DNA from: Devosia sp.
GTDB lineage: Bacteria > Pseudomonadota > Alphaproteobacteria > Rhizobiales > Devosiaceae
Reading direction: 5' to 3'
Assembly: GCA_041939225.1 (NCBI GenBank)
Contig: JBGTUK010000001.1
Coordinates: 1-52,336 of the forward strand
DNA: 52,336 bases
Shown: positions 1-52,336 of the stretch, in pieces
How positions within the stretch are numbered: the first letter of the stretch is position 1
Layout: every line of letters starts with the position of its first letter
Made by a program: the position numbers and the translations under genes
The notes under the pieces: generated by a model
What the model was told of the DNA's origin: nothing
What the model saw: only the letters and a program-made list of their open reading frames with translations
The model's database searches: none

Positions 1-2139
1 CCGGTCTTTCATGCCATCCAGTATCTGATGGGCCGGCAGAGCCAGCAAAAGCTCATCGATTTCCGCGCCTTTGGCGGCGCCCAATCCTACCCCTCCCGCA
101 CCAAGGACACCGAGGACGTCGATTTTTCGACCGGCTCCGTCGGGTTGGGCGTTGCCATGACGGCCTTTGCGTCCATGGTGCAGGATTATGTGCGCGCCAA
201 GGACTGGTCCGGCAAGGCGCGGCCCGAGGGCCGCATGATCGCGCTGGCCGGCGATGCTGAGCTGGACGAAGGCAATATCTATGAGTGCCTGCTCGAAGGC
301 TGGAAGCATGGATTGCGCAATTGCTGGTGGATCATCGACTACAACCGGCAGAGCCTGGATGGCGTGGTGCGCGAGGGGCTTTATGACCGCATTGAAGCGA
401 TCTTCAAGGCGTTTGGCTGGAAAGTCGTCACCCTCAAATATGGCGCCCTGCAACGCGCCGCGTTAGAAGAGCCAGGCGGCGAGAGGCTCAAAGCCTGGAT
501 CGATGCCTGCCCAAATGATCTCTATTCGGCGCTGATGTTCCGGGGTGGTGCCGCCTGGCGCGAGCGCCTCAATGACGAGATCGGCGATCAGGGCGATGTG
601 TCTGCCCTGCTCTCGCGCCGCAGCGACGAGGAACTGGCTGCCCTGATGGCCAATCTGGGCGGACATTGCGTCCAGAGCCTGCTCGACCAGTTCGAAAATG
701 CCGGAACAGACGAACCGACAGTTTTCATCAATTACACGGTCAAAGGCTGGGGCACGCCGCTGGCGGGCCACAAGGACAACCATGCCGGGCAGATGACCTC
801 GGCCCAAATCGAACAATTGCGGGTCGCCCACAAGATCCGGGACGGGCATGAGTGGGATTCGTTCGAAGGGCTCGAGCAGGCCGATGCACTCGCTGACTTC
901 ATCCGAGACGTGCCGTTCAACGCCGCTGCCTCCCGTCGCCTGACGGCCCCCGCAGTGCCAACCATTGGCCCGCAATTCATCGGCACCGGCGCCACTTCCA
1001 CCCAGGCCGCATTTGGACGCATCCTCGATGCGATCGCCAAGACCGATAGCGAGATGGCGCGGCGGATGGTGTCGACGTCGCCGGACGTGACCGTTTCAAC
1101 CGGCCTTGGGAGCTGGGTCAACCGGCGCAATCTGTTCGCTCGCAAGGAAACAGCCGACCTGTTCCAGAAGGAGGCGATACCCTCGACCCAGAAATGGCGG
1201 TTCACGCCCGATGGGCAGCACATGGAGCTCGGGATCGCAGAAATGAATCTCTTCCTGATGCTTGGGGCAGCGGGGCTCAGTCACTCACTGTTCGGCGAAC
1301 GCCTGCTACCCATCGGCACGCTCTACGATCCGTTCATTTCGAGAGGTCTGGATGCCCTCAACTACGCCTGCTATCAGGACGCCCGTTTCCTGCTGGTGGG
1401 CACCCCGTCAGGCGTGTCGCTTTCCGGTGAAGGTGGCGCACATCAGTCCATTGCTTCGCCATTGATCGGCATGTCCCAGGATGGCCTGGCCAGCTTCGAG
1501 CCCGCCTTTGCCGACGAACTGGCAGTGATCATCGATTGGGCTTTCGACTATATGCAGCGCACCGGGGATGCTCGCCCGGACCTCGCCGACTGGCCGCGCG
1601 ACGTTACCGGCGGCTCGGTCTATCTGCGCCTTTCCACGCGCACACTTGAGCAGGTGCCCCGCGAGATCGCGCCACCGCTCGCCGATGACATCATTCGCGG
1701 CGCATATTGGCTGCAACCGCCGACGCCGCAATGCGAAGTTGTCATCGCCTATCAGGGCGTTCTGGCCAGCGAGGCCGTTGCCGCGGCCGCCAGCATCGGC
1801 GGTGACCGGCGCAATGTGGCCGTGCTGGCCGTCACGTCGGCAGATCGGCTCAATGCAGGCTGGCAGGGCGCGCAGCGCGCAAGGCTGCATGGTGATTACG
1901 AGGCCACCAGCCACATAGAGACGCTACTGAAAGACGTTCCGCACCGCGCCGGGCTCGTGACCGCAATTGACGCTCACCCGGCAACCCTGGGCTGGCTTGG
2001 CAGTGTCCTTGGACATCGCACGGTAGCGCTGGGCGTTGAGCATTTCGGGCAAACTGGGACGGTGACGGACCTCTATCGCCATTTCGGTATCGGCGCCGAG
2101 ACAATCGAAACCGCCTGCCGACAGCTGTTCGGGCGCTGA
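1..2139 (+). CDS. Transketolase-like / homodimeric 2-oxoacid (pyruvate) dehydrogenase E1 component, AceE/MdeB-like, 5'-truncated by window edge
   Basis: Frame is open from base 1 (PVFHAIQYLM...). TPP-binding motif GDAELDEG...N; FSTGSVGLG, ELGIAEMN and EGGAHQS motifs of the AceE-like family. Confidence 0.85.
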   Translation, partial: PVFHAIQYLMGRQSQQKLIDFRAFGGAQSYPSRTKDTEDVDFSTGSVGLGVAMTAFASMVQDYVRAKDWSGKARPEGRMIALAGDAELDEGNIYECLLEGWKHGLRNCWWIIDYNRQSLDGVVREGLYDRIEAIFKAFGWKVVTLKYGALQRAALEEPGGERLKAWIDACPNDLYSALMFRGGAAWRERLNDEIGDQGDVSALLSRRSDEELAALMANLGGHCVQSLLDQFENAGTDEPTVFINYTVKGWGTPLAGHKDNHAGQMTSAQIEQLRVAHKIRDGHEWDSFEGLEQADALADFIRDVPFNAAASRRLTAPAVPTIGPQFIGTGATSTQAAFGRILDAIAKTDSEMARRMVSTSPDVTVSTGLGSWVNRRNLFARKETADLFQKEAIPSTQKWRFTPDGQHMELGIAEMNLFLMLGAAGLSHSLFGERLLPIGTLYDPFISRGLDALNYACYQDARFLLVGTPSGVSLSGEGGAHQSIASPLIGMSQDGLASFEPAFADELAVIIDWAFDYMQRTGDARPDLADWPRDVTGGSVYLRLSTRTLEQVPREIAPPLADDIIRGAYWLQPPTPQCEVVIAYQGVLASEAVAAAASIGGDRRNVAVLAVTSADRLNAGWQGAQRARLHGDYEATSHIETLLKDVPHRAGLVTAIDAHPATLGWLGSVLGHRTVALGVEHFGQTGTVTDLYRHFGIGAETIETACRQLFGR

Positions 2140-2209
2140 TCGGGGCCCAAACAAGACCCGCGTTGAAACGGAAAAAGAGAAACACCAGGGTTGCCAAGCC
2201 CAAGATGAT

Positions 2210-2229
2210 TTGTCAGACATATGTCATAT
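2210..2229. promoter_or_regulatory. Putative GntR/FadR-type operator upstream of oppA
   Basis: TTGTCAGACATATGTCATAT: tandem TGTCAnAcA-like boxes with an internal palindrome GACATATGTC, in an AT-rich intergenic stretch. Confidence 0.35.
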
Positions 2230-2347
2230 GGCGGATTTGGGAACATCTGCCGGACTGCGGCAAAGCCGCCAAGCAAGTGACCAGACCCGAGGGGAAGGGC
2301 CTGGCGCATCAGGGAACGCCTACTGCTCTGCAATAAGGAGGGAGCTC

Positions 2348-3949
2348 ATGCATATCACACAGAAACTTGTCGCCGCGCTGGCCGTCGCCACCGCACTGAC
2401 ACTGCCAGCCATGGCGCAATCGACCATCACGGCGCCCGGCCAGTCCACGACCGGCACCTATATGGACTATATGAAGACGGTCTATGACCGCGCCACATTT
2501 GCCGAATTGCTGCAGATACCAATCGCCACCTTTGACAAGGAATTCGAACTCACGCCCATGGCGGCCGAGAGCTGGAGCCAGTCGGAAGATGGCCTGACCT
2601 GGACCTTCAAGCTGCGCGAAGGGCTGGTCTGGTCCGATGGTGAACCGCTGACGGCCGAGGACTATGTCTTTGCCCTGCAGCGCGCCGCAACGACCGGCTA
2701 CGACTTTGCCTGGTATTGGGATTTTGCCGGCGGCATCAAGGGCTGGAAGGAAGTCACCGAAGGCACTGCAGACGTGTCCACCCTCGGGCTGGTTGCGGTC
2801 GACGACCTGACCATTGAAGTCACCACCACTGCACCCAAACCCTATCTGCCCTCGGTGACCAGCCTTTGGTACCCCGTGCCCAAGCACAAGGTCGATGAAC
2901 TGGGCGATGATTGGGCGCTCAACGTTGACACCATCGTGTCCTCAGGCCCCTTTGAAATCGAGAGCTGGGAGAAGTCAAACAACTCCGTCGTCTTCACCAA
3001 GTCCGATAGCTATACCGGTCCCTGGCAGGCCCAGATCGATCGTCTCGAAGTCGACCCTAGCCTTGGTGCTCCAGAAGTCGGCCTGCCGGCCTTCCTGGCC
3101 GGTGACGCAGATTATTCCTTCCTCAACACCGGGCAGGTACCCGTGGCCATGGCGGCCGATCCCGATGGTATTCGCCGCAATGCGGTCTTTGCCACTTCCT
3201 ACCTGTCCTATGATCTGGAATCCGAGCCCTTCAACAATGTCGATGTGCGCCGGGCCTTCTACCACGCCGTTGACCGCGAAGAGCTGACCTCGACGGTGCT
3301 GCGGGACATCGCCATTCCGGCCGGTTCGATCCTGCCGCCCGGCTATCCTGGCTACAATCCCGACGTCGTGGCCCAGGCTACCTTCGATCCGGAGAAGGCC
3401 CAGCAATTCATGGCCGATGCGGGCTATCCGAATGGCGAAGGCTTCCCCGAGATCGAAATCTGGATCCGCGAGGAAGGCGGCTACAATGGCGCCATCGTGC
3501 CGGCCATGGCGCAGTATCTGCAGGCCGAACTCGGCGAGCACCTTGGAATTACCGTAAGCATCCGCCAGCTACCCGGCGCGGACTGGATGGATGGTCTGCG
3601 CGGTGCGAAGAACAACATCTTCATCGCGCCGTATGAATACGACTATCTCGATCCGTCCAACTTCTACGGCATCTTCTACGATGGCGGTCGGCACAACTAC
3701 CATGTCGACGAATATGATGCGCTGGTTGCCAAAGCGGACTCCGAAAGCGACTGGGACACCCGCTACGACCTCTACGAGCAGGCCGAGCAGGTGATGATTG
3801 ACCAGGGTCTGATCGTGCCGCTGGTGCACCCGATCACCACGGCCATCATCTCAAGCGAGCTGGGCGGCGAGGCTTCGACACCCAATGAGCTGGGCTTCAC
3901 CCCACTGGACCGCCTCGGCCACTACTTCTTCACCCACCTGACGAAGTAA
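2348..3949 (+). CDS. Peptide/nickel family (SBP_bac_5) ABC transporter substrate-binding protein, OppA-like
   Basis: RBS AAGGAGGGAG precedes ATG 2348; signal peptide ending PAMA-Q; family signature AESWSQSEDGLTWTFKLREGLVWSDGEPLTAED. Confidence 0.9.
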   Translation: MHITQKLVAALAVATALTLPAMAQSTITAPGQSTTGTYMDYMKTVYDRATFAELLQIPIATFDKEFELTPMAAESWSQSEDGLTWTFKLREGLVWSDGEPLTAEDYVFALQRAATTGYDFAWYWDFAGGIKGWKEVTEGTADVSTLGLVAVDDLTIEVTTTAPKPYLPSVTSLWYPVPKHKVDELGDDWALNVDTIVSSGPFEIESWEKSNNSVVFTKSDSYTGPWQAQIDRLEVDPSLGAPEVGLPAFLAGDADYSFLNTGQVPVAMAADPDGIRRNAVFATSYLSYDLESEPFNNVDVRRAFYHAVDREELTSTVLRDIAIPAGSILPPGYPGYNPDVVAQATFDPEKAQQFMADAGYPNGEGFPEIEIWIREEGGYNGAIVPAMAQYLQAELGEHLGITVSIRQLPGADWMDGLRGAKNNIFIAPYEYDYLDPSNFYGIFYDGGRHNYHVDEYDALVAKADSESDWDTRYDLYEQAEQVMIDQGLIVPLVHPITTAIISSELGGEASTPNELGFTPLDRLGHYFFTHLTK

Positions 3950-3966
3950 CCCAGCGATCCATCAGA

Positions 3967-4000
3967 GGCGCCTCCCGGGCATTCCCAGTCGGGAGGCGCC
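3967..4000 (+). terminator. GC-rich hairpin after the SBP gene (mRNA-stabilising element or attenuator)
   Basis: GGCGCCTCCCG ... CGGGAGGCGCC, 11-bp perfect stem; no U-tract. Confidence 0.5.
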
Positions 4001-4021
4001 ACCAGTTTCGGGGACCAGCTT

Positions 4022-4858
4022 ATGGCTTTGGTAGAAATCGCCGATCTCAAGGTCAGCTTTCGCCAATATGGCGGAACCATTGATGCGGTGCGCGGCATCA
4101 GCTTTACGGTCAATGAAGGTGAAAGCCTCGGCATCGTCGGGGAAAGCGGCTCGGGCAAGTCAGTAAGTTGCAGCGCCCTGCTCCGCCTGTTGCCGGCAAC
4201 AGCAGAGGTCAGCGCCAGCAAGCTAGAGCTTGATGGGATTGATGTAAGCAAGGCGCGCAAGGACGACCTGGCCCGCTTGCGCGGTCGCTCCGCCGCGATG
4301 ATTTTCCAGGACCCGATGACGGCATTCGATCCTGTCTTCACCATCGGGCACCAGATTACCGAAACCATCCAGGCCCATCGCAATGTCTCCAAGCGCGACG
4401 CCCTCAAGGAAGCCGAAGAGCTGCTGCTGCGCGTCGAGATCAAGAACGCCAGCGACGTTCTCAACTATTTTCCGCATCAGCTCTCGGGCGGCATGTTGCA
4501 GCGCGCCATGATTGCCATGGCGCTCTCGTGCCGGCCCAAGGTGTTGATTGCCGACGAGCCGACCACCGCGCTCGACGTCACCATCCAGGCGCAGATCCTC
4601 GACCTGCTGGCCGATCTGAAGCGCGACGAGGGCCTGTCGATGCTGTTCATCAGCCACGATCTGCGCGTGGTCAAAGCCCTGGCGCACCGCCTAATCGTCA
4701 TGCGCAATGGCCAGGTCATCGAACAGGGTGCAGCCGCCGCTATCTTTGCGGACCCGCAGCAAGCCTATACCCGACAATTGCTCGCGGCCGCATTCGATCT
4801 CGCCGCGCCGTCAAATGTGACGGATGATCGATTGCCGCCGCCCCCCACAACCAGATAA
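4022..4858 (+). CDS. Oligopeptide-type ABC transporter ATP-binding protein (OppD-like N-terminus, YejF-like C-terminus; possibly chimeric)
   Basis: Walker A GESGSGKS, signature LSGGMLQR, Walker B IADEPTTALD, H-loop SHDL. Confidence 0.85.
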   Translation: MALVEIADLKVSFRQYGGTIDAVRGISFTVNEGESLGIVGESGSGKSVSCSALLRLLPATAEVSASKLELDGIDVSKARKDDLARLRGRSAAMIFQDPMTAFDPVFTIGHQITETIQAHRNVSKRDALKEAEELLLRVEIKNASDVLNYFPHQLSGGMLQRAMIAMALSCRPKVLIADEPTTALDVTIQAQILDLLADLKRDEGLSMLFISHDLRVVKALAHRLIVMRNGQVIEQGAAAAIFADPQQAYTRQLLAAAFDLAAPSNVTDDRLPPPPTTR

Positions 4859-4892
4859 CCTCTTGATCGACTGTCCCAATCGGAGCCACGCC

Positions 4893-6761
4893 ATGACGCT
4901 GTCCCTCAAGCTCTCCTCGCTGCTCGCCATCGGTTTTATTGCCGCCGGCATAATGAGCCCGGCCCTGGCGCAAACCCCGACCGACACCTGGGTTAACTCC
5001 TTTACCCTGGAAGGTGAGCCCAAATACGGGCCGGACTACCCCCATTTCGACTATGTCAATGTCGACGCTCCCAAGGGCGGCACCGTGCGGATGGGCGATA
5101 TGGGAGGCTTTGATACCTTCAATCCCATCCTGCCCAAGGGCGAGATGGCAGGCGGCATCGGGCTGCTCTATGAGTCGCTGATGACGCCCTCGCTGGACGA
5201 GAACAACACCTATTACGTGCATCTTGCCGAAGCGCTGAAAATTGCCCCGGACTATGGCGCCGTGACCTTCCGCATGGATGCGGATGCCAAATGGCACGAC
5301 GGAGAACCGGTGACCGCCGAGGACGTGGTCTGGACCTTCGAAAAGCTGATCGAGGTCAACCCGGACCGCGCGCAATACTACGCCAACATCACCTCGGCCG
5401 AGGTCACTGCACCGGGCGAAGTCACCTTCACCTTCAACCAGACCGATAATCGCGAATTGCCACTAATCCTGGGACAATTGCCAGTGCTGCCGCAACATTG
5501 GTGGGAAGGCACCAATGCCGAGGGTGAAAGCCGCTCAATCAGTGAATCGACGCTCGAGCCACCACTAGGGTCGGGCCCATATCGTCTCGCCAGCTTCGAT
5601 GCTGGACGGTCCATCACTTACGAGCGAGTGGAAGACTATTGGGGCGCCGACCACCCGACCCAGATCGGCCAGCACAATTTCGACGAGTACCGCATCGAAT
5701 ACTTCCTCGATCTGACCGTGATGTTCGAGGCCTTCAAGGGCGACCAGTTCGACTGGTGGAGCGAAAACCAGGCCCGCCGCTGGGCTACGGCGTATGACTT
5801 CCCGGCTGTTGAAGAGGGGCGCGTCATCAAGGAATTGTTCCCGCAGGACTATGCTGGTTCCGGCCTGATGGTCGGCTTCATCATGAATTTGCGCCGCGAC
5901 AAGTTCGACGATCCGCTCGTGCGTGAAGCGCTCAACTATGCCTTCGATTTCGAGGAACTAAGCAACACGCTCTTCTATGGCCAGTATGAGCGTATCGACA
6001 GCTTCTTCTTCGGCCTGCCCTTCAAATCCACGGGCCTGCCCGAGGGCGAGGAACTGGAGATCCTCGAAAGCGTGCGCGACCAGATCCCGGAAAAGGTGTT
6101 CACCACACCCTATACCAACCCAGTCAGTGGCGATCCGACCAAACTGCGCGAGAACCTGCGCACGGCGCTGAACCTGTTCACCGAGGCTGGTTACACGCTT
6201 GAGGGCACGCAGATGCTTGCCCCTGATGGCCAGCCCTTCACCTTCGAAATCCTTCTCAACGGCCCCACCATCGAGCCGGTGGCGCAGAATTTGGTGACCA
6301 ATCTGGCTCAAATCGGCATCACCGCCACCATTCGCACAGTCGACAGCCCGCAATTCATCAACCGGGCCCGAAGCTTTGACTATGACATGATCTATGCTGG
6401 CTGGTCCCAGTCCTATTCGCCGGGCAATGAGCAACGCTTCTTTTTCGGGTCGTCCACCGCCGATCAGCAGGGCGCGCAGAACTATGCCGGCGTGGCCGAC
6501 CCCGCCGTAGATGCCCTGATCGAAAAACTGATCGTTGCCGACGACCGCGAGACCCAGGAAGCGGCGACCAAGGCGCTGGACCGTGTGCTCCTCAACAAGC
6601 ACTTCGTCATCCCCAGCTACACTTTGCGCACCACGCGCTCGGCCCGCTGGGACCGCTTCAGCCGCCCCGAGGAACTACCCGAATTCTCGTCAGGTTTCCC
6701 CGCGCTCTGGTGGTGGGATGAGGAAAAAGCCGCCCGGACCGGCGGGGTCACAGCGCAGTAA
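4893..6761 (+). CDS. yejA: YejA-like (microcin C/peptide) ABC transporter substrate-binding protein
   Basis: GEPKYGPDYPHFDYVNVDAPKGG, YERVEDYWG, FDDPLVREAL and RFFFGS...NYAGV motifs; signal peptide; GGAG upstream of ATG 4893. Confidence 0.85.
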   Translation: MTLSLKLSSLLAIGFIAAGIMSPALAQTPTDTWVNSFTLEGEPKYGPDYPHFDYVNVDAPKGGTVRMGDMGGFDTFNPILPKGEMAGGIGLLYESLMTPSLDENNTYYVHLAEALKIAPDYGAVTFRMDADAKWHDGEPVTAEDVVWTFEKLIEVNPDRAQYYANITSAEVTAPGEVTFTFNQTDNRELPLILGQLPVLPQHWWEGTNAEGESRSISESTLEPPLGSGPYRLASFDAGRSITYERVEDYWGADHPTQIGQHNFDEYRIEYFLDLTVMFEAFKGDQFDWWSENQARRWATAYDFPAVEEGRVIKELFPQDYAGSGLMVGFIMNLRRDKFDDPLVREALNYAFDFEELSNTLFYGQYERIDSFFFGLPFKSTGLPEGEELEILESVRDQIPEKVFTTPYTNPVSGDPTKLRENLRTALNLFTEAGYTLEGTQMLAPDGQPFTFEILLNGPTIEPVAQNLVTNLAQIGITATIRTVDSPQFINRARSFDYDMIYAGWSQSYSPGNEQRFFFGSSTADQQGAQNYAGVADPAVDALIEKLIVADDRETQEAATKALDRVLLNKHFVIPSYTLRTTRSARWDRFSRPEELPEFSSGFPALWWWDEEKAARTGGVTAQ

Positions 6762-6763
6762 GC

Positions 6764-6788
6764 AGGGGCGGCGCAAGAGCCGCCCTTC
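6764..6788. terminator. Hairpin between convergent yejA and the methyltransferase gene
   Basis: GGGCGGC-gcaaga-GCCGCCC stem-loop in a 27-bp convergent gap. Confidence 0.4.
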
Positions 6789-7397
6789 TCATTCGGGCTT
6801 GCGCGCCACCAGATCGACCAGCGCGGAGATTCCGCTATGCCGATTGCCTTCGCTTAGCTCGGCGTCATAGCTGCGCAACTCGACGATATCGAGCGCCGAG
6901 AAGCAATCGGCCAGCAGCTCTTCGGTGTAGAGTTGCTTGAGGATTCCTGGACCACCGGTCTTATACTGCATTTGCTTGGGACCATACCCCTCGACCAGTA
7001 GCAGGCCACCGGGCGCCAATGTGCGGATCATGCCTGCAAAGATGGCGTCACGCATGGCCGGTGGTGCGAACTGGAAGAAGATACCCACAACGACATCAAA
7101 CTGATCTTCTGGCCAGCGATAGTCTGCAATGTCGGCCAGTTCCGTCGTCAGGGCCACGCCGCGCTTTTCGGCAAGCCGCCGCGCCTTTTCAAGCCCGACA
7201 GGCGATGCATCGACAGAAGTAACCTCCAGGCCCTGCTCCGCCAGCCAGACGCCATTCCGGCCTTCACCATCGGCGATGGCAAGTGCGTTGCCGTAACCGG
7301 CCAGACGTTCACGCTGGGCGGCCAGAAAGGCATTGGGCGCTTCGCCGAACACATATTCGTCCGTGTCGTAGCGTTCGTCCCAGAAGCTCTTGGCCAT
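6789..7397 (-). CDS. Class I SAM-dependent methyltransferase (TehB/thiopurine MT-like)
   Basis: Starts MAKSFWDERY; motif I LAIADGEGRNGVWLA; LAPGGLLLVEGY. Start lies 4 bp after the tamB stop. Confidence 0.85.
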   Translation of the reverse strand: MAKSFWDERYDTDEYVFGEAPNAFLAAQRERLAGYGNALAIADGEGRNGVWLAEQGLEVTSVDASPVGLEKARRLAEKRGVALTTELADIADYRWPEDQFDVVVGIFFQFAPPAMRDAIFAGMIRTLAPGGLLLVEGYGPKQMQYKTGGPGILKQLYTEELLADCFSALDIVELRSYDAELSEGNRHSGISALVDLVARKPE

Positions 7398-7401
7398 CGG
7401 C

Positions 7402-10400
7402 TCAGTAGTCTTTCTCGAAGAATACGCCAACGCTGGAATTTCCGTCCTGGCCGGCCGACCCCTGGATGGTCAAATCTTCGGTGACATCGAGATTGATCGT
7501 CACCTTCGACTGCCCATTGGCGCCGACCGTAGCCCCGAGATAGACATTGTCCTGGATATAGGTGCCGGCCTTCACACCGACATTGCCCTCGTCATCGGTG
7601 ACCACGTCGAGATCGGCGAGGCCGGCAGCGCCACGCAGGCTGTCGACCAGCCCGCCGCCCCCGCCGCCGCCGACCAGTTCAGCCGCCGCTGCCGCCAACT
7701 GCGCTAGCTGGATTGGCGAAAGCTCGCCCATCGAGCGGTTGAATATCAGCCGGCTCAGAACTTCGTCCTGCGGCAGGGTCGGATTGGAGCTGAAGCTGAT
7801 ATCGGGCGCCGAAGCGCGACCCGACAAGGTCACGAACACGGTAATGCCATCACCTTCGGCGCGCGCTACGAAATTGAGCTGCGGGTCGAGATCACCCACC
7901 AGGGTCACGGTGCCGGTTTCGAAGATGACGCGCTGACCCAGAATGGACAGACGGCCCCGGATGAGATCGAACGCGCCGACCGGCTGGATATCGTTGATCG
8001 AGCCGGTCAATCGAACTGATCCGCCGACCTCGGCATCGAGCCCACGGCCTCGGATGAAGATCTGGTTTGGTGCGTTGACATTGATGTCGAGCTGCAATTG
8101 CGGTCCTCCGCTACCTGCAGCGACACCCGTGCGTTCATTGATCCGGGCCCGATCCAGCGTCCGCTGCACATCGGCGGGGGGGCGCTGGTGCTCGACATCG
8201 ATCAATTGCGCGCCGCCGCCCAGCCCCTCGGGCACGGTGATATTGGCCTGCTCGACGAACACATTGCCCGCCAGCAGCGGTGCGCCGGTCAGGTTGCCAG
8301 TCAGGTTGAGGCCGCCGGACAAGGTTGCGACGAACAGGTCGCCATCTGCATAGCGGGCCGAATTGATCTGCGCCGTCACATTGACCGGCAAGCCGCCTGT
8401 CAGACCGATTGTGCCGGATGCAGAGACGCTTCCCCCTGTGGCGAGATTGGCCGTCAGGCTTTCGATATTGGCATTGGTACCCGAAAGTCCCACGCGCCCA
8501 GAAATGCCGGTGAGACGCAGATTGAGCGAGGGATCGACATATTCGGCGCCGCTGGTCGAAACGTTCCCAGAAAATTGCGGGTTGGAAAGGCTTCCGCCGA
8601 CACGCGCATCGAATTGTGCCGTGCCGAAAACCCGAGCGCCGCGGCTGGCGACGAACTGATTGGCAAGTGACAACGGAGCTGAACCGTTCAGTGACACCGC
8701 AACGCCATTGCCCGCCAGTGGCACCCGGCCCGATCCGCTCACGGCCAGCCCACCGCTGCCATTGGCAGTGAAGCGGTCGAGTGTCACCACCTCCTCGGCA
8801 AAACTGCCCGAAGCGTTGAAAGTCAGCGGCACAATGCCGAACGGCGCGACGGCGCTGGCGCCAATGCCGTCGCCGCGCGCCTCGAACGACACCTGCGGAT
8901 CGTCGGCCTGACCCAACACCACCGCGCGACCATTGAGTGTTCCAGACAGACCCAGATCGGGCGCCACGGCGTTGGCGATCGAGAGCGGCAGATCGGCAAT
9001 ATCGACCACCATGTCGAGCGCCTGCCCGGCCGTGCCGGTCGCCGTGATGCTGCCCGAACCGACATCGAAGCGCAAAGCGTCAAGCGCGACGCTCTCGCCT
9101 TGCACCATCAGCACTGCCGGATTGGCAAGGCGTGCCGCCAGGCTGCCCTGCTCCAGATTCGCGCGATCCAGCGCCAGGCGGTATCCGCCATCCACCGGGC
9201 TCAGCGCACCGGCAAGATCAAGATCAGTGCCCGTGGCAAGGCGCGCTTGCGCATCGAAGCTGGTGGTGTCACCCGCCTGCGTGGCGCGCGCACTCAGCGT
9301 ATCAACCACGACGCCGCCGGCGACCACATTGTCTGCGCTCGCGGTGCCATTGACCACCGGCACTCCGAACAGGTCTGAGATACCCGCCGCGATATCGGCC
9401 CGCCCGACAGAAATATCGTTGATCCGCAAATCGGCGACTTTGGCCGTTACGCCGGCCCCTTGCTTGTCATTCTGCGGGGTGAGTTCGATGGCGGCATCGA
9501 CCGCGCCCGACGCATCGGCCAACATCAGCGCTGCCGCCAGGGAAACATCAGTGGCGGCAACGTCCAGCCGACCATCGAAAAGGCCGGAATCGACCATGCG
9601 CCTCAGATCGCCGGAAATCCGCGTACCGGCAATTTCGAAGACAATGCCGGACAGCGCCTGCATTTCTGCATTGGTCTCGAATTGAGTTTCCAGGGTGGCG
9701 CGATGACCATCGAGCATCGCGTTGCCCGTAATGTCGCCATCGACCATGCCTTCGAGCAGCGTTGCCGCCACGCCAAGCTTGGCATCGCGCAGGGTATACG
9801 CGCCCAGGGTGCCGCTCGGCACCTGCGCGTCCAGCACCAGCATTAGCGGTTCTTCCGGCGCCGTCAACCGCGCTGACCCCCGCACCGCCAGGGCGCCGCT
9901 GACTTCCTCGGAAATCAGTCCCAGATCGGTTAAATCGAGAGCGATGTCGAAATCGGCGGCGTCGCTGGCGTAGACGCCATCGGCGCTGAATTGCACCTGA
10001 TTATTGGCAATCAAGAAGTCATCGGCCGAGATGCCGGCCTCCGTGCGCGCCAGCCGGCCCGACAGATCGACCCGCCCTGCGAGCAAAGCATCAACCGCAG
10101 CATCGTCGACCCGCAACTCCGTGCCGGTCCCGTCGAACACCAGGTCGAAACCGCCAGTGAGCGGGAAAATCCGGCCGTCCGCCGTCAGCTCGAGGCCACC
10201 GGACAGGGAACGCCCCGCCAATGCGGAAAACGGCGCTATGCTGTCGGTGGAAAGCCGGATCTGACCGTCGAAATCGGTGCCGTCGATCTCCCCGGCCATC
10301 GCCGCCGTCAGGGCCTGGCCCACCACCCGAAATTCGGCCAACTCGATCGGTTCGCCCGCATTCCACAGCCCGGCAATGCCCAGCCCGACCGAACTGCCCA

Positions 10401-11739
10401 ACGCCGCCTCGATGCCAGGATCGGCTGAAATTCCGGACAGGGTGCCATCGCCATTGAAAGTCACCATGCGGCTGGCCGGATCGTCGAGATTGCGCGCCAC
10501 CCCGCCTATGCCCAACCCGAAGGTCTGCGCATCAAAGCCGTCCGTCTCCAATCCTTCGACATCGATCCGCGCCTGCCACTGGTCACTGTCCTCGGTCCCG
10601 AAAGACACGCGAACTTGCCCGCCCTGCACCAGGGTCGAGCTGCCGGCCACCGGCAGGGTCACCTTGTCCCCGTCGGGATCGGCAATGGTCGCGGTCAGGT
10701 CGAGCAGGTTAACGAAATTATCTGCCGTGGTCTGGGCGCGGGCCGTCAACCCCAATTGCCCGCCGCTCAGCGTCAGATTGGAGATGTCGACCCCACCAGC
10801 GCTCTTGACGAGCGCGTTGGCGGTCAGCCGGGTTTCGGCTCCGAAGAACTCGCGATAGGGCAAGGCCACCAGGGTCGAAAGCGGCCCGCCCAGATTGGCG
10901 TTTATGGCAAAACCATCGGCCTGCTGCGCTATGGTCGCCGTACCAGCTAACGCGGTCTGGTCATTGGCCAGCAATTGCATCTGCGTGGTGAGATCGGCCA
11001 CTGGCCCCTCGCCATCCAGTGTCAGCGTCATGGCCGGGCGGTCCTGGATGTTCAACAGGTTCACCAGCACCCCATTGGGGGGCTCCACCAGCGACAGGCC
11101 CAGATCGACGGTAGCGCCCTCGCGCCGATACGCGACATCCAGATCAAGCGTGCCGCCCGGCCCATCGAGCCGCTCAATATCGAGCACTGCATCGAGATTG
11201 CCACCTTCGAGCGTCATCGACCCATTAAGCGCAATTTCCGACCCCAGCCCGAACACCCCCTCCCCGAAGGTCACACTCGGCACCGCCAGTTCGCCGATCT
11301 GAATGGCGACGGGGAACTCTGGAATTTCCAAAGACCCAGCCTCGGGCGGCGGCAAATCTACCGCCCCTTCCACCGGAATGGCATTGCGGACATAGTCGAT
11401 GGACTCGGCGCGCAGCGAGTTGACCTCAAGCCGCCCGCCGAACAGCGCCGCCTGGTTCCAGTTGAGGCTGGCATTGTTGACGCGCAACCAGACCCCTTCT
11501 GCGTCGGAAATGGTGATCTCGCGGATCGAGACGTCCGACCCGAGAATGCCGTCGATATTGGACAGTCGGATCTGCCTCTCGGGGGAAGACAGCTGCCCTT
11601 CGACAAAGCTCGTCAACCAGTCTTTCTGCTCTTCATTGTTCATGTCCTGCGCTACCAGCGCGACAGGAACAGCAGCCGGAGCCAGCAGCAGCGCAGCGAT
11701 CATCAGGCGGCGGCGGTTGGTAGCGGAGAACATGGCCAT
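7402..11739 (-). CDS. tamB: Translocation and assembly module TamB
   Basis: 1445-aa Gly/beta-rich protein with an N-terminal anchor; C-terminal DUF490 features (IFIRGRGLDAEVGG, LPQDEVLSRLIF, ends GVFFEKDY); directly downstream of tamA. Confidence 0.92.
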   Translation of the reverse strand: MAMFSATNRRRLMIAALLLAPAAVPVALVAQDMNNEEQKDWLTSFVEGQLSSPERQIRLSNIDGILGSDVSIREITISDAEGVWLRVNNASLNWNQAALFGGRLEVNSLRAESIDYVRNAIPVEGAVDLPPPEAGSLEIPEFPVAIQIGELAVPSVTFGEGVFGLGSEIALNGSMTLEGGNLDAVLDIERLDGPGGTLDLDVAYRREGATVDLGLSLVEPPNGVLVNLLNIQDRPAMTLTLDGEGPVADLTTQMQLLANDQTALAGTATIAQQADGFAINANLGGPLSTLVALPYREFFGAETRLTANALVKSAGGVDISNLTLSGGQLGLTARAQTTADNFVNLLDLTATIADPDGDKVTLPVAGSSTLVQGGQVRVSFGTEDSDQWQARIDVEGLETDGFDAQTFGLGIGGVARNLDDPASRMVTFNGDGTLSGISADPGIEAALGSSVGLGIAGLWNAGEPIELAEFRVVGQALTAAMAGEIDGTDFDGQIRLSTDSIAPFSALAGRSLSGGLELTADGRIFPLTGGFDLVFDGTGTELRVDDAAVDALLAGRVDLSGRLARTEAGISADDFLIANNQVQFSADGVYASDAADFDIALDLTDLGLISEEVSGALAVRGSARLTAPEEPLMLVLDAQVPSGTLGAYTLRDAKLGVAATLLEGMVDGDITGNAMLDGHRATLETQFETNAEMQALSGIVFEIAGTRISGDLRRMVDSGLFDGRLDVAATDVSLAAALMLADASGAVDAAIELTPQNDKQGAGVTAKVADLRINDISVGRADIAAGISDLFGVPVVNGTASADNVVAGGVVVDTLSARATQAGDTTSFDAQARLATGTDLDLAGALSPVDGGYRLALDRANLEQGSLAARLANPAVLMVQGESVALDALRFDVGSGSITATGTAGQALDMVVDIADLPLSIANAVAPDLGLSGTLNGRAVVLGQADDPQVSFEARGDGIGASAVAPFGIVPLTFNASGSFAEEVVTLDRFTANGSGGLAVSGSGRVPLAGNGVAVSLNGSAPLSLANQFVASRGARVFGTAQFDARVGGSLSNPQFSGNVSTSGAEYVDPSLNLRLTGISGRVGLSGTNANIESLTANLATGGSVSASGTIGLTGGLPVNVTAQINSARYADGDLFVATLSGGLNLTGNLTGAPLLAGNVFVEQANITVPEGLGGGAQLIDVEHQRPPADVQRTLDRARINERTGVAAGSGGPQLQLDINVNAPNQIFIRGRGLDAEVGGSVRLTGSINDIQPVGAFDLIRGRLSILGQRVIFETGTVTLVGDLDPQLNFVARAEGDGITVFVTLSGRASAPDISFSSNPTLPQDEVLSRLIFNRSMGELSPIQLAQLAAAAAELVGGGGGGGLVDSLRGAAGLADLDVVTDDEGNVGVKAGTYIQDNVYLGATVGANGQSKVTINLDVTEDLTIQGSAGQDGNSSVGVFFEKDY

Positions 11740-13619
11740 CAGAACGCCTGCCCGATACCGGCATAAATCGCGTAATCCGGATCACCCGCTTTGCGGTTGA
11801 GCGGGACGGCCACATCGAGCCGCAATGGTCCAAGGCCGGTGTAATAGCGCACCCCAAGCCCGGCCCCGATCCGCAGGTCATCAAGACCCGGGAAAGTGTC
11901 AGCCGCCACATAGCCGCCATCGACAAAACCGACCACACCAATATCGTCGGTCACCCTTGCCCGTGCTTCGAGCGAGCCCTCGAGCAAATAGCGGCCGCCG
12001 GTGATATTCCCCATGCCGTCATCGACACCGATGGATTTAAAACCATAACCGCGCACCGAGCCGCCGCCGCCGGCAAAGAACAGCTTGTCGGGCGGAATGT
12101 CCACCAGCGCCGGACCAACCACGGCACCAGCCTTGAGCCGCCCGGCCAGCACGAAGGGATCATTCTCGCCGAAGCCGAAATAGGTGCGCCCTTCCACGAC
12201 GAGTCGTCCGCCCGGTGCACCGCCCAAAAGGTCGAAAAAGGGTTCTATATTGGCCGAGGCGTACCAGCCCTCGGTGGGGTCGACAGTGCTGTCGCGGCCA
12301 TCATAGACCAGGCCCGCGTACACTCCCGCCGTCTGGAAGTCGCGGGTGCCGAAACTGTCGTCAAAACGGGCGATTTCGAAGCTGGCGCCGCCCTCGAAGG
12401 TCAGCTCATCGGAAAAGAACCAGCTCAGCCCAACCCTGCCGCCCGCTGAGGTCTCGGTATACTTGGGATAGATCGTCCGCTCTGCCGAAATGGTGGCCAC
12501 AAGATCGACATCGGGGTGATAGAAGCCCGGCTTGGTGAAGGTGCCGCCAATAAAATAATCGAACTGGGCAGTATCGAGCGGCCAGGCAATGCTGGCCACG
12601 CGGGCGTCGAGACGCAGCCGCTCGGCCTGCCCGAATAGATTGCGCCAGAGGTGGTAGCCCTCGAGCCCCAGCCCGTCGACCGTCGAAAAGGTCGCGCCCA
12701 GGCCAAACCGCCGACCCGGCAATTCCTCCACGATCAGGTCATAGGGGAGCAAGCCGTCGCTGCCGATGCTCTCGGCTGCTTCCAGCCGCGCTGCACGAAA
12801 CACTTCGAGCCGGTCGAGACGCTTTTGCGCGCGCTCAAGATCGTCGGGGTCATATTCCTGCCCCACGGCCAGACCCGTTTGCTGCGCTACAAACTCAGGA
12901 TTCATCCGCGTCGTGCCGGTGACTCGCACCGGCCCGAAGGCGGCAAGCCTGCCCGGATTGACGGTAATCGTTGCAGCCACCGTGTTGGTCGCATGGTCGG
13001 CCACCACATCGCGCGACACGATCTCTGCCTTGGCGTAGCCCTGCTGCCGCCAGGCCTCCAATGCCAATTGCTCCGCCCTCAGGATCACGGCCGAACGGGC
13101 CACCTCGCCCACGCCGAAGCCGCGCAGTACTGGCAGATCGACTTGATCGTATGGATCGGCCGTCGGCGGCGCCTGATTGACGATATCCAAATTACCAAAG
13201 CGGAATAGCGGGCCCGTCGTGACAGCGATCGTCACATCGACCGGATCGGGCAAACTCGTGTCGGGCGCCAGGCCGGAGGCTTCGCGTCCGCCAATGCGGA
13301 TGCTGACCGCGCCACCATAATATCCCTCGCCATAAAGCGCTGCCAGCAAGCGTCGGTAGTCGCCCCGCGCCTTGGCGATCAATCCGGCCGCGCCCGAGGC
13401 CGGCTCTGCTTCATCGGCCAGCAAGGCGGAGGCGTTGCGCAGCGCCGTTTCCACGCCGCCACCTTCGCTTGAGGTGAAGGTCACGAAATAGGGCTGTGGA
13501 TCAACGATCACCGCATCCGCGTCGATCTCGGATTGGTCTTCGAAGAACTTGATGCCAAACAGCTCGAAGCCGACAGCCGGCATCGCCGCCGCAGCCGACA
13601 GGGCCAGCGCGATGCACAA
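11739..13619 (-). CDS. tamA: Autotransporter assembly factor TamA (Omp85 family)
   Basis: FFAGGGGSVRGYGF lid motif, GLGVRYYTGLGPLRLDVAVP, C-terminal GIGQAF. Start uncertain: TTG 13619 or in-frame CTG 13655. Confidence 0.92.
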   Translation of the reverse strand: MCIALALSAAAAMPAVGFELFGIKFFEDQSEIDADAVIVDPQPYFVTFTSSEGGGVETALRNASALLADEAEPASGAAGLIAKARGDYRRLLAALYGEGYYGGAVSIRIGGREASGLAPDTSLPDPVDVTIAVTTGPLFRFGNLDIVNQAPPTADPYDQVDLPVLRGFGVGEVARSAVILRAEQLALEAWRQQGYAKAEIVSRDVVADHATNTVAATITVNPGRLAAFGPVRVTGTTRMNPEFVAQQTGLAVGQEYDPDDLERAQKRLDRLEVFRAARLEAAESIGSDGLLPYDLIVEELPGRRFGLGATFSTVDGLGLEGYHLWRNLFGQAERLRLDARVASIAWPLDTAQFDYFIGGTFTKPGFYHPDVDLVATISAERTIYPKYTETSAGGRVGLSWFFSDELTFEGGASFEIARFDDSFGTRDFQTAGVYAGLVYDGRDSTVDPTEGWYASANIEPFFDLLGGAPGGRLVVEGRTYFGFGENDPFVLAGRLKAGAVVGPALVDIPPDKLFFAGGGGSVRGYGFKSIGVDDGMGNITGGRYLLEGSLEARARVTDDIGVVGFVDGGYVAADTFPGLDDLRIGAGLGVRYYTGLGPLRLDVAVPLNRKAGDPDYAIYAGIGQAF

Positions 13620-13888
13620 AGCGCCAAAACTCGTTACCAGACGCGCGTTTTGCAGTGGTCTATCCCGCCCTTTTACGCTTCAACCAAACCGGGCTGAAAC
13701 CAAGATTGCCGCAAGGACGGAAAGATTGCGTTAATCCTTCCCCGCCCCCTTTTGCTCTCGCCCAGAAGGCGAAGATTTCTTGGCGAGTTTAGGGCTACCA
13801 AGGCGCAGCGAACAGCCTCTGCATTGAATTTGTTGGATTTTGGGTGGCCGGGCGTGGCTCATCTGCAACGTTTCGAGCGATACCCAAC

Positions 13889-15886
13889 CTACTCCCGTGC
13901 CAGCGCCTCGACCGGATCAAGCCGCGCCGCTGATCGGGCAGGCATGAAGCCGAAGACCACCCCGATGACGCTGGCAGAGATGATAGCCAGCACAATGGAT
14001 TCGGTGGAATAGGCCAGCCGGGCACCTGACACGATAGCCGTCAGTCCCTGCCCAAGCGCAAAACTCAGCGCCACGCCGGCAGCGCCACCGGCAAAGCACA
14101 CCAGGATCGCCTCGATCAGGAATTGCCGCATGATGTCGCTGCGCCGCGCGCCCACGGCCATGCGGATGCCGATCTCCTTGGTGCGCTCACTGACGGACAC
14201 CAACATGATGTTCATCACCCCGATACCACCCACCACAAGCGAAATCACCGCGATGGTCGAAATCAGGATGGACAGCGTCGCCGATGTCGACTGGATGGTC
14301 TCGCGGATGGTGTCGGTATTTTGCAGGAAGAAGTCTTCGGTGCCGCCATGCAGCCGCGTCAGCAATTCAGTGATTTCGACTTCCGCCCGTGCCGTATCGT
14401 AGTCGTCGGCAATCCGCACGGCGATGGAGTTGAGGTAACTCTGGCCCAGGATGCGGCTCATTGCTGAAGTATAGGGCACATAGACATTGGCATTGTTGCC
14501 GCCCGGTCCGAAGCCCGAGCTGGTCTCAACCACGCCGATAACCCGCACCGGCACCTTGCCCAGCATGATGACTTCGCCGATCGGGTTCTCGCCGTTGACG
14601 AAAATGGAGTCGACGGCGTTCTGGTCAATCACCGCCTCCTGTGCCATCGCGGTGACACTGTCTGCATCAAAGCCAGAACCGGCGGTAAAGCTGCGACCAT
14701 TGACCTGGAAATAGTCCGCACCAACGCCCGTTACCGAGGCATTCGTCGCCGTATTCCGATAGAGCGCCGTGGCATTGGCGCTGACCTGAGGCGTCACGCT
14801 GTCGGCATATTCCTGTTCGGCGAGCGCTTCGGCATCGGTCGGTCGCAAGGTTCGCACCCGCCCCGAGCGCATGTCCCCAAAGCCGGACCCGGGATACACA
14901 TTGATGGTGTTGGTGCCGATCGAGGAAATATTCTCCAGCACGGTCTGCTGGCTGCCCTGCCCCAGGGCCACCACGGCCACCACCGAAGCTATGCCGATGA
15001 TGATACCAAGCGTGGTCAGGAACGTCCGCAATTTGTGCGCGCCCATGGCGCGCAAGGCCATGCGCAGGGCTTCCCCGGTACTGTCCAGACCGCGCCGCCA
15101 GCTTGCCGCGGCCTTCATCTCGGCGTCGGCCTTTTCGACCCGGCGCGGCTCGACATTTTGCCGATCTGCAATGATCTCGCCATCGGCGATTTCGATCACC
15201 CGCTCGGCCTGTGCAGCGATCTGCGGGTCGTGAGTAACGAGGGTTATGGTGTGCCCGTCGGCATGCAGCTCCTTGAGCAAAGCCATCAATTCCTTGCCCG
15301 AGCGGGAATCGAGTGCGCCGGTCGGCTCGTCGGCCAGAATGACCTCGCCGCCATTCATCAGAGCCCGCGCCACGCTGACACGCTGCTGCTGGCCGCCCGA
15401 AAGCGCGTTGGGCCGGTGGTCTAGGCGCTCGCCCAGCCCCAGCCGGGTCAATAGGGCAATTGCCCGTTCGCGCCGCGCGGCCGCGTCGACACCGGCGTAA
15501 ACCGCGGGAACCTCGACATTCTCCACCGCATCGAGATCGGGCAGAAGCTGATAGCGCTGGAAAATAAAGCCGAAATGCTCACGCCTGAGCGCGGCCAGCG
15601 CGTCGGCATCGAGCTTGCTGACATCCTCGCCGGCAAAACGGTAGCTGCCTTCGCTGGCCCGATCCAGACAACCCAGAATGTTCATCAGTGTCGACTTGCC
15701 CGATCCGGACTGACCGATGATCGCGACCATTTCGCCGCGATGGATATCGAGATTGACGCCCTTGAGCACAGCTACTGTTTCCGGGCCGGCCTGAAAGCGT
15801 CGCACCAGGCCTGCGATCGAGATGAGGGGTTCTGTCGAGGCAGGAGGCGTGCCGACGCTGCCCGTCGGGGTGAAGGCGCGATTCAT
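13889..15886 (-). CDS. macB: MacB-type ABC efflux ATP-binding/permease protein
   Basis: N-terminal ABC domain ([18 protein letters not shown]); C-terminal FtsX-like [28 protein letters not shown]; ends [14 protein letters not shown]. Confidence 0.95.
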
Positions 15887-15895
15887 CTGCTTGTC

Positions 15896-17110
15896 CTAAC
15901 GTCTGGGTCCGCCGCCGCCGAACCCGCCGGGGCCGCCACCAAGTCCGCCCGGTCTCCCCTGGCCATCCTGTCCGCTGCTGGCGAGGCGGGTGCCCGTGCC
16001 ATTGACAACCTGATCACCTTCCTCGAGCCCAGAAACGATCTCGGCATTGATATTGTTGTTGAGCCCCACCTCGATGCGAGCCGGGCGGACTTCTTCACTG
16101 GTCGGGTCGTACACCATCACCACGGTCCCGCCCTGCGGGCCTTGCCGGGCAACCAGGCTCGACGGCAACGTAAGCACGTTGCGGGCCTCTGCCAGAACGA
16201 TGGTCACCGATGCCGTCATTGCAATTCGCAGGCGATGATCGGGATTGGGAACCTCGAACAACCCATTGTAATAGACCGCGCTGCCGGAGGTTGACGTGTC
16301 ATCAGCGATGGAGGTCGGCGCCGGCTCGATTTCGCGTAGCGTCGCCTCGATGCGCTGGTCCGGCTCGCCTAGAATGGTGAAATAGACCTTCTGGCCAGCG
16401 CTCACCTTGACGACATCGGCTTCCGAAATTTCGGCCTTTATCACCATGGTGTCCAGGTTGGCGATCTTGGCGATAGTCGGGGTAGCCGAATTGGCATTGA
16501 GCGTCTGCCCTTCCTCGACCAGCAGCGCCACCACCGTTCCGTCTGCCGGAGCCACGATCTGTGTACGCGCAAGATTGAGTTCTGCGGACTCTACGGTCAG
16601 TTCCGCCTGGGAAATCTGCGCATCGAGCTGGTCAATCTGCGCCCTGGCCTGCTCAACGGCAGCCTGGGCCGTTTCCAGATCGGATTGGGAGACGATACTA
16701 TTGGCGCTTAGCTGCTGCTGCCGAGCCAGCGCGGCTTCTGCCTTGGCGAGCGCTGCCTCTTGATTGCGCCGCTGCGCTTGAATGCCAGCGAGTGCCGCTT
16801 CCGCCGATTTGACGGCGTTTTCCTGATTGAGACTATCGATTTCGGCGATGAGATCGCCTTTGGCAACATCGTCGCCCAGGCGCACATGCACCGCCTTGAT
16901 ACTGCCCGACACCTCGGCCCCGACGCTGACGAGTGCACTGGCCTCGAGAACGCCGGAGGCCAGAACCGTGGTTTCAATATCGTCGCGCCCAACCGTCACC
17001 GTATCGGGCGTGGTGCTGGCCTGGGTCGGGGCCCAGAAGTACCACCAACCTGCCCCGGCGCCACCGGCCAGCACGATCAGAACAAGCAGAATTTTGGCAA
17101 AGCGCTTCAT
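15896..17110 (-). CDS. macA: MacA-type periplasmic adaptor (membrane fusion protein)
   Basis: N-terminal TM segment; lipoyl-like halves VSVGAEVSGSI...KGDLIAEID and IVAPADGTV; coiled coil; upstream of macB. Confidence 0.9.
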   Translation of the reverse strand: MKRFAKILLVLIVLAGGAGAGWWYFWAPTQASTTPDTVTVGRDDIETTVLASGVLEASALVSVGAEVSGSIKAVHVRLGDDVAKGDLIAEIDSLNQENAVKSAEAALAGIQAQRRNQEAALAKAEAALARQQQLSANSIVSQSDLETAQAAVEQARAQIDQLDAQISQAELTVESAELNLARTQIVAPADGTVVALLVEEGQTLNANSATPTIAKIANLDTMVIKAEISEADVVKVSAGQKVYFTILGEPDQRIEATLREIEPAPTSIADDTSTSGSAVYYNGLFEVPNPDHRLRIAMTASVTIVLAEARNVLTLPSSLVARQGPQGGTVVMVYDPTSEEVRPARIEVGLNNNINAEIVSGLEEGDQVVNGTGTRLASSGQDGQGRPGGLGGGPGGFGGGGPRR

Positions 17111-17280
17111 GGCCAGGAACAGCCTCAATAAATTCGGTATCCTTTGGCCATACGCCCAATAGGCGGAAAATTCACGTTAGCTATGGGTAAGTCGCATTAA
17201 ACTTTGGAAATGTTGACGAGGCCATGAGCCGCGGTCCACCCTGCGCCGGCTTCGTGAACCAATGCCTGCCAGGACCATCC

Positions 17281-18057
17281 ATGTATCCGCTGCTCGATCC
17301 CACCCGCTTTGTTGTCTTCATCACCGGTGCCACCTCTGGTTTCGGCGCCGCCGCCGCCCGGCGCTACGTCGCCGCGGGCGGCAAGGTGATCGCAACCGGT
17401 CGCCGCGAGGACCGTCTGCTGGCCCTGCGCGACGAGCTTGGCCATGATAGCTGCCACATCATTCCGCTCGATGTGCGCGACCGCGCCGCCATGGAGGCAG
17501 CCATCGCCGCCATTCCCGCCCCGTTCGACCAGATCAATATCGTGCTGGCCAATGCCGGGCTGGCGCTCGGCCTGCAACCGGCCGCCGAGACGGATCTGAA
17601 TGATTGGGAGACCATGATCGACACCAACATCAAGGGTCTGGTCTATACTGTGCGCCTGCTACTGCCCGGCCTAATCGCCCGCGGCGGAGGCCATGTGGTG
17701 ACCCTGGGCTCTGTGGCAGGCGAATTCGCCTATCCCGGTGGCTCGGTCTATGCCGCTTCCAAGGCGTTCGTGAAGCATTTCGCCCTCGCCATTCGTTCAG
17801 ATCTGCAGGGCAAGAATGTCCGCGTCACCGATATCGAGCCGGGACTGACCGAAACCGAATTTTCCGTGGTCCGGTTCAAGGGGGACGAGGATAAGGCGGG
17901 CAACGTCTACGCCCACACCAAAGCTATGACCGCCGAGGACATCGCCGAGTCCATCTTCTGGGCCACCTCGCTGCCCGAACATGTCAACGTCAACAAGATC
18001 CAGCTCATGGCCACGACTCAGGCCATTGGCGCCTTCGACATCTATCGCGAGCAATAG
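17281..18057 (+). CDS. Short-chain dehydrogenase, YdfG-like NADP-dependent 3-hydroxy acid dehydrogenase
   Basis: TGATSGFG; ANAGLALG; catalytic YAASK; RVTDIEPGLTETEFS. Confidence 0.85.
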   Translation: MYPLLDPTRFVVFITGATSGFGAAAARRYVAAGGKVIATGRREDRLLALRDELGHDSCHIIPLDVRDRAAMEAAIAAIPAPFDQINIVLANAGLALGLQPAAETDLNDWETMIDTNIKGLVYTVRLLLPGLIARGGGHVVTLGSVAGEFAYPGGSVYAASKAFVKHFALAIRSDLQGKNVRVTDIEPGLTETEFSVVRFKGDEDKAGNVYAHTKAMTAEDIAESIFWATSLPEHVNVNKIQLMATTQAIGAFDIYREQ

Positions 18058-18058
18058 G

Positions 18059-19090
18059 CTAGAGCCCCAGGTACCGCACTGTATCGGGATCGACGGGGAT
18101 GCCATGGGCACGCCGCCGGTCCAGCTCTTCCCATTCCCGATCTCCAGGTGCCATCACGTGCCCGCCCGCGCGAACCGCGGACCCACGCAACGCCGCCAGA
18201 TAGGTGGTGATCGCGGCCCCGAACGCGGCCCGGCCGGCGAACTTGTCCGGGTCGATCACCAGCACGAAATGCCCCATATTCCGCGGCGTCGAAATATCAT
18301 CGCCGCCATACATGGGAATGAAATCGGGGTCGAGCGTGGTGCCGGTTAGCAACGCCGAAAACAGCGTCGCGACCCCTGCCAGCGCGGCACCCTTATAGCC
18401 GTAGTCCGTGCCTCCCAGCGGTAGCAGCATATCGGCTTCATGAGGATCGGTGGTCATCTCCCCATCCGGCGTCGCGGCAACGCCAACGGGCAGTTCCTTA
18501 TCGAGCGAGCGATGCAGCAACACCCGGTTGAGAGGAATGGAGCTTGTCGCCATGTCGAGGAGCCATGGCCTGCTCCCTGGCACCGGCGCCGCAAAGGCCA
18601 GCGGATTGGTGCCGTGGAACTTCTGCGCACCATCGAACAGCGCCACCATGGAATCGGTATTGGTAGTTGCAAAGGCAATGAAGCCTTGCTCAGCGCCTGC
18701 CAGCGCGTAAGCCCCCGCCGCGCCCAGATGCGAGGAGTTCTTAATCCCAACCGCCCCGACGCCAGCCTCCCGCGCCAATTCCATGCCAACCTCGACGGCC
18801 TTATAGGCCGCGTAATGTCCCAGCCCGTCATCGCCATTAACCATGGCGCTGCCTGCACCGCGCTTGTCTACGCCAAGCTGCGGATTTTTGCTGAGCCGCC
18901 CACCGCCCAGCATCCGGCAATAATGCTCGGTCAGCCGCACGCCATGGCTGTCGACGCCCACCAGCGAAGCATGCAGCATCGCCTTTGTTGCCGCCGTTCG
19001 CGACGCAGCGCTCGCGCCCGCCTCGGCCAGCCGCGTCTCGACGCGCTCGACCAGCAGGGATTCGGCAAAACGGGGCGCTTCACTTTCCAC
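18059..19090 (-). CDS. Ldh_2 family oxidoreductase (ureidoglycolate/malate/L-lactate dehydrogenase, AllD-like)
   Basis: GVDSHG, SSHLGA, HGTNPLAFAAP, LLDMATS and GYKG motifs; GTG start with GAGG RBS. Confidence 0.85.
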   Translation of the reverse strand: MESEAPRFAESLLVERVETRLAEAGASAASRTAATKAMLHASLVGVDSHGVRLTEHYCRMLGGGRLSKNPQLGVDKRGAGSAMVNGDDGLGHYAAYKAVEVGMELAREAGVGAVGIKNSSHLGAAGAYALAGAEQGFIAFATTNTDSMVALFDGAQKFHGTNPLAFAAPVPGSRPWLLDMATSSIPLNRVLLHRSLDKELPVGVAATPDGEMTTDPHEADMLLPLGGTDYGYKGAALAGVATLFSALLTGTTLDPDFIPMYGGDDISTPRNMGHFVLVIDPDKFAGRAAFGAAITTYLAALRGSAVRAGGHVMAPGDREWEELDRRRAHGIPVDPDTVRYLGL

Positions 19091-19303
19091 GACGTATCAT
19101 CCTCATTTATTCCTCAGCCTGTCGAAGGGCGAGGTCACAGCCGTCTGGGCTTTCGACCGCGCACGCACAGCGACGGGCGCACCATGCGGTCTTGGCGTGT
19201 TCAGTGTCCACCATCATGCCTCAGGCATATCGCCCATGCCCAACTTTGTGCTGGCACTCACCGCACACCGGGTTATGCTTGGCCAACACAGTAGAGACTG
19301 CCC

Positions 19304-20200
19304 ATGCCTAACGCCCCCGATCCGATCACCCGCAATCTCTGGCACGTCGTCGCCGCCACCAGCGAATTGCCCATTGGTCTTGTCGAGACCACGCTGCTGC
19401 TCGACACGCGTCTGGCACTGACCCGCAGCCTTGACGGCGAACCGGTCGTCTGGCTGCGTGGCGATGAGGAGCAGGGCGACGAGATCGACGCTGATACCAT
19501 CCTCGAACGCCTGCCCGTCCGCACTGCCTATGGCTATACCTGGACCTGCCTCGGCACCCCAAACGACGACCTCTTCCCCATTCCCGAATTCGCCGAACCC
19601 GACCGGGTCAACATGAGCTGCGGCTCCATCGGCATTCATGTCTCCGCGCCGCGCGCGGTCGAGAATTTTCTCGATATGGGCCACTTCCCCTACGTCCACA
19701 CCGATATTCTGGGCTCCGAACCGCACACTGAGGTCAAGGAATACGACGTCGAGGTCTCCGAGGAGCGCGACGAAGTGCTGGCCACCAGATGTCGCTTCAT
19801 GCAGCCCCGCGCGGCCAAATCGGCCACCGAACCCATGGAAGTGGAATATGTCTATCGCGTGCCGCACCCCTTCTGTTCGGTGCTCTACAAATCCTGTCCC
19901 GAGGATGAGAGCCGCCGCGACGTGATCGGCATCTTTCTCCAGCCCATGACCGAGGAACGCTGCCGCGCCCATCTGTTGCAATCGATGATTGATTCGACTT
20001 CGACCATCACCGACCTGCGGCGTTTCCAGCAGACCATTTTTGGCCAGGACAAACCGATACTGGAAAACCAGTACCCCAAGAAACTGCCGCTCGACCCGCG
20101 CGCCGAAACCCCGATCCGCGCCGATAAGAGCGCCATCGCCTATCGCCGCTGGTTGAGCCAGAAGGGCATCACCTACGGCGTGATCCCTCAAGCGAACTGA
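19304..20200 (+). CDS. ndmC: Rieske-less non-heme iron oxygenase subunit, NdmC-like (methylxanthine N7-demethylase family)
   Basis: VanA-type catalytic domain with ENFLDMGHFPYVH and distal QD ligand; no CxH/CxxH Rieske ligands in the N-terminus; followed by ndmD- and ndmE-like genes. Confidence 0.7.
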   Translation: MPNAPDPITRNLWHVVAATSELPIGLVETTLLLDTRLALTRSLDGEPVVWLRGDEEQGDEIDADTILERLPVRTAYGYTWTCLGTPNDDLFPIPEFAEPDRVNMSCGSIGIHVSAPRAVENFLDMGHFPYVHTDILGSEPHTEVKEYDVEVSEERDEVLATRCRFMQPRAAKSATEPMEVEYVYRVPHPFCSVLYKSCPEDESRRDVIGIFLQPMTEERCRAHLLQSMIDSTSTITDLRRFQQTIFGQDKPILENQYPKKLPLDPRAETPIRADKSAIAYRRWLSQKGITYGVIPQAN

Positions 20201-20298
20201 TCGCTTCAGGTTGCCGCCTCGTACGCCAAGGGTCCCCGGCAACCGGTCCACAAAATCTGCAGTCGTGGCGCGACTGCCGGCCTTGACGGACAACAGCT

Positions 20299-22008
20299 AT
20301 GCCCCTGAGCCTTTCCGACCCCAATTGGTATCCGATCGCCTCGAGCGCGGATCTACCCTTCCGCCATGTCTATCAGGGCCAGTTGCTTGGCCGCGAACTC
20401 GCCGTCTGGCGGGCCGATGATGGCAATGTGAATGTCTGGGAAAACCGGTGCCTGCATCGCGGGGTGCGGCTCTCCATCGGCATCAATGAGGGCCAGGAGC
20501 TCAAATGCCAGTATCATGGCTGGCGCTATGCCAACCAATCCGCCGGCTGCACCTATATTCCCGCGCACCCTGCCGACGCGCCGGCCCGCCGCATCGAGAA
20601 CCGCAAATATCCGGTCAGGGAAGCGTTCGGCCTGATCTGGTCGGCGGCCAATGACGAACAGGCCTTTGCCCCCTTTGAAGGCGCCGAGGGTCACGAATGG
20701 TTCCCGCTACGGCCCATGCCGGTCAATGCAGCACCTGAGGATGTCCTGGCAGGCCTCGCCCGTCTGGCCCCCGACGATCAGCCGGCGGACCTCCTGCCCG
20801 GCCTGACGGTTCGTCTCGGCGGCGTGGTTTATTTCGTCCAGCCCGTCGACGCCGGACGCGCCGTGATCCGTGGCCTCCTGCCCAAGACCCCCGCCGATGA
20901 GTTGGCGACCCTGCGGCACTACAACGAGCATCTGACTAATTTGCGCGACCGTCTCGAACGCGCTGCCGCCAGAAAGCCCGCGCCCGAACCGCTGCACCCC
21001 ACCTTCGAAAAGGTCTCGACCGACCTTGCCACCATGCCCGACATTGCCGTGCCACGTGGCAATACGCTCAATGTCGTGGTCAAGCGCAAATGGCAGAGCG
21101 CCGACGCTGTCATCGGTTTCGAATTGGCTGACCGCGACGGCAACCATCTGCCCACCTTCCAGCCCGGCGCCCATATCGATGTGCATCTGCCCAACGGCCT
21201 GGTCCGGCAATACTCCATCACCAATGGGCCCGGCGACCTGTTGAGCTATGTCATCGGTGTCAAGCAGGAAAGCGCTTCAAAAGGCGGCTCCAAAGTGCTG
21301 GTTGAAACCGTTCGCGAGGGCGATGTGCTCGCCATTTCCGAACCGCGCAACAATTTCCCGCTCCGCCGCGACGCCACCCGCACGGTGCTTGTGGCCGGCG
21401 GCATCGGCATCACACCACTGCTCTCCATGGCGCGCTTTCTCGACAAGTCGAGCCTGCCTTATGAGCTGCACTACTTCACCCGCACCGGGGAGAGCGTCGC
21501 CTTCAAAAGCGAACTGAATGTGCTGCATGGTACGGTCCACATCCATACTGGCCTCGCGCGCGACGCCATCCAGGGCACCATCAATCAAGTGCTGGGGCCG
21601 CACCAGCTCGCCAATCATGTCTATATTTGTGGGCCCGGCGCCATGCTCGAGATGGTGCAGGAAACCGCCGCCGGGCTGGGCTGGCCCGACGAGGCGGTAC
21701 ATTTCGAGTATTTTCAGAACGACAGGACGATCGACGCGTCATCCGCCTTCGATATCGAGCTGGCCCGCTCGGCCTTGTCCCTGCATGTCCCCGCCGGCAA
21801 GACCATTCTCGAGGTGATGCGCGAGGCTGGCCTGACCGTCCCATCTTCCTGCGAACAGGGCGCCTGCGGAACCTGCCTCACCACCGTCATGGAAGGCGAG
21901 GTCGACCATCAGGACGTCTATCTCAACAAGAGCGAGAAGGCTTCTAATAGCTGCATGATGACCTGTGTGAGCCGGGCCAAGTCCGCGCGCCTGGTGCTGG
22001 ATATCTGA
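20299..22008 (+). CDS. ndmD: Reductase with N-terminal Rieske domain plus FAD/NAD-binding and plant-type 2Fe-2S domains, NdmD-like
   Basis: Rieske CLH...CQYH; RQYSI (flavin); AGGIGITP (NAD); YICGP; CEQGACGTC...C ferredoxin. Confidence 0.75.
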   Translation: MPLSLSDPNWYPIASSADLPFRHVYQGQLLGRELAVWRADDGNVNVWENRCLHRGVRLSIGINEGQELKCQYHGWRYANQSAGCTYIPAHPADAPARRIENRKYPVREAFGLIWSAANDEQAFAPFEGAEGHEWFPLRPMPVNAAPEDVLAGLARLAPDDQPADLLPGLTVRLGGVVYFVQPVDAGRAVIRGLLPKTPADELATLRHYNEHLTNLRDRLERAAARKPAPEPLHPTFEKVSTDLATMPDIAVPRGNTLNVVVKRKWQSADAVIGFELADRDGNHLPTFQPGAHIDVHLPNGLVRQYSITNGPGDLLSYVIGVKQESASKGGSKVLVETVREGDVLAISEPRNNFPLRRDATRTVLVAGGIGITPLLSMARFLDKSSLPYELHYFTRTGESVAFKSELNVLHGTVHIHTGLARDAIQGTINQVLGPHQLANHVYICGPGAMLEMVQETAAGLGWPDEAVHFEYFQNDRTIDASSAFDIELARSALSLHVPAGKTILEVMREAGLTVPSSCEQGACGTCLTTVMEGEVDHQDVYLNKSEKASNSCMMTCVSRAKSARLVLDI

Positions 22009-22011
22009 CCC

Positions 22012-22659
22012 ATGGCCATTACCCTTTACGACTTCGAGCTCTCCGGCAATTGCTACAAGCTGCGCCTGCTGATGAGCATTTTGGGCCTTCCTTATGACAT
22101 CGTGCCAGTGGATTTCTTCCCCGGCCGCGAGCACAAGGCAGATTGGTTCCTTCGGCTCAACCCATTCGGGCAGTTGCCTGTGCTGAAGGACGACGATCTT
22201 GTGCTTTCGGACTCCGGTGCCATTCTCGCTTACCTGGCAAGGAAGTATGACGCCTCCGGCCAATGGTTTCCGAACGATCCCGCCGTCATTGCCGAAATTC
22301 TGCGCTGGCATGCCGTTGCCGACGACATTACCTCGACCAGTTCAGCAGCTCGTTTGGCACTGGGTTATGACTATGATTTCGATATCGAGAAGTGCCAGAA
22401 GGGCGCGCATCGCATTTTCCGGCTGATCGACGAGCATCTCTGGTTCGGTGAAAAATCCGGCCGCGACTGGCTCTGCTCGCCAGCCCATCCGACCACGGCA
22501 GACATCGCCTGTTTCCCCTATGTGATGCTGAGTGAAGAAGGCGGCATATCCCGCCAGGATTACCCCGCGCTGCGGCGCTGGACCGACCGGGTGCGCCGCA
22601 TTCCCGGCTTCACCGTCATGTCCGGTATTTTCCCCGCCGGCCCGGCGAAGGTGGATTGA
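22012..22659 (+). CDS. ndmE: Glutathione S-transferase-like protein, NdmE-like structural subunit
   Basis: SGNCYKLRL, LNPFGQLPVL, DSGAILAYLA and TADIACFPYV; starts 3 bp after the ndmD-like stop. Confidence 0.7.
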   Translation: MAITLYDFELSGNCYKLRLLMSILGLPYDIVPVDFFPGREHKADWFLRLNPFGQLPVLKDDDLVLSDSGAILAYLARKYDASGQWFPNDPAVIAEILRWHAVADDITSTSSAARLALGYDYDFDIEKCQKGAHRIFRLIDEHLWFGEKSGRDWLCSPAHPTTADIACFPYVMLSEEGGISRQDYPALRRWTDRVRRIPGFTVMSGIFPAGPAKVD

Positions 22660-22675
22660 ATTAAAAATTTGAGCC

Positions 22676-22712
22676 CCCCTCCCCCTATCAGGGGGAGGTT
22701 GAGTGGAGGGTA
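22676..22712 (+). repeat. Small palindromic (REP-like) repeat, copy 1
   Basis: CCCCTCCCCCTATCAGGGGGAGGTTGAGTGGAGGGTA; 9-bp stem CCTCCCCCT/AGGGGGAGG; near-identical to 24018-24053. Confidence 0.75.
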
Positions 22713-22782
22713 GTCCGAACCCGCCCCTAGCCCTGCGCCGCCATTCCCGCTATTGCCTTGGTCAAACTGAGGAGAAAATCCC

Positions 22783-23952
22783 ATGATCATCGAACCCAAG
22801 ATCCGCGGCTTCATTTGCACCACCGCCCATCCCACAGGCTGCGCCACCAATGTGCAGCGTCAGATCGATCATGTCGTGATCAAGGGCCCCATCCCGTCCG
22901 AGCGCAAGCGCGTGCTGGTGCTTGGCTGCTCGACAGGCTATGGCCTCGCCTCGCGCATCGTCACCACCTTTGGCTCTGGCGCGGACACCGTCGGTGTTTC
23001 CTTCGAACGCGAGCCAGGCGAGACCAAGCCTGCCTCGGCCGGCTGGTACAATAACCGGGCCTTTGAAAACCGCGCCCGTGCCGCCGGCAGCAAGGCCGTG
23101 ACCATCGAGGGAGACGCGTTTTCTGATGCAGTCAAGGCGCAAACCATCGAGGCCATCAAGGAGACGCTGGGCCAGGTCGACCTGATCGTCTATTCGCTGG
23201 CCTCTCCGGTCCGCACCGACCCCAAGGACGGCGTCACCTATCGCTCGGCGATCAAGCCCTATGGCAGCCGGGTCACCTCCAAGACTCTCAATACCGGCAC
23301 CGGTGAAGTCTCCGAGGTCACTGTCGAGCCCGCCACCGAAGAAGAAGCCGCTGCCACCGTCAAGGTGATGGGCGGCGAGGATTGGGAACTCTGGATTGCC
23401 GCCCTGTCCGAGGCGGGCGTGTTGGCCGACAATTTCGTCTCGCTCAACTACACCTATCTCGGCAGCGAGCTGACCTGGCCAATCTACCACAAGGGCACCC
23501 TGGGCAAGGCCAAGGGCGACCTCGACCGTGCCGCCGCCGCCATCCGTGCCACCCATGGCGACAATGCCGCCCATGTCGTGGCCTTGAAGGCGGTCGTCAC
23601 CCAGGCCAGCTCGGCCATTCCGGTGGTGCCGCTCTATGGCACGCTGCTCATCAAGGTCGAAGACGAAATGGGCCTGGGAGAAGGCCCGATCCAGCAGATC
23701 GATCGTCTGTTCCGCGACAAGCTGCAGGGCACCATTGTGCTCGACGACGACAACCGCGTCCGCGTCGACGACTGGGAGCTGTCCGACGCCATGCAGGCCG
23801 AGTTGAAGAAGCGCTGGGCCGTGCTCAACACCGAAAACCTCGCCGATCTCGCCGACCTGCCGAAGTACCGCGAAGAATTCATGCGCCTGTTCGGCTTTGC
23901 CGTTGGCGGCGTGGATTATTCGAAAGATGTCGATCCGCGCGTGGTGGACTGA
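22783..23952 (+). CDS. fabV: Enoyl-ACP reductase FabV / trans-2-enoyl-CoA reductase
   Basis: MIIEPKIRGFICTTAHPTGC; GCSTGYGLASR; YSLASP; TVKVMGGEDW; Y-x8-K (YHKGTLGKAK); VVTQASSAIP. Confidence 0.93.
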   Translation: MIIEPKIRGFICTTAHPTGCATNVQRQIDHVVIKGPIPSERKRVLVLGCSTGYGLASRIVTTFGSGADTVGVSFEREPGETKPASAGWYNNRAFENRARAAGSKAVTIEGDAFSDAVKAQTIEAIKETLGQVDLIVYSLASPVRTDPKDGVTYRSAIKPYGSRVTSKTLNTGTGEVSEVTVEPATEEEAAATVKVMGGEDWELWIAALSEAGVLADNFVSLNYTYLGSELTWPIYHKGTLGKAKGDLDRAAAAIRATHGDNAAHVVALKAVVTQASSAIPVVPLYGTLLIKVEDEMGLGEGPIQQIDRLFRDKLQGTIVLDDDNRVRVDDWELSDAMQAELKKRWAVLNTENLADLADLPKYREEFMRLFGFAVGGVDYSKDVDPRVVD

Positions 23953-23989
23953 GGGCACTCACCTCGTTTGAGAGTTAAGATCGGTCTGC

Positions 23990-25093
23990 TTATGACCCTC
24001 GATGATCACCTGAACCGCCCCTCCCCCTATCAGGGGGATGTTGGGTGGGGGTACCCTCCTCCGACCGGTAATGGTGCTCCCCACCCTGCCAGTCCCGCAC
24101 GGTAAAGCACCCGTCTGCCCCTGTAATCGAAGCCGCGCCGATATCCGTCTTGCCATACCCACCCGGAATATCGAGCACATAGACCGGCTGGCACAGCCCC
24201 GAAATCCGCCCGCGCAACGCCTGCACCAGACGCTGTCCTTCCTCGATCCCGACACGGAAATGCCCCGTACCGGGCGCTAGATCCGGGTGATGCAGGTAAT
24301 AGGGCCGGATACGGTTTTCGACGAAACCGCGCATCAACGCCGCCAAGGTCTCGACGTCATCATTGACGCCCTTGAGCAGCACGCTCTGGCTGATTAGTGC
24401 GATGCCACCGGCCAGCATCAGATCAAAACCAGCTTTCGCCGCATCGGTCAGTTCGCGCGGGTGATTGGCATGCACGGCGAGATAGGTTGTCTTGCCGCTC
24501 GCGGTCAGCGCGGCCACCATCGCCTCGTTGATCCGCTCCGGCTCAACCACCGGCACCCGCGTATGAAAGCGGACAACTTTGACGTGCTCGATACCCGCCA
24601 GCCGCTCCATCAGGTCACGCAACCGGCGGGGCGACAGCACCAGCGGATCACCACCGGTCAGGATCACCTCCCAGATTTCGCTATGTGCTGCGATATAGCC
24701 GATGGCCGCATCCAGCTCTGCCGAATTCAGCGTCCCCAGCCCTTGTGGCCCGACCATTTCCCGCCGAAAGCAGAACCGGCAATAGACGGGGCACACATGC
24801 ACCGCCTTGAGCAAGACCCGGTCGGGATAACGATGCACGATCCCGTCCACCGGCGAGTGGGTCAGATCGCCGATCGGATCAGCCCGCTCTTCTGGCGTCG
24901 TGTTCAATTCATCGGCCGTAGGCACGAATTGCCGCGCAATCGGGTCGTCGGGATCACCTCGATCAATCAGGTCCAGCACTGCCGGCGTAATGCCAATAGC
25001 GTATCTTTCGGCGACCTTATCGAGCGCGGCGTTCGGCGCAACAAGCCCATCGGCCTGCAAATCCGCAACGGATTTGAGCGATGAGACCTTCAT
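23990..25093 (-). CDS. epmB: EF-P beta-lysylation protein EpmB (lysine 2,3-aminomutase-like radical SAM)
   Basis: HRYPDRVLL, CPVYCRFCFRR, ILTGGDPL, QSVLLKGVND and PYYLHHPD; ATGA overlap with the epmA stop. Confidence 0.9.
   Translation of the reverse strand: MKVSSLKSVADLQADGLVAPNAALDKVAERYAIGITPAVLDLIDRGDPDDPIARQFVPTADELNTTPEERADPIGDLTHSPVDGIVHRYPDRVLLKAVHVCPVYCRFCFRREMVGPQGLGTLNSAELDAAIGYIAAHSEIWEVILTGGDPLVLSPRRLRDLMERLAGIEHVKVVRFHTRVPVVEPERINEAMVAALTASGKTTYLAVHANHPRELTDAAKAGFDLMLAGGIALISQSVLLKGVNDDVETLAALMRGFVENRIRPYYLHHPDLAPGTGHFRVGIEEGQRLVQALRGRISGLCQPVYVLDIPGGYGKTDIGAASITGADGCFTVRDWQGGEHHYRSEEGTPTQHPPDRGRGGSGDHRGS
24018..24053 (+). repeat. Small palindromic (REP-like) repeat, copy 2, inside the 3' end of epmB
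   Basis: CCCCTCCCCCTATCAGGGGGATGTTGGGTGGGGGTA; matches copy 1. Confidence 0.75.
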
Positions 25094-26139
25094 TCCCCCA
25101 CCGGCGCCCACAGCACCGCCTCGATCCGCTGCGCACCGGTGGCCAGCATCACCAACCGGTCGAACCCGAGAGCAACCCCACTGGCCTCGGGCATGAAATC
25201 AAGCGCGGCTAGAAAATCTTCGTCAATTGGATAGCGTTCCCCATAAAGGCGCTGCTTTTCTGCCATTTCCGCCTCGAACCGCACGCGCTGCTCGGCAGCG
25301 TTTGTCAATTCGCCAAAGCCATTGGCCAGTTCGACGCCGGCTGCATAAACCTCGAAACGTTCCGAAACCCGTCCATCCCCCGGCACGCGCCGCGCCAGCG
25401 CCGCTTCACAGGCAGGATAGCGATCCAGCACAGTCACGCGCCCATTGCCCAGTTCCGGCTCGACTTTCTCCACCAGCACATGCGTAAACAGATAGCTCCA
25501 GCGTCTTTCCTCGGGCAGCGCCATGCCTGCTCGCACCAATTGCTCGGCCAGCGCCGCATCATCGGGTTCGCCGTCGTCATCCATGGTCGCCAACAGGTCG
25601 ATGCCCGCAAAGCGCTCGAAAGCCTCGGCCACGCTGATCCGCTCTGCTTCGGCAAGCGGATCGCAAAGCCGGTCGCGAAAAGTGAACCGCGCAATTCCCG
25701 TCACCTCTGCCGCCAGCCGGATCATGGCCAGCGTATCGGCGATAATAGCCTCATAGGGGGCGCCCGCCCGATACCATTCGAGCATGGTGAATTCGGGATG
25801 GTGCAGAGCGCTGCGCTCGCGATTGCGCCAGACATGCTGCAGGCTCGCAATCCGGCTCTCCCCGGCGGCCAGCAGCTTCTTCATGGTGAATTCGGGCGAG
25901 GTATGCAGGTACATGCCCTGCCCCACCCCGTCATTGCCGATCATCTGCGTACCAAAGGCGTGCAGATGCGCTTCATTGCCAGGCGAGCGCTGCAGACCTG
26001 GCGGATCGACAATCAGGAAGTCCCGCTCGGCCAGCCAGCCACGCAGGCGGGCCTCGATCCGCGCCCGCGCCAGCAGCGCCGGCCGCCGGTCAGCATGGCG
26101 GTCGGGATGCCACCAGGGCGATGTCTGGGATGCCGTCAT
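25090..26139 (-). CDS. epmA: EF-P lysine aminoacylase EpmA (GenX/PoxA)
   Basis: [43 protein letters not shown] and [10 protein letters not shown]; LysRS catalytic domain without an anticodon domain. Confidence 0.95.
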
Positions 26140-26270
26140 TGATGGGTTTCTTGCCGTCCGGTCTGGCGAAAGGGCGCGGAATACTGTATCGGGCGCACCA
26201 CATAGACATATTCCGGCGCCCGGATGGCCCTGCCTCTAGCCCGCGCCAACGATACGAACAAGGAAGAAAT

Positions 26271-26840
26271 ATGGTCAAGGTCATCGCCTCGTCGCTACGC
26301 AAAGGCAATGTCGTCGAACAGGACGGCAATTTGCATGTCGTGCTAACGGCGGAAAACGTCCACCCCGGCAAGGGTAATTCGATCACCAACGTCAACATGC
26401 GCCGCATCACTGACGGCGTGAAGGTCGTTGGCCGCTGGCGTACGGTCGAAATGGTCGAAAAGGCCGACGTGGACGACCGCGAGTACGACTATCTTTATTC
26501 CGATGGCGAGGGCCACCATTTCATGGAGCCTCAGACCTATGAGCAGATCACCGTCTCCGACGACGTGATCGGCGACCAGAAGGCCTATCTCACCGATGGC
26601 ATGAAGGTGCATCTGATGACCCATGAGGGCATCGCGCTGTCCATGGAGCTGCCACAGCGCCTGACGTTTGAAATTGTGGAGACCGAGCCGGTGGTGAAGG
26701 GCCAGACCGCCTCTTCTTCCTACAAGCCTGCGGTTCTCAACAACGGTCTGCGCGTCATGGTCCCGCCCCATATCGGCACCGGCACCCGCATTGTCATCCT
26801 CACCGAAGACAATTCCTACGTCGAACGCGCCAAGGACTGA
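26271..26840 (+). CDS. efp: Elongation factor P
   Basis: RBS AGGAAG before ATG 26271; loop HPGKG with the modifiable Lys; [12 protein letters not shown]...[10 protein letters not shown]...YVERA. Confidence 0.97.
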
Positions 26841-26896
26841 TCGCCGGCGCCCACTTTCAGGCCCCGAAGTGTTCCCAGGGGTTGCTTTGCTAATAC

Positions 26897-26922
26897 GAAA
26901 CGGGTCCTTGCGGACCCGTTTT
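26897..26922. terminator. Bidirectional intrinsic terminator between efp and the convergent small gene
   Basis: GAAACGGGTCC-ttgc-GGACCCGTTTT stem-loop with A/T tracts on both sides. Confidence 0.7.
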
Positions 26923-27143
26923 CAGTTTTCGTCCAGATCACGCTCGGCTTCGGTCCAGAACAATTCCGCCTGGTCCGGCGGAGCGCCGCCGGCAAGCCAC
27001 CGATCATAGGCGAACTGCCGCACGAGCGCTTCCTTGGCACGGAGCCAATAGGCCATCGCCTGACCCTCGGGCCGACCATCCTGCTCCCACATGAAGTAGG
27101 CAGTCTGTCTGAGCTGCTCGGCGATGGCAGAATTCTTGTGCAT
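26922..27143 (-). CDS. DUF2934-like small protein
   Basis: LRQTAYFMWEQDGRPEGQAMAYWLRA matches the R-A-Y-x-x-W-E..GRP.G....W..A pattern; downstream of yciF. Confidence 0.7.
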   Translation of the reverse strand: MHKNSAIAEQLRQTAYFMWEQDGRPEGQAMAYWLRAKEALVRQFAYDRWLAGGAPPDQAELFWTEAERDLDEN

Positions 27144-27166
27144 GAACCGCGCCCCGTAGCAGCGGA

Positions 27167-27658
27167 TCAGGCAGCGGCCTTGAGGTTGACCGCCGACTTG
27201 GCCAGCTTGGTCAACTTCTCGTCGGTGGCTTCTTCTTCCTTCAGGGTTTCAAGGAACAGGTCCAGCGCTTCGGTGTGGCCGAGCTGCTTTGCCCAGGTGG
27301 CCAAAGTGCCATAGCGGGCCATCTCGTAGTGCTCGACTGCCTGCGCAGCCGAAACGAGTCCGGCATCAAGAGCCTGGGTGCCCTTGAACTCTTCCATGAT
27401 CTCCTTGCCCTCCTCGATAATGCCGAGAATGGCGTCACAGGTCTTGCCGCGCGGCGACTTACCGAGCAACTCGAACACCTTTTCAAGGCGCTCGACATGC
27501 ACTTCCGTTTCGGACTTGTGCTGTTCAAAACCCGCCTTGAGATCTTCCGAAGTAGCCGCCTTGGCCATTTTCGGCAGAGCCTTCAGAATTTGCCGCTCGG
27601 CATAGTAGATGTCCTTGAGAGTATCGAGGAAGAGATCGTCCAGTTGCTTCTCAGCCAT
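27167..27658 (-). CDS. yciF: Ferritin-like stress protein YciF (DUF892)
   Basis: LKDIYYAERQILKALPKM; H...ETE.HVERLE; AQAVEHYEMARYGTL; EEEATDEKL. Confidence 0.9.
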   Translation of the reverse strand: MAEKQLDDLFLDTLKDIYYAERQILKALPKMAKAATSEDLKAGFEQHKSETEVHVERLEKVFELLGKSPRGKTCDAILGIIEEGKEIMEEFKGTQALDAGLVSAAQAVEHYEMARYGTLATWAKQLGHTEALDLFLETLKEEEATDEKLTKLAKSAVNLKAAA

Positions 27659-27704
27659 TTGTCTTCAGCTCCGGTTCGTATTGGAATGATGACGCTGGCT
27701 CTGG

Positions 27705-27729
27705 AACGATGGCGCTGAACCGAAGTTCC
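27705..27729 (-). promoter_or_regulatory. EcfG (sigmaT/RpoE2) general stress response promoter for yciF
   Basis: Minus strand reads GGAAC-ttcggttcagcgccat(16 nt)-CGTT, the alphaproteobacterial EcfG consensus, about 47 bp upstream of yciF. Confidence 0.75.
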
Positions 27730-27757
27730 GGCACCACCCGATCACATCTGACTTGCG

Positions 27758-28729
27758 CTACACCCCGAAGCGCTCCGACAACCACGCCATCTGCTGGCGG
27801 TCCTGGAATGGCCCGCCGCCCTCGTGGTTGTTGAATTCATAGTCGATGATGGTCTTGTCTGTACCCGCAAAGGCCTTGAACGCTCCATAGACGGTCGAGG
27901 GCGGGCAGATATCGTCCATCAGTGCCACGGAAAACAGCGCCGCCGCCTGGCTCTGCCGGGCGAAATTGACGCCGTCGAAATACCGTAGCGTTTTGAATAC
28001 ATCGTCCTTCTTGTCCCGATGTTGCGCCAGGAATCGCACGATCTCACCATAAGGGTCGCGCCCGGCCACGCGTACGGCCCTGGGAAAATCGCAGAGAAAC
28101 GGAACATCAGGCATCACCGCTTTGACCCTGGCGTCGATCCCCGCCACCGCCAGCGCAATGCCGCCGCCCTGCGAACCACCGCAGACCGCGACGCGGTCGG
28201 GATCAACAAAGTCCTGCCCGATCAACGCATCGATGGCGCGCACGCCATCGGTGAACAACCGGCGGTAATAGTAGTCATCCCGATTGAGGATTCCCTTGGT
28301 CATGACCCCGGGAATCTGGCTGGTCGACCCGATCGGATCCGGCGTTGCGCCAGTGCTCCAGCCCGAACCCTGCCCGCGAGTGTCCATCCGGAAATAGGCA
28401 AAGCCCGATGCCGCCCAATGCAAGAGCTCGTGTGGAAAGCCTCGTCCCCCGCCATAGCCGACATATTGTGCCAGCAGCGGCAGCCGGCCTTCGCGTTGTT
28501 TCGGCAACGCCAGCCACCCCTTGACCGGATGCCCGCCAAAACCGGGAAAAGTGACGTCGAACACCTCGATCAGCTTAAGCGTGGTCTGCGCCGGTGCGAT
28601 CTCCATGGCCCCGCCAGCCTGCCGCGCCTCTGTCAATGTCGAGTCCCAGAACGCGGCGAAATCGCCCGGCAGGTCCACTGCGCTTTCGTAAAGATCAAGG
28701 GCTGGATGAACGAGGTCGGGGAAGGGCAT
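27758..28729 (-). CDS. Acetylxylan esterase / cephalosporin-C deacetylase (CE7)
   Basis: RGQG motif; nucleophile GGSQGGG; DDICPPST; HEGG. Confidence 0.9.
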   Translation of the reverse strand: MPFPDLVHPALDLYESAVDLPGDFAAFWDSTLTEARQAGGAMEIAPAQTTLKLIEVFDVTFPGFGGHPVKGWLALPKQREGRLPLLAQYVGYGGGRGFPHELLHWAASGFAYFRMDTRGQGSGWSTGATPDPIGSTSQIPGVMTKGILNRDDYYYRRLFTDGVRAIDALIGQDFVDPDRVAVCGGSQGGGIALAVAGIDARVKAVMPDVPFLCDFPRAVRVAGRDPYGEIVRFLAQHRDKKDDVFKTLRYFDGVNFARQSQAAALFSVALMDDICPPSTVYGAFKAFAGTDKTIIDYEFNNHEGGGPFQDRQQMAWLSERFGV

Positions 28730-28814
28730 AGTGTTTCCAAGGGCCGAAAATAACCCCGGTAATCTGCCCGCTATGCACCGAATTATCTAGTCCTCAGAGG
28801 TCGATACGCAGTGC

Positions 28815-29249
28815 TTATTGTGCTCGGAACAGGCTGCGGTGATAGCCGACCATGGCCCGCTGCGGCCAGAGCGATATATTATCGGGCAACACCATATTGC
28901 GCCCATGCGCATCGCTTGCTTCCACCGGCTCGGAGACGATTTCAGGATGTGAAGTATAAGCGCAATAGGCGTCGCTGATCAGCAGATGGCCCTTGCTCAG
29001 CAGTCCAGCCACTACTGTGTCCACAACAACGGCATTGTCCGGGGCCATACGGCCACCATGTTCCAGGGGTTGAAACAGGAATACTTCGAGATGTTCGTCG
29101 GCTTCGTCTGCAGCGTAGCTCTTCCCGGTCACGGCACAGCGCCGGTTATAAGTTTCCAGCATGAGCTGCCGAAATGACACAGCGTCATCCAGCGCAAAGC
29201 CGCGCTGGATGCCCTCGGCAAACCCTACAGAACGGACTCGATCGGCCAC
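28815..29249 (-). CDS. Degenerate HNH-endonuclease-like protein
   Basis: FRQLMLETYNRRCAVTG and C-terminal P...P....YHR match alphaproteobacterial HNH proteins, but the catalytic His positions are substituted. GTG 29249 has a G-rich RBS; alternative start TTG 29306. Confidence 0.55.
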   Translation of the reverse strand: MADRVRSVGFAEGIQRGFALDDAVSFRQLMLETYNRRCAVTGKSYAADEADEHLEVFLFQPLEHGGRMAPDNAVVVDTVVAGLLSKGHLLISDAYCAYTSHPEIVSEPVEASDAHGRNMVLPDNISLWPQRAMVGYHRSLFRAQ

Positions 29250-29341
29250 CGGAATTCCCCCATCAGGGAAAACACTATGACTTTTTGACCATGAGACAAT
29301 GGCCAATCTGCCGTTGATCAGACTGTTATCGATGACAGACT

Positions 29342-30292
29342 CTACCGCCCAACCGTTTCGCGATAATGCCTAAGGACTTTTCCGGCATCGACGCCTGTGC
29401 AGACGGTCTGAACTGGCCGATTTGCCCAATCCGGATGCCCACCCTTGCGAGATTCAGGCATCTGAATAGTCTGGCCAACCGCCACCCCGTCACGCACCAC
29501 GAGAACCGGCCCCCGGCGGGTTTCGAACCATTCCGGATGAAGGGCATAGGTTACTGCCAACAGATCGTGCCCGACCACGCCGGAAAGTCCCATCATTTCC
29601 TTGTAAAAGCGGGCATAGTGCTCGCACATCTGGGCCAGGAGGGCGCCATTCTCGCCCACCTCGCGTGACAAGGTCTCAAGATAGGCGGTGTCCAGAATGA
29701 TGTCGTGGGTCACATCGAGCCCCACCACCACAACGGGCCAGTCCGCCGCAAAAATCTCGTCGGCGGCGACTGGATCGCCATGAATATTGGCTTCCGCCGC
29801 CGGCGTGATATTGCCGCTCCGACCCTGATAGCCAAATGCGCCGCCCATGATGACCACCTGCTTGGCCAGCTTGGCCACCTCAGGCTCGGCGCGCAGCGCC
29901 AGGGCCAGATTGGTCATGCGACCGACTGCGATGATGCTGATTTCGCCCGGATGGGCTTTGAGCATATCGATGATGAACTGGCTGGCGTCACCGGGCGCCA
30001 ACCCGTCTTCGTCCACCGGCGGAATTTCAATCTCGCCCAGCCCGTTGACGCCATGAACGATCACCGGCTCGGCCTTCTCGACCCCATCCAGCGTCTTGCC
30101 AGCCCCCTGCACCACCGGCGCAGACAACCCGAACCGCTCCTTGAGAAACAGGGCGTTACGTGTGGTTGTGGCCAGGTCGGCATTGCCAACCACAGTTGTG
30201 ATGCCCAGCAGGTCGATCTCCGGCAGCTTGCTCAGGTAAAGCAGCGCCATGGCATCGTCGATGCCGGGATCGGTATCAAAAATAACTTTCAT
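29342..30292 (-). CDS. Nucleoside hydrolase (IU-NH family)
   Basis: DTDPGIDD Ca-binding motif; HGVNGLG; AEANIHGDPVAA; GLDVT; HDLLA. Confidence 0.92.
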   Translation of the reverse strand: MKVIFDTDPGIDDAMALLYLSKLPEIDLLGITTVVGNADLATTTRNALFLKERFGLSAPVVQGAGKTLDGVEKAEPVIVHGVNGLGEIEIPPVDEDGLAPGDASQFIIDMLKAHPGEISIIAVGRMTNLALALRAEPEVAKLAKQVVIMGGAFGYQGRSGNITPAAEANIHGDPVAADEIFAADWPVVVVGLDVTHDIILDTAYLETLSREVGENGALLAQMCEHYARFYKEMMGLSGVVGHDLLAVTYALHPEWFETRRGPVLVVRDGVAVGQTIQMPESRKGGHPDWANRPVQTVCTGVDAGKVLRHYRETVGR

Positions 30293-30411
30293 CGTCTCGT
30301 TCGCTTTCGTGCCGGCCCCTTTGGATCCGGAATCCGGGATAGGCTATATCCCTTGTTATTCTTATGTATCGACCGTGCTCTAACATGAAGCGGGTTGACT
30401 ATCGATAGTTT

Positions 30412-30427
30412 TTGACCAAACGATCAA
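30412..30427. promoter_or_regulatory. RutR-like operator in the nucleoside hydrolase / fgd divergent region
   Basis: TTGACCAAACGATCAA flanked by T/A tracts; resembles the RutR box TTGACCAnnTGGTCAA; a TTGACT -35-like hexamer lies at 30395. Confidence 0.65.
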
Positions 30428-30458
30428 AAATCGATTGTCGCAGGTGGGAGGGACGACC

Positions 30459-31460
30459 ATGCGTTTCGGGTACAAGGCTTCAGCCGAACAGTTCGGACCC
30501 AACGATCTGCTCCGTTTTTCGATAGAGGCCGAGCAGGCAGGTTTTGACTCCGTCTTCGTCTCCGACCATTTCCAGCCCTGGAAACACACCGACGGGCACG
30601 CCCCCTTTGCGCCGGGCTGGATGTCCGCCGTGCTGGCCCGTACCGAAAAAATCACGCTTGGCACCTCCGTCCTCACCCCAACCTTTCGTCTGCATCCCAG
30701 CGTGGTAGCCCATGCCTTTGGCACTATGGGCGCCATGTTTCCTGGCCGCGTCATCCTTGGCGTCGGCACTGGCGAAGGGCTCAACGAGGTGCCCGCCACC
30801 GGAATGGCGTGGCCCGAACTCAAGGAGCGCTCGGCCCGGCTGCGCGAGGCGGTCAGGCTGATCCGCCAGCTCTGGTCAGAGGACCGGGTGAGCTTCGAGG
30901 GCGAATACTACAAGACCGTCAATGCCACAATTTATGACAAGCCGGCTGAGCCGGTGCCGATCTATATCGCCGCCGGCGGCCCGCTCAACGCCAAATATGC
31001 CGGCCTCGCCGGCGACGGCTTCATCTGCACCTCGGGCAAAGGCGCCGAACTCTATGTCGATCAGCTCCTGCCCAATGTGGCTGCCGGCCGGGCCGACAGC
31101 TCCCTCAAGGACAAGCCATTCGAGCGCATGATCGAGGTCAAGGTCTCGTTCGACACCGACGCCCAACGCGCCCTTGAGGACACCCGCAACTGGGCCGCCT
31201 TGTCGCTCTCCGCCGAAGAAAAGCATTCGGTCAAGGATTCAGAAGAGATGGAACGGCTGGCCGACGCGCTCCCCATCGAACGTGTCGCCAAGCGCTGGAT
31301 CGTTTCCTCCGACCCCGATGAGCACGTCGCGCAGATAAAGACCTATATCGACTACGGCTTCGACCATCTGGTGTTCCACGCCCCCGGCACCGACCAGAGC
31401 CGCTTCCTTGGGCTCTATGCGAAAGAGATTCTGCCAAGGCTTCGAAAGTTGGTCGGATGA
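30459..31460 (+). CDS. fgd: F420-dependent glucose-6-phosphate dehydrogenase
   Basis: [66 protein letters not shown] and HLVFHAPG, all characteristic of mycobacterial Fgd. Confidence 0.92.
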
Positions 31461-32269
31461 CCCCACGCCTATCTGTCTGGGGCATCACCGGCATCCCCGA
31501 AATCTCCCCTAACGATAACCTCGTTGCGCTGATCGCCGAGGCGATCACGACACAGTCCAACGCCGACCCGGATTTGGCACTGCAATCGGGCGATATCCTC
31601 GTCGTCACCTCAAAGATCGTCTCCAAGGCTGAAGGCATGCAGGTGCCCGCGGCCGAACGCGAACAGGCCATCGCTGCCGACACGGTCCGGGTGGTGGCCG
31701 AACGCGTGCATCCCGGCGGCACCTTCCGCATTGTCGAGACTCGCCAGGGCCTGGTCATGGCCGCCGCTGGCATCGACATGTCCAATGTTCCCGAAGGCAC
31801 CGCCCTGCGCCTCCCCGCCGACCCGGACGCGTCCGCCCGTCGGCTCTGCGAGGGTTTGCGCGACAAGGTCGGACTGGAGATCGGCGTCGTGGTGACGGAC
31901 ACCATTGGCCGCGCCTGGCGTATTGGCCAGACCGACATGGCCATCGGCGCCGCCGGTGTGCAACTGACGGACGATCTGCGCGGTGCCAATGATGCCAATG
32001 GCCGGCCGTTGCATGTCACCCAGGCGGTCATTGTCGACGAGATCGCCGGCGCCGCCGATCTGGTCAAGGGCAAGACGACCGGAATACCCGTTGCCGTGGT
32101 GCGCGGGCTGGGCCGCTACGTTACCGATCTCGACTCGCCCGGCGCCCGTACCCTGAGCCGCACGGGTGATGACGACATGTTCCGCTTCGGGTCCGCCGAA
32201 GCCTATCGCCTTGGCTATGAAGCAGCCATGGCGGAAATGAACTCACGCAAAAAGCAGAAGCAGGACTGA
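31457..32269 (+). CDS. cofE: Coenzyme F420-0:L-glutamate ligase (stand-alone CofE)
   Basis: [16 protein letters not shown]; AAAGIDMSN; LPADPDASA; [12 protein letters not shown]; [13 protein letters not shown]. No C-terminal nitroreductase domain. ATGA overlap with fgd. Confidence 0.92.
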
Positions 32270-32271
32270 CC

Positions 32272-33210
32272 ATGCGTCACCTCGGCCGTCTTTCGTTCAT
32301 CTTGCCCCTCCTGGCCCTCCCCGCCCAGGCTAACGCCTATCCCGTGATCGTGGACAATTGCGGCCATACAATCACCTTTGACCAAGCGCCCGAACGGGTC
32401 GTCACCATCAAGTCAACGGCAACCGAAATGCTGCTTGCGCTTGGCCTTGGCGACCACATTGTCGGCGTCGGCTTCCAGGATGCCCCCCTGCCGCCGCATC
32501 TGGCCCTGGCCGGCGCGGGCCTACCAGTCCTCTCCGACAAATTGCCCAGCCAGGAAGTCGTGCTCGAGGTCGAACCCGACCTCATCTATGGCGGCTGGGA
32601 AAGCAATTTCGCCGCGGATGGCGCCGGTGAGCGCTCGACACTCGCAACGTTTGGCGTCGCCACCTATGTCGCCCCTGCCGCCTGTCGTTCGATCAAACCG
32701 GCCAAGCTGACATTCGACCATCTCTTTGACCAAATCGACGAATTGGGCACCATTTTCGAGGTAGGCGATGCGGCCGCTCGCCTCGTCGCCGATCAGCAGG
32801 CGCTCCTCAAAGCCATCACACCAGACACACGCGAACTGACCGCATTGTGGTATTCTTCCGGCACCAAGACCCCCTATGTGGGCGCTGGCAGCAACGCTCC
32901 GGCCATGATCATGGAGGCCCTTGGCCTGCAGAACATCTACGCCGAAATCGATGAAGGCTGGACCTCGGCTTCCTGGGAAGCCATCGTCGACGCCAATCCC
33001 GATGTTATCATTCTGGTCGACGCCGCCTGGAATTCAGCCGAGCAGAAGCGGACACTGCTGGCCGAAAATCCAATCACCAGCCAGCTCGACGCGGTCATCA
33101 ACCAGCGTTACCTGATCATTCCGTTTCCAGCCTCCGAGGCTGGAATCCGCAACGTCCCCGCGACCGTTGATATGGCCGCGCAACTGGCCAAGCTGACCTT
33201 TGGGGAATGA
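32272..33210 (+). CDS. Type III (iron-siderophore/cobalamin class) ABC substrate-binding protein, putative F420-0 binding protein
   Basis: YPVIVDNCGHTITFDQAPERVVTIKSTATEMLLALGL; GWESNF; starts 2 bp after cofE. Context matches the proposed F420-0 importer family (TIGR03868, from recall). Confidence 0.75.
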   Translation: MRHLGRLSFILPLLALPAQANAYPVIVDNCGHTITFDQAPERVVTIKSTATEMLLALGLGDHIVGVGFQDAPLPPHLALAGAGLPVLSDKLPSQEVVLEVEPDLIYGGWESNFAADGAGERSTLATFGVATYVAPAACRSIKPAKLTFDHLFDQIDELGTIFEVGDAAARLVADQQALLKAITPDTRELTALWYSSGTKTPYVGAGSNAPAMIMEALGLQNIYAEIDEGWTSASWEAIVDANPDVIILVDAAWNSAEQKRTLLAENPITSQLDAVINQRYLIIPFPASEAGIRNVPATVDMAAQLAKLTFGE

Positions 33211-34217
33211 CGATCACGCATCGTCTCTCCCTGCCGGCCCTTACCGTCCTCCTTGTCGTCAGCGCTATCGCTGCGGTCACCTTCGGGCCGGCAGATATCA
33301 CCCCTGGGGAAGTCTGGTCGGTCATCGCACACCATCTCGGTCTTCTCCCAGAAAGTCCGGTTTCGCGACTGCGCGATGCGATCGTCTGGGAACTGCGCTT
33401 ACCGCGCGTGTTGACCGCTCTCGGGGTCGGCGCCGGCCTGGCGGTCTCCGGCGCCGTGATGCAGGCGTTGACCCGAAATCCGCTCGCCGATCCCTATCTC
33501 CTGGGCCTGTCCTCCGGCGCAGCACTGGGGGCCGTGCTTTTCCTGTTGCTAGGCTTCACCCTCCTTATGCCGCTCGGCGCCTTTCTCGGCAGTCTGGGCG
33601 CGCTGGCGCTTGCCCTGCTCATCGCCCAACTCCTGGGAGGCGCCACCCCAAGCCGGGCCATCCTCGCCGGTATCAGCATCGCAGCCCTGGCCTCAGCCGC
33701 CACCTCCTTTCTTATCTTCTGGTCGGCGACAGGCGATAGCTATCGCGAAATCCTGAGCTGGTTGATGGGCACGCTCTCGGGCTCGACATGGTCGGATGCG
33801 GCCCTGGTCCATCTTGCGCTGGTCGCGTGTCTGCCGATCATCCTGGTCAGTGGCCGGGCGCTCGATGCCTTTGCTTTTGGTGACACCGCCGCCGCCAGCC
33901 TGGGGATAGACGTGCCTCGCCTGCGCTGGACCTTGCTGGGGGCGACGGCGCTGCTGACCGGCATCATGGTGGCAATTGGCGGCGCCATTGGCTTTGTCGG
34001 TTTGGTTGTGCCGCATGCCGTGCGCTTGGCGGTCGGCTCGGCGCATCGCAAACTGCTGCCCCATGCAATGCTGGCCGGCGCCATCTTCATGCTCTGGACC
34101 GACACGGCCGCGCGTACCCTGTTCGATCCGCGCGAATTGCCCGTCGGCATTATCACGGCCCTGATCGGCGCACCGGTTTTCCTGGCCATTCTCCTGCGCT
34201 ACCGGAGGATCACATGA
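33207..34217 (+). CDS. FecCD/BtuC-type ABC permease, putative F420-0 importer
   Basis: LRLPRVL, RNPLADPYLLGLSSGA, GAIGFVGLVVPH and ELPVGIITALIGAP; ATGA overlap. Confidence 0.85.
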   Translation: MTITHRLSLPALTVLLVVSAIAAVTFGPADITPGEVWSVIAHHLGLLPESPVSRLRDAIVWELRLPRVLTALGVGAGLAVSGAVMQALTRNPLADPYLLGLSSGAALGAVLFLLLGFTLLMPLGAFLGSLGALALALLIAQLLGGATPSRAILAGISIAALASAATSFLIFWSATGDSYREILSWLMGTLSGSTWSDAALVHLALVACLPIILVSGRALDAFAFGDTAAASLGIDVPRLRWTLLGATALLTGIMVAIGGAIGFVGLVVPHAVRLAVGSAHRKLLPHAMLAGAIFMLWTDTAARTLFDPRELPVGIITALIGAPVFLAILLRYRRIT

Positions 34218-35017
34218 CCCTCTCGGTTGCCGGGCTGTCGGTCGCAAAATCCGGCACGCCAATCCTGACTGATGTGAGCTTCTCGGCTCCGGCAGGCCGC
34301 ATTACCGGGCTGATCGGGCCCAACGGCGCCGGCAAATCCACCCTATTAGCCGCCCTGCTCGGCCTCTTGCAGGGTGAGGGCACCGTTCGCTTCGAGGGCC
34401 ACGACCTGCCCAACATGCGCCGGCGCGATCGGGCACAGCTCCTGGCCATCGTCGAACAGTCCGCTGCCACCGAGGAGCGCCTGAGCGTGCGCGATGTCGT
34501 GGCTCTGGGCCGCATCCCCTACGAGGCGGCATGGCAATCCGAACCCAGTCCATGCGATCAGGCCATCATCGCCCAAGCGTTGGCGGACACCGGCACCACA
34601 GGTTTTGCCGCCAGACGGTTCACCACCCTGTCCGGCGGCGAACAACAGCGCGTGCATGTTGCGCGAGCGCTAGCCCAGCAGCCGCACCTGCTGCTACTCG
34701 ACGAGCCGACCAGCCACCTCGACATTCGTGCCCAGCTTCAGCTTCTCGCACTGCTTCGGCAAAAAGCCGCTGCGGGAATGAGCATATTAGTGGTCCTGCA
34801 TGATCTCAATCTGGCGGCCCGCTTCTGCGACCACCTGGTCGTGCTGGCAAATGGCCGAACGGCTGCCGAGGGGGCACCTACCGATATCCTGACCCCCGAA
34901 CTGCTGCGTACGGTCTATGGCGTCGCCGCCAGGCTGGTCCCCGACAGCGCCAAGGGCCATCCCTTGATCGTCCTTGACGAAGCGATCGCGGAAGACCACT
35001 GGCAATTAACCGATTGA
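34214..35017 (+). CDS. FepC/BtuD-type ABC ATP-binding protein, putative F420-0 importer
   Basis: GPNGAGKST; LSGGEQQRV; LLLDEPTSHLD; LHDLNLA; ATGA overlap. Confidence 0.88.
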   Translation: MTLSVAGLSVAKSGTPILTDVSFSAPAGRITGLIGPNGAGKSTLLAALLGLLQGEGTVRFEGHDLPNMRRRDRAQLLAIVEQSAATEERLSVRDVVALGRIPYEAAWQSEPSPCDQAIIAQALADTGTTGFAARRFTTLSGGEQQRVHVARALAQQPHLLLLDEPTSHLDIRAQLQLLALLRQKAAAGMSILVVLHDLNLAARFCDHLVVLANGRTAAEGAPTDILTPELLRTVYGVAARLVPDSAKGHPLIVLDEAIAEDHWQLTD

Positions 35018-35063
35018 CAATCGTGCCTCAGCCACTCAAAAATTTGATCGACTGGTCAAATTT
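35014..35063 (+). promoter_or_regulatory. Sigma70-type promoter with an adjacent RutR-like operator upstream of the LLM gene
   Basis: TTGACA at 35014. AAATTTGATCGACTGGTCAAATTT at 35040-35063; its core reverse-complements to TTGACCAGTCGATCAA, same arms as the site at 30412. Confidence 0.7.
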
Positions 35064-35092
35064 CCAGATCTACGGGAGCGCAGAGGGACACA

Positions 35093-36094
35093 ATGGAATT
35101 CGGCATCACCTTCAAGGGCTTTATCGAGCATGAGCGGGCCCGCTATCTGGTTCGCGCCGCCGAATATGCCGGCTTCTCTTATTGTTGGTTCTATGACAGC
35201 CACATTCTCTGGCGCGATTGCTACGCCGCCATTGCTATGTGCATGGAACACACCACCGACATGCGTTTCGGTCCGCTGGTCACCAATCCCGATGTGCGCG
35301 ACTGGTCGGTTGCCGCCTCGATCTTCGGCTCGCTTTCCAAGCAATCCGGCGGTCGCTTCGATCTCGCCGTGGGCCGTGGCGACTCATCCATGCGCGTCAT
35401 GGGTAAAAAGCCTGCAACCCTCAAGCGCGTCGCCGAATTCATCGACAAGACTAAAGCCATGGTGCGCGGCGAGGAAGTCACCTATGGCGAAATTCCCGCG
35501 GCGGTGAAATTTCCCTGGGCAGTCGGCCACGACATGCCGAGCTGGATCGCCGCCTACGGCCCGCTGGCCCTGAAAACCGCGGGCCAGCACGCCGAGGGTG
35601 TCGTGTTGCAGATTGCCGATCCGGGGCTTTGCAAATGGTTCACCGACCAATGCATCGATGCTGGCAAGGAAGCCGGCAAGGACATGTCCGGCTTCCGCTC
35701 CATGGCTGCCGCGCCGGCCTATTTCGGCGACAAGAAACGCGCCATTGAACATGTGAAATGGTTCCCGGCCATGGTTGGCAACCATGTCGCAGACATTGTC
35801 GAGAAGTACGGCGCCGATAGCGACAAGGTGCCATCAAGCCTGACCAGCTATATCGAAAAGCGCCGTGGCTACGACTACTCCAAGCATGGCCAGGCCGATA
35901 ATCCCTATCTCGATTTCATCACCGACGATGTGGTGGAAAGCTTCTGCGTGCTCGGCGAACCTGAGGATCACATCAAGAAGTTGCACGAGCTGGAGGCGGC
36001 GGGTGTCACCCAGTTCAACATCTATCTCGACAGTGGCGATGAGGAAGAGATCATCGCTAATTACGGAAGGCACGTCATTCCCGCCTTCCGCTGA
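35093..36094 (+). CDS. Luciferase-like (LLM) Mer-related, putative F420-dependent oxidoreductase (CPS_4043/TIGR03842-like family)
   Basis: WFYDSHILW, GPLVTNP.VRDWSVAAS, GRGDSS, AAYGPLAL, WFPAMVGNHVADIV, GYDYSKHG and GVTQFNIYL match this family from recall. Confidence 0.8.
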   Translation: MEFGITFKGFIEHERARYLVRAAEYAGFSYCWFYDSHILWRDCYAAIAMCMEHTTDMRFGPLVTNPDVRDWSVAASIFGSLSKQSGGRFDLAVGRGDSSMRVMGKKPATLKRVAEFIDKTKAMVRGEEVTYGEIPAAVKFPWAVGHDMPSWIAAYGPLALKTAGQHAEGVVLQIADPGLCKWFTDQCIDAGKEAGKDMSGFRSMAAAPAYFGDKKRAIEHVKWFPAMVGNHVADIVEKYGADSDKVPSSLTSYIEKRRGYDYSKHGQADNPYLDFITDDVVESFCVLGEPEDHIKKLHELEAAGVTQFNIYLDSGDEEEIIANYGRHVIPAFR

Positions 36095-36099
36095 AGTCT

Positions 36100-36135
36100 A
36101 AAAGGGCGCGCCGCACGGTGCGCCCTTTTTGTTTT
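36100..36135 (+). terminator. Intrinsic terminator
   Basis: AAAAGGGCGCGCCG-ca-CGGTGCGCCCTTTTTGTTTT directly after the LLM stop. Confidence 0.8.
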
Positions 36136-36273
36136 GGCATCAACGCCTTGTCGCGACCTTGGAAGCGCGAACAATTGGGGAATGATGCCGAGACCACTTC
36201 CACAATCCTCTCTGCGACGGCTAGATGACACCAGGGAGGCGACGACCAACAATCAAGCAAACGGGGAACGAAA

Positions 36274-37260
36274 ATGGGAACTCTCAATCGCCGCACTCTG
36301 ATCGCGGCACTCGGGCTGACCACCGCGCTCAGCCTCACCGGCGCCTCCTTGGCGCAGGACACGCCCAAGGTTGCTGCTATCTGGACCGTACCGGTCGAAC
36401 AGCAATGGGCAAGCCGCCTGCATAATGCGCTGGTCGCCGCCGAAGAGGCCGGCGAGATCGACTATGTCTACTCGGAAAACATCACCAATACCGACTATGA
36501 GCGCGTCATGCGCGAATATGCCGAACAGGGCATCGCCCTGATGGTCGGCGAGGCTTTCGGTGTCGAGCAGCCTGCCCGTACCGTGGCCGCAGACTATCCC
36601 GAAATCAGCTTCCTCATGGGGTCGTCCCTGCCGCCGGTCGAACCGAACTTCGCCACCTTCGACAATTTCATCCACGAGCCCAGCTATCTCACCGGCATCA
36701 TCGCCGGCATGAAGACCGAAACCGACCAGATCGGCATGGTGGGCGGGTATGCCATTCCTGAAGTGAACCGGCTGATGCACGCCTTCATGGCCGGCGCGCT
36801 CTCCGTCAATCCGGACGTGACTTTCTCAGTCAGCTTCATCAACTCCTGGTATGATCCGCCCAAGGCCAAGGAAACCGCCTTTGCCATGGTCGATGCTGGC
36901 GCCGACATCCTCTACGCCGAACGCTTCGGGGTGTCCGACGCCGCCAAGGAGCGTGGCATCTTCGCTATCGGCAATGTCATCGACACCGCCGCCGACTATC
37001 CAGGCACCATTCTCGCCTCTGCCCTCTGGCATGGCGAACCGATGATCAATCAAGCTATCGCCGATGTGAAGGCGGGCACCTTCGAGGCCAAGGACTACGG
37101 CGTCTATGCCTTCATGGAATATGGCGGCTCGTCCATGGTGGTCGATGAGGAACTGGCCGGCTCCGAAGCTGTGGAAGCGGCAAAGGCCGTCGAAGCCTCC
37201 ATTCTCGATGGCTCATTCGTGGTCGAAATCAACGACAGTGAACCGACCTCGACGCAGTAA
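36274..37260 (+). CDS. BMP family ABC substrate-binding protein (nucleoside/nucleobase)
   Basis: N-terminal NRRTL signal (possibly Tat-like); IHEPSYLTGIIAG; GMVGGYAIPEV; FINSWYDPPKAKE; GADILY. Confidence 0.88.
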   Translation: MGTLNRRTLIAALGLTTALSLTGASLAQDTPKVAAIWTVPVEQQWASRLHNALVAAEEAGEIDYVYSENITNTDYERVMREYAEQGIALMVGEAFGVEQPARTVAADYPEISFLMGSSLPPVEPNFATFDNFIHEPSYLTGIIAGMKTETDQIGMVGGYAIPEVNRLMHAFMAGALSVNPDVTFSVSFINSWYDPPKAKETAFAMVDAGADILYAERFGVSDAAKERGIFAIGNVIDTAADYPGTILASALWHGEPMINQAIADVKAGTFEAKDYGVYAFMEYGGSSMVVDEELAGSEAVEAAKAVEASILDGSFVVEINDSEPTSTQ

Positions 37261-37263
37261 GTG

Positions 37264-37299
37264 CCCCCTCACCGAGCCTCCCCCTCAAACAGGGGGAGG
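37264..37299 (-). repeat. Small palindromic (REP-like) repeat, copy 3, inverted
   Basis: CCCCCTCACCGAGCCTCCCCCTCAAACAGGGGGAGG: same CCTCCCCCT/AGGGGGAGG stem with the tail on the opposite side. Confidence 0.6.
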
Positions 37300-37325
37300 A
37301 TAGGAGGTAAACGAAGCAGGACACC

Positions 37326-38873
37326 ATGACCAAACCCAATCTCCTGCTCTCGCTAACCAACATCACCAAGCGGTTCGGCGCCCTTGTCGCTAACGACCAC
37401 ATTTCTTTCGACCTTCGCGAGGGCGAAATCCTTGCCCTCTTGGGAGAGAACGGCGCCGGCAAGACCACGCTGATGAACATCCTGTTCGGCCATTATGTGC
37501 AGGACGAGGGCACGGTCCGCGTTCGGACCAATGGCGGGGATATGGCAACCTTGCCGCCCGGCTCGCCGGGCGCGGCCCTGTCGGTCGGTGTTGGCATGGT
37601 GCACCAGCATTTCACTCTGGCCGAAAATCTCTCGGGCCTCGACAATATTCGCCTTGGCACCGAGGCGCTGCTCTCCTTGGGGCGACGCACCCCCGCGCGC
37701 GCCAGGATTGAGACCATCATTGCCGAGAGCGGGTTGGAGGTCGATATCGACCGTCGCGTCGCCGACCTCACGGTGGGCGAGAAGCAGCGCATTGAAATCC
37801 TCAAGGCACTCTATCGCGATGCCCGCGTCCTCATTCTGGATGAACCCACTGCCGTTCTGACACCCCAGGAAGCCGAGGGGCTGTTTGTGGTGTTGCGGCG
37901 GCTGGCGGCCAATGGCCTTGGGGTCATCTTTATTTCGCACAAGCTGGGCGAGGTGCTGGCCGTCTCGCACCGCATCATGGTGCTGCGTGCGGGCAGGAAA
38001 GCCGGTGAATTGACCACCGCCGAAGCCGACCGTCGTGCCATTGCCGATCTCATGGTCGGCAAGGCGGTCGCTCAGGTCACCCGCACACCGGGTTACCCCG
38101 GGGACCCTTTGCTTGAGCTGGACCATGTAACCCTGGCCAAGTCGGGCAGCCGCAGCGCCGTAACCGACGCCAGCTTCACCCTGCGCGCCGGAGAAATCAC
38201 TGGTCTGGCGGGAGTTTCCGGCAATGGACAGGCGGGCATCGCGGCCCTGCTCTCCGGCCTGGCAGTGCCCGACACGGGCACTATGCGGCTCTTCGGCGCG
38301 CCGGTGACCCGGGCCGATCCGCGCAGTCTCGTGCAACAGGGCGTCGCCCGCATGCCCGAGGATCGTCAGCACGACGGCGTTGTCGGAACCATGAGTGTTG
38401 CAGATAATATCGCGATCGAGGAAATTCGCTCCCCTGGGTTCTCGCGGCTCGGCCTGCTCGACAACACTGCCATGCGGGCCCGCGCCGAGAGCGCCATTGC
38501 GGCCTATGATGTGCGTTGTCCTGGACCGGACGCCGAGGCGCGGCTGCTCTCGGGCGGCAATGTGCAAAAGCTCATTATCGCTCGTGTGCTCGAACGCGAA
38601 CCGCGTATCATTCTGGCCAACCAGCCCACGCGCGGACTCGATATCGGCGCCCAGGCCGAAGTGCATCGCCGTATTATTGCTGCGCGCGATCGGGGCGCCG
38701 CGGTCCTGGTGATTTCCGAAGATCTCGACGAACTCTTCGCCCTGGCTGACCGGTTCCTCGTAATCCATGCAGGAGAGGTGGCCGAGGCCGGTCCGGCCGA
38801 TACACTCGACCGCGCCACCATCGGTCTGATGATGGCCGGACAGTCCCGCACCACGGAGCCCCTTGCCCAATGA
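37326..38873 (+). CDS. Nucleoside ABC transporter ATP-binding protein (two ABC domains, NupA/YufO-like)
   Basis: GENGAGKTTL, GMVHQHF, LILDEPTAVLTPQE, AGVSGNGQ, LSGGNVQK and QPTRGLD. Confidence 0.92.
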   Translation: MTKPNLLLSLTNITKRFGALVANDHISFDLREGEILALLGENGAGKTTLMNILFGHYVQDEGTVRVRTNGGDMATLPPGSPGAALSVGVGMVHQHFTLAENLSGLDNIRLGTEALLSLGRRTPARARIETIIAESGLEVDIDRRVADLTVGEKQRIEILKALYRDARVLILDEPTAVLTPQEAEGLFVVLRRLAANGLGVIFISHKLGEVLAVSHRIMVLRAGRKAGELTTAEADRRAIADLMVGKAVAQVTRTPGYPGDPLLELDHVTLAKSGSRSAVTDASFTLRAGEITGLAGVSGNGQAGIAALLSGLAVPDTGTMRLFGAPVTRADPRSLVQQGVARMPEDRQHDGVVGTMSVADNIAIEEIRSPGFSRLGLLDNTAMRARAESAIAAYDVRCPGPDAEARLLSGGNVQKLIIARVLEREPRIILANQPTRGLDIGAQAEVHRRIIAARDRGAAVLVISEDLDELFALADRFLVIHAGEVAEAGPADTLDRATIGLMMAGQSRTTEPLAQ

Positions 38874-39940
38874 GCCTCCGCCTCGACCCCCGCGAACATG
38901 CCCCCTTGCCGTTGAGCCTGCTCGTCTCTCTGCTCGCCGGTCTCGTCGCCCTGCTGCTGGTGGCCATTCCAGTCATGGCAGCGGGCGCCAACCCGTTCGA
39001 GGCCTATGTGCTCATGGCGCAGGGGGCATTCGGTTCAATGTTCGCCCTGTCCGAAACCCTTAATCGTGCCACCCCTCTCATCCTTACCGGCCTCGCCGCC
39101 GCCGTGGCCTTTCGCGCCAGGCTCTGGAACATCGGTGCCGAGGGTCAGCTCTACATGGGTGCCCTTGCAGCCGTGCTGGTTGGTTCGGGATTTCTACAGC
39201 TTCCGGGCCCGCTCGCCATCCCCGCCATCATGCTGGCCGGCTTCCTTGCAGGTGGCTTGATGATGGTGGTTCCGGCCATGCTCAAGCAACGCTTCGGCGC
39301 CGATGAGGTGGTCATCACTCTGCTGCTCAATTTTGTGGTCATCCTCTTCATCCAGATGCTGATCGAAGGCCCGCTCAAGGACCCGCTGGCCATGGGCTGG
39401 CCGCAATCGGTTCCGCTCGTCGCGGAGGCCAGGTTCGACAAGCTGATCCCGCGACTGCGCATGCATTGGGGGCTGGTCATTGGCCTTGTGGCCGCGCTCA
39501 TCCTCTGGCTCATGGTCAAGCGCACCGTGCTCGGCTTCGAAATCAAGGCGGTCGGTGAGAACAAGGCTGCGGCCCGCTTTGCCGGCATTCCGGTCGACGC
39601 CACCATGCTCAAGGTTGCCCTGATTTCGGGCGGCTTGGCGGGTCTGGCCGGCGTTGGCGAGGTGGCCGGAGTGAAAGGTTATCTCTCGGCCGATCTCTCG
39701 CCCGGGTTCGGCTATTCTGGCATTGTCGTAGCCATGCTCGCCGGCCTTTCGCCCATCGGCAGTGTCCTGGCGGCCATCTTTATTGCCGCCGTGTTCGTGG
39801 GCGCGGACTCGATGAGCCGGGCCACCGGCATTTCCAACTATCTCGCCGATCTGGTCGTGGCCCTGTCCCTGCTCTGTGTATTGGTCGGCAGCTTCTTCCT
39901 GCGCTTCCGGATGCAATGGCAATCTCGGCAGGAGCTCTGA
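38870..39940 (+). CDS. Nucleoside ABC transporter permease (NupB-like)
   Basis: ATPLILTGLA, WNIGAEGQLYMG, EVVITLLLN and GYSGIVVAML; ATGA overlap. Confidence 0.9.
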   Translation: MSLRLDPREHAPLPLSLLVSLLAGLVALLLVAIPVMAAGANPFEAYVLMAQGAFGSMFALSETLNRATPLILTGLAAAVAFRARLWNIGAEGQLYMGALAAVLVGSGFLQLPGPLAIPAIMLAGFLAGGLMMVVPAMLKQRFGADEVVITLLLNFVVILFIQMLIEGPLKDPLAMGWPQSVPLVAEARFDKLIPRLRMHWGLVIGLVAALILWLMVKRTVLGFEIKAVGENKAAARFAGIPVDATMLKVALISGGLAGLAGVGEVAGVKGYLSADLSPGFGYSGIVVAMLAGLSPIGSVLAAIFIAAVFVGADSMSRATGISNYLADLVVALSLLCVLVGSFFLRFRMQWQSRQEL

Positions 39941-39944
39941 GCCA

Positions 39945-40892
39945 ATGGATACCCTTCTTGATATCTTCAGCTCCGCCAATTTCTGGGCCGCCGCCATTCG
40001 CATCGCCACCCCGCTGATTTTTGGCGTGCTGGGCGCCCTGATCTGCGAACGCGCCGGTGTGCTCAATCTTGGTATCGAAGGCATCTTCGTGGCCGGGGCC
40101 ATGGCCGGCTGGCTCGCCGTCTATCTTGGTGCGGGTCTCTGGGGCGGCGTGCTGATCGCCGCGCTAGCGGGCGCCATCTTCGGCTTGTTGCATGCCATTC
40201 TCACGGTCATTCTGGGCCTCTCCCAACATGTCTCGGGCATCGGCATTACCCTGCTGGCGACCAGCGCCAGCTATTTCACCTACCGCACCACATTGCCCGA
40301 CGTCTCTTCCCCGCCGCGCATTGCACCATTCCAGCCCATCGCCGTCCCCGGCCTGTCCGACTTGCCCTTTATCGGCCCGGCTCTGTTCCAGCAAACCCTG
40401 TTCACCTGGCTGGCCCTGGCCCTAGTGGCACTCGTCGCCTTCGTGCTCTATCGCACGCCGCTGGGGCTCGCTATCCGCGCGGTTGGTGACAACCCGGCCT
40501 CGGTCGAAGCACAGGGGCTTTCGGTCCGCGGCCTGCGGATCGGCGCGGTGGTGATCGGTTCGGCCCTCATGGCGCTGGGCGGCGCCTTTCTCACCATGTC
40601 GGCCTTTGACGCCTTCTTCTTCGGCATGGTCAATGGCCGTGGCTGGATCTGCATCGCCCTGGTGGTCTTTGCCTCGTGGCAACCCGGCAAGGCGCTGCTT
40701 GGCGCTCTGCTGTTTGGTGCCTTTGACGCCTTCCAGATCCGTCTTCAGGCCGAGATCGGCCAAGTCGTGCCCGGCCAGGTCTTCCTGATGATGCCCTATC
40801 TGCTTTCTATCCTGGCCCTGGTGTTGGTCGCGCGCAAAGCCGACTATCCAAGAGCCCTGCTTCAGCCCTGGACCAAGGGGCAGCGCCACTAA
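39945..40892 (+). CDS. Nucleoside ABC transporter permease (NupC-like)
   Basis: ATPLIFGVLG, ERAGVLNLGIEG, GRGWICIALV and PYLLSIL. Confidence 0.9.
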   Translation: MDTLLDIFSSANFWAAAIRIATPLIFGVLGALICERAGVLNLGIEGIFVAGAMAGWLAVYLGAGLWGGVLIAALAGAIFGLLHAILTVILGLSQHVSGIGITLLATSASYFTYRTTLPDVSSPPRIAPFQPIAVPGLSDLPFIGPALFQQTLFTWLALALVALVAFVLYRTPLGLAIRAVGDNPASVEAQGLSVRGLRIGAVVIGSALMALGGAFLTMSAFDAFFFGMVNGRGWICIALVVFASWQPGKALLGALLFGAFDAFQIRLQAEIGQVVPGQVFLMMPYLLSILALVLVARKADYPRALLQPWTKGQRH

Positions 40893-40906
40893 CTGCGGGA
40901 CCATCC

Positions 40907-42190
40907 ATGTTTGATCTCATGCTCACCAACGCCACCCTGCCTGACGGCCGCACCGGCATCGACATCGGCATCCAGCGCGACCGCATCGCGGCGCTCGAAC
41001 CCAAACTCGGGGGCGATGCTGCCGAGACGATCGATGCCGCCGGACAACTCGTCTCCCCGCCCTTTGTCGACTGCCACTTCCACATGGACGCCACGCTCTC
41101 GCTCGGACTGCCGCGCTACAATGAAAGCGGCCTCTTGCTCGAAGGCATCCAGATCTGGGGCGAGCTGAAACCGCTGCTCACCCAGGAGGCTGTGATCCAG
41201 CGCGCGCTGGACTATTGCGATCTCGCCGTCAGCCAGGGCATGCTCGCCATCCGCACCCATGTCGATATCTGCGACGACCGTCTGCTCGGCGTGGAGGCCC
41301 TGCTCGAGGTCAAAAAACAGGTCGCGCCCTATATCGATCTGCAACTCGTGGCGTTCCCACAGGATGGCTATTTCCGCTCTCCCGGCGCCGTAGATTTGCT
41401 CAATCGCGCGCTCGACATGGGTGTCGACGTGGTAGGGGGCATTCCACATTTCGAACGCACCATGGCCGACGGCGCGGCCAGCGTGAAAGCACTCTGCGAA
41501 ATTGCCGCCGAACGCGGTCTTCTGGTCGATCTGCACTGCGACGAGACCGATGATCCGCTCAGCCGTCATATCGAGACCTTGGCCTACGAAACCCAGCGCC
41601 TCGGCCTAGGCGGCCGGGTTAATGGCTCGCACCTGACCTCCATGCATTCCATGGACAATTATTATGTCTCGAAGCTGCTGCCGCTGATGGCCGAGGCCGG
41701 TGTCAGCGCCACCGCCAACCCGCTGATCAATATCGGCATTCAGGGTCGCCACGATACCTATCCCAAGCGCCGCGGCATGACGCGCATTCCCGAAATGCTG
41801 ACCTACGGCATCACCTGCGCCTTCGGCCATGACTGCGTCATGGACCCCTGGTATTCGCTGGGTCAGGGCGACATGCTCGAAGTGGCCTCAATGGGTTTGC
41901 ACGTGGCGCAGATGACCAGCCGCGACGCCATGCGCACCTGCTTCGACCTCGTCACCAAGGGCCCGGCCGAGATCATGCATCTCGATGGCTATGGCATTGA
42001 AATCGGCAACAAGGCCGACATGGTCCTGCTCCAGGCCGCCGACCCCATCGAAGCCATTCGCCTCAAGGCCACACGCTTGGCCGTCATCAAGTCTGGAAAG
42101 GTGATTGCATCCGCGCCGCGCCACGAAAGCGCGCTGTCACTGCCTGGACGCCCCAATTCCGTTGACGCCTCACGCGTCGGCCCGCGCTGA
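40907..42190 (+). CDS. codA: CodA-like cytosine / 5-methylcytosine deaminase (amidohydrolase)
   Basis: HxH (CHFHMD), IRTHVD, VAFPQDG, GGIPHFE, DLHCDETDD, GSHLTSM and FGHDC.MDPWY. Confidence 0.85.
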   Translation: MFDLMLTNATLPDGRTGIDIGIQRDRIAALEPKLGGDAAETIDAAGQLVSPPFVDCHFHMDATLSLGLPRYNESGLLLEGIQIWGELKPLLTQEAVIQRALDYCDLAVSQGMLAIRTHVDICDDRLLGVEALLEVKKQVAPYIDLQLVAFPQDGYFRSPGAVDLLNRALDMGVDVVGGIPHFERTMADGAASVKALCEIAAERGLLVDLHCDETDDPLSRHIETLAYETQRLGLGGRVNGSHLTSMHSMDNYYVSKLLPLMAEAGVSATANPLINIGIQGRHDTYPKRRGMTRIPEMLTYGITCAFGHDCVMDPWYSLGQGDMLEVASMGLHVAQMTSRDAMRTCFDLVTKGPAEIMHLDGYGIEIGNKADMVLLQAADPIEAIRLKATRLAVIKSGKVIASAPRHESALSLPGRPNSVDASRVGPR

Positions 42191-42330
42191 CGGAGAACGC
42201 TTCCCCGTTCAGGCACATCGCCGATGCGAACTACACCTCCCACGGATGAAAGCCGTCGAGGCCCGACATTGACCCCAGGCGTTTGATGCGGCACTGCATC
42301 ACCAGAAAACACCGATAAAGGTCCGTCCGC

Positions 42331-43155
42331 ATGATCCCGATTATCGACACCCACCTGCACCTGATCTACCCGGACCGGTTTGCCTATCCCTGGCTCTCGG
42401 GCGCACCAGCCCTCAACCGGCCCTGCAGCATCGAAGACTATCTGGCAGAGGCCCGCCCTCTCGGTATTGAGGCGGCTCTGCATATGGAGGTCGATGTCGA
42501 TGAGAGACACAGCGCCGCAGAGTCGCGCTTTGTGACCGAACTGGATGGCATGGTTGGCGCCATCGCGGGATGCCGCCCCGAAAGCCCCGATTTCGAGCGG
42601 CAATTGGACGAGTTGGCCGACATCGCAGGACTGCGCGGACTGCGTCGTGTTCTGCATCGAGCCCCCAACACGCTGAGCCAGACGCCTCATTTCGTCGAGA
42701 ATATTCGCCGTCTCGCCGCCCGCGACCTGACCTTCGATCTGTGCGTCCGCCACGACCAATTGCCCATTGGCCAGGCCCTGGTCGATAGTTGCCCCGAGGT
42801 CAGCTTCGTGCTCGACCATTGCGGCGCCCAGGACATCACCGTGGGCGATTTTTCACCCTGGCGCGAGCATATCGCCGAAATTGCCAGGCGCCCTAACCTG
42901 AATGCCAAGATATCCGGTATCATGGCCTATGCTGGCAAAGACTGGACACTCGACGCCATTCGACCTTATGTCGAACATGTTATTGAGAAGTTTGGCTGGG
43001 ACCGCGTCGTCTGGGGCTCGGACCACCCTGTTGTCACCTTGGGCGGCTCTCTGACCGACTGGGTCGGCGCGACACGGGAGATCGTCAAGGGCACCAGCCT
43101 GGACGAGCAGGCAAAACTGTTCAACGTCAACGCAAAGCGGATCTATCGCCTCTAG
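42331..43155 (+). CDS. Amidohydrolase_2 family protein (sugar lactonase-like)
   Basis: IIDTHLHL; LRGLRRVL; FVLDHCG; KISG; FGWDRVVWGSDHPV. Confidence 0.8.
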   Translation: MIPIIDTHLHLIYPDRFAYPWLSGAPALNRPCSIEDYLAEARPLGIEAALHMEVDVDERHSAAESRFVTELDGMVGAIAGCRPESPDFERQLDELADIAGLRGLRRVLHRAPNTLSQTPHFVENIRRLAARDLTFDLCVRHDQLPIGQALVDSCPEVSFVLDHCGAQDITVGDFSPWREHIAEIARRPNLNAKISGIMAYAGKDWTLDAIRPYVEHVIEKFGWDRVVWGSDHPVVTLGGSLTDWVGATREIVKGTSLDEQAKLFNVNAKRIYRL

Positions 43156-43212
43156 ACGCCAGAAAATTGGCACGGCCCGTGGCTCATCCGTTTGGAGCCC
43201 GGGCAACCGGGC

Positions 43213-44640
43213 CTATTCCACCATGATATGGCGGATCTGGGTGTAATCGATCAGCGACTGCATGGAGAGATCCGATCCATAGCCCGAATTCTTCATGCCG
43301 CCATGCGGCATTTCGGTGGCCATCACGCCATGGGTATTGACCCAGGTCACCCCATATTCAAGCGCATTGGCGATAGCCATGGCCCGGCTGCCGTCCCGCG
43401 ACCAGACCGATGACCCAAGCCCGTATTCGGACGCATTGGCCCAATCGACCGCCTGCTGGGCATCATCGAATGGCGTGATGCTGAGCACCGGCCCGAACAC
43501 TTCCTTCTGTACGATTTCCGCCTCGATCGGTGCAGCCACCAGCGTGGGCGAAAAGAAATAGCCACCGGAATCGGGCGCTGCACCCTGCATCACATCAAAG
43601 CCAGCGCTGCGCGCTCGCGACACGAACCCGTCGACACGGTCCAACTGCCGCTGGCTGATCACCGGCCCGAATTCCACATCGTCCCGCTCGGGCCTGCCAT
43701 AGACCAGCGATCCGATCATGGTTTCCAGCCGGTCGGTCAGATCTTGCGCGATGTCCTTGTGCACCAGGAGACGACAGGCCGCCGTGCAGTCCTGCCCGGC
43801 ATTGTAGAAGCTGGCCTCGCGCAAGGTCTCGACAAGCTTGTCCAGATCGGCATCCGCACACACGATCACCGGCGCCTTGCCACCCAGTTCGAGATGGGTC
43901 CGCTTGATGGTGTTTCCCGCCGCCGCCTGTAACACCGCACGCCCCGTGCGCACATCACCCGTCAGCGAGATCATTCGCACCAGGTCGTGCGAAATCAGCC
44001 GGTTGCCCACCTCTGGCCCATTGCCGCAGATCACATTGACCACCCCCGGCGGCAGAATGTCCGCAAAGATTTCGCTAAGCGCCAACAGGCTGAGCGGGGT
44101 CATTTCCGAGGGCTTGATGACCACGGCATTACCGGCCGCAATCGCCGGGGCAATTTTCCAGGCCGCCATCAGCAGCGGGTAGTTCCAGGGCGCGATCTGG
44201 GCGATCACACCAATCGGGTCGCGCCGCACCAGGCTGGTGCGGGTCGTGGAGCGGTAGTTGCCCGCGGCCGGTGCCGGCACATTGCGCACCGCCGTGCCAT
44301 AGAAGCGGAATACATCGGCGACATTGGCCAACTCGCCGGCCTTGACGAAGCGCAGTGGCTTTCCCGCATTGCGCGACTCGATCCCGGCAAGCTGATCCGC
44401 CTTGGCTTCAATGCTGGCGGCGATGGCCAGGAGCGCCGCGCTGCGTTCGCGTGGCGTCGTCTTGGACCAGGACCGATAAGCCGTATCCGCCGCCAGCACC
44501 GCCTGGTCGATCTGCGCATCGCTGGCCGAGGCAATCTCGGCCAGTGGTTGGCCCAGGGCCGGCTCAAAGGCGGCTTCAACCTTGCCTTCGCCCTCGACAT
44601 AGCTGCCATTGATGAACAGGCGGGTTTCCATTTCACTCAT
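43213..44640 (-). CDS. Aminobutyraldehyde dehydrogenase (PatD/YdcW-like ALDH)
   Basis: IAPWNYPLLMAAWK; LELGGKAP; FYNAGQDCTA; EVFGPV; EMPHGGMKNSGYGSD. Confidence 0.85.
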   Translation of the reverse strand: MSEMETRLFINGSYVEGEGKVEAAFEPALGQPLAEIASASDAQIDQAVLAADTAYRSWSKTTPRERSAALLAIAASIEAKADQLAGIESRNAGKPLRFVKAGELANVADVFRFYGTAVRNVPAPAAGNYRSTTRTSLVRRDPIGVIAQIAPWNYPLLMAAWKIAPAIAAGNAVVIKPSEMTPLSLLALSEIFADILPPGVVNVICGNGPEVGNRLISHDLVRMISLTGDVRTGRAVLQAAAGNTIKRTHLELGGKAPVIVCADADLDKLVETLREASFYNAGQDCTAACRLLVHKDIAQDLTDRLETMIGSLVYGRPERDDVEFGPVISQRQLDRVDGFVSRARSAGFDVMQGAAPDSGGYFFSPTLVAAPIEAEIVQKEVFGPVLSITPFDDAQQAVDWANASEYGLGSSVWSRDGSRAMAIANALEYGVTWVNTHGVMATEMPHGGMKNSGYGSDLSMQSLIDYTQIRHIMVE

Positions 44641-45428
44641 GCGCTCAACTCCGATCCTGGGGCGGGCATGTAGCGTGCCCGCGCCGCCTCGCCCAGATAA
44701 TGCCAGAAGGCCAGGTCATGTGCCCGCTCCGCGGGCCGCCATTCCGGATGCCACTGGACGGCAAACACCGGCGCCGGCGTATGGTTGGCCGAGATGGCCT
44801 CGATGACGCCATCGGGCCCGGTGCCATTGACCACCAACCCCTCGGCGAGGCGGTCGATGGCCTGAAAATGGACGCTGTTCACGTCCACGCGATCCCCATC
44901 GACAATGCGATGCAGCATCCCACCGGGGTTGACCTCGATTTCGTGCCCAAATCCGAACATCTCTTCAAGCGACGCGTCTGACGGAGCGTGATGCGGGTCG
45001 CCTTGATCGCTCTCGCGCAGATCGCGCAGGGTGCCGCCGAGTGCGACATTGATTTCCTGAAGTCCCCGGCAAATGCCGAAAACCGGCTTGGCCGCCGTAA
45101 TAGCTGCATGGACCAACGCCTGGCTGAATGCATCGCGTCCATCATCAATCGGTGCTTGCCCAACGCGTGTGGAACCGTAGTGATGTGGCGCAATATTGGA
45201 ATTGCTGCCCGTCAGCATGACCGCATCGAGCCGGGACACCAGTTCGACCGCCCGCCCGACATCCTGATTTGAGGGTACAATGAGCGGGACCGCGTCCGCA
45301 TATTCTTCCACCGCCTCAAGGTAGCGGTGCTTGACCGCCTGTGCGGGTTCGCCTTCCACCATGCGGCCGCAGGCAATGATCCCGATCACCGGGCGGTGCC
45401 GAATTCTTTGCACATCCGTTGTTCGCAT
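44637..45428 (-). CDS. puuD: Gamma-glutamyl-gamma-aminobutyrate hydrolase (PuuD-like, peptidase C26)
   Basis: LTGSNSNI; FGICRGLQEINVALGGTL; VNSVHFQ; AVQWHPEW. Confidence 0.85.
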   Translation of the reverse strand: MRTTDVQRIRHRPVIGIIACGRMVEGEPAQAVKHRYLEAVEEYADAVPLIVPSNQDVGRAVELVSRLDAVMLTGSNSNIAPHHYGSTRVGQAPIDDGRDAFSQALVHAAITAAKPVFGICRGLQEINVALGGTLRDLRESDQGDPHHAPSDASLEEMFGFGHEIEVNPGGMLHRIVDGDRVDVNSVHFQAIDRLAEGLVVNGTGPDGVIEAISANHTPAPVFAVQWHPEWRPAERAHDLAFWHYLGEAARARYMPAPGSELSA

Positions 45429-45507
45429 TATTGCTACACAGCCTCCCGCAACGCCTCGGCACCTGCTAGTTTGATGCTATGTCATACAAAAAGGGCGACG
45501 CACAGGC

Positions 45508-46869
45508 ATGAGTTCCGATCCGATCGCAAACGAAGACATTGTCTCCTGGCTTGCGGCTAACCCCCAGATCGAAGTGCTGCACACGGCGGTGTGCGATCTC
45601 AACGGCATTTTACGCGGCAAACGCATCCCGATCGATCAGGCCCAACGCGTCGCGGAGAGCGGTATCCGCATGCCCCTGTCCATCGTCGGTGTTGATGTGT
45701 GGGGCGAAGACATTGTGGGCAATCCGCTGGTTTATTCGAGCGGCGACGTCGATGGCATCTGCAGCCCGACGGGACGCGGCGCGCTCCCCATCAACTGGAC
45801 GACCCGGCCCAGCGCCATGATCCCACTCTGGCTGTTTCAGGATGCGCGCACACCCTTTCTGGGCGATCCGCGCCAGGCGCTGGCGCACGTCTTGCGCCGC
45901 TACGCGGAACATGGCCTTGAGCCCGTCGTCGCCACCGAACTCGAATTCTACCTGGTCGATCCCGACCCCGATTCTGCGCAACCGCCGATTTCCCCCTATA
46001 CTGGCAAACGGCTGGACTCCGACGCCATCCTCTCGCTCGATGAGTTGGAGGACTTCGGTGAGTTCTTCCGCGACGTCTACCTGCAATGCGAACAGCAAAA
46101 CGTGCCCGCCGACACGGCCGTCGCCGAGAACGGTATCGGCCAGTTCGAGATCAATTTGCTGCACACCAACGGCCTCAAGGCCGCGGACGACGCCGTTCTG
46201 TTCAAGCGCATCGTCAAGGGCGTCGCGCGCAAGCACAATCTCGTCGCTACCTTCATGGCCAAGCCCTATGGCGCCCGTTCCGGCAATGGTTTCCACGTGC
46301 ATTTCAGCCTCAATGACCAGGCCGGCAACAACGTCTTCGACGACGGCACCGAAAGCGGCTCGGAGGTGATGCACCACGCCGTGGGGGGCCTGATGGCCGG
46401 CATGGCCGAAACCACCCTGCTTTTTGCCCCCCATTTCAACTCGTTCCGCCGGCTGCGCCCGGATACTCATGCACCCAGCGCTGTGTCCTGGGGTTACGAA
46501 AACCGCACCACAGCCGTGCGTATTCCGGGCGGCAACCCCAAGGCCCGGCGCATCGAGCATCGCGTTTCGGGCGCCGATGCCAATCCCTATCTGGTGTTGG
46601 CCGGCATTCTCGGCGCTGCTCTTGTCGGCATCGAAGACCAGATCAAGCCACCCAAGCCCTTCAAAGGCCGCGCCTATTCCGAGCGCCTACCCAAGCTGCC
46701 GGCTGACTGGGCCTCCGCCATCAACGCCTTTGAGGATGGGGACATGGTGCCACGCATCTTCGACAACACGCTGCAATCCATGTTCGTAGCCTGCAAGCGC
46801 CAGGAAAACGCTGGCTTTGCCTCGCAGGTCACGGATCTCGAATTCTCCGCCTATCTCGAGGTTGTGTAA
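45508..46869 (+). CDS. puuA: Glutamine synthetase family protein (gamma-glutamylputrescine synthetase PuuA-like)
   Basis: DLNGILRGK; ATELEFYL; GQFEIN; ATFMAKPY..SGNGFHVH; WGYENRT; RIEHRVSGADANPYL; sits between puuD- and puuB-like genes. Confidence 0.8.
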   Translation: MSSDPIANEDIVSWLAANPQIEVLHTAVCDLNGILRGKRIPIDQAQRVAESGIRMPLSIVGVDVWGEDIVGNPLVYSSGDVDGICSPTGRGALPINWTTRPSAMIPLWLFQDARTPFLGDPRQALAHVLRRYAEHGLEPVVATELEFYLVDPDPDSAQPPISPYTGKRLDSDAILSLDELEDFGEFFRDVYLQCEQQNVPADTAVAENGIGQFEINLLHTNGLKAADDAVLFKRIVKGVARKHNLVATFMAKPYGARSGNGFHVHFSLNDQAGNNVFDDGTESGSEVMHHAVGGLMAGMAETTLLFAPHFNSFRRLRPDTHAPSAVSWGYENRTTAVRIPGGNPKARRIEHRVSGADANPYLVLAGILGAALVGIEDQIKPPKPFKGRAYSERLPKLPADWASAINAFEDGDMVPRIFDNTLQSMFVACKRQENAGFASQVTDLEFSAYLEVV

Positions 46870-48170
46870 TGTCCGAGACGCCAAACGCCAGCTCGGCCTA
46901 CCCGCCCAGTTACTACGCGGCATCACGCAATATCATTCGTGAACCAGTGGCTCTGGATGGCTCGGTCGAGGCTGACATCTGCATCGTTGGCGCCGGCTAT
47001 TCTGGCTTGTCGGCGGCCATCAGCCTGGCCGAACGTGGCTTCAAGGTTGTCATGGTGGAGGCCGCCGAAGTTGGCTGGGGCGCCTCTGGCCGCAATGGCG
47101 GCCAAATCGTCAACGGCCTCAACGCCAGCCTCGATACTATTCAGCGCCGCTATGGCCAGGAGACGGCGAATTTCGTCGGCGGCCTGCTGCAGGAGGGCGC
47201 CGGCATCATCTACGATCGCATCGAACGCTACGGCATCAATTGCGATCTCAAGCGCGGCAATATCTACGCCGCCTATACCCCCAAGCACATGGAAGAGCTC
47301 AAGGCCAAGCAGGCGCTCTGGCGCAGCCATGGCATGGATGACCATGAACTGCTCGACAAGTCGCAGATCCGCCAGCATATCGGCTCGGACGTCTATGAAG
47401 GGGGCATGATCGATCACTCGGGTGCTCACATGCACCCGCTCAACCTGGCTCTGGGCGAGGCTGCCGCGCTGGAAAGCCTGGGTGGGGTCATTTTTGAGCG
47501 CTCGCCCGTCACCAAGGTCGAGCAGGATGCTTCGGGAGCGACCGTCTCAACGGCCAAGGGCCAGGTGCGTGCCAAAACCGCGCTGATCTGCGGCAACGCC
47601 TATCTCGGCAATGTCGTGCCTGAGCTGACCGCCCGCGTCATGCCCGTTTCAACCCAGATGATGGCCACGGAAGCCCTCGGCGAAGAGCGCGCCAAGGCTT
47701 TGCTGCCCACCGGAATGTGCGTCGAAGACGTGCGCTATATCCTCGACTATTTCCGTCTTTCCGCCGATCACCGGCTGATTTTTGGCGGCGGGGTCGTCTA
47801 TGGCGGCACCGACCCGGCCGATGTCGAAGCCAAGCTGCGACCCAATATGCTCAAGGTCTTCCCGCAGCTCAAAGAGGTGAAGGTGGACTATGCCTGGAGC
47901 GGCAATTTCGCCCTCTCCTTCTCGCGTGTCCCCCAACTCGGCCGCCTGGGGAAGAACATCTACTTCGCCCACGGCTATTCCGGCCATGGCGTGACCGGCT
48001 CGCACCTCTTCGGGCGCATCCTCTCCGAAGCCGTCCGCGGCGACATGACCCGCTTCGACACCTTTGCCAACCTGCCATGGATCCCGTTTCCCGGCGGCCG
48101 CATGTTCCGCGCGCAATATTCGACGCTTGGCTCATGGTGGTATGCGCTTAAAGACCGCCTCGGCCTCTGA
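46869..48170 (+). CDS. puuB: FAD-dependent oxidoreductase, gamma-glutamylputrescine oxidase PuuB-like
   Basis: YPPSYYAAS; IVGAGYSGL; GWGASGRNGGQ; HPLNLALGEA; GYSGHGV. Confidence 0.85.
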   Translation: MSETPNASSAYPPSYYAASRNIIREPVALDGSVEADICIVGAGYSGLSAAISLAERGFKVVMVEAAEVGWGASGRNGGQIVNGLNASLDTIQRRYGQETANFVGGLLQEGAGIIYDRIERYGINCDLKRGNIYAAYTPKHMEELKAKQALWRSHGMDDHELLDKSQIRQHIGSDVYEGGMIDHSGAHMHPLNLALGEAAALESLGGVIFERSPVTKVEQDASGATVSTAKGQVRAKTALICGNAYLGNVVPELTARVMPVSTQMMATEALGEERAKALLPTGMCVEDVRYILDYFRLSADHRLIFGGGVVYGGTDPADVEAKLRPNMLKVFPQLKEVKVDYAWSGNFALSFSRVPQLGRLGKNIYFAHGYSGHGVTGSHLFGRILSEAVRGDMTRFDTFANLPWIPFPGGRMFRAQYSTLGSWWYALKDRLGL

Positions 48171-48241
48171 GTTGCCTTCGGACGACAGGCCTGCTGATCT
48201 CGACGATGGCCGACATCTGACGCCCCTGGGCTCAAGCGGAG

Positions 48242-49903
48242 TTAGCGATCCGATTCCTGCCAGCGCGGATTAATCCATGGCTGCACCTGCTCCGGCGGCA
48301 GCATGTCCCGTCCCAGAATATGGTCGGACGCCTTTTCGCCCACCATGATCGATGGCGCATTCAGATTGCCATTGGGAATGGTGGGGAAGATCGAGCTGTC
48401 CGCGACCCGCAAGCCGTCAACGCCGATCACCCGGCACTGTTCATCGACCACCGCCTGCCGGTCATCCGCCGCGCCCATCCGGCAGGTGCCACAGGGATGA
48501 TAGGCGCTTTCGGCATGCTCCCGGATGTGGGCGTCCAGCTCATCATCACTCTGCGCCGCGGCGCCGGGCAGGATTTCCGCGCCCCGATAGGCGTCGAAGG
48601 CCGGCTGAGCGAAAATCTCCCGCGTCACCCGGATGCAATGGCGAAAATCCGCCCAGTCCTGTGGATCGGACATGTAGTTGAACAGGATCGACGGCGATTG
48701 CTTGGGATCACCCGACTTGAGGGACACCGCGCCGCGCGAGGCAGAGCGCATCGGTCCCACATGCGCCTGAAAACCGTGCCCCTCGGCCGCAGCCTGTCCG
48801 TCGTAACGCACCGCAATGGGCAGGAAATGGAACTGTATATCCGGGTATTCCACCCCCGCGCGTGAGCGGATGAAGCCGGCGCTTTCGAACTGGTTCGACG
48901 CACCCAGCCCAGATTTGAAGAACAGCCATTGCGCCCCGGCCAGCGCCTTGCCCCACAGATTCCAGTGCTTGTAGAGCGTTATCGGCTGGGTCGATGCCTG
49001 CTGGATGTAGAGTTCTAGATGGTCCTGCAGGTTCTGCCCGACACCCGGCCGGTCAGCCACCACATCGATTCCATGCTCGCTCAGATGCGCGGCTGGGCCG
49101 ATCCCGGAAAGCATGAGCAGCTTGGGCGAGTTGATTGACGACGCCGCAACGATCACCTCGCGATTGGCCCGCACAGTTTCGATCTTGTCGCCCCGTTCGA
49201 TCTCGACACCGACGGCCCGTCCATTCTCGATCACCACGCGACGCGCAAAGCATTTGACCAGTTCAAGATTGGATCGCTTCAAGGCGGGCTTGAGATAGGC
49301 ATTGGCGGTGGACCAGCGCCGGCCGTTCCAGACCGTCTGCTCCATCGGGCCGAAGCCTTCCTGCTTCTCACCATTATAGTCGTCCGTGCGTTCGAACCCG
49401 GCCTGCTCGCCCGCATCGACAAACGCTTTGAAAAGAGGATTGTCTCGCTTTCCGCGCGTCACATGCAGCGGCCCATCGGTGCCGCGCCAGGTCGCGTCAC
49501 CGCCATGGCCACCTTCATGCCAATTCTCCATCCGCTTGAAGTAGGGCAATACGTCGGCAAAGCTCCAGCCCTTTGCGCCGCTCTGCGCCCAGGTGTCGAA
49601 GTCGCGCGCATGCCCGCGCACATAAACCATGCCGTTGATCGAGGACGAGCCGCCGACCACCTTGCCGCGCGGCACCACCAACCGCCGTCCACCCAGATGC
49701 GGCTCGGGCTCGCTTTTGTAGCCCCAATCATACATTGCCATGTTCATCGGATAGCTCAGCGCCGCCGGCATCTGGATCAGCGGTCCGATGTCGCTACCTC
49801 CAAACTCCAGCACGATCACCGAGTGCCGCCCGTTTTCACTCAGGCGCGCGGCCATGGTGGCGCCGGCCGAACCCGAGCCGATGATGACGAAATCTGCTTG
49901 CAT
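48242..49903 (-). CDS. betA: Choline dehydrogenase
   Basis: GSGSAG; [11 protein letters not shown]; [19 protein letters not shown]; ESAYHPCGT; NGNLNAP; downstream of betB. Confidence 0.95.
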
Positions 49904-49945
49904 TGAACTATCCCTGCCACGGCACGCATGCCGCGGCCTTCCAAC

Positions 49946-51414
<1,469 letters not shown>

Positions 51415-51418
<4 letters not shown>

Positions 51419-52336
51419 TCGCCTCGCGGGTAGCGTTGATTGTGTTCAAGGACATTGAGGTCCATGTGATTGCGCATGAAGCGCTCGGAGGCGCGCTGCA
51501 ATGGCTGGAAATCCCAGGGGAAATAGGCGCCATTGCGCAACGCCTCATAGCGATGAGCCGGCGGGCCTGGCTTTCACGCACCGCCGCATCGAATCCGGCA
51601 AGGTCCCATGTCTCCTGCACCTTGGCCGCAAACCGGCCCACCTGGGCCGCATAATCGGCGTCTTGCGCCAGGTTCCGCAGCTCACGCGGGTCGGCATCGA
51701 GGTCGAACAGTTGCGGCGGGTCGAGTTCGCAATGGATATACTTCCATTGCCCCTGACGGATGGCCACCAGCGGCGCCTCGGATCCTTCCGCGGCATATTC
51801 CATCAGCACCGGCGTGGTCCGGGCTTCGCCCCGGGCCAGCGGCACCAGCGTCTCCCCGTCGGTCCAGGGCAGGATTTCACCCAGGTCAATTCCCGCCAGA
51901 TCGGCCAGCGTCGGATTAACGTCCATGGTGCTGACCGGCGTTTCGATCCGTCCGGCAGGCAAATCCGGCGAGGCGATCATCAGCGGCACCCGCGCCGAGC
52001 CCTCGAGAAAGCTCATCTTGAACCACAGGCCGCGCGCGCCCAGCATGTCGCCATGGTCGGAAACAAACACGATGATCGTGTTGTCGACCTGCCCCGTGGC
52101 CTCAAGCGCCCCCATCACCTCCCCGATCTTGTCGTCGACATAGGAGATATTGGCAAAATAGGCCCGGCGTGAACGTCGGATATCGTCCTGGGTGATGTCG
52201 AACGACCCTGCATCGCTCGCCTCAAGCAGTCGGCGCGAATGCGGGTCCTGATCGGCCAGGTCGAAGGCCGGCACCTCTGGATCGAGATGCACGCAATCCT
52301 CATAGAGGTCCCAATATTTCTGTCGCGCAACGTACG
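51415..52336 (-). pseudogene. betC: Choline sulfatase, 5'-truncated by window edge, with a 1-nt frameshift near the 3' end (real lesion or sequencing error)
   Basis: Frame is open from the window end (YVARQKYWDLY...SDHGDMLG.RGLWFKM). The conserved tail YEALRNGAYFPWDFQP...YPRGE* is in another frame after about 51550 and its TGA overlaps the betB ATG. Confidence 0.8.

What the first reader, a model, noticed from the sequence alone, without database searches (positions are those of the whole stretch)
29342..42190. Candidate F420-dependent pyrimidine catabolic system fuelled by scavenged cofactor in an alphaproteobacterium
Seen: a nucleoside hydrolase divergent from fgd-cofE-ABC(3), then a Mer-like LLM oxidoreductase, a BMP nucleoside ABC importer and a CodA-like deaminase, all contiguous. 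The fgd operon and the LLM gene share one RutR-like operator. Established: Fgd makes F420H2; CofE matures F420-0; Mer-like LLM enzymes use F420H2 for hydride transfer; RutR is a uracil/thymine-sensing regulator; as far as I recall the CPS_4043/TIGR03842 family has no assigned function. Inference: nucleosides are imported and hydrolysed, cytosine/5-methylcytosine is deaminated, and the LLM enzyme reduces uracil/thymine to dihydropyrimidines with F420H2. This would replace the NAD(P)H flavo-FeS dihydropyrimidine dehydrogenase, with the F420 cassette present to serve this step.
Basis: partly seen in the sequence, partly recalled or inferred. Interest (0 to 1): 0.92.

Follow-up and report, generated by a model that had tools for sequence, protein, structure and literature searches.

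The report
F420-powered uracil reductase with cofactor salvage
A Devosia bacterium carries an uncharacterised enzyme that likely starts the breakdown of uracil and thymine using the rare cofactor F420, which the cell has no genes to build and is predicted to import, finish and recharge; related genomes almost always hold either this module or the textbook enzyme for that step, rarely both, which points to an undescribed alternative first step of pyrimidine breakdown.

Summary
Observation confirmed. All genes are present, and the same 16-bp RutR-type box lies before fgd and before the TIGR03842 oxidoreductase. The core inference is strongly supported by comparative genomics, with no biochemistry. 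Of 85 Devosia genomes, 84 have dihydropyrimidinase. 68 have the TIGR03842 enzyme without the usual dihydropyrimidine dehydrogenase (PreA), 13 the reverse, 2 both, 2 neither; the switch recurs on the tree (7 of 8 independent pairs). In a second family, 0 of 11 carriers have PreA against 209 of 240 others. Fgd and the F420-0 binding protein occur in exactly the same 70 Devosia, and none has cofD, so salvage is likely. Elsewhere the enzyme sits in pyd operons, often with a full F420 biosynthesis operon. The predicted fold is closest to Mer, not RutA. One correction: the nucleoside ABC importer and codA are lineage-specific neighbours behind a terminator, with no box. The scan noted both halves before on other DNA (reductase: e1-1397073, e1-2651888; salvage: e1-4236325); this locus joins them. 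Ten literature searches found no description. New variant of a known pathway; interest 0.8.

The parts
29342..30292 (-). Inosine-uridine-preferring nucleoside hydrolase; accessory, likely frees pyrimidine bases from nucleosides
   Evidence: PF01156 278 bits; below all Rih/UriH cut-offs; in 20 of 81 loci: 16 divergent from fgd, 3 directly after the LLM gene, 1 about 8 kb away
30412..30427 (.). RutR-type operator TTGACCA-AA-CGATCAA, 47 nt before the fgd ATG
   Evidence: at least 12 of 14 in 53 of 53 loci where fgd heads the unit, perfect in 19
30459..31460 (+). [quoted passage not shown]
   Evidence: TIGR03554 497 bits, cut-off 420; in the same 70 of 85 Devosia as the LLM gene
31457..32269 (+). 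cofE, F420-0:glutamate ligase (single domain)
   Evidence: TIGR01916 223 bits, cut-off 181; best plasmid hits are actinobacterial, 45-52%, against 36-43% to alphaproteobacterial de novo CofE
32272..33210 (+). Putative F420-0 ABC transporter binding protein
   Evidence: TIGR03868 420 bits, cut-off 392; same 70 of 85 genomes
33207..34217 (+). Putative F420-0 ABC transporter permease
   Evidence: TIGR03869 444 bits, cut-off 437
34214..35017 (+). ABC ATPase of the putative F420-0 importer
   Evidence: best hit TIGR03873 322 bits, below cut-off 372
35014..35043 (+). Sigma70-like promoter (TTGACA-18-AAAAAT) directly abutting the operator, a repressor arrangement
   Evidence: best-scoring site of the region, 10 of 12; a consensus match only
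35044..35059 (.). RutR-type operator before the LLM gene (TTGATCG-AC-TGGTCAA)
   Evidence: at least 12 of 14 in 68 of 81 loci
35093..36094 (+). TIGR03842 Mer-like LLM oxidoreductase; predicted F420H2-dependent uracil/thymine reductase
   Evidence: TIGR03842 485 bits, cut-off 295; model pLDDT 92, nearest structures Mer; complementary to PreA
36100..36129 (+). Intrinsic terminator-like hairpin ending the LLM transcript
   Evidence: 13-bp stem plus T run, strongest of 13 sites in the region
36274..40892 (+). BMP-family ABC importer: binding protein 36274-37260, ATPase 37326-38873, permeases 38870-39940 and 39945-40892; lineage-specific neighbour, probably a separate unit
   Evidence: PF02608, PF02653; 8 of 81 loci; no box upstream
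40907..42190 (+). CodA-type cytosine deaminase with Cys310 at the position of E. coli Asp314; lineage-specific neighbour
   Evidence: PRK07572 782 bits, cut-off 438; alignment to CodA structures; 9 of 81 loci

Best explanation
The TIGR03842 protein (35093-36094) is likely an F420H2-dependent reductase that would convert uracil and thymine to dihydrouracil and dihydrothymine, in place of the flavin/iron-sulfur enzyme PreTA/PydA that these genomes lack, and the adjacent ABC-cofE-fgd genes are predicted to import, finish and recharge the F420 it needs. Shown: the genes, the shared operator, absence of cofD across the genus, exact co-occurrence of cassette and enzyme, near-exclusion with PreA, and recurrent placement in pyd operons. 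Inferred mechanism: a pyrimidine signal lifts repression by the RutR-like TetR encoded beside pydD. The ABC system imports F420-0 made by other microbes, CofE adds the glutamate tail, and Fgd reduces F420 with glucose-6-phosphate. The TIM-barrel enzyme then passes a hydride directly from F420H2 to the 5,6 double bond. The separate pydD-pydC-pydB cluster hydrolyses the product to beta-alanine (or beta-aminoisobutyrate), ammonia and CO2. The nucleoside hydrolase probably feeds bases in; the BMP importer and CodA may do so in this lineage but are not part of the conserved module.
For: (1) 85 Devosia genomes at least 90% complete: dihydropyrimidinase 84; LLM only 68, PreA only 13, both 2, neither 2; Fisher p 1.4e-11. 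One of the two with neither also lacks dihydropyrimidinase. (2) On an rpoB tree of 76 of them the LLM trait changes 9 times; in 8 independent pairs PreA goes the opposite way in 7 and never the same way, sign test p 0.016. (3) 63 of the 68 LLM-only genomes also lack RutA, so they have no known first step. (4) In the family of G486 (251 genomes), 0 of 11 LLM carriers have PreA against 209 of 240 others (p 9e-10), and all 11 have dihydropyrimidinase. (5) The same box lies at the rutR/pydD promoter in 18 of 18 fetched pyd clusters and 1.3-2.3 kb upstream of the preA start in 12 of 12 PreA regions; in the one read in full it is 70 nt before a PreT-like gene. (6) Context: Leisingera cofGHDCE-npdG-LLM-tetR faces pntAB-aminotransferase-carbamoylase-hydA. 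In Aquamicrobium cofGHDCE-fno-LLM lies between pydB and pydC (L085). In two Streptomyces records hydA directly precedes the LLM gene. Of 80 metagenome loci of a clade at about 41% identity, 51 carry a nitrilase-type hydrolase, 38 dihydropyrimidinase, 35 an aldehyde dehydrogenase (the one checked is MMSDH) and 0 PreA. (7) Fgd and the binding protein occur in the same 70 genomes; cofD 0 of 86; cofG and cofC 0 of 5 single-contig genomes. (8) Nearest structures are Mer (Z 36.0, rmsd 2.4, 307 aligned) against RutA (Z 25.3, rmsd 3.0, 280 aligned). Val63, Asp97 and Gln173 match Mer F420/substrate-site positions and are invariant in 167 family sequences.
Against: No activity, binding, transport or expression data. 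Genomes with both enzymes exist: 2 of 85 Devosia, 2 of 9 carriers in a class-wide sample and G488. In that sample 7 of 9 carriers (53-63% identity) show no pyd gene and no promoter box within about 10 kb, and one (G370) has no dihydropyrimidinase match, so some members may act on other substrates. This assembly (67% complete) shows no pydC, pydD or RutR-like gene; its dihydropyrimidinase contig begins inside the cluster. The Devosia TetR scores best as RutR but below cut-off (224/368). Mer's catalytic Glu6 is Thr here, so the proton donor is unknown. One genome has a second fgd-cofE-ABC set with another LLM gene and no box, so the cassette can serve other enzymes. The metagenome loci are the best 80 of 568, from one clade, on short contigs.
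Confidence: 0.8

Rival explanations
1. The enzyme is an F420H2-dependent reductase in the pyrimidine regulon, but its main substrate is something other than free uracil/thymine: a nucleoside (uridine), a modified base, or a purine-derived ring such as the yanthine for which an F420 luciferase-family reductase has been proposed in Chloroflexota.
For: Genomes with both enzymes; carriers without pyd context; recurrent hydrolase neighbour, also downstream of the LLM gene; PMC12507026 passages propose an untested F420 yanthine reductase.
Against: Repeated exchange with PreA on the tree and in a second family points to the same step; operons with dihydropyrimidinase, a carbamoylase or nitrilase and MMSDH lack only this step.
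Confidence: 0.1
2. The reductase reading holds but the salvage part is wrong: the ABC system carries another ligand (it belongs to the iron-siderophore/B12 class), or the cell gets F420 or a substitute by an unrecognised route.
For: Binding protein is PF01497; the ATPase is below its family cut-off; the family name itself says 'putative'; no experimental F420 importer turned up in the search listing.
Against: cofD absent in 86 of 86; the binding protein tracks fgd and the LLM gene exactly; relatives that carry cofGHDC show no match to this importer's binding protein beside the LLM gene.
Confidence: 0.15
3. The enzyme runs the other way in vivo, oxidising dihydrouracil/dihydrothymine with F420 to salvage bases.
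For: LLHT enzymes can be bidirectional (PMC8498797 passage).
Against: The partner in Devosia is Fgd, which makes F420H2; in Leisingera Fno lies next to pntAB, an NADPH source; F420 is at -340 mV, below the uracil/dihydrouracil couple (about -260 mV, recalled); dihydropyrimidinase would drain the reduced base.
Confidence: 0.04
4. The protein is an FMN/O2 monooxygenase like RutA that opens the pyrimidine ring oxidatively, and the F420 genes are bystanders.
For: RutA is in the same superfamily and under the same type of regulator; the Pfam match is PF00296.
Against: No RutA family hit at E 1e-10; the fold is much nearer Mer than RutA; it is co-operonic with F420 synthesis or salvage plus Fgd or Fno in several lineages.
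Confidence: 0.03

Closest known systems
Reductive pyrimidine (Pyd) pathway with PydA/PreTA (NAD(P)H) or PydAc (ferredoxin) dihydropyrimidine dehydrogenase (PMC7332683, passages)
   Same: Predicted reaction, place in the pathway, downstream PydB/PydC/PydD/MMSDH genes, RutR-type box before the first-step genes
   Different: Unrelated fold (luciferase-like TIM barrel, 333 aa, only PF00296; no FAD/NAD(P) or Fe-S domain); predicted direct hydride transfer from F420H2; needs a cofactor supply operon; often encoded apart from pydBC
Mer, F420-dependent methylene-H4MPT reductase (PDB 1F07, 1Z69, 8QPL)
   Same: Nearest solved structure (Z 35-36, TM 0.8); Val at the cis-peptide site, Asp at substrate position D, carboxamide at position C
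   Different: 26-28% identity, below the Mer cut-off (122/349); catalytic Glu6 is Thr; no methanopterin context
Putative F420-0 ABC importer with cofE and fgd (TIGR03868/TIGR03869/TIGR03873)
   Same: Same genes, same lack of de novo synthesis
   Different: Here in an alphaproteobacterium, under a pyrimidine-type operator and tied one-to-one to a single client enzyme; import is untested as far as I found
Proposed F420-dependent luciferase-family yanthine reductase of Chloroflexota (PMC12507026, passages)
   Same: Same logic: an F420 LLM enzyme in place of a PydA-like reductase that de-aromatises a nucleobase ring
   Different: Purine pathway, prediction only; I could not test whether that protein belongs to TIGR03842
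RutA pyrimidine monooxygenase (TIGR03612)
   Same: LLM superfamily, pyrimidine substrate, RutR-type control
   Different: FMN/O2 oxidative chemistry; 13-15% identity, Z about 25; present separately in 5 of 85 Devosia

Membership tests
TIGR03842 (CPS_4043 family) | Score above curated cut-off | tested here: met
   484.8 bits vs 295.45
F420-dependent luciferase-like hydride transferases | Mer-like barrel nearer to F420 enzymes than to FMN monooxygenases | tested here: met
   ranks 1-14 are all F420 enzymes; Mer Z 36.0, rmsd 2.4, 307 aligned; Foldseek TM 0.83
F420-dependent luciferase-like hydride transferases | F420-site residues of Mer (Val62 of the cis-peptide bulge, Asp96, position-C carboxamide) | tested here: met
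   Val63, Asp97, Gln173 by sequence alignment, roles from PMC11094777 passages, invariant in 167 sequences; the cis geometry was not examined; by my count the jMer residue 178 aligned is Asn, which the paper calls Gln178
F420-dependent luciferase-like hydride transferases | Binds F420 and transfers hydride | not testable with these tools
   needs purified protein
Mer (TIGR03555) | Score above cut-off and catalytic Glu6 | tested here: not met
   122 vs 349 bits; Thr6
PydA/PreTA dihydropyrimidine dehydrogenases | Dihydroorotate-dehydrogenase FMN domain with Fe-S and FAD/NAD(P) domains | tested here: not met
   only PF00296; no PreA over cut-off in this genome. Works like one, is not one
PydA/PreTA dihydropyrimidine dehydrogenases | Reduces uracil/thymine to the dihydro form | not testable with these tools
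   inferred from distribution and context only
RutA (TIGR03612) | Family score | tested here: not met
   not among families at E 1e-10 or better
Reductive Pyd pathway | Dihydropyrimidinase in the genome | tested here: met
   G000:C77, 617 bits vs 393
Reductive Pyd pathway | Ureidopropionase and beta-alanine aminotransferase in the genome | tested here: inconclusive
   not found in this 67% complete assembly; carbamoylase and AptA-type aminotransferase present in 18 of 18 fetched relative clusters (one checked by family score)
Fgd (TIGR03554) | Score above cut-off | tested here: met
   497 vs 420
CofE (TIGR01916) | Score above cut-off | tested here: met
   223 vs 181
Putative F420-0 ABC importer | Binding protein and permease above cut-offs | tested here: met
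   420/392 and 444/437
Putative F420-0 ABC importer | ATPase above TIGR03873 cut-off | tested here: not met
   322 vs 372, though the best hit
Putative F420-0 ABC importer | Host lacks de novo F420 synthesis but keeps cofE | tested here: met
   cofD 0 of 86; cofG, cofC 0 of 5
Putative F420-0 ABC importer | Binds and transports F420-0 | not testable with these tools
   needs binding and uptake assays
RutR regulon | Conserved TTGACCA-N2-TGGTCAA box at promoters (consensus recalled) | tested here: met
RutR regulon | Cognate RutR regulator | tested here: inconclusive
   TetR beside pydD in relatives scores best as RutR but below cut-offs (224/368, 209/230); not found in this assembly
Cytosine deaminase PRK07572 | Score above cut-off | tested here: met
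   782 vs 438

The most novel reading that the evidence does not exclude
TIGR03842 is a widespread third chemistry for the first step of reductive pyrimidine breakdown, an oxygen-stable, metal-free F420H2 reductase. Devosia are F420 auxotrophs for this step: they degrade uracil and thymine only by taking up a redox cofactor made by neighbouring microbes, the first case known to me of interspecies F420 cross-feeding tied to one named reaction. Alphaproteobacterial F420 operons would exist largely to serve this reaction.
Probability: 0.62. Interest if true: 0.9.

Novelty: new variant of a known kind. Interest (0 to 1): 0.8.

Why it matters
It would give a function to a large orphan family and fill the missing first step of pyrimidine catabolism in many Alphaproteobacteria and, by context, Actinomycetota. 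It offers an answer to an open question in the F420 review (PMC8498797): why some Alphaproteobacteria such as Paracoccus make only traces of F420, for a 'niche-specific role'. Here their synthesis operons end in this gene, and in several Rhizobiaceae-type loci they carry a pyrimidine-type operator. It also makes the long-predicted F420-0 importer testable with a simple growth phenotype: uracil as nitrogen source, with or without F420. A small flavin-free uracil reductase could matter for biocatalysis and for microbial inactivation of 5-fluorouracil (inference).

Tried and rejected
Rejected: one 13-kb regulon from hydrolase to codA (terminator, no box, 8-9 of 81 loci); Mer or RutA membership; de novo F420 synthesis in Devosia; an FNR box (spacing is 16 bp, not 14; consensus recalled). 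No RNA holder was listed for 30300-36200, so expression was not examined. The Atlas look-up of the binding protein did not complete. The homologue search showed only close, Devosia-like hits in its top 120 of 2664, and plasmid hits were at most 37%, so the importer's origin is open; only CofE leans actinobacterial. A complementarity test across Actinomycetota genomes was not possible (no genome handle). Three papers that may bear on novelty were not held: Yin 2019, Selengut and Haft 2010, Ney 2017. The search for the 5-methylcytosine deaminase paper returned unrelated papers. No complex prediction was run, and no supplementary files were read.

Full report
Setting. The window is contig C1 of a 2.8-Mb, 67% complete assembly. 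Most of the 80 best relatives of the LLM protein are titled Devosia, at up to 100% identity.

Observation. The two operator copies are TTGACCA-NN-CGATCAA at 30412 and, inverted, at 35044. The second directly follows a TTGACA-18-AAAAAT promoter match. Across 81 loci (80 plus the window) a box of at least 12 of 14 precedes the LLM gene in 68. Of the 13 without, 10 have the gene inside an operon behind fgd or fno, and L054, L078 and L089 are exceptions. The box precedes fgd in 53 of 53 loci where fgd heads its unit. It is missing before fgd in the 10 loci with the order LLM-fgd-cofE (9 continue into the ABC genes), where one box before the LLM gene covers the unit. Background is 12 of 426 windows, 11 of them explained by the same boxes. 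The RutR consensus is recalled. The calls give independent support that the box marks pyrimidine genes: it lies between a RutR-like tetR and pydD in 18 of 18 pyd clusters and upstream of preA in 12 of 12 PreA regions, 70 nt before the PreT-like gene in the region read in full. PMC5343134 (passages) lists RutR as the pyrimidine-catabolism regulator and has no mention of F420 in its main text.

What is core and what is not. fgd is in 71 and cofE in 73 of 81 loci. The hydrolase is in 20, the BMP protein in 8 and codA in 9, the last two only in the closest relatives. A 13-bp hairpin follows the LLM gene and no box precedes the BMP gene. The core is fgd-cofE-ABC plus the LLM gene. The hydrolase recurs in two positions and is plausibly linked; the importer and codA are a local addition. 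CodA has Cys where E. coli has Asp314; from memory, such enzymes accept 5-methylcytosine, which I could not check.

The replacement test. In 85 Devosia genomes at least 90% complete, dihydropyrimidinase is in 84, TIGR03842 in 70 (one split over two contigs) and PreA in 15. The split is 68 LLM only, 13 PreA only, 2 both, 2 neither; one of the last two is a 370-contig assembly and the other also lacks dihydropyrimidinase. Kin are not independent, so I built an rpoB tree. It holds 76 genomes: 6 had no match, 3 fragments under 2 kb were dropped, and the window's genome has none. The LLM trait changes 9 times and PreA 10 times. In 8 independent pairs that differ in the LLM gene, PreA differs the opposite way in 7, never the same way (p 0.016). 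The tree is unrooted, so gain and loss are not told apart. RutA is in 5 of 85, leaving 63 of 68 LLM-only genomes with no known first step. In the family of G486 (a Mesorhizobium-titled record chosen because it carries the gene; Rhizobiaceae by my recall), 11 of 251 sampled genomes have TIGR03842 and 209 have PreA, with no overlap. Six of the 11 are listed as without a match and five are absent from the match list. All 11 have dihydropyrimidinase. In a class-wide sample 9 of 400 carry the gene; 2 of 9 also have PreA and 8 of 9 have dihydropyrimidinase. Of five further handles, one (G488) has both.

Context in other lineages. A Leisingera plasmid has cofG-cofH-cofD-cofC-cofE-npdG-LLM-tetR facing pntA-pntB-aminotransferase-carbamoylase-hydA. 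Paracoccus has the same F420 operon ending in the LLM gene, without pyd genes nearby. In Aquamicrobium L085 that operon sits between pydB and pydC, next to the tetR. G332 has box-LLM-nitrilase-dihydropyrimidinase. Of 15 distinct cofG-headed operons, 7 have a 12-of-14 box before cofG, 4 an 11-of-14 box and 4 none (repeats counted once). Two Streptomyces records have a nitrilase-type gene and an aminotransferase upstream, and hydA directly before the LLM gene. For a clade at about 41% identity (P0006), the best 80 of 568 metagenome loci carry a nitrilase-type hydrolase in 51, dihydropyrimidinase in 38, an aldehyde dehydrogenase in 35, a pyd-type ABC ATPase in 47 and PreA in 0. One aldehyde dehydrogenase was checked and is MMSDH; the nitrilase's role as ureidopropionase is inferred. 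Against: 7 of the 9 class-sample carriers have no pyd gene or promoter box within about 10 kb.

Cofactor supply. Fgd and the F420-0 binding protein are in exactly the 70 genomes with the LLM gene. cofD is in 0 of 86, with controls positive; cofG and cofC are in 0 of 5 single-contig genomes. Three supply designs thus feed one enzyme: synthesis plus Fno, synthesis plus Fgd, and, in Devosia and Pelagibacterium, predicted import plus Fgd. Without CofC and CofD the cell could not use FO, so F420-0 or F420 is the likely cargo (inference). Devosia CofE is closer to actinobacterial CofE (45-52%) than to the alphaproteobacterial de novo type (36-43%), while Fgd is 65-68% identical to that of the de novo loci. 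This suggests a mosaic; no tree was built for it.

Protein. The AlphaFold model (pLDDT 92, 23-row alignment) matches Mer best; F420 enzymes fill ranks 1-14 and RutA is at rank 33. By alignment to jMer and the roles in PMC11094777 (passages), the cis-peptide Val, substrate-site Asp96 and position-C carboxamide are kept; the catalytic Glu6 is not. 76 positions are at least 97% conserved in both clades, among them D35-S36-H37, R95-G96-D97-S98, Y155-G156-P157, Q173, the run V228-V236 and H265. Direct hydride transfer to C6 with protonation at C5 is my inference. F420 is at -340 mV (PMC8498797 passage); the uracil couple is recalled at about -260 mV, which would favour reduction.

Limits. Nothing biochemical was shown. 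This assembly has dihydropyrimidinase and a pyd-type ABC system on C77 but no pydC, pydD or RutR-like gene; incompleteness is the likely reason. One genome has a second, box-less cassette with another LLM gene.

Prior knowledge. Searches: TIGR03842/CPS_4043 with F420, 0 papers; F420 with pyrimidine terms, where the only relevant paper was PMC12507026, whose passages propose an untested F420 yanthine reductase; F420-0 uptake (listing only); RutR; Mer; 5-methylcytosine deaminase. PMC7332683 (passages) describes NAD(P)H and ferredoxin variants and has no F420 mention. PMC8407117 (passages) notes fbi genes in some Sinorhizobium strains without assigning this role. I read passages only, no supplements. 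Three likely relevant papers were not held and subscription journals are not searched, so prior mention is not excluded. Earlier notes of this scan reached the reductase idea (e1-1397073, e1-2651888) and the salvage idea (e1-4236325) on other genomes. I saw them after my tallies; they are not independent evidence.

Verdict. [quoted passage not shown] Reductase confidence is about 0.8; salvage, given that, about 0.8. New variant of a known kind; interest 0.8.

Noticed in passing
L326:7996-11274 (G006); also G018, G029, G038, G070: Five of 85 Devosia carry three or four RutA-family genes in tandem, each over the cut-off; in G006 they lie among amidase-like and ABC genes with no RutR-type box. 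Possibly a set of pyrimidine-like monooxygenases for different substrates.
   Followed up: partly
L325 (G072:C1:3622000-3641900): A second fgd-like gene (64%), another LLM gene, a GntR-like regulator, peptide-type ABC genes and a second cofE-F420-0 ABC set, with no RutR-type box: the salvage cassette reused for a different predicted F420 pathway.
   Followed up: partly
G000:C77:557-7162: The pyd transporter cluster has two related binding proteins (61% identical) and extra permease genes on both sides of dihydropyrimidinase, suggesting two ABC sets.
   Followed up: no
G000:C243:1544-1559: A perfect TTGACCA-AT-TGGTCAA box lies just past the end of a cydB-like gene; other near matches are on C11, C104, C122 and C301. 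Targets not worked out.
   Followed up: partly
L149, L150 (G437); L147, L148 (G120): Some alphaproteobacteria hold two or three TIGR03842-like paralogues, some below cut-off and without pyd context; candidates for other substrates.
   Followed up: partly
window 28815-29306 (-): A 163-aa ORF with no NCBIfam or Pfam match, in 9 of 81 loci next to the hydrolase; its sequence loosely recalls a degenerate HNH domain (impression only).
   Followed up: no
L112:6597-8256 (G044): A manganese-catalase-like and a NYN-like ORF (labels from recall of the sequences) lie between preA and the rutR-like gene in this PreA-bearing pyd cluster.
   Followed up: no
window 23990-26840: efp with epmA- and epmB-like genes upstream of the locus; ordinary.
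   Followed up: no

What the first reader, a model, noticed from the sequence alone, without database searches (positions are those of the whole stretch)
30409..35063. Same asymmetric RutR-like operator in front of the F420 operon and the LLM gene
Seen: TTGACCA-AA-CGATCAA at 30412-30427 and, on the reverse strand, TTGACCA-GT-CGATCAA at 35044-35059. The two sites match at 14 of 16 positions and differ only in the 2-nt spacer. Both have A/T-tract flanks and lie just downstream of TTGAC(T/A) hexamers, a repressor position. Established: the E. coli RutR box is TTGACCAnnTGGTCAA. Inference: cofactor uptake/recharging is wired into the pyrimidine regulon, which is independent evidence for the substrate of the LLM enzyme. 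No regulator gene is in the window.
Basis: partly seen in the sequence, partly recalled or inferred. Interest (0 to 1): 0.8.

Follow-up and report, generated by a model that had tools for sequence, protein, structure and literature searches.

The report
Uracil switch controls borrowed-F420 module
Two conserved DNA sites, likely bound by the uracil-sensing repressor RutR, sit in front of genes predicted to import and recharge coenzyme F420, which Devosia genomes lack the genes to make, and in front of an untested F420-type enzyme that likely does the first step of uracil and thymine breakdown in place of the usual enzyme.

Summary
Observation confirmed; interpretation largely supported. The two sites are the only exact copies in the 2.8-Mb assembly. 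They recur before the LLM gene in 61 of 62 Devosia-type loci and before operon-leading fgd in 44 of 44, but in 0 of 10 where fgd follows the LLM gene. RutR is missing from this 67%-complete assembly but present in 83 of 85 congeners, with DNA- and uracil-contact residues kept and a similar site before its own gene. LLM (TIGR03842), Fgd and importer occur in the same 70 of 85 genomes. The usual uracil reductase subunit PreA is in 13 of the other 15 and in only 2 of the 70; 7 of 7 independent tree pairs agree. preT carries the same kind of site (8 of 8). cofG was found in 0 of 86 and cofD in 0 of 69 genomes, so F420 is likely imported. Best reading: a RutR-controlled, F420H2-dependent uracil/thymine reductase module; nothing is assayed. 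The shared asymmetry is not essential (19 of 44 fgd sites are perfect). The scan proposed the LLM role and the importer before, on other DNA; my two look-ups for the RutR link returned no note holding it.

The parts
29342..30292 (-). Nucleoside hydrolase (Rih-like), divergent from fgd. It may share site 1 but is not a fixed partner.
   Evidence: PF01156 E 1.5e-82; divergent from fgd in only 11 of 40 Devosia-type loci
30395..30400 (+). Predicted -35 hexamer TTGACT of the fgd promoter. A 17-18 nt spacer puts the -10 (AAACGA/AACGAT) inside site 1.
   Evidence: Sequence; all 18 asymmetric fgd sites have TTGAC[T/G] 11 nt upstream, while 24 of the other 26 have TGGACA 3-5 nt upstream. Promoter is inferred.
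30412..30427 (+). Site 1: likely RutR operator of the fgd-cofE-importer operon
   Evidence: 44 of 44 operon-leading fgd loci; 0 of 10 where fgd follows the LLM gene; rank 3
30459..31460 (+). [quoted passage not shown]
   Evidence: TIGR03554 497 bits, cut-off 420; E 4e-141 to solved FGD 5lxe
31457..32269 (+). cofE, F420-0:glutamate ligase (CofE domain only)
   Evidence: TIGR01916 222.7 bits, cut-off 180.65; covers only positions 12-261 of the 449-position FbiB-type model
32272..33210 (+). Putative F420-0 ABC importer, binding protein
   Evidence: TIGR03868 420.4 bits, cut-off 392.4; found in the same 70 of 85 congeners as fgd and the LLM gene
33207..34217 (+). Putative F420-0 ABC importer, permease
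   Evidence: TIGR03869 444.4 bits, cut-off 437.35
34214..35017 (+). Putative F420-0 ABC importer, ATPase
   Evidence: Best hit TIGR03873, 321.9 bits, below its cut-off of 372.4
35014..35043 (+). Predicted sigma-70 promoter of the LLM gene (TTGACA-N18-AAAAAT), abutting site 2
   Evidence: TTGAC[A/T] lies 22-24 nt before the site in 61 of 62 loci. Promoter is inferred.
35044..35059 (-). Site 2: likely RutR operator over the predicted start of LLM transcription
   Evidence: 61 of 62 Devosia-type and 7 of 7 Pelagibacterium-type loci; rank 2
35093..36094 (+). TIGR03842 luciferase-like hydride transferase; predicted F420H2-dependent uracil/thymine reductase
   Evidence: TIGR03842 484.8 bits, cut-off 295.45; closest solved relatives are Mer by sequence (E 5.5e-29) and by fold (ranks 1-8, TM about 0.8, model pLDDT 88)
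36100..36129 (+). Terminator-like hairpin after the LLM gene. The downstream bmp/ABC/codA genes are probably a separate unit.
   Evidence: 13-pair stem with T run (8 terminator-like sites found against 6.0 in shuffles, so weak alone); no site before bmp (0 of 7) or codA (0 of 8)

Best explanation
The two sites are likely RutR (PydR) operators that keep an F420 import-and-recharge operon and a predicted F420H2-dependent uracil/thymine reductase switched off until uracil or thymine is present. Inferred mechanism, step by step: (1) RutR sits on the fgd and LLM promoters and would be released by uracil/thymine, as shown for E. coli RutR. (2) The ABC system would import F420-0 or a longer form made by other microbes, because cofG and cofD were not found in any Devosia genome searched. 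(3) CofE would add the glutamate tail. (4) Fgd would reduce F420 with glucose-6-phosphate. (5) The TIGR03842 enzyme would pass hydride directly from F420H2 to C6 of uracil/thymine, giving the dihydropyrimidine. (6) HydA, PydC, PydD and MmsA, encoded elsewhere beside rutR in congeners, would finish the reductive pathway. The module thus would replace the flavin/iron-sulfur enzyme PreTA. Shown here: the sites, their conservation, gene families, presence/absence patterns and operon layouts. Inferred: binding, induction, import and the substrate.
For: Footprint: site before the LLM gene in 61 of 62 and before operon-leading fgd in 44 of 44 loci, 0 of 10 for internal fgd. Controls: reversed pattern 0; cofE 1 of 55; binding-protein gene 0 of 54. 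Mean modal frequency is 0.97/0.93 in the motif against 0.50/0.41 in distal flanks. Regulator: PF08362 in 83 of 85 congeners, nearly always single copy. K51, L55, Y56, K61, W77, Y97, W167, Q171 and Q179 of E. coli RutR are kept in 19-20 of 20 (roles from PMC2952853 and PMC10891134, passages). A similar site lies between rutR and pydD in 19 of 20 loci. In the 10 LLM-positive genomes inspected, the pyd cluster has pydD, mmsA, pydC, hydA and a transporter but no preTA. Exclusion in Devosia: LLM, fgd and importer are in the same 70 of 85 genomes; full PreA is in 13 of the 15 others and 2 of the 70. On an rpoB tree of 70 genomes this takes 8 changes, and 7 of 7 independent pairs agree, median p 0.016. 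Order sample of 301 genomes: 30 have TIGR03842, 113 have PreA, none has both, and all 143 have hydA. preT carries TTGACCAATTGATAAA in 8 of 8 loci. F420 producers: cofG-cofH-cofD-(cofC)-cofE-fno or fgd-LLM operons are headed by a similar site in 12 loci (L240, L241, L245, L250, L116, L118, L119, L125, L127, L129, L130, and L133 at 3 mismatches). In genus g71 the cof-fno-LLM genes run on directly from pydD-mmsA-pydC-hydA-transporter (L329/L239, L330/L246). L376 has site-LLM-hydA. The fold is Mer-like. This family has precedent for reducing activated C=C bonds (LxmJ; PMC8498797 passages). RutA was found in 0 of 5 genomes.
Against: No binding, expression or enzyme data. RutR, pydC, pydD and mmsA orthologues are not in this assembly; its hydA contig looks chimeric. 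2 of 70 LLM-positive Devosia keep preTA (G009, G031), and so do 2 of 6 LLM-positive genomes from other alphaproteobacterial orders (G444, G586). 51 of 194 hydA-positive genomes of the order have neither enzyme, 11 of them among the strongest hydA matches. No site was found near the LLM operon in g71 (5 loci, plus L329 and L330; their TetR is only 35-38% identical to RutR), g67 (2 loci), L122, L134, L137, L375 or L377-L381. The Devosia RutR tested (from L185) passes NF011584 or TIGR03613 in neither case (220.8 vs 230 and 237.3 vs 368 bits) and has Pro at E. coli T52. RutR regulons include purine genes, and conserved sites also precede a dipeptide-family binding protein. No outer-membrane receptor for F420 is in the cluster.
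Confidence: 0.75

Rival explanations
1. The sites are RutR operators, but the LLM enzyme acts on another nucleobase-derived substrate (a modified pyrimidine, barbiturate-type compound or purine breakdown product), and uracil reduction is done by something else or not at all.
For: RutR regulons include xdh, guaD, pucL and all genes. An F420 luciferase-family reductase has been proposed for yanthine in uric acid breakdown (PMC12507026, passages). Four genomes carry both LLM and PreA. No substrate could be modelled.
Against: It does not explain the near-complete, repeated exclusion with PreA, the universal hydA or the single pyd-cof-fno-LLM gene run in g71.
Confidence: 0.15
2. Another repressor with a similar palindrome (another TetR, or a nitrogen or nucleoside regulator) binds these sites, not RutR.
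For: RutR is absent from this assembly, which has 8 other TetR_N matches. Both sites are 2 mismatches from the consensus. Conserved sites also precede cpdB-like and dppA-like genes.
Against: A similar site sits in front of rutR itself in 19 of 20 loci. A matrix trained only on rutR/pydD and preT sites picks out the window's sites. RutR's DNA-contact residues are conserved. The assembly is 67% complete.
Confidence: 0.06
3. The LLM protein is an FMN-dependent monooxygenase of the RutA kind (oxidative ring opening), or site 1 serves only the divergent nucleoside hydrolase.
For: Same superfamily as RutA (recalled). The hydrolase gene is divergent from site 1 in this window.
Against: The nearest solved folds are F420-dependent Mer, ahead of the luciferases. 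The gene travels with fgd, fno and cof genes. The site stays at fgd in 44 of 44 loci, while the hydrolase is divergent in only 11 of 40.
Confidence: 0.04

Closest known systems
RutR/PydR regulon (E. coli RutR; comparative regulons of Leyn et al. 2016, PMC5343134)
   Same: 16-bp TTGACCAnnTGGTCAA-type site at promoters; an orthologous TetR with conserved DNA and uracil contacts; targets include rutR, pydC, pydB, pydA/X and nucleoside genes.
   Different: The published target table (supplement part 15, read in full) names no F420, fgd, cofE or luciferase-like reductase gene; 'F420' and 'luciferase' occur 0 times in that supplement. Several entries there are unnamed locus tags that I did not identify.
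Dihydropyrimidine dehydrogenase PydA / PreT-PreA and ferredoxin-dependent PydAc (PMC7332683, abstract and passages)
   Same: Predicted to fill the same pathway slot and the same regulatory slot (preT carries a similar site, 8 of 8).
   Different: Known enzymes are FMN/FAD/iron-sulfur proteins using NAD(P)H or ferredoxin. This is a 333-aa single-domain luciferase-like barrel predicted to use F420H2 directly.
[quoted passage not shown]
   Same: Closest solved sequence and fold; direct hydride-transfer family.
   Different: Only 25-28% identity; the gene context is pyrimidine catabolism, not one-carbon metabolism.
Putative F420-0 ABC importer with cofE and fgd (TIGR03868/TIGR03869/TIGR03873)
   Same: Binding protein and permease pass the curated cut-offs; adjacent cofE and fgd; no biosynthesis genes found. 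That the model was proposed from actinobacteria lacking F420 synthesis is recalled from the TIGRFAM note, not from a call.
   Different: Here it is in a Gram-negative genus, under a likely uracil-responsive operator, and co-occurs one-to-one with a single F420-type reductase. The ATPase is below the cut-off.
Proposed F420-dependent yanthine reductase of Chloroflexota (PMC12507026, passages)
   Same: Same idea: a luciferase-family F420 enzyme replacing an NADH- or ferredoxin-dependent ring reductase.
   Different: Purine pathway, predicted only; that paper does not propose it for uracil in the passages seen.

Membership tests
RutR operator / RutR regulon | 16-bp palindrome near TTGACCAnnTGGTCAA at a promoter, conserved across species | tested here: met
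   2 mismatches each; conserved in 61 of 62 and 44 of 44 loci; perfect in 19 of 44 fgd orthologue sites
RutR operator / RutR regulon | RutR orthologue encoded in the same genome | tested here: inconclusive
   Not found in G000, 67% complete; present in 83 of 85 congeners
RutR operator / RutR regulon | Regulator keeps RutR's DNA- and uracil-contact residues | tested here: met
   9 of 10 positions kept in 19-20 of 20 congener proteins; T52 is Pro, a position where Ala or Gly had little effect in E. coli. One protein tested scores just below the NF011584 cut-off.
RutR operator / RutR regulon | A similar site before rutR and known pyd targets | tested here: met
   19 of 20 rutR loci; 8 of 8 preT loci
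RutR operator / RutR regulon | Binding in vitro and release by uracil/thymine | not testable with these tools
   Needs EMSA and expression data
PreT-PreA/PydA dihydropyrimidine dehydrogenase family | Sequence and domains of PreA/PreT (FMN, FAD, Fe-S) | tested here: not met
   The LLM protein hits PF00296/TIGR03842, not NF006183; G000 has no PreA or PreT match. It is predicted to work like the family but is not a member.
F420-dependent LLHT reductase (TIGR03842) | Score above the family cut-off; Mer-like fold | tested here: met
   484.8 vs 295.45 bits; Mer structures rank 1-8
F420-dependent LLHT reductase (TIGR03842) | Linked to an F420 supply and an F420-reducing enzyme | tested here: met
   fgd + importer in the same 70 of 85 Devosia; cof-fno/fgd operons elsewhere. 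No such genes near L137, L376, L379 or L381.
F420-dependent LLHT reductase (TIGR03842) | Binds F420H2 and reduces uracil/thymine | not testable with these tools
   Needs an enzyme assay
F420-0 ABC importer (TIGR03868/03869/03873) | Three-gene cassette above the curated cut-offs | tested here: inconclusive
   Binding protein and permease pass; ATPase 321.9 vs 372.4 bits
F420-0 ABC importer (TIGR03868/03869/03873) | Host lacks F420 biosynthesis but keeps cofE | tested here: met
   cofG 0 of 86, cofD 0 of 69, cofH 0 of 5, cofC 0 of 5 over cut-off with one weak hit
F420-0 ABC importer (TIGR03868/03869/03873) | Transports a deazaflavin | not testable with these tools
   Needs binding and uptake assays
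RutA (FMN-dependent pyrimidine oxygenase) | Match to TIGR03612 | tested here: not met
   No TIGR03612 hit for the LLM protein at E 1e-8; RutA in 0 of 5 congeners

The most novel reading that the evidence does not exclude
Most Devosia species start uracil and thymine breakdown with an undescribed F420H2-dependent reductase and use F420 as a vitamin taken from other microbes. The uracil sensor RutR switches on import, tailing, recharging and the reductase together, and the whole package swaps repeatedly with preTA. In F420-making Alphaproteobacteria, RutR likewise controls the whole F420 biosynthesis operon. This would make pyrimidine catabolism the main reason these bacteria keep F420, and predicts that uracil induces F420 synthesis in strains reported to hold only traces.
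Probability: 0.6. Interest if true: 0.87.

Novelty: new variant of a known kind. Interest (0 to 1): 0.76.

Why it matters
The 2021 F420 review states that no F420-dependent enzyme outside Actinobacteria and archaea had been studied experimentally and that the cofactor's role in Alphaproteobacteria is open (PMC8498797, section 23). This finding names a candidate role, enzyme, substrate, inducer and regulator. It makes three things directly testable in cultured strains: a third chemistry for the first step of reductive pyrimidine breakdown; the long-predicted F420 importer (growth on uracil should need added F420 and the importer); and F420 cross-feeding between microbes. It also suggests why F420 was seen only in traces in Alphaproteobacteria: the operon would be repressed without uracil. 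Not in print as far as I could search. However, Ney 2017, Selengut and Haft 2010 and Yin 2019 were not held, and they could mention the link between F420 genes and pyrimidine genes.

Tried and rejected
RutR in the window's own assembly: not found by family or tblastn; I put this down to 67% completeness, not absence. RNA evidence: no RNA holder listed, so no reads were laid. Single-sequence structure prediction failed (pLDDT 35); the alignment-based model was used. 'Shared asymmetry is the signal': rejected as a requirement, since 19 of 44 fgd sites are perfect and only 18 are of the window's type; it does persist at the LLM gene (51 of 68 TTGATCG-type) for reasons I could not establish. 'Site 1 belongs to the nucleoside hydrolase': rejected (11 of 40). 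'bmp/ABC/codA are in the regulon': no site in 0 of 7 and 0 of 8 loci, and those genes follow the LLM gene in a minority of loci. FNR-type box: rejected, since the spacing is 16 bp and FNR's is 14 (recalled). A high-scoring G000 site beside a P450 gene: not seen in the 100 bp upstream of 3 of 3 orthologues. Fisher tests on genome counts were computed but not relied on, because kin are not independent. Rows left out: 15 of 85 congeners are not on the rpoB tree (13 LLM-positive and the 2 with neither enzyme); 8 of 62 Devosia-type loci had no usable fgd upstream region; cofD was searched only in the 69 genomes at 97% or more complete (G000 included). The grouping of the 80 loci into 62 Devosia-type, 7 Pelagibacterium-type and 11 others was mine, from titles and layout. 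Papers not held: PMC2953692, PMC6816092, PMC5315465. bioRxiv supplements were closed and not seen.


Full report
Observation. They are the only exact matches of TTGACCANNCGATCAA in the window's 2.82-Mb assembly G000. The window is from a Devosia: the nearest named locus, L138 (Devosia subaequoris), is 94% identical over 21 kb. The genes are fgd (30459), cofE, a three-gene putative F420-0 importer, then the TIGR03842 LLM gene (35093), with a nucleoside hydrolase divergent from fgd. No regulator is among 41 window ORFs scanned.

The sites are functional footprints. I scanned 200 bp upstream of each gene in 80 related loci for up to 2 mismatches to TTGACCANNTGGTCAA. A site precedes the LLM gene in 61 of 62 Devosia-type loci (the 62nd has 3 mismatches) and in 7 of 7 Pelagibacterium-type loci. 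It precedes fgd in 44 of 44 loci where fgd leads its operon, and in 0 of 10 where fgd sits directly behind the LLM gene. The reversed pattern scored 0; internal genes scored 1 of 55 (cofE) and 0 of 54 (binding protein). The asymmetry is not required: 19 of 44 fgd sites are perfect. All 18 sites of the window's type have TTGAC[T/G] 11 nt upstream, which would place the -10 element inside the operator, whereas 24 of the other 26 have TGGACA 3-5 nt upstream. I infer that the CGAT half at fgd reflects promoter overlap. At the LLM gene the operator abuts the predicted -10. Both positions suit a repressor; the promoters are inferred, not mapped.

The regulator is likely RutR. It was not found in G000, which is 67% complete and also lacks pydC, pydD and mmsA orthologues. 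It is present in 83 of 85 congeners and matches solved E. coli RutR at E 2e-58. It keeps K51, L55, Y56, K61, W77, Y97, W167, Q171 and Q179 in 19-20 of 20 proteins (residue roles from passages of PMC2952853 and PMC10891134). T52 is Pro, and the one protein scanned falls just below two curated RutR cut-offs. rutR is divergent from pydD-mmsA-pydC-hydA-ABC, with a site such as TTGACCAGTTGGAAAA in 19 of 20 loci. A matrix trained only on those sites and on preT sites ranks the window's two sites 2nd and 3rd in G000, above the best score of any of 20 shuffled matrices. Further sites precede cpdB-like and ushA-like nucleotidases, a gene I recognise as deoD (recalled label) and a family-5 binding protein. 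The published proteobacterial RutR target table names pydA, pydB, pydC, codA, deoD and purine genes but no F420 gene (PMC5343134, passages and supplement part 15).

What the regulated module replaces. The pyd clusters of 10 LLM-positive Devosia have every reductive-pathway gene except preT-preA. Across 85 congeners, the LLM gene, fgd and the importer binding protein occur in exactly the same 70. PreA above its cut-off is in 13 of the other 15; the two without it also lack RutR. It is in only 2 of the 70, plus a contig-end fragment in G067. On an rpoB tree of 70 of these genomes the PreA-only genomes are scattered: 8 changes, and 7 of 7 independent pairs agree, median sign-test p 0.016 (FastTree, single gene, unrooted). 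preT carries TTGACCAATTGATAAA upstream in 8 of 8 loci fetched, so the two alternatives occupy the same regulatory slot. In 301 genomes of the order, 30 have TIGR03842, 113 have PreA, none has both, and all 143 have hydA. Against this: 51 hydA-positive genomes have neither, and 2 of 6 LLM-positive genomes from other orders also have PreA.

F420 supply. cofG was found in 0 of 86, cofD in 0 of 69, cofH in 0 of 5 and cofC in 0 of 5 Devosia genomes; the control genomes rang. With cofE and the importer, this points to uptake of F420-0 or a longer form. The other LLM proteins that could be classified, in the five genomes sampled, fell in FMN-type families; three had no match at the threshold. An FDOR-A gene is in 2 of 5. 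The TIGR03842 protein is therefore the likely main consumer. In other Rhizobiales the same gene ends a cofG-cofH-cofD-(cofC)-cofE-fno or fgd-LLM operon, headed by a similar site in 12 loci. In genus g71 that operon continues directly from pydD-mmsA-pydC-hydA-transporter, but no site was found there and the adjacent TetR is only 35-38% identical to RutR. L376 has site-LLM-hydA; L375 and L377-L381 showed no site.

The enzyme. Its nearest solved relatives by sequence and by predicted fold are F420H2-dependent Mer reductases. Fgd is close to solved FGDs. The family includes reductases of activated C=C bonds and aromatic rings (PMC8498797 passages); PMC6279831 (abstract and passages) separates F420 dehydrogenases from reductases. 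Direct hydride transfer from F420H2 to C6 of uracil is my inference; no ligand was modelled.

Comparison and novelty. The parts are known families; the arrangement is a variant of the reductive pyrimidine pathway with a different first enzyme and an imported cofactor, under the pathway's usual regulator. Known first enzymes use NAD(P)H or ferredoxin through flavins and iron-sulfur clusters (PMC7332683, abstract and passages). An analogous F420 enzyme was proposed for purine breakdown (PMC12507026, passages). Searches (listings and abstract starts) found no paper on an F420 uracil reductase or on RutR with F420; three key papers were not held, and RegPrecise itself was not available. Earlier notes of this scan propose the same LLM role from gene clusters in other phyla and the importer in another Devosia. 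They are unchecked leads and came after my reading was formed.

Verdict. The feature is real. RutR operator about 0.9; LLM as uracil/thymine reductase about 0.8; whole mechanism 0.75. Interest 0.76; new variant of a known kind; untested at the bench.

Noticed in passing
G000 C11:23266 (L002); L385, L391, L400, L402: A RutR-type site precedes a family-5 (dipeptide-type) ABC binding protein in G000 and in 4 of 5 congeners scanned, which hints that this transporter carries a nucleoside- or nucleobase-related cargo.
   Followed up: partly
G000 C122:2244 (L005), C70:5713 (L007); L387, L392, L396: Sites precede cpdB-like and ushA-like periplasmic nucleotidases; the cpdB site is also in 3 of 5 congeners scanned. 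Neither gene is named in the published RutR table read.
   Followed up: partly
G000 C243:1544 (L001): A perfect TTGACCAATTGGTCAA lies between the convergent ends of ybaK and cydB with no gene in front of it; G081 has a one-mismatch version there. Possibly left from a lost gene or serving a small gene or RNA.
   Followed up: partly
G000 C301:2484 (L009): The top-scoring site of the matrix precedes a gene with a signal-peptide-like start, probably a binding protein, that seems to break off in foreign-looking sequence at the contig end.
   Followed up: no
G000 C77:1-3150: The first 3 kb, including hydA, has a different gene order from the sister genome and lower identity (82% against 89% for the next 3.5 kb); likely a chimeric join in the assembly.
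   Followed up: partly
L117 4600-5620, L121 (Pelagibacterium-type loci): Fgd is replaced at the head of the importer operon by a different LLM dehydrogenase (TIGR03557 family, about 33% identical to Fgd), still behind a RutR-type site: a likely F420-reducing enzyme with another electron donor.
   Followed up: partly
G000 C104:6794 (L003): A high-scoring site between a cytochrome P450 and a small divergent ORF; not seen upstream of 3 of 3 P450 orthologues.
   Followed up: yes
G072 C1:3626561 and 3639906: One Devosia genome has a second fgd and a second importer binding protein far from the LLM locus.
   Followed up: no
window 36274-42190: A BMP-family ABC transporter and cytosine deaminase follow the LLM gene; this neighbourhood is seen in only 7 of 58 loci and has no site of its own.
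   Followed up: partly
window 18059-22659: A cluster of Ldh_2 dehydrogenase, a VanA C-terminal-only protein, a Rieske-reductase fusion and a GST; substrate unknown.
   Followed up: no
window 23990-26840: epmB-like, epmA and efp genes side by side: an EF-P beta-lysylation set in an alphaproteobacterium.
   Followed up: no
window 2210-6761: Two family-5 binding proteins and one ATPase without permeases; the ATPase ORF overlaps the second binding-protein gene, possibly a deletion or assembly join.
   Followed up: no
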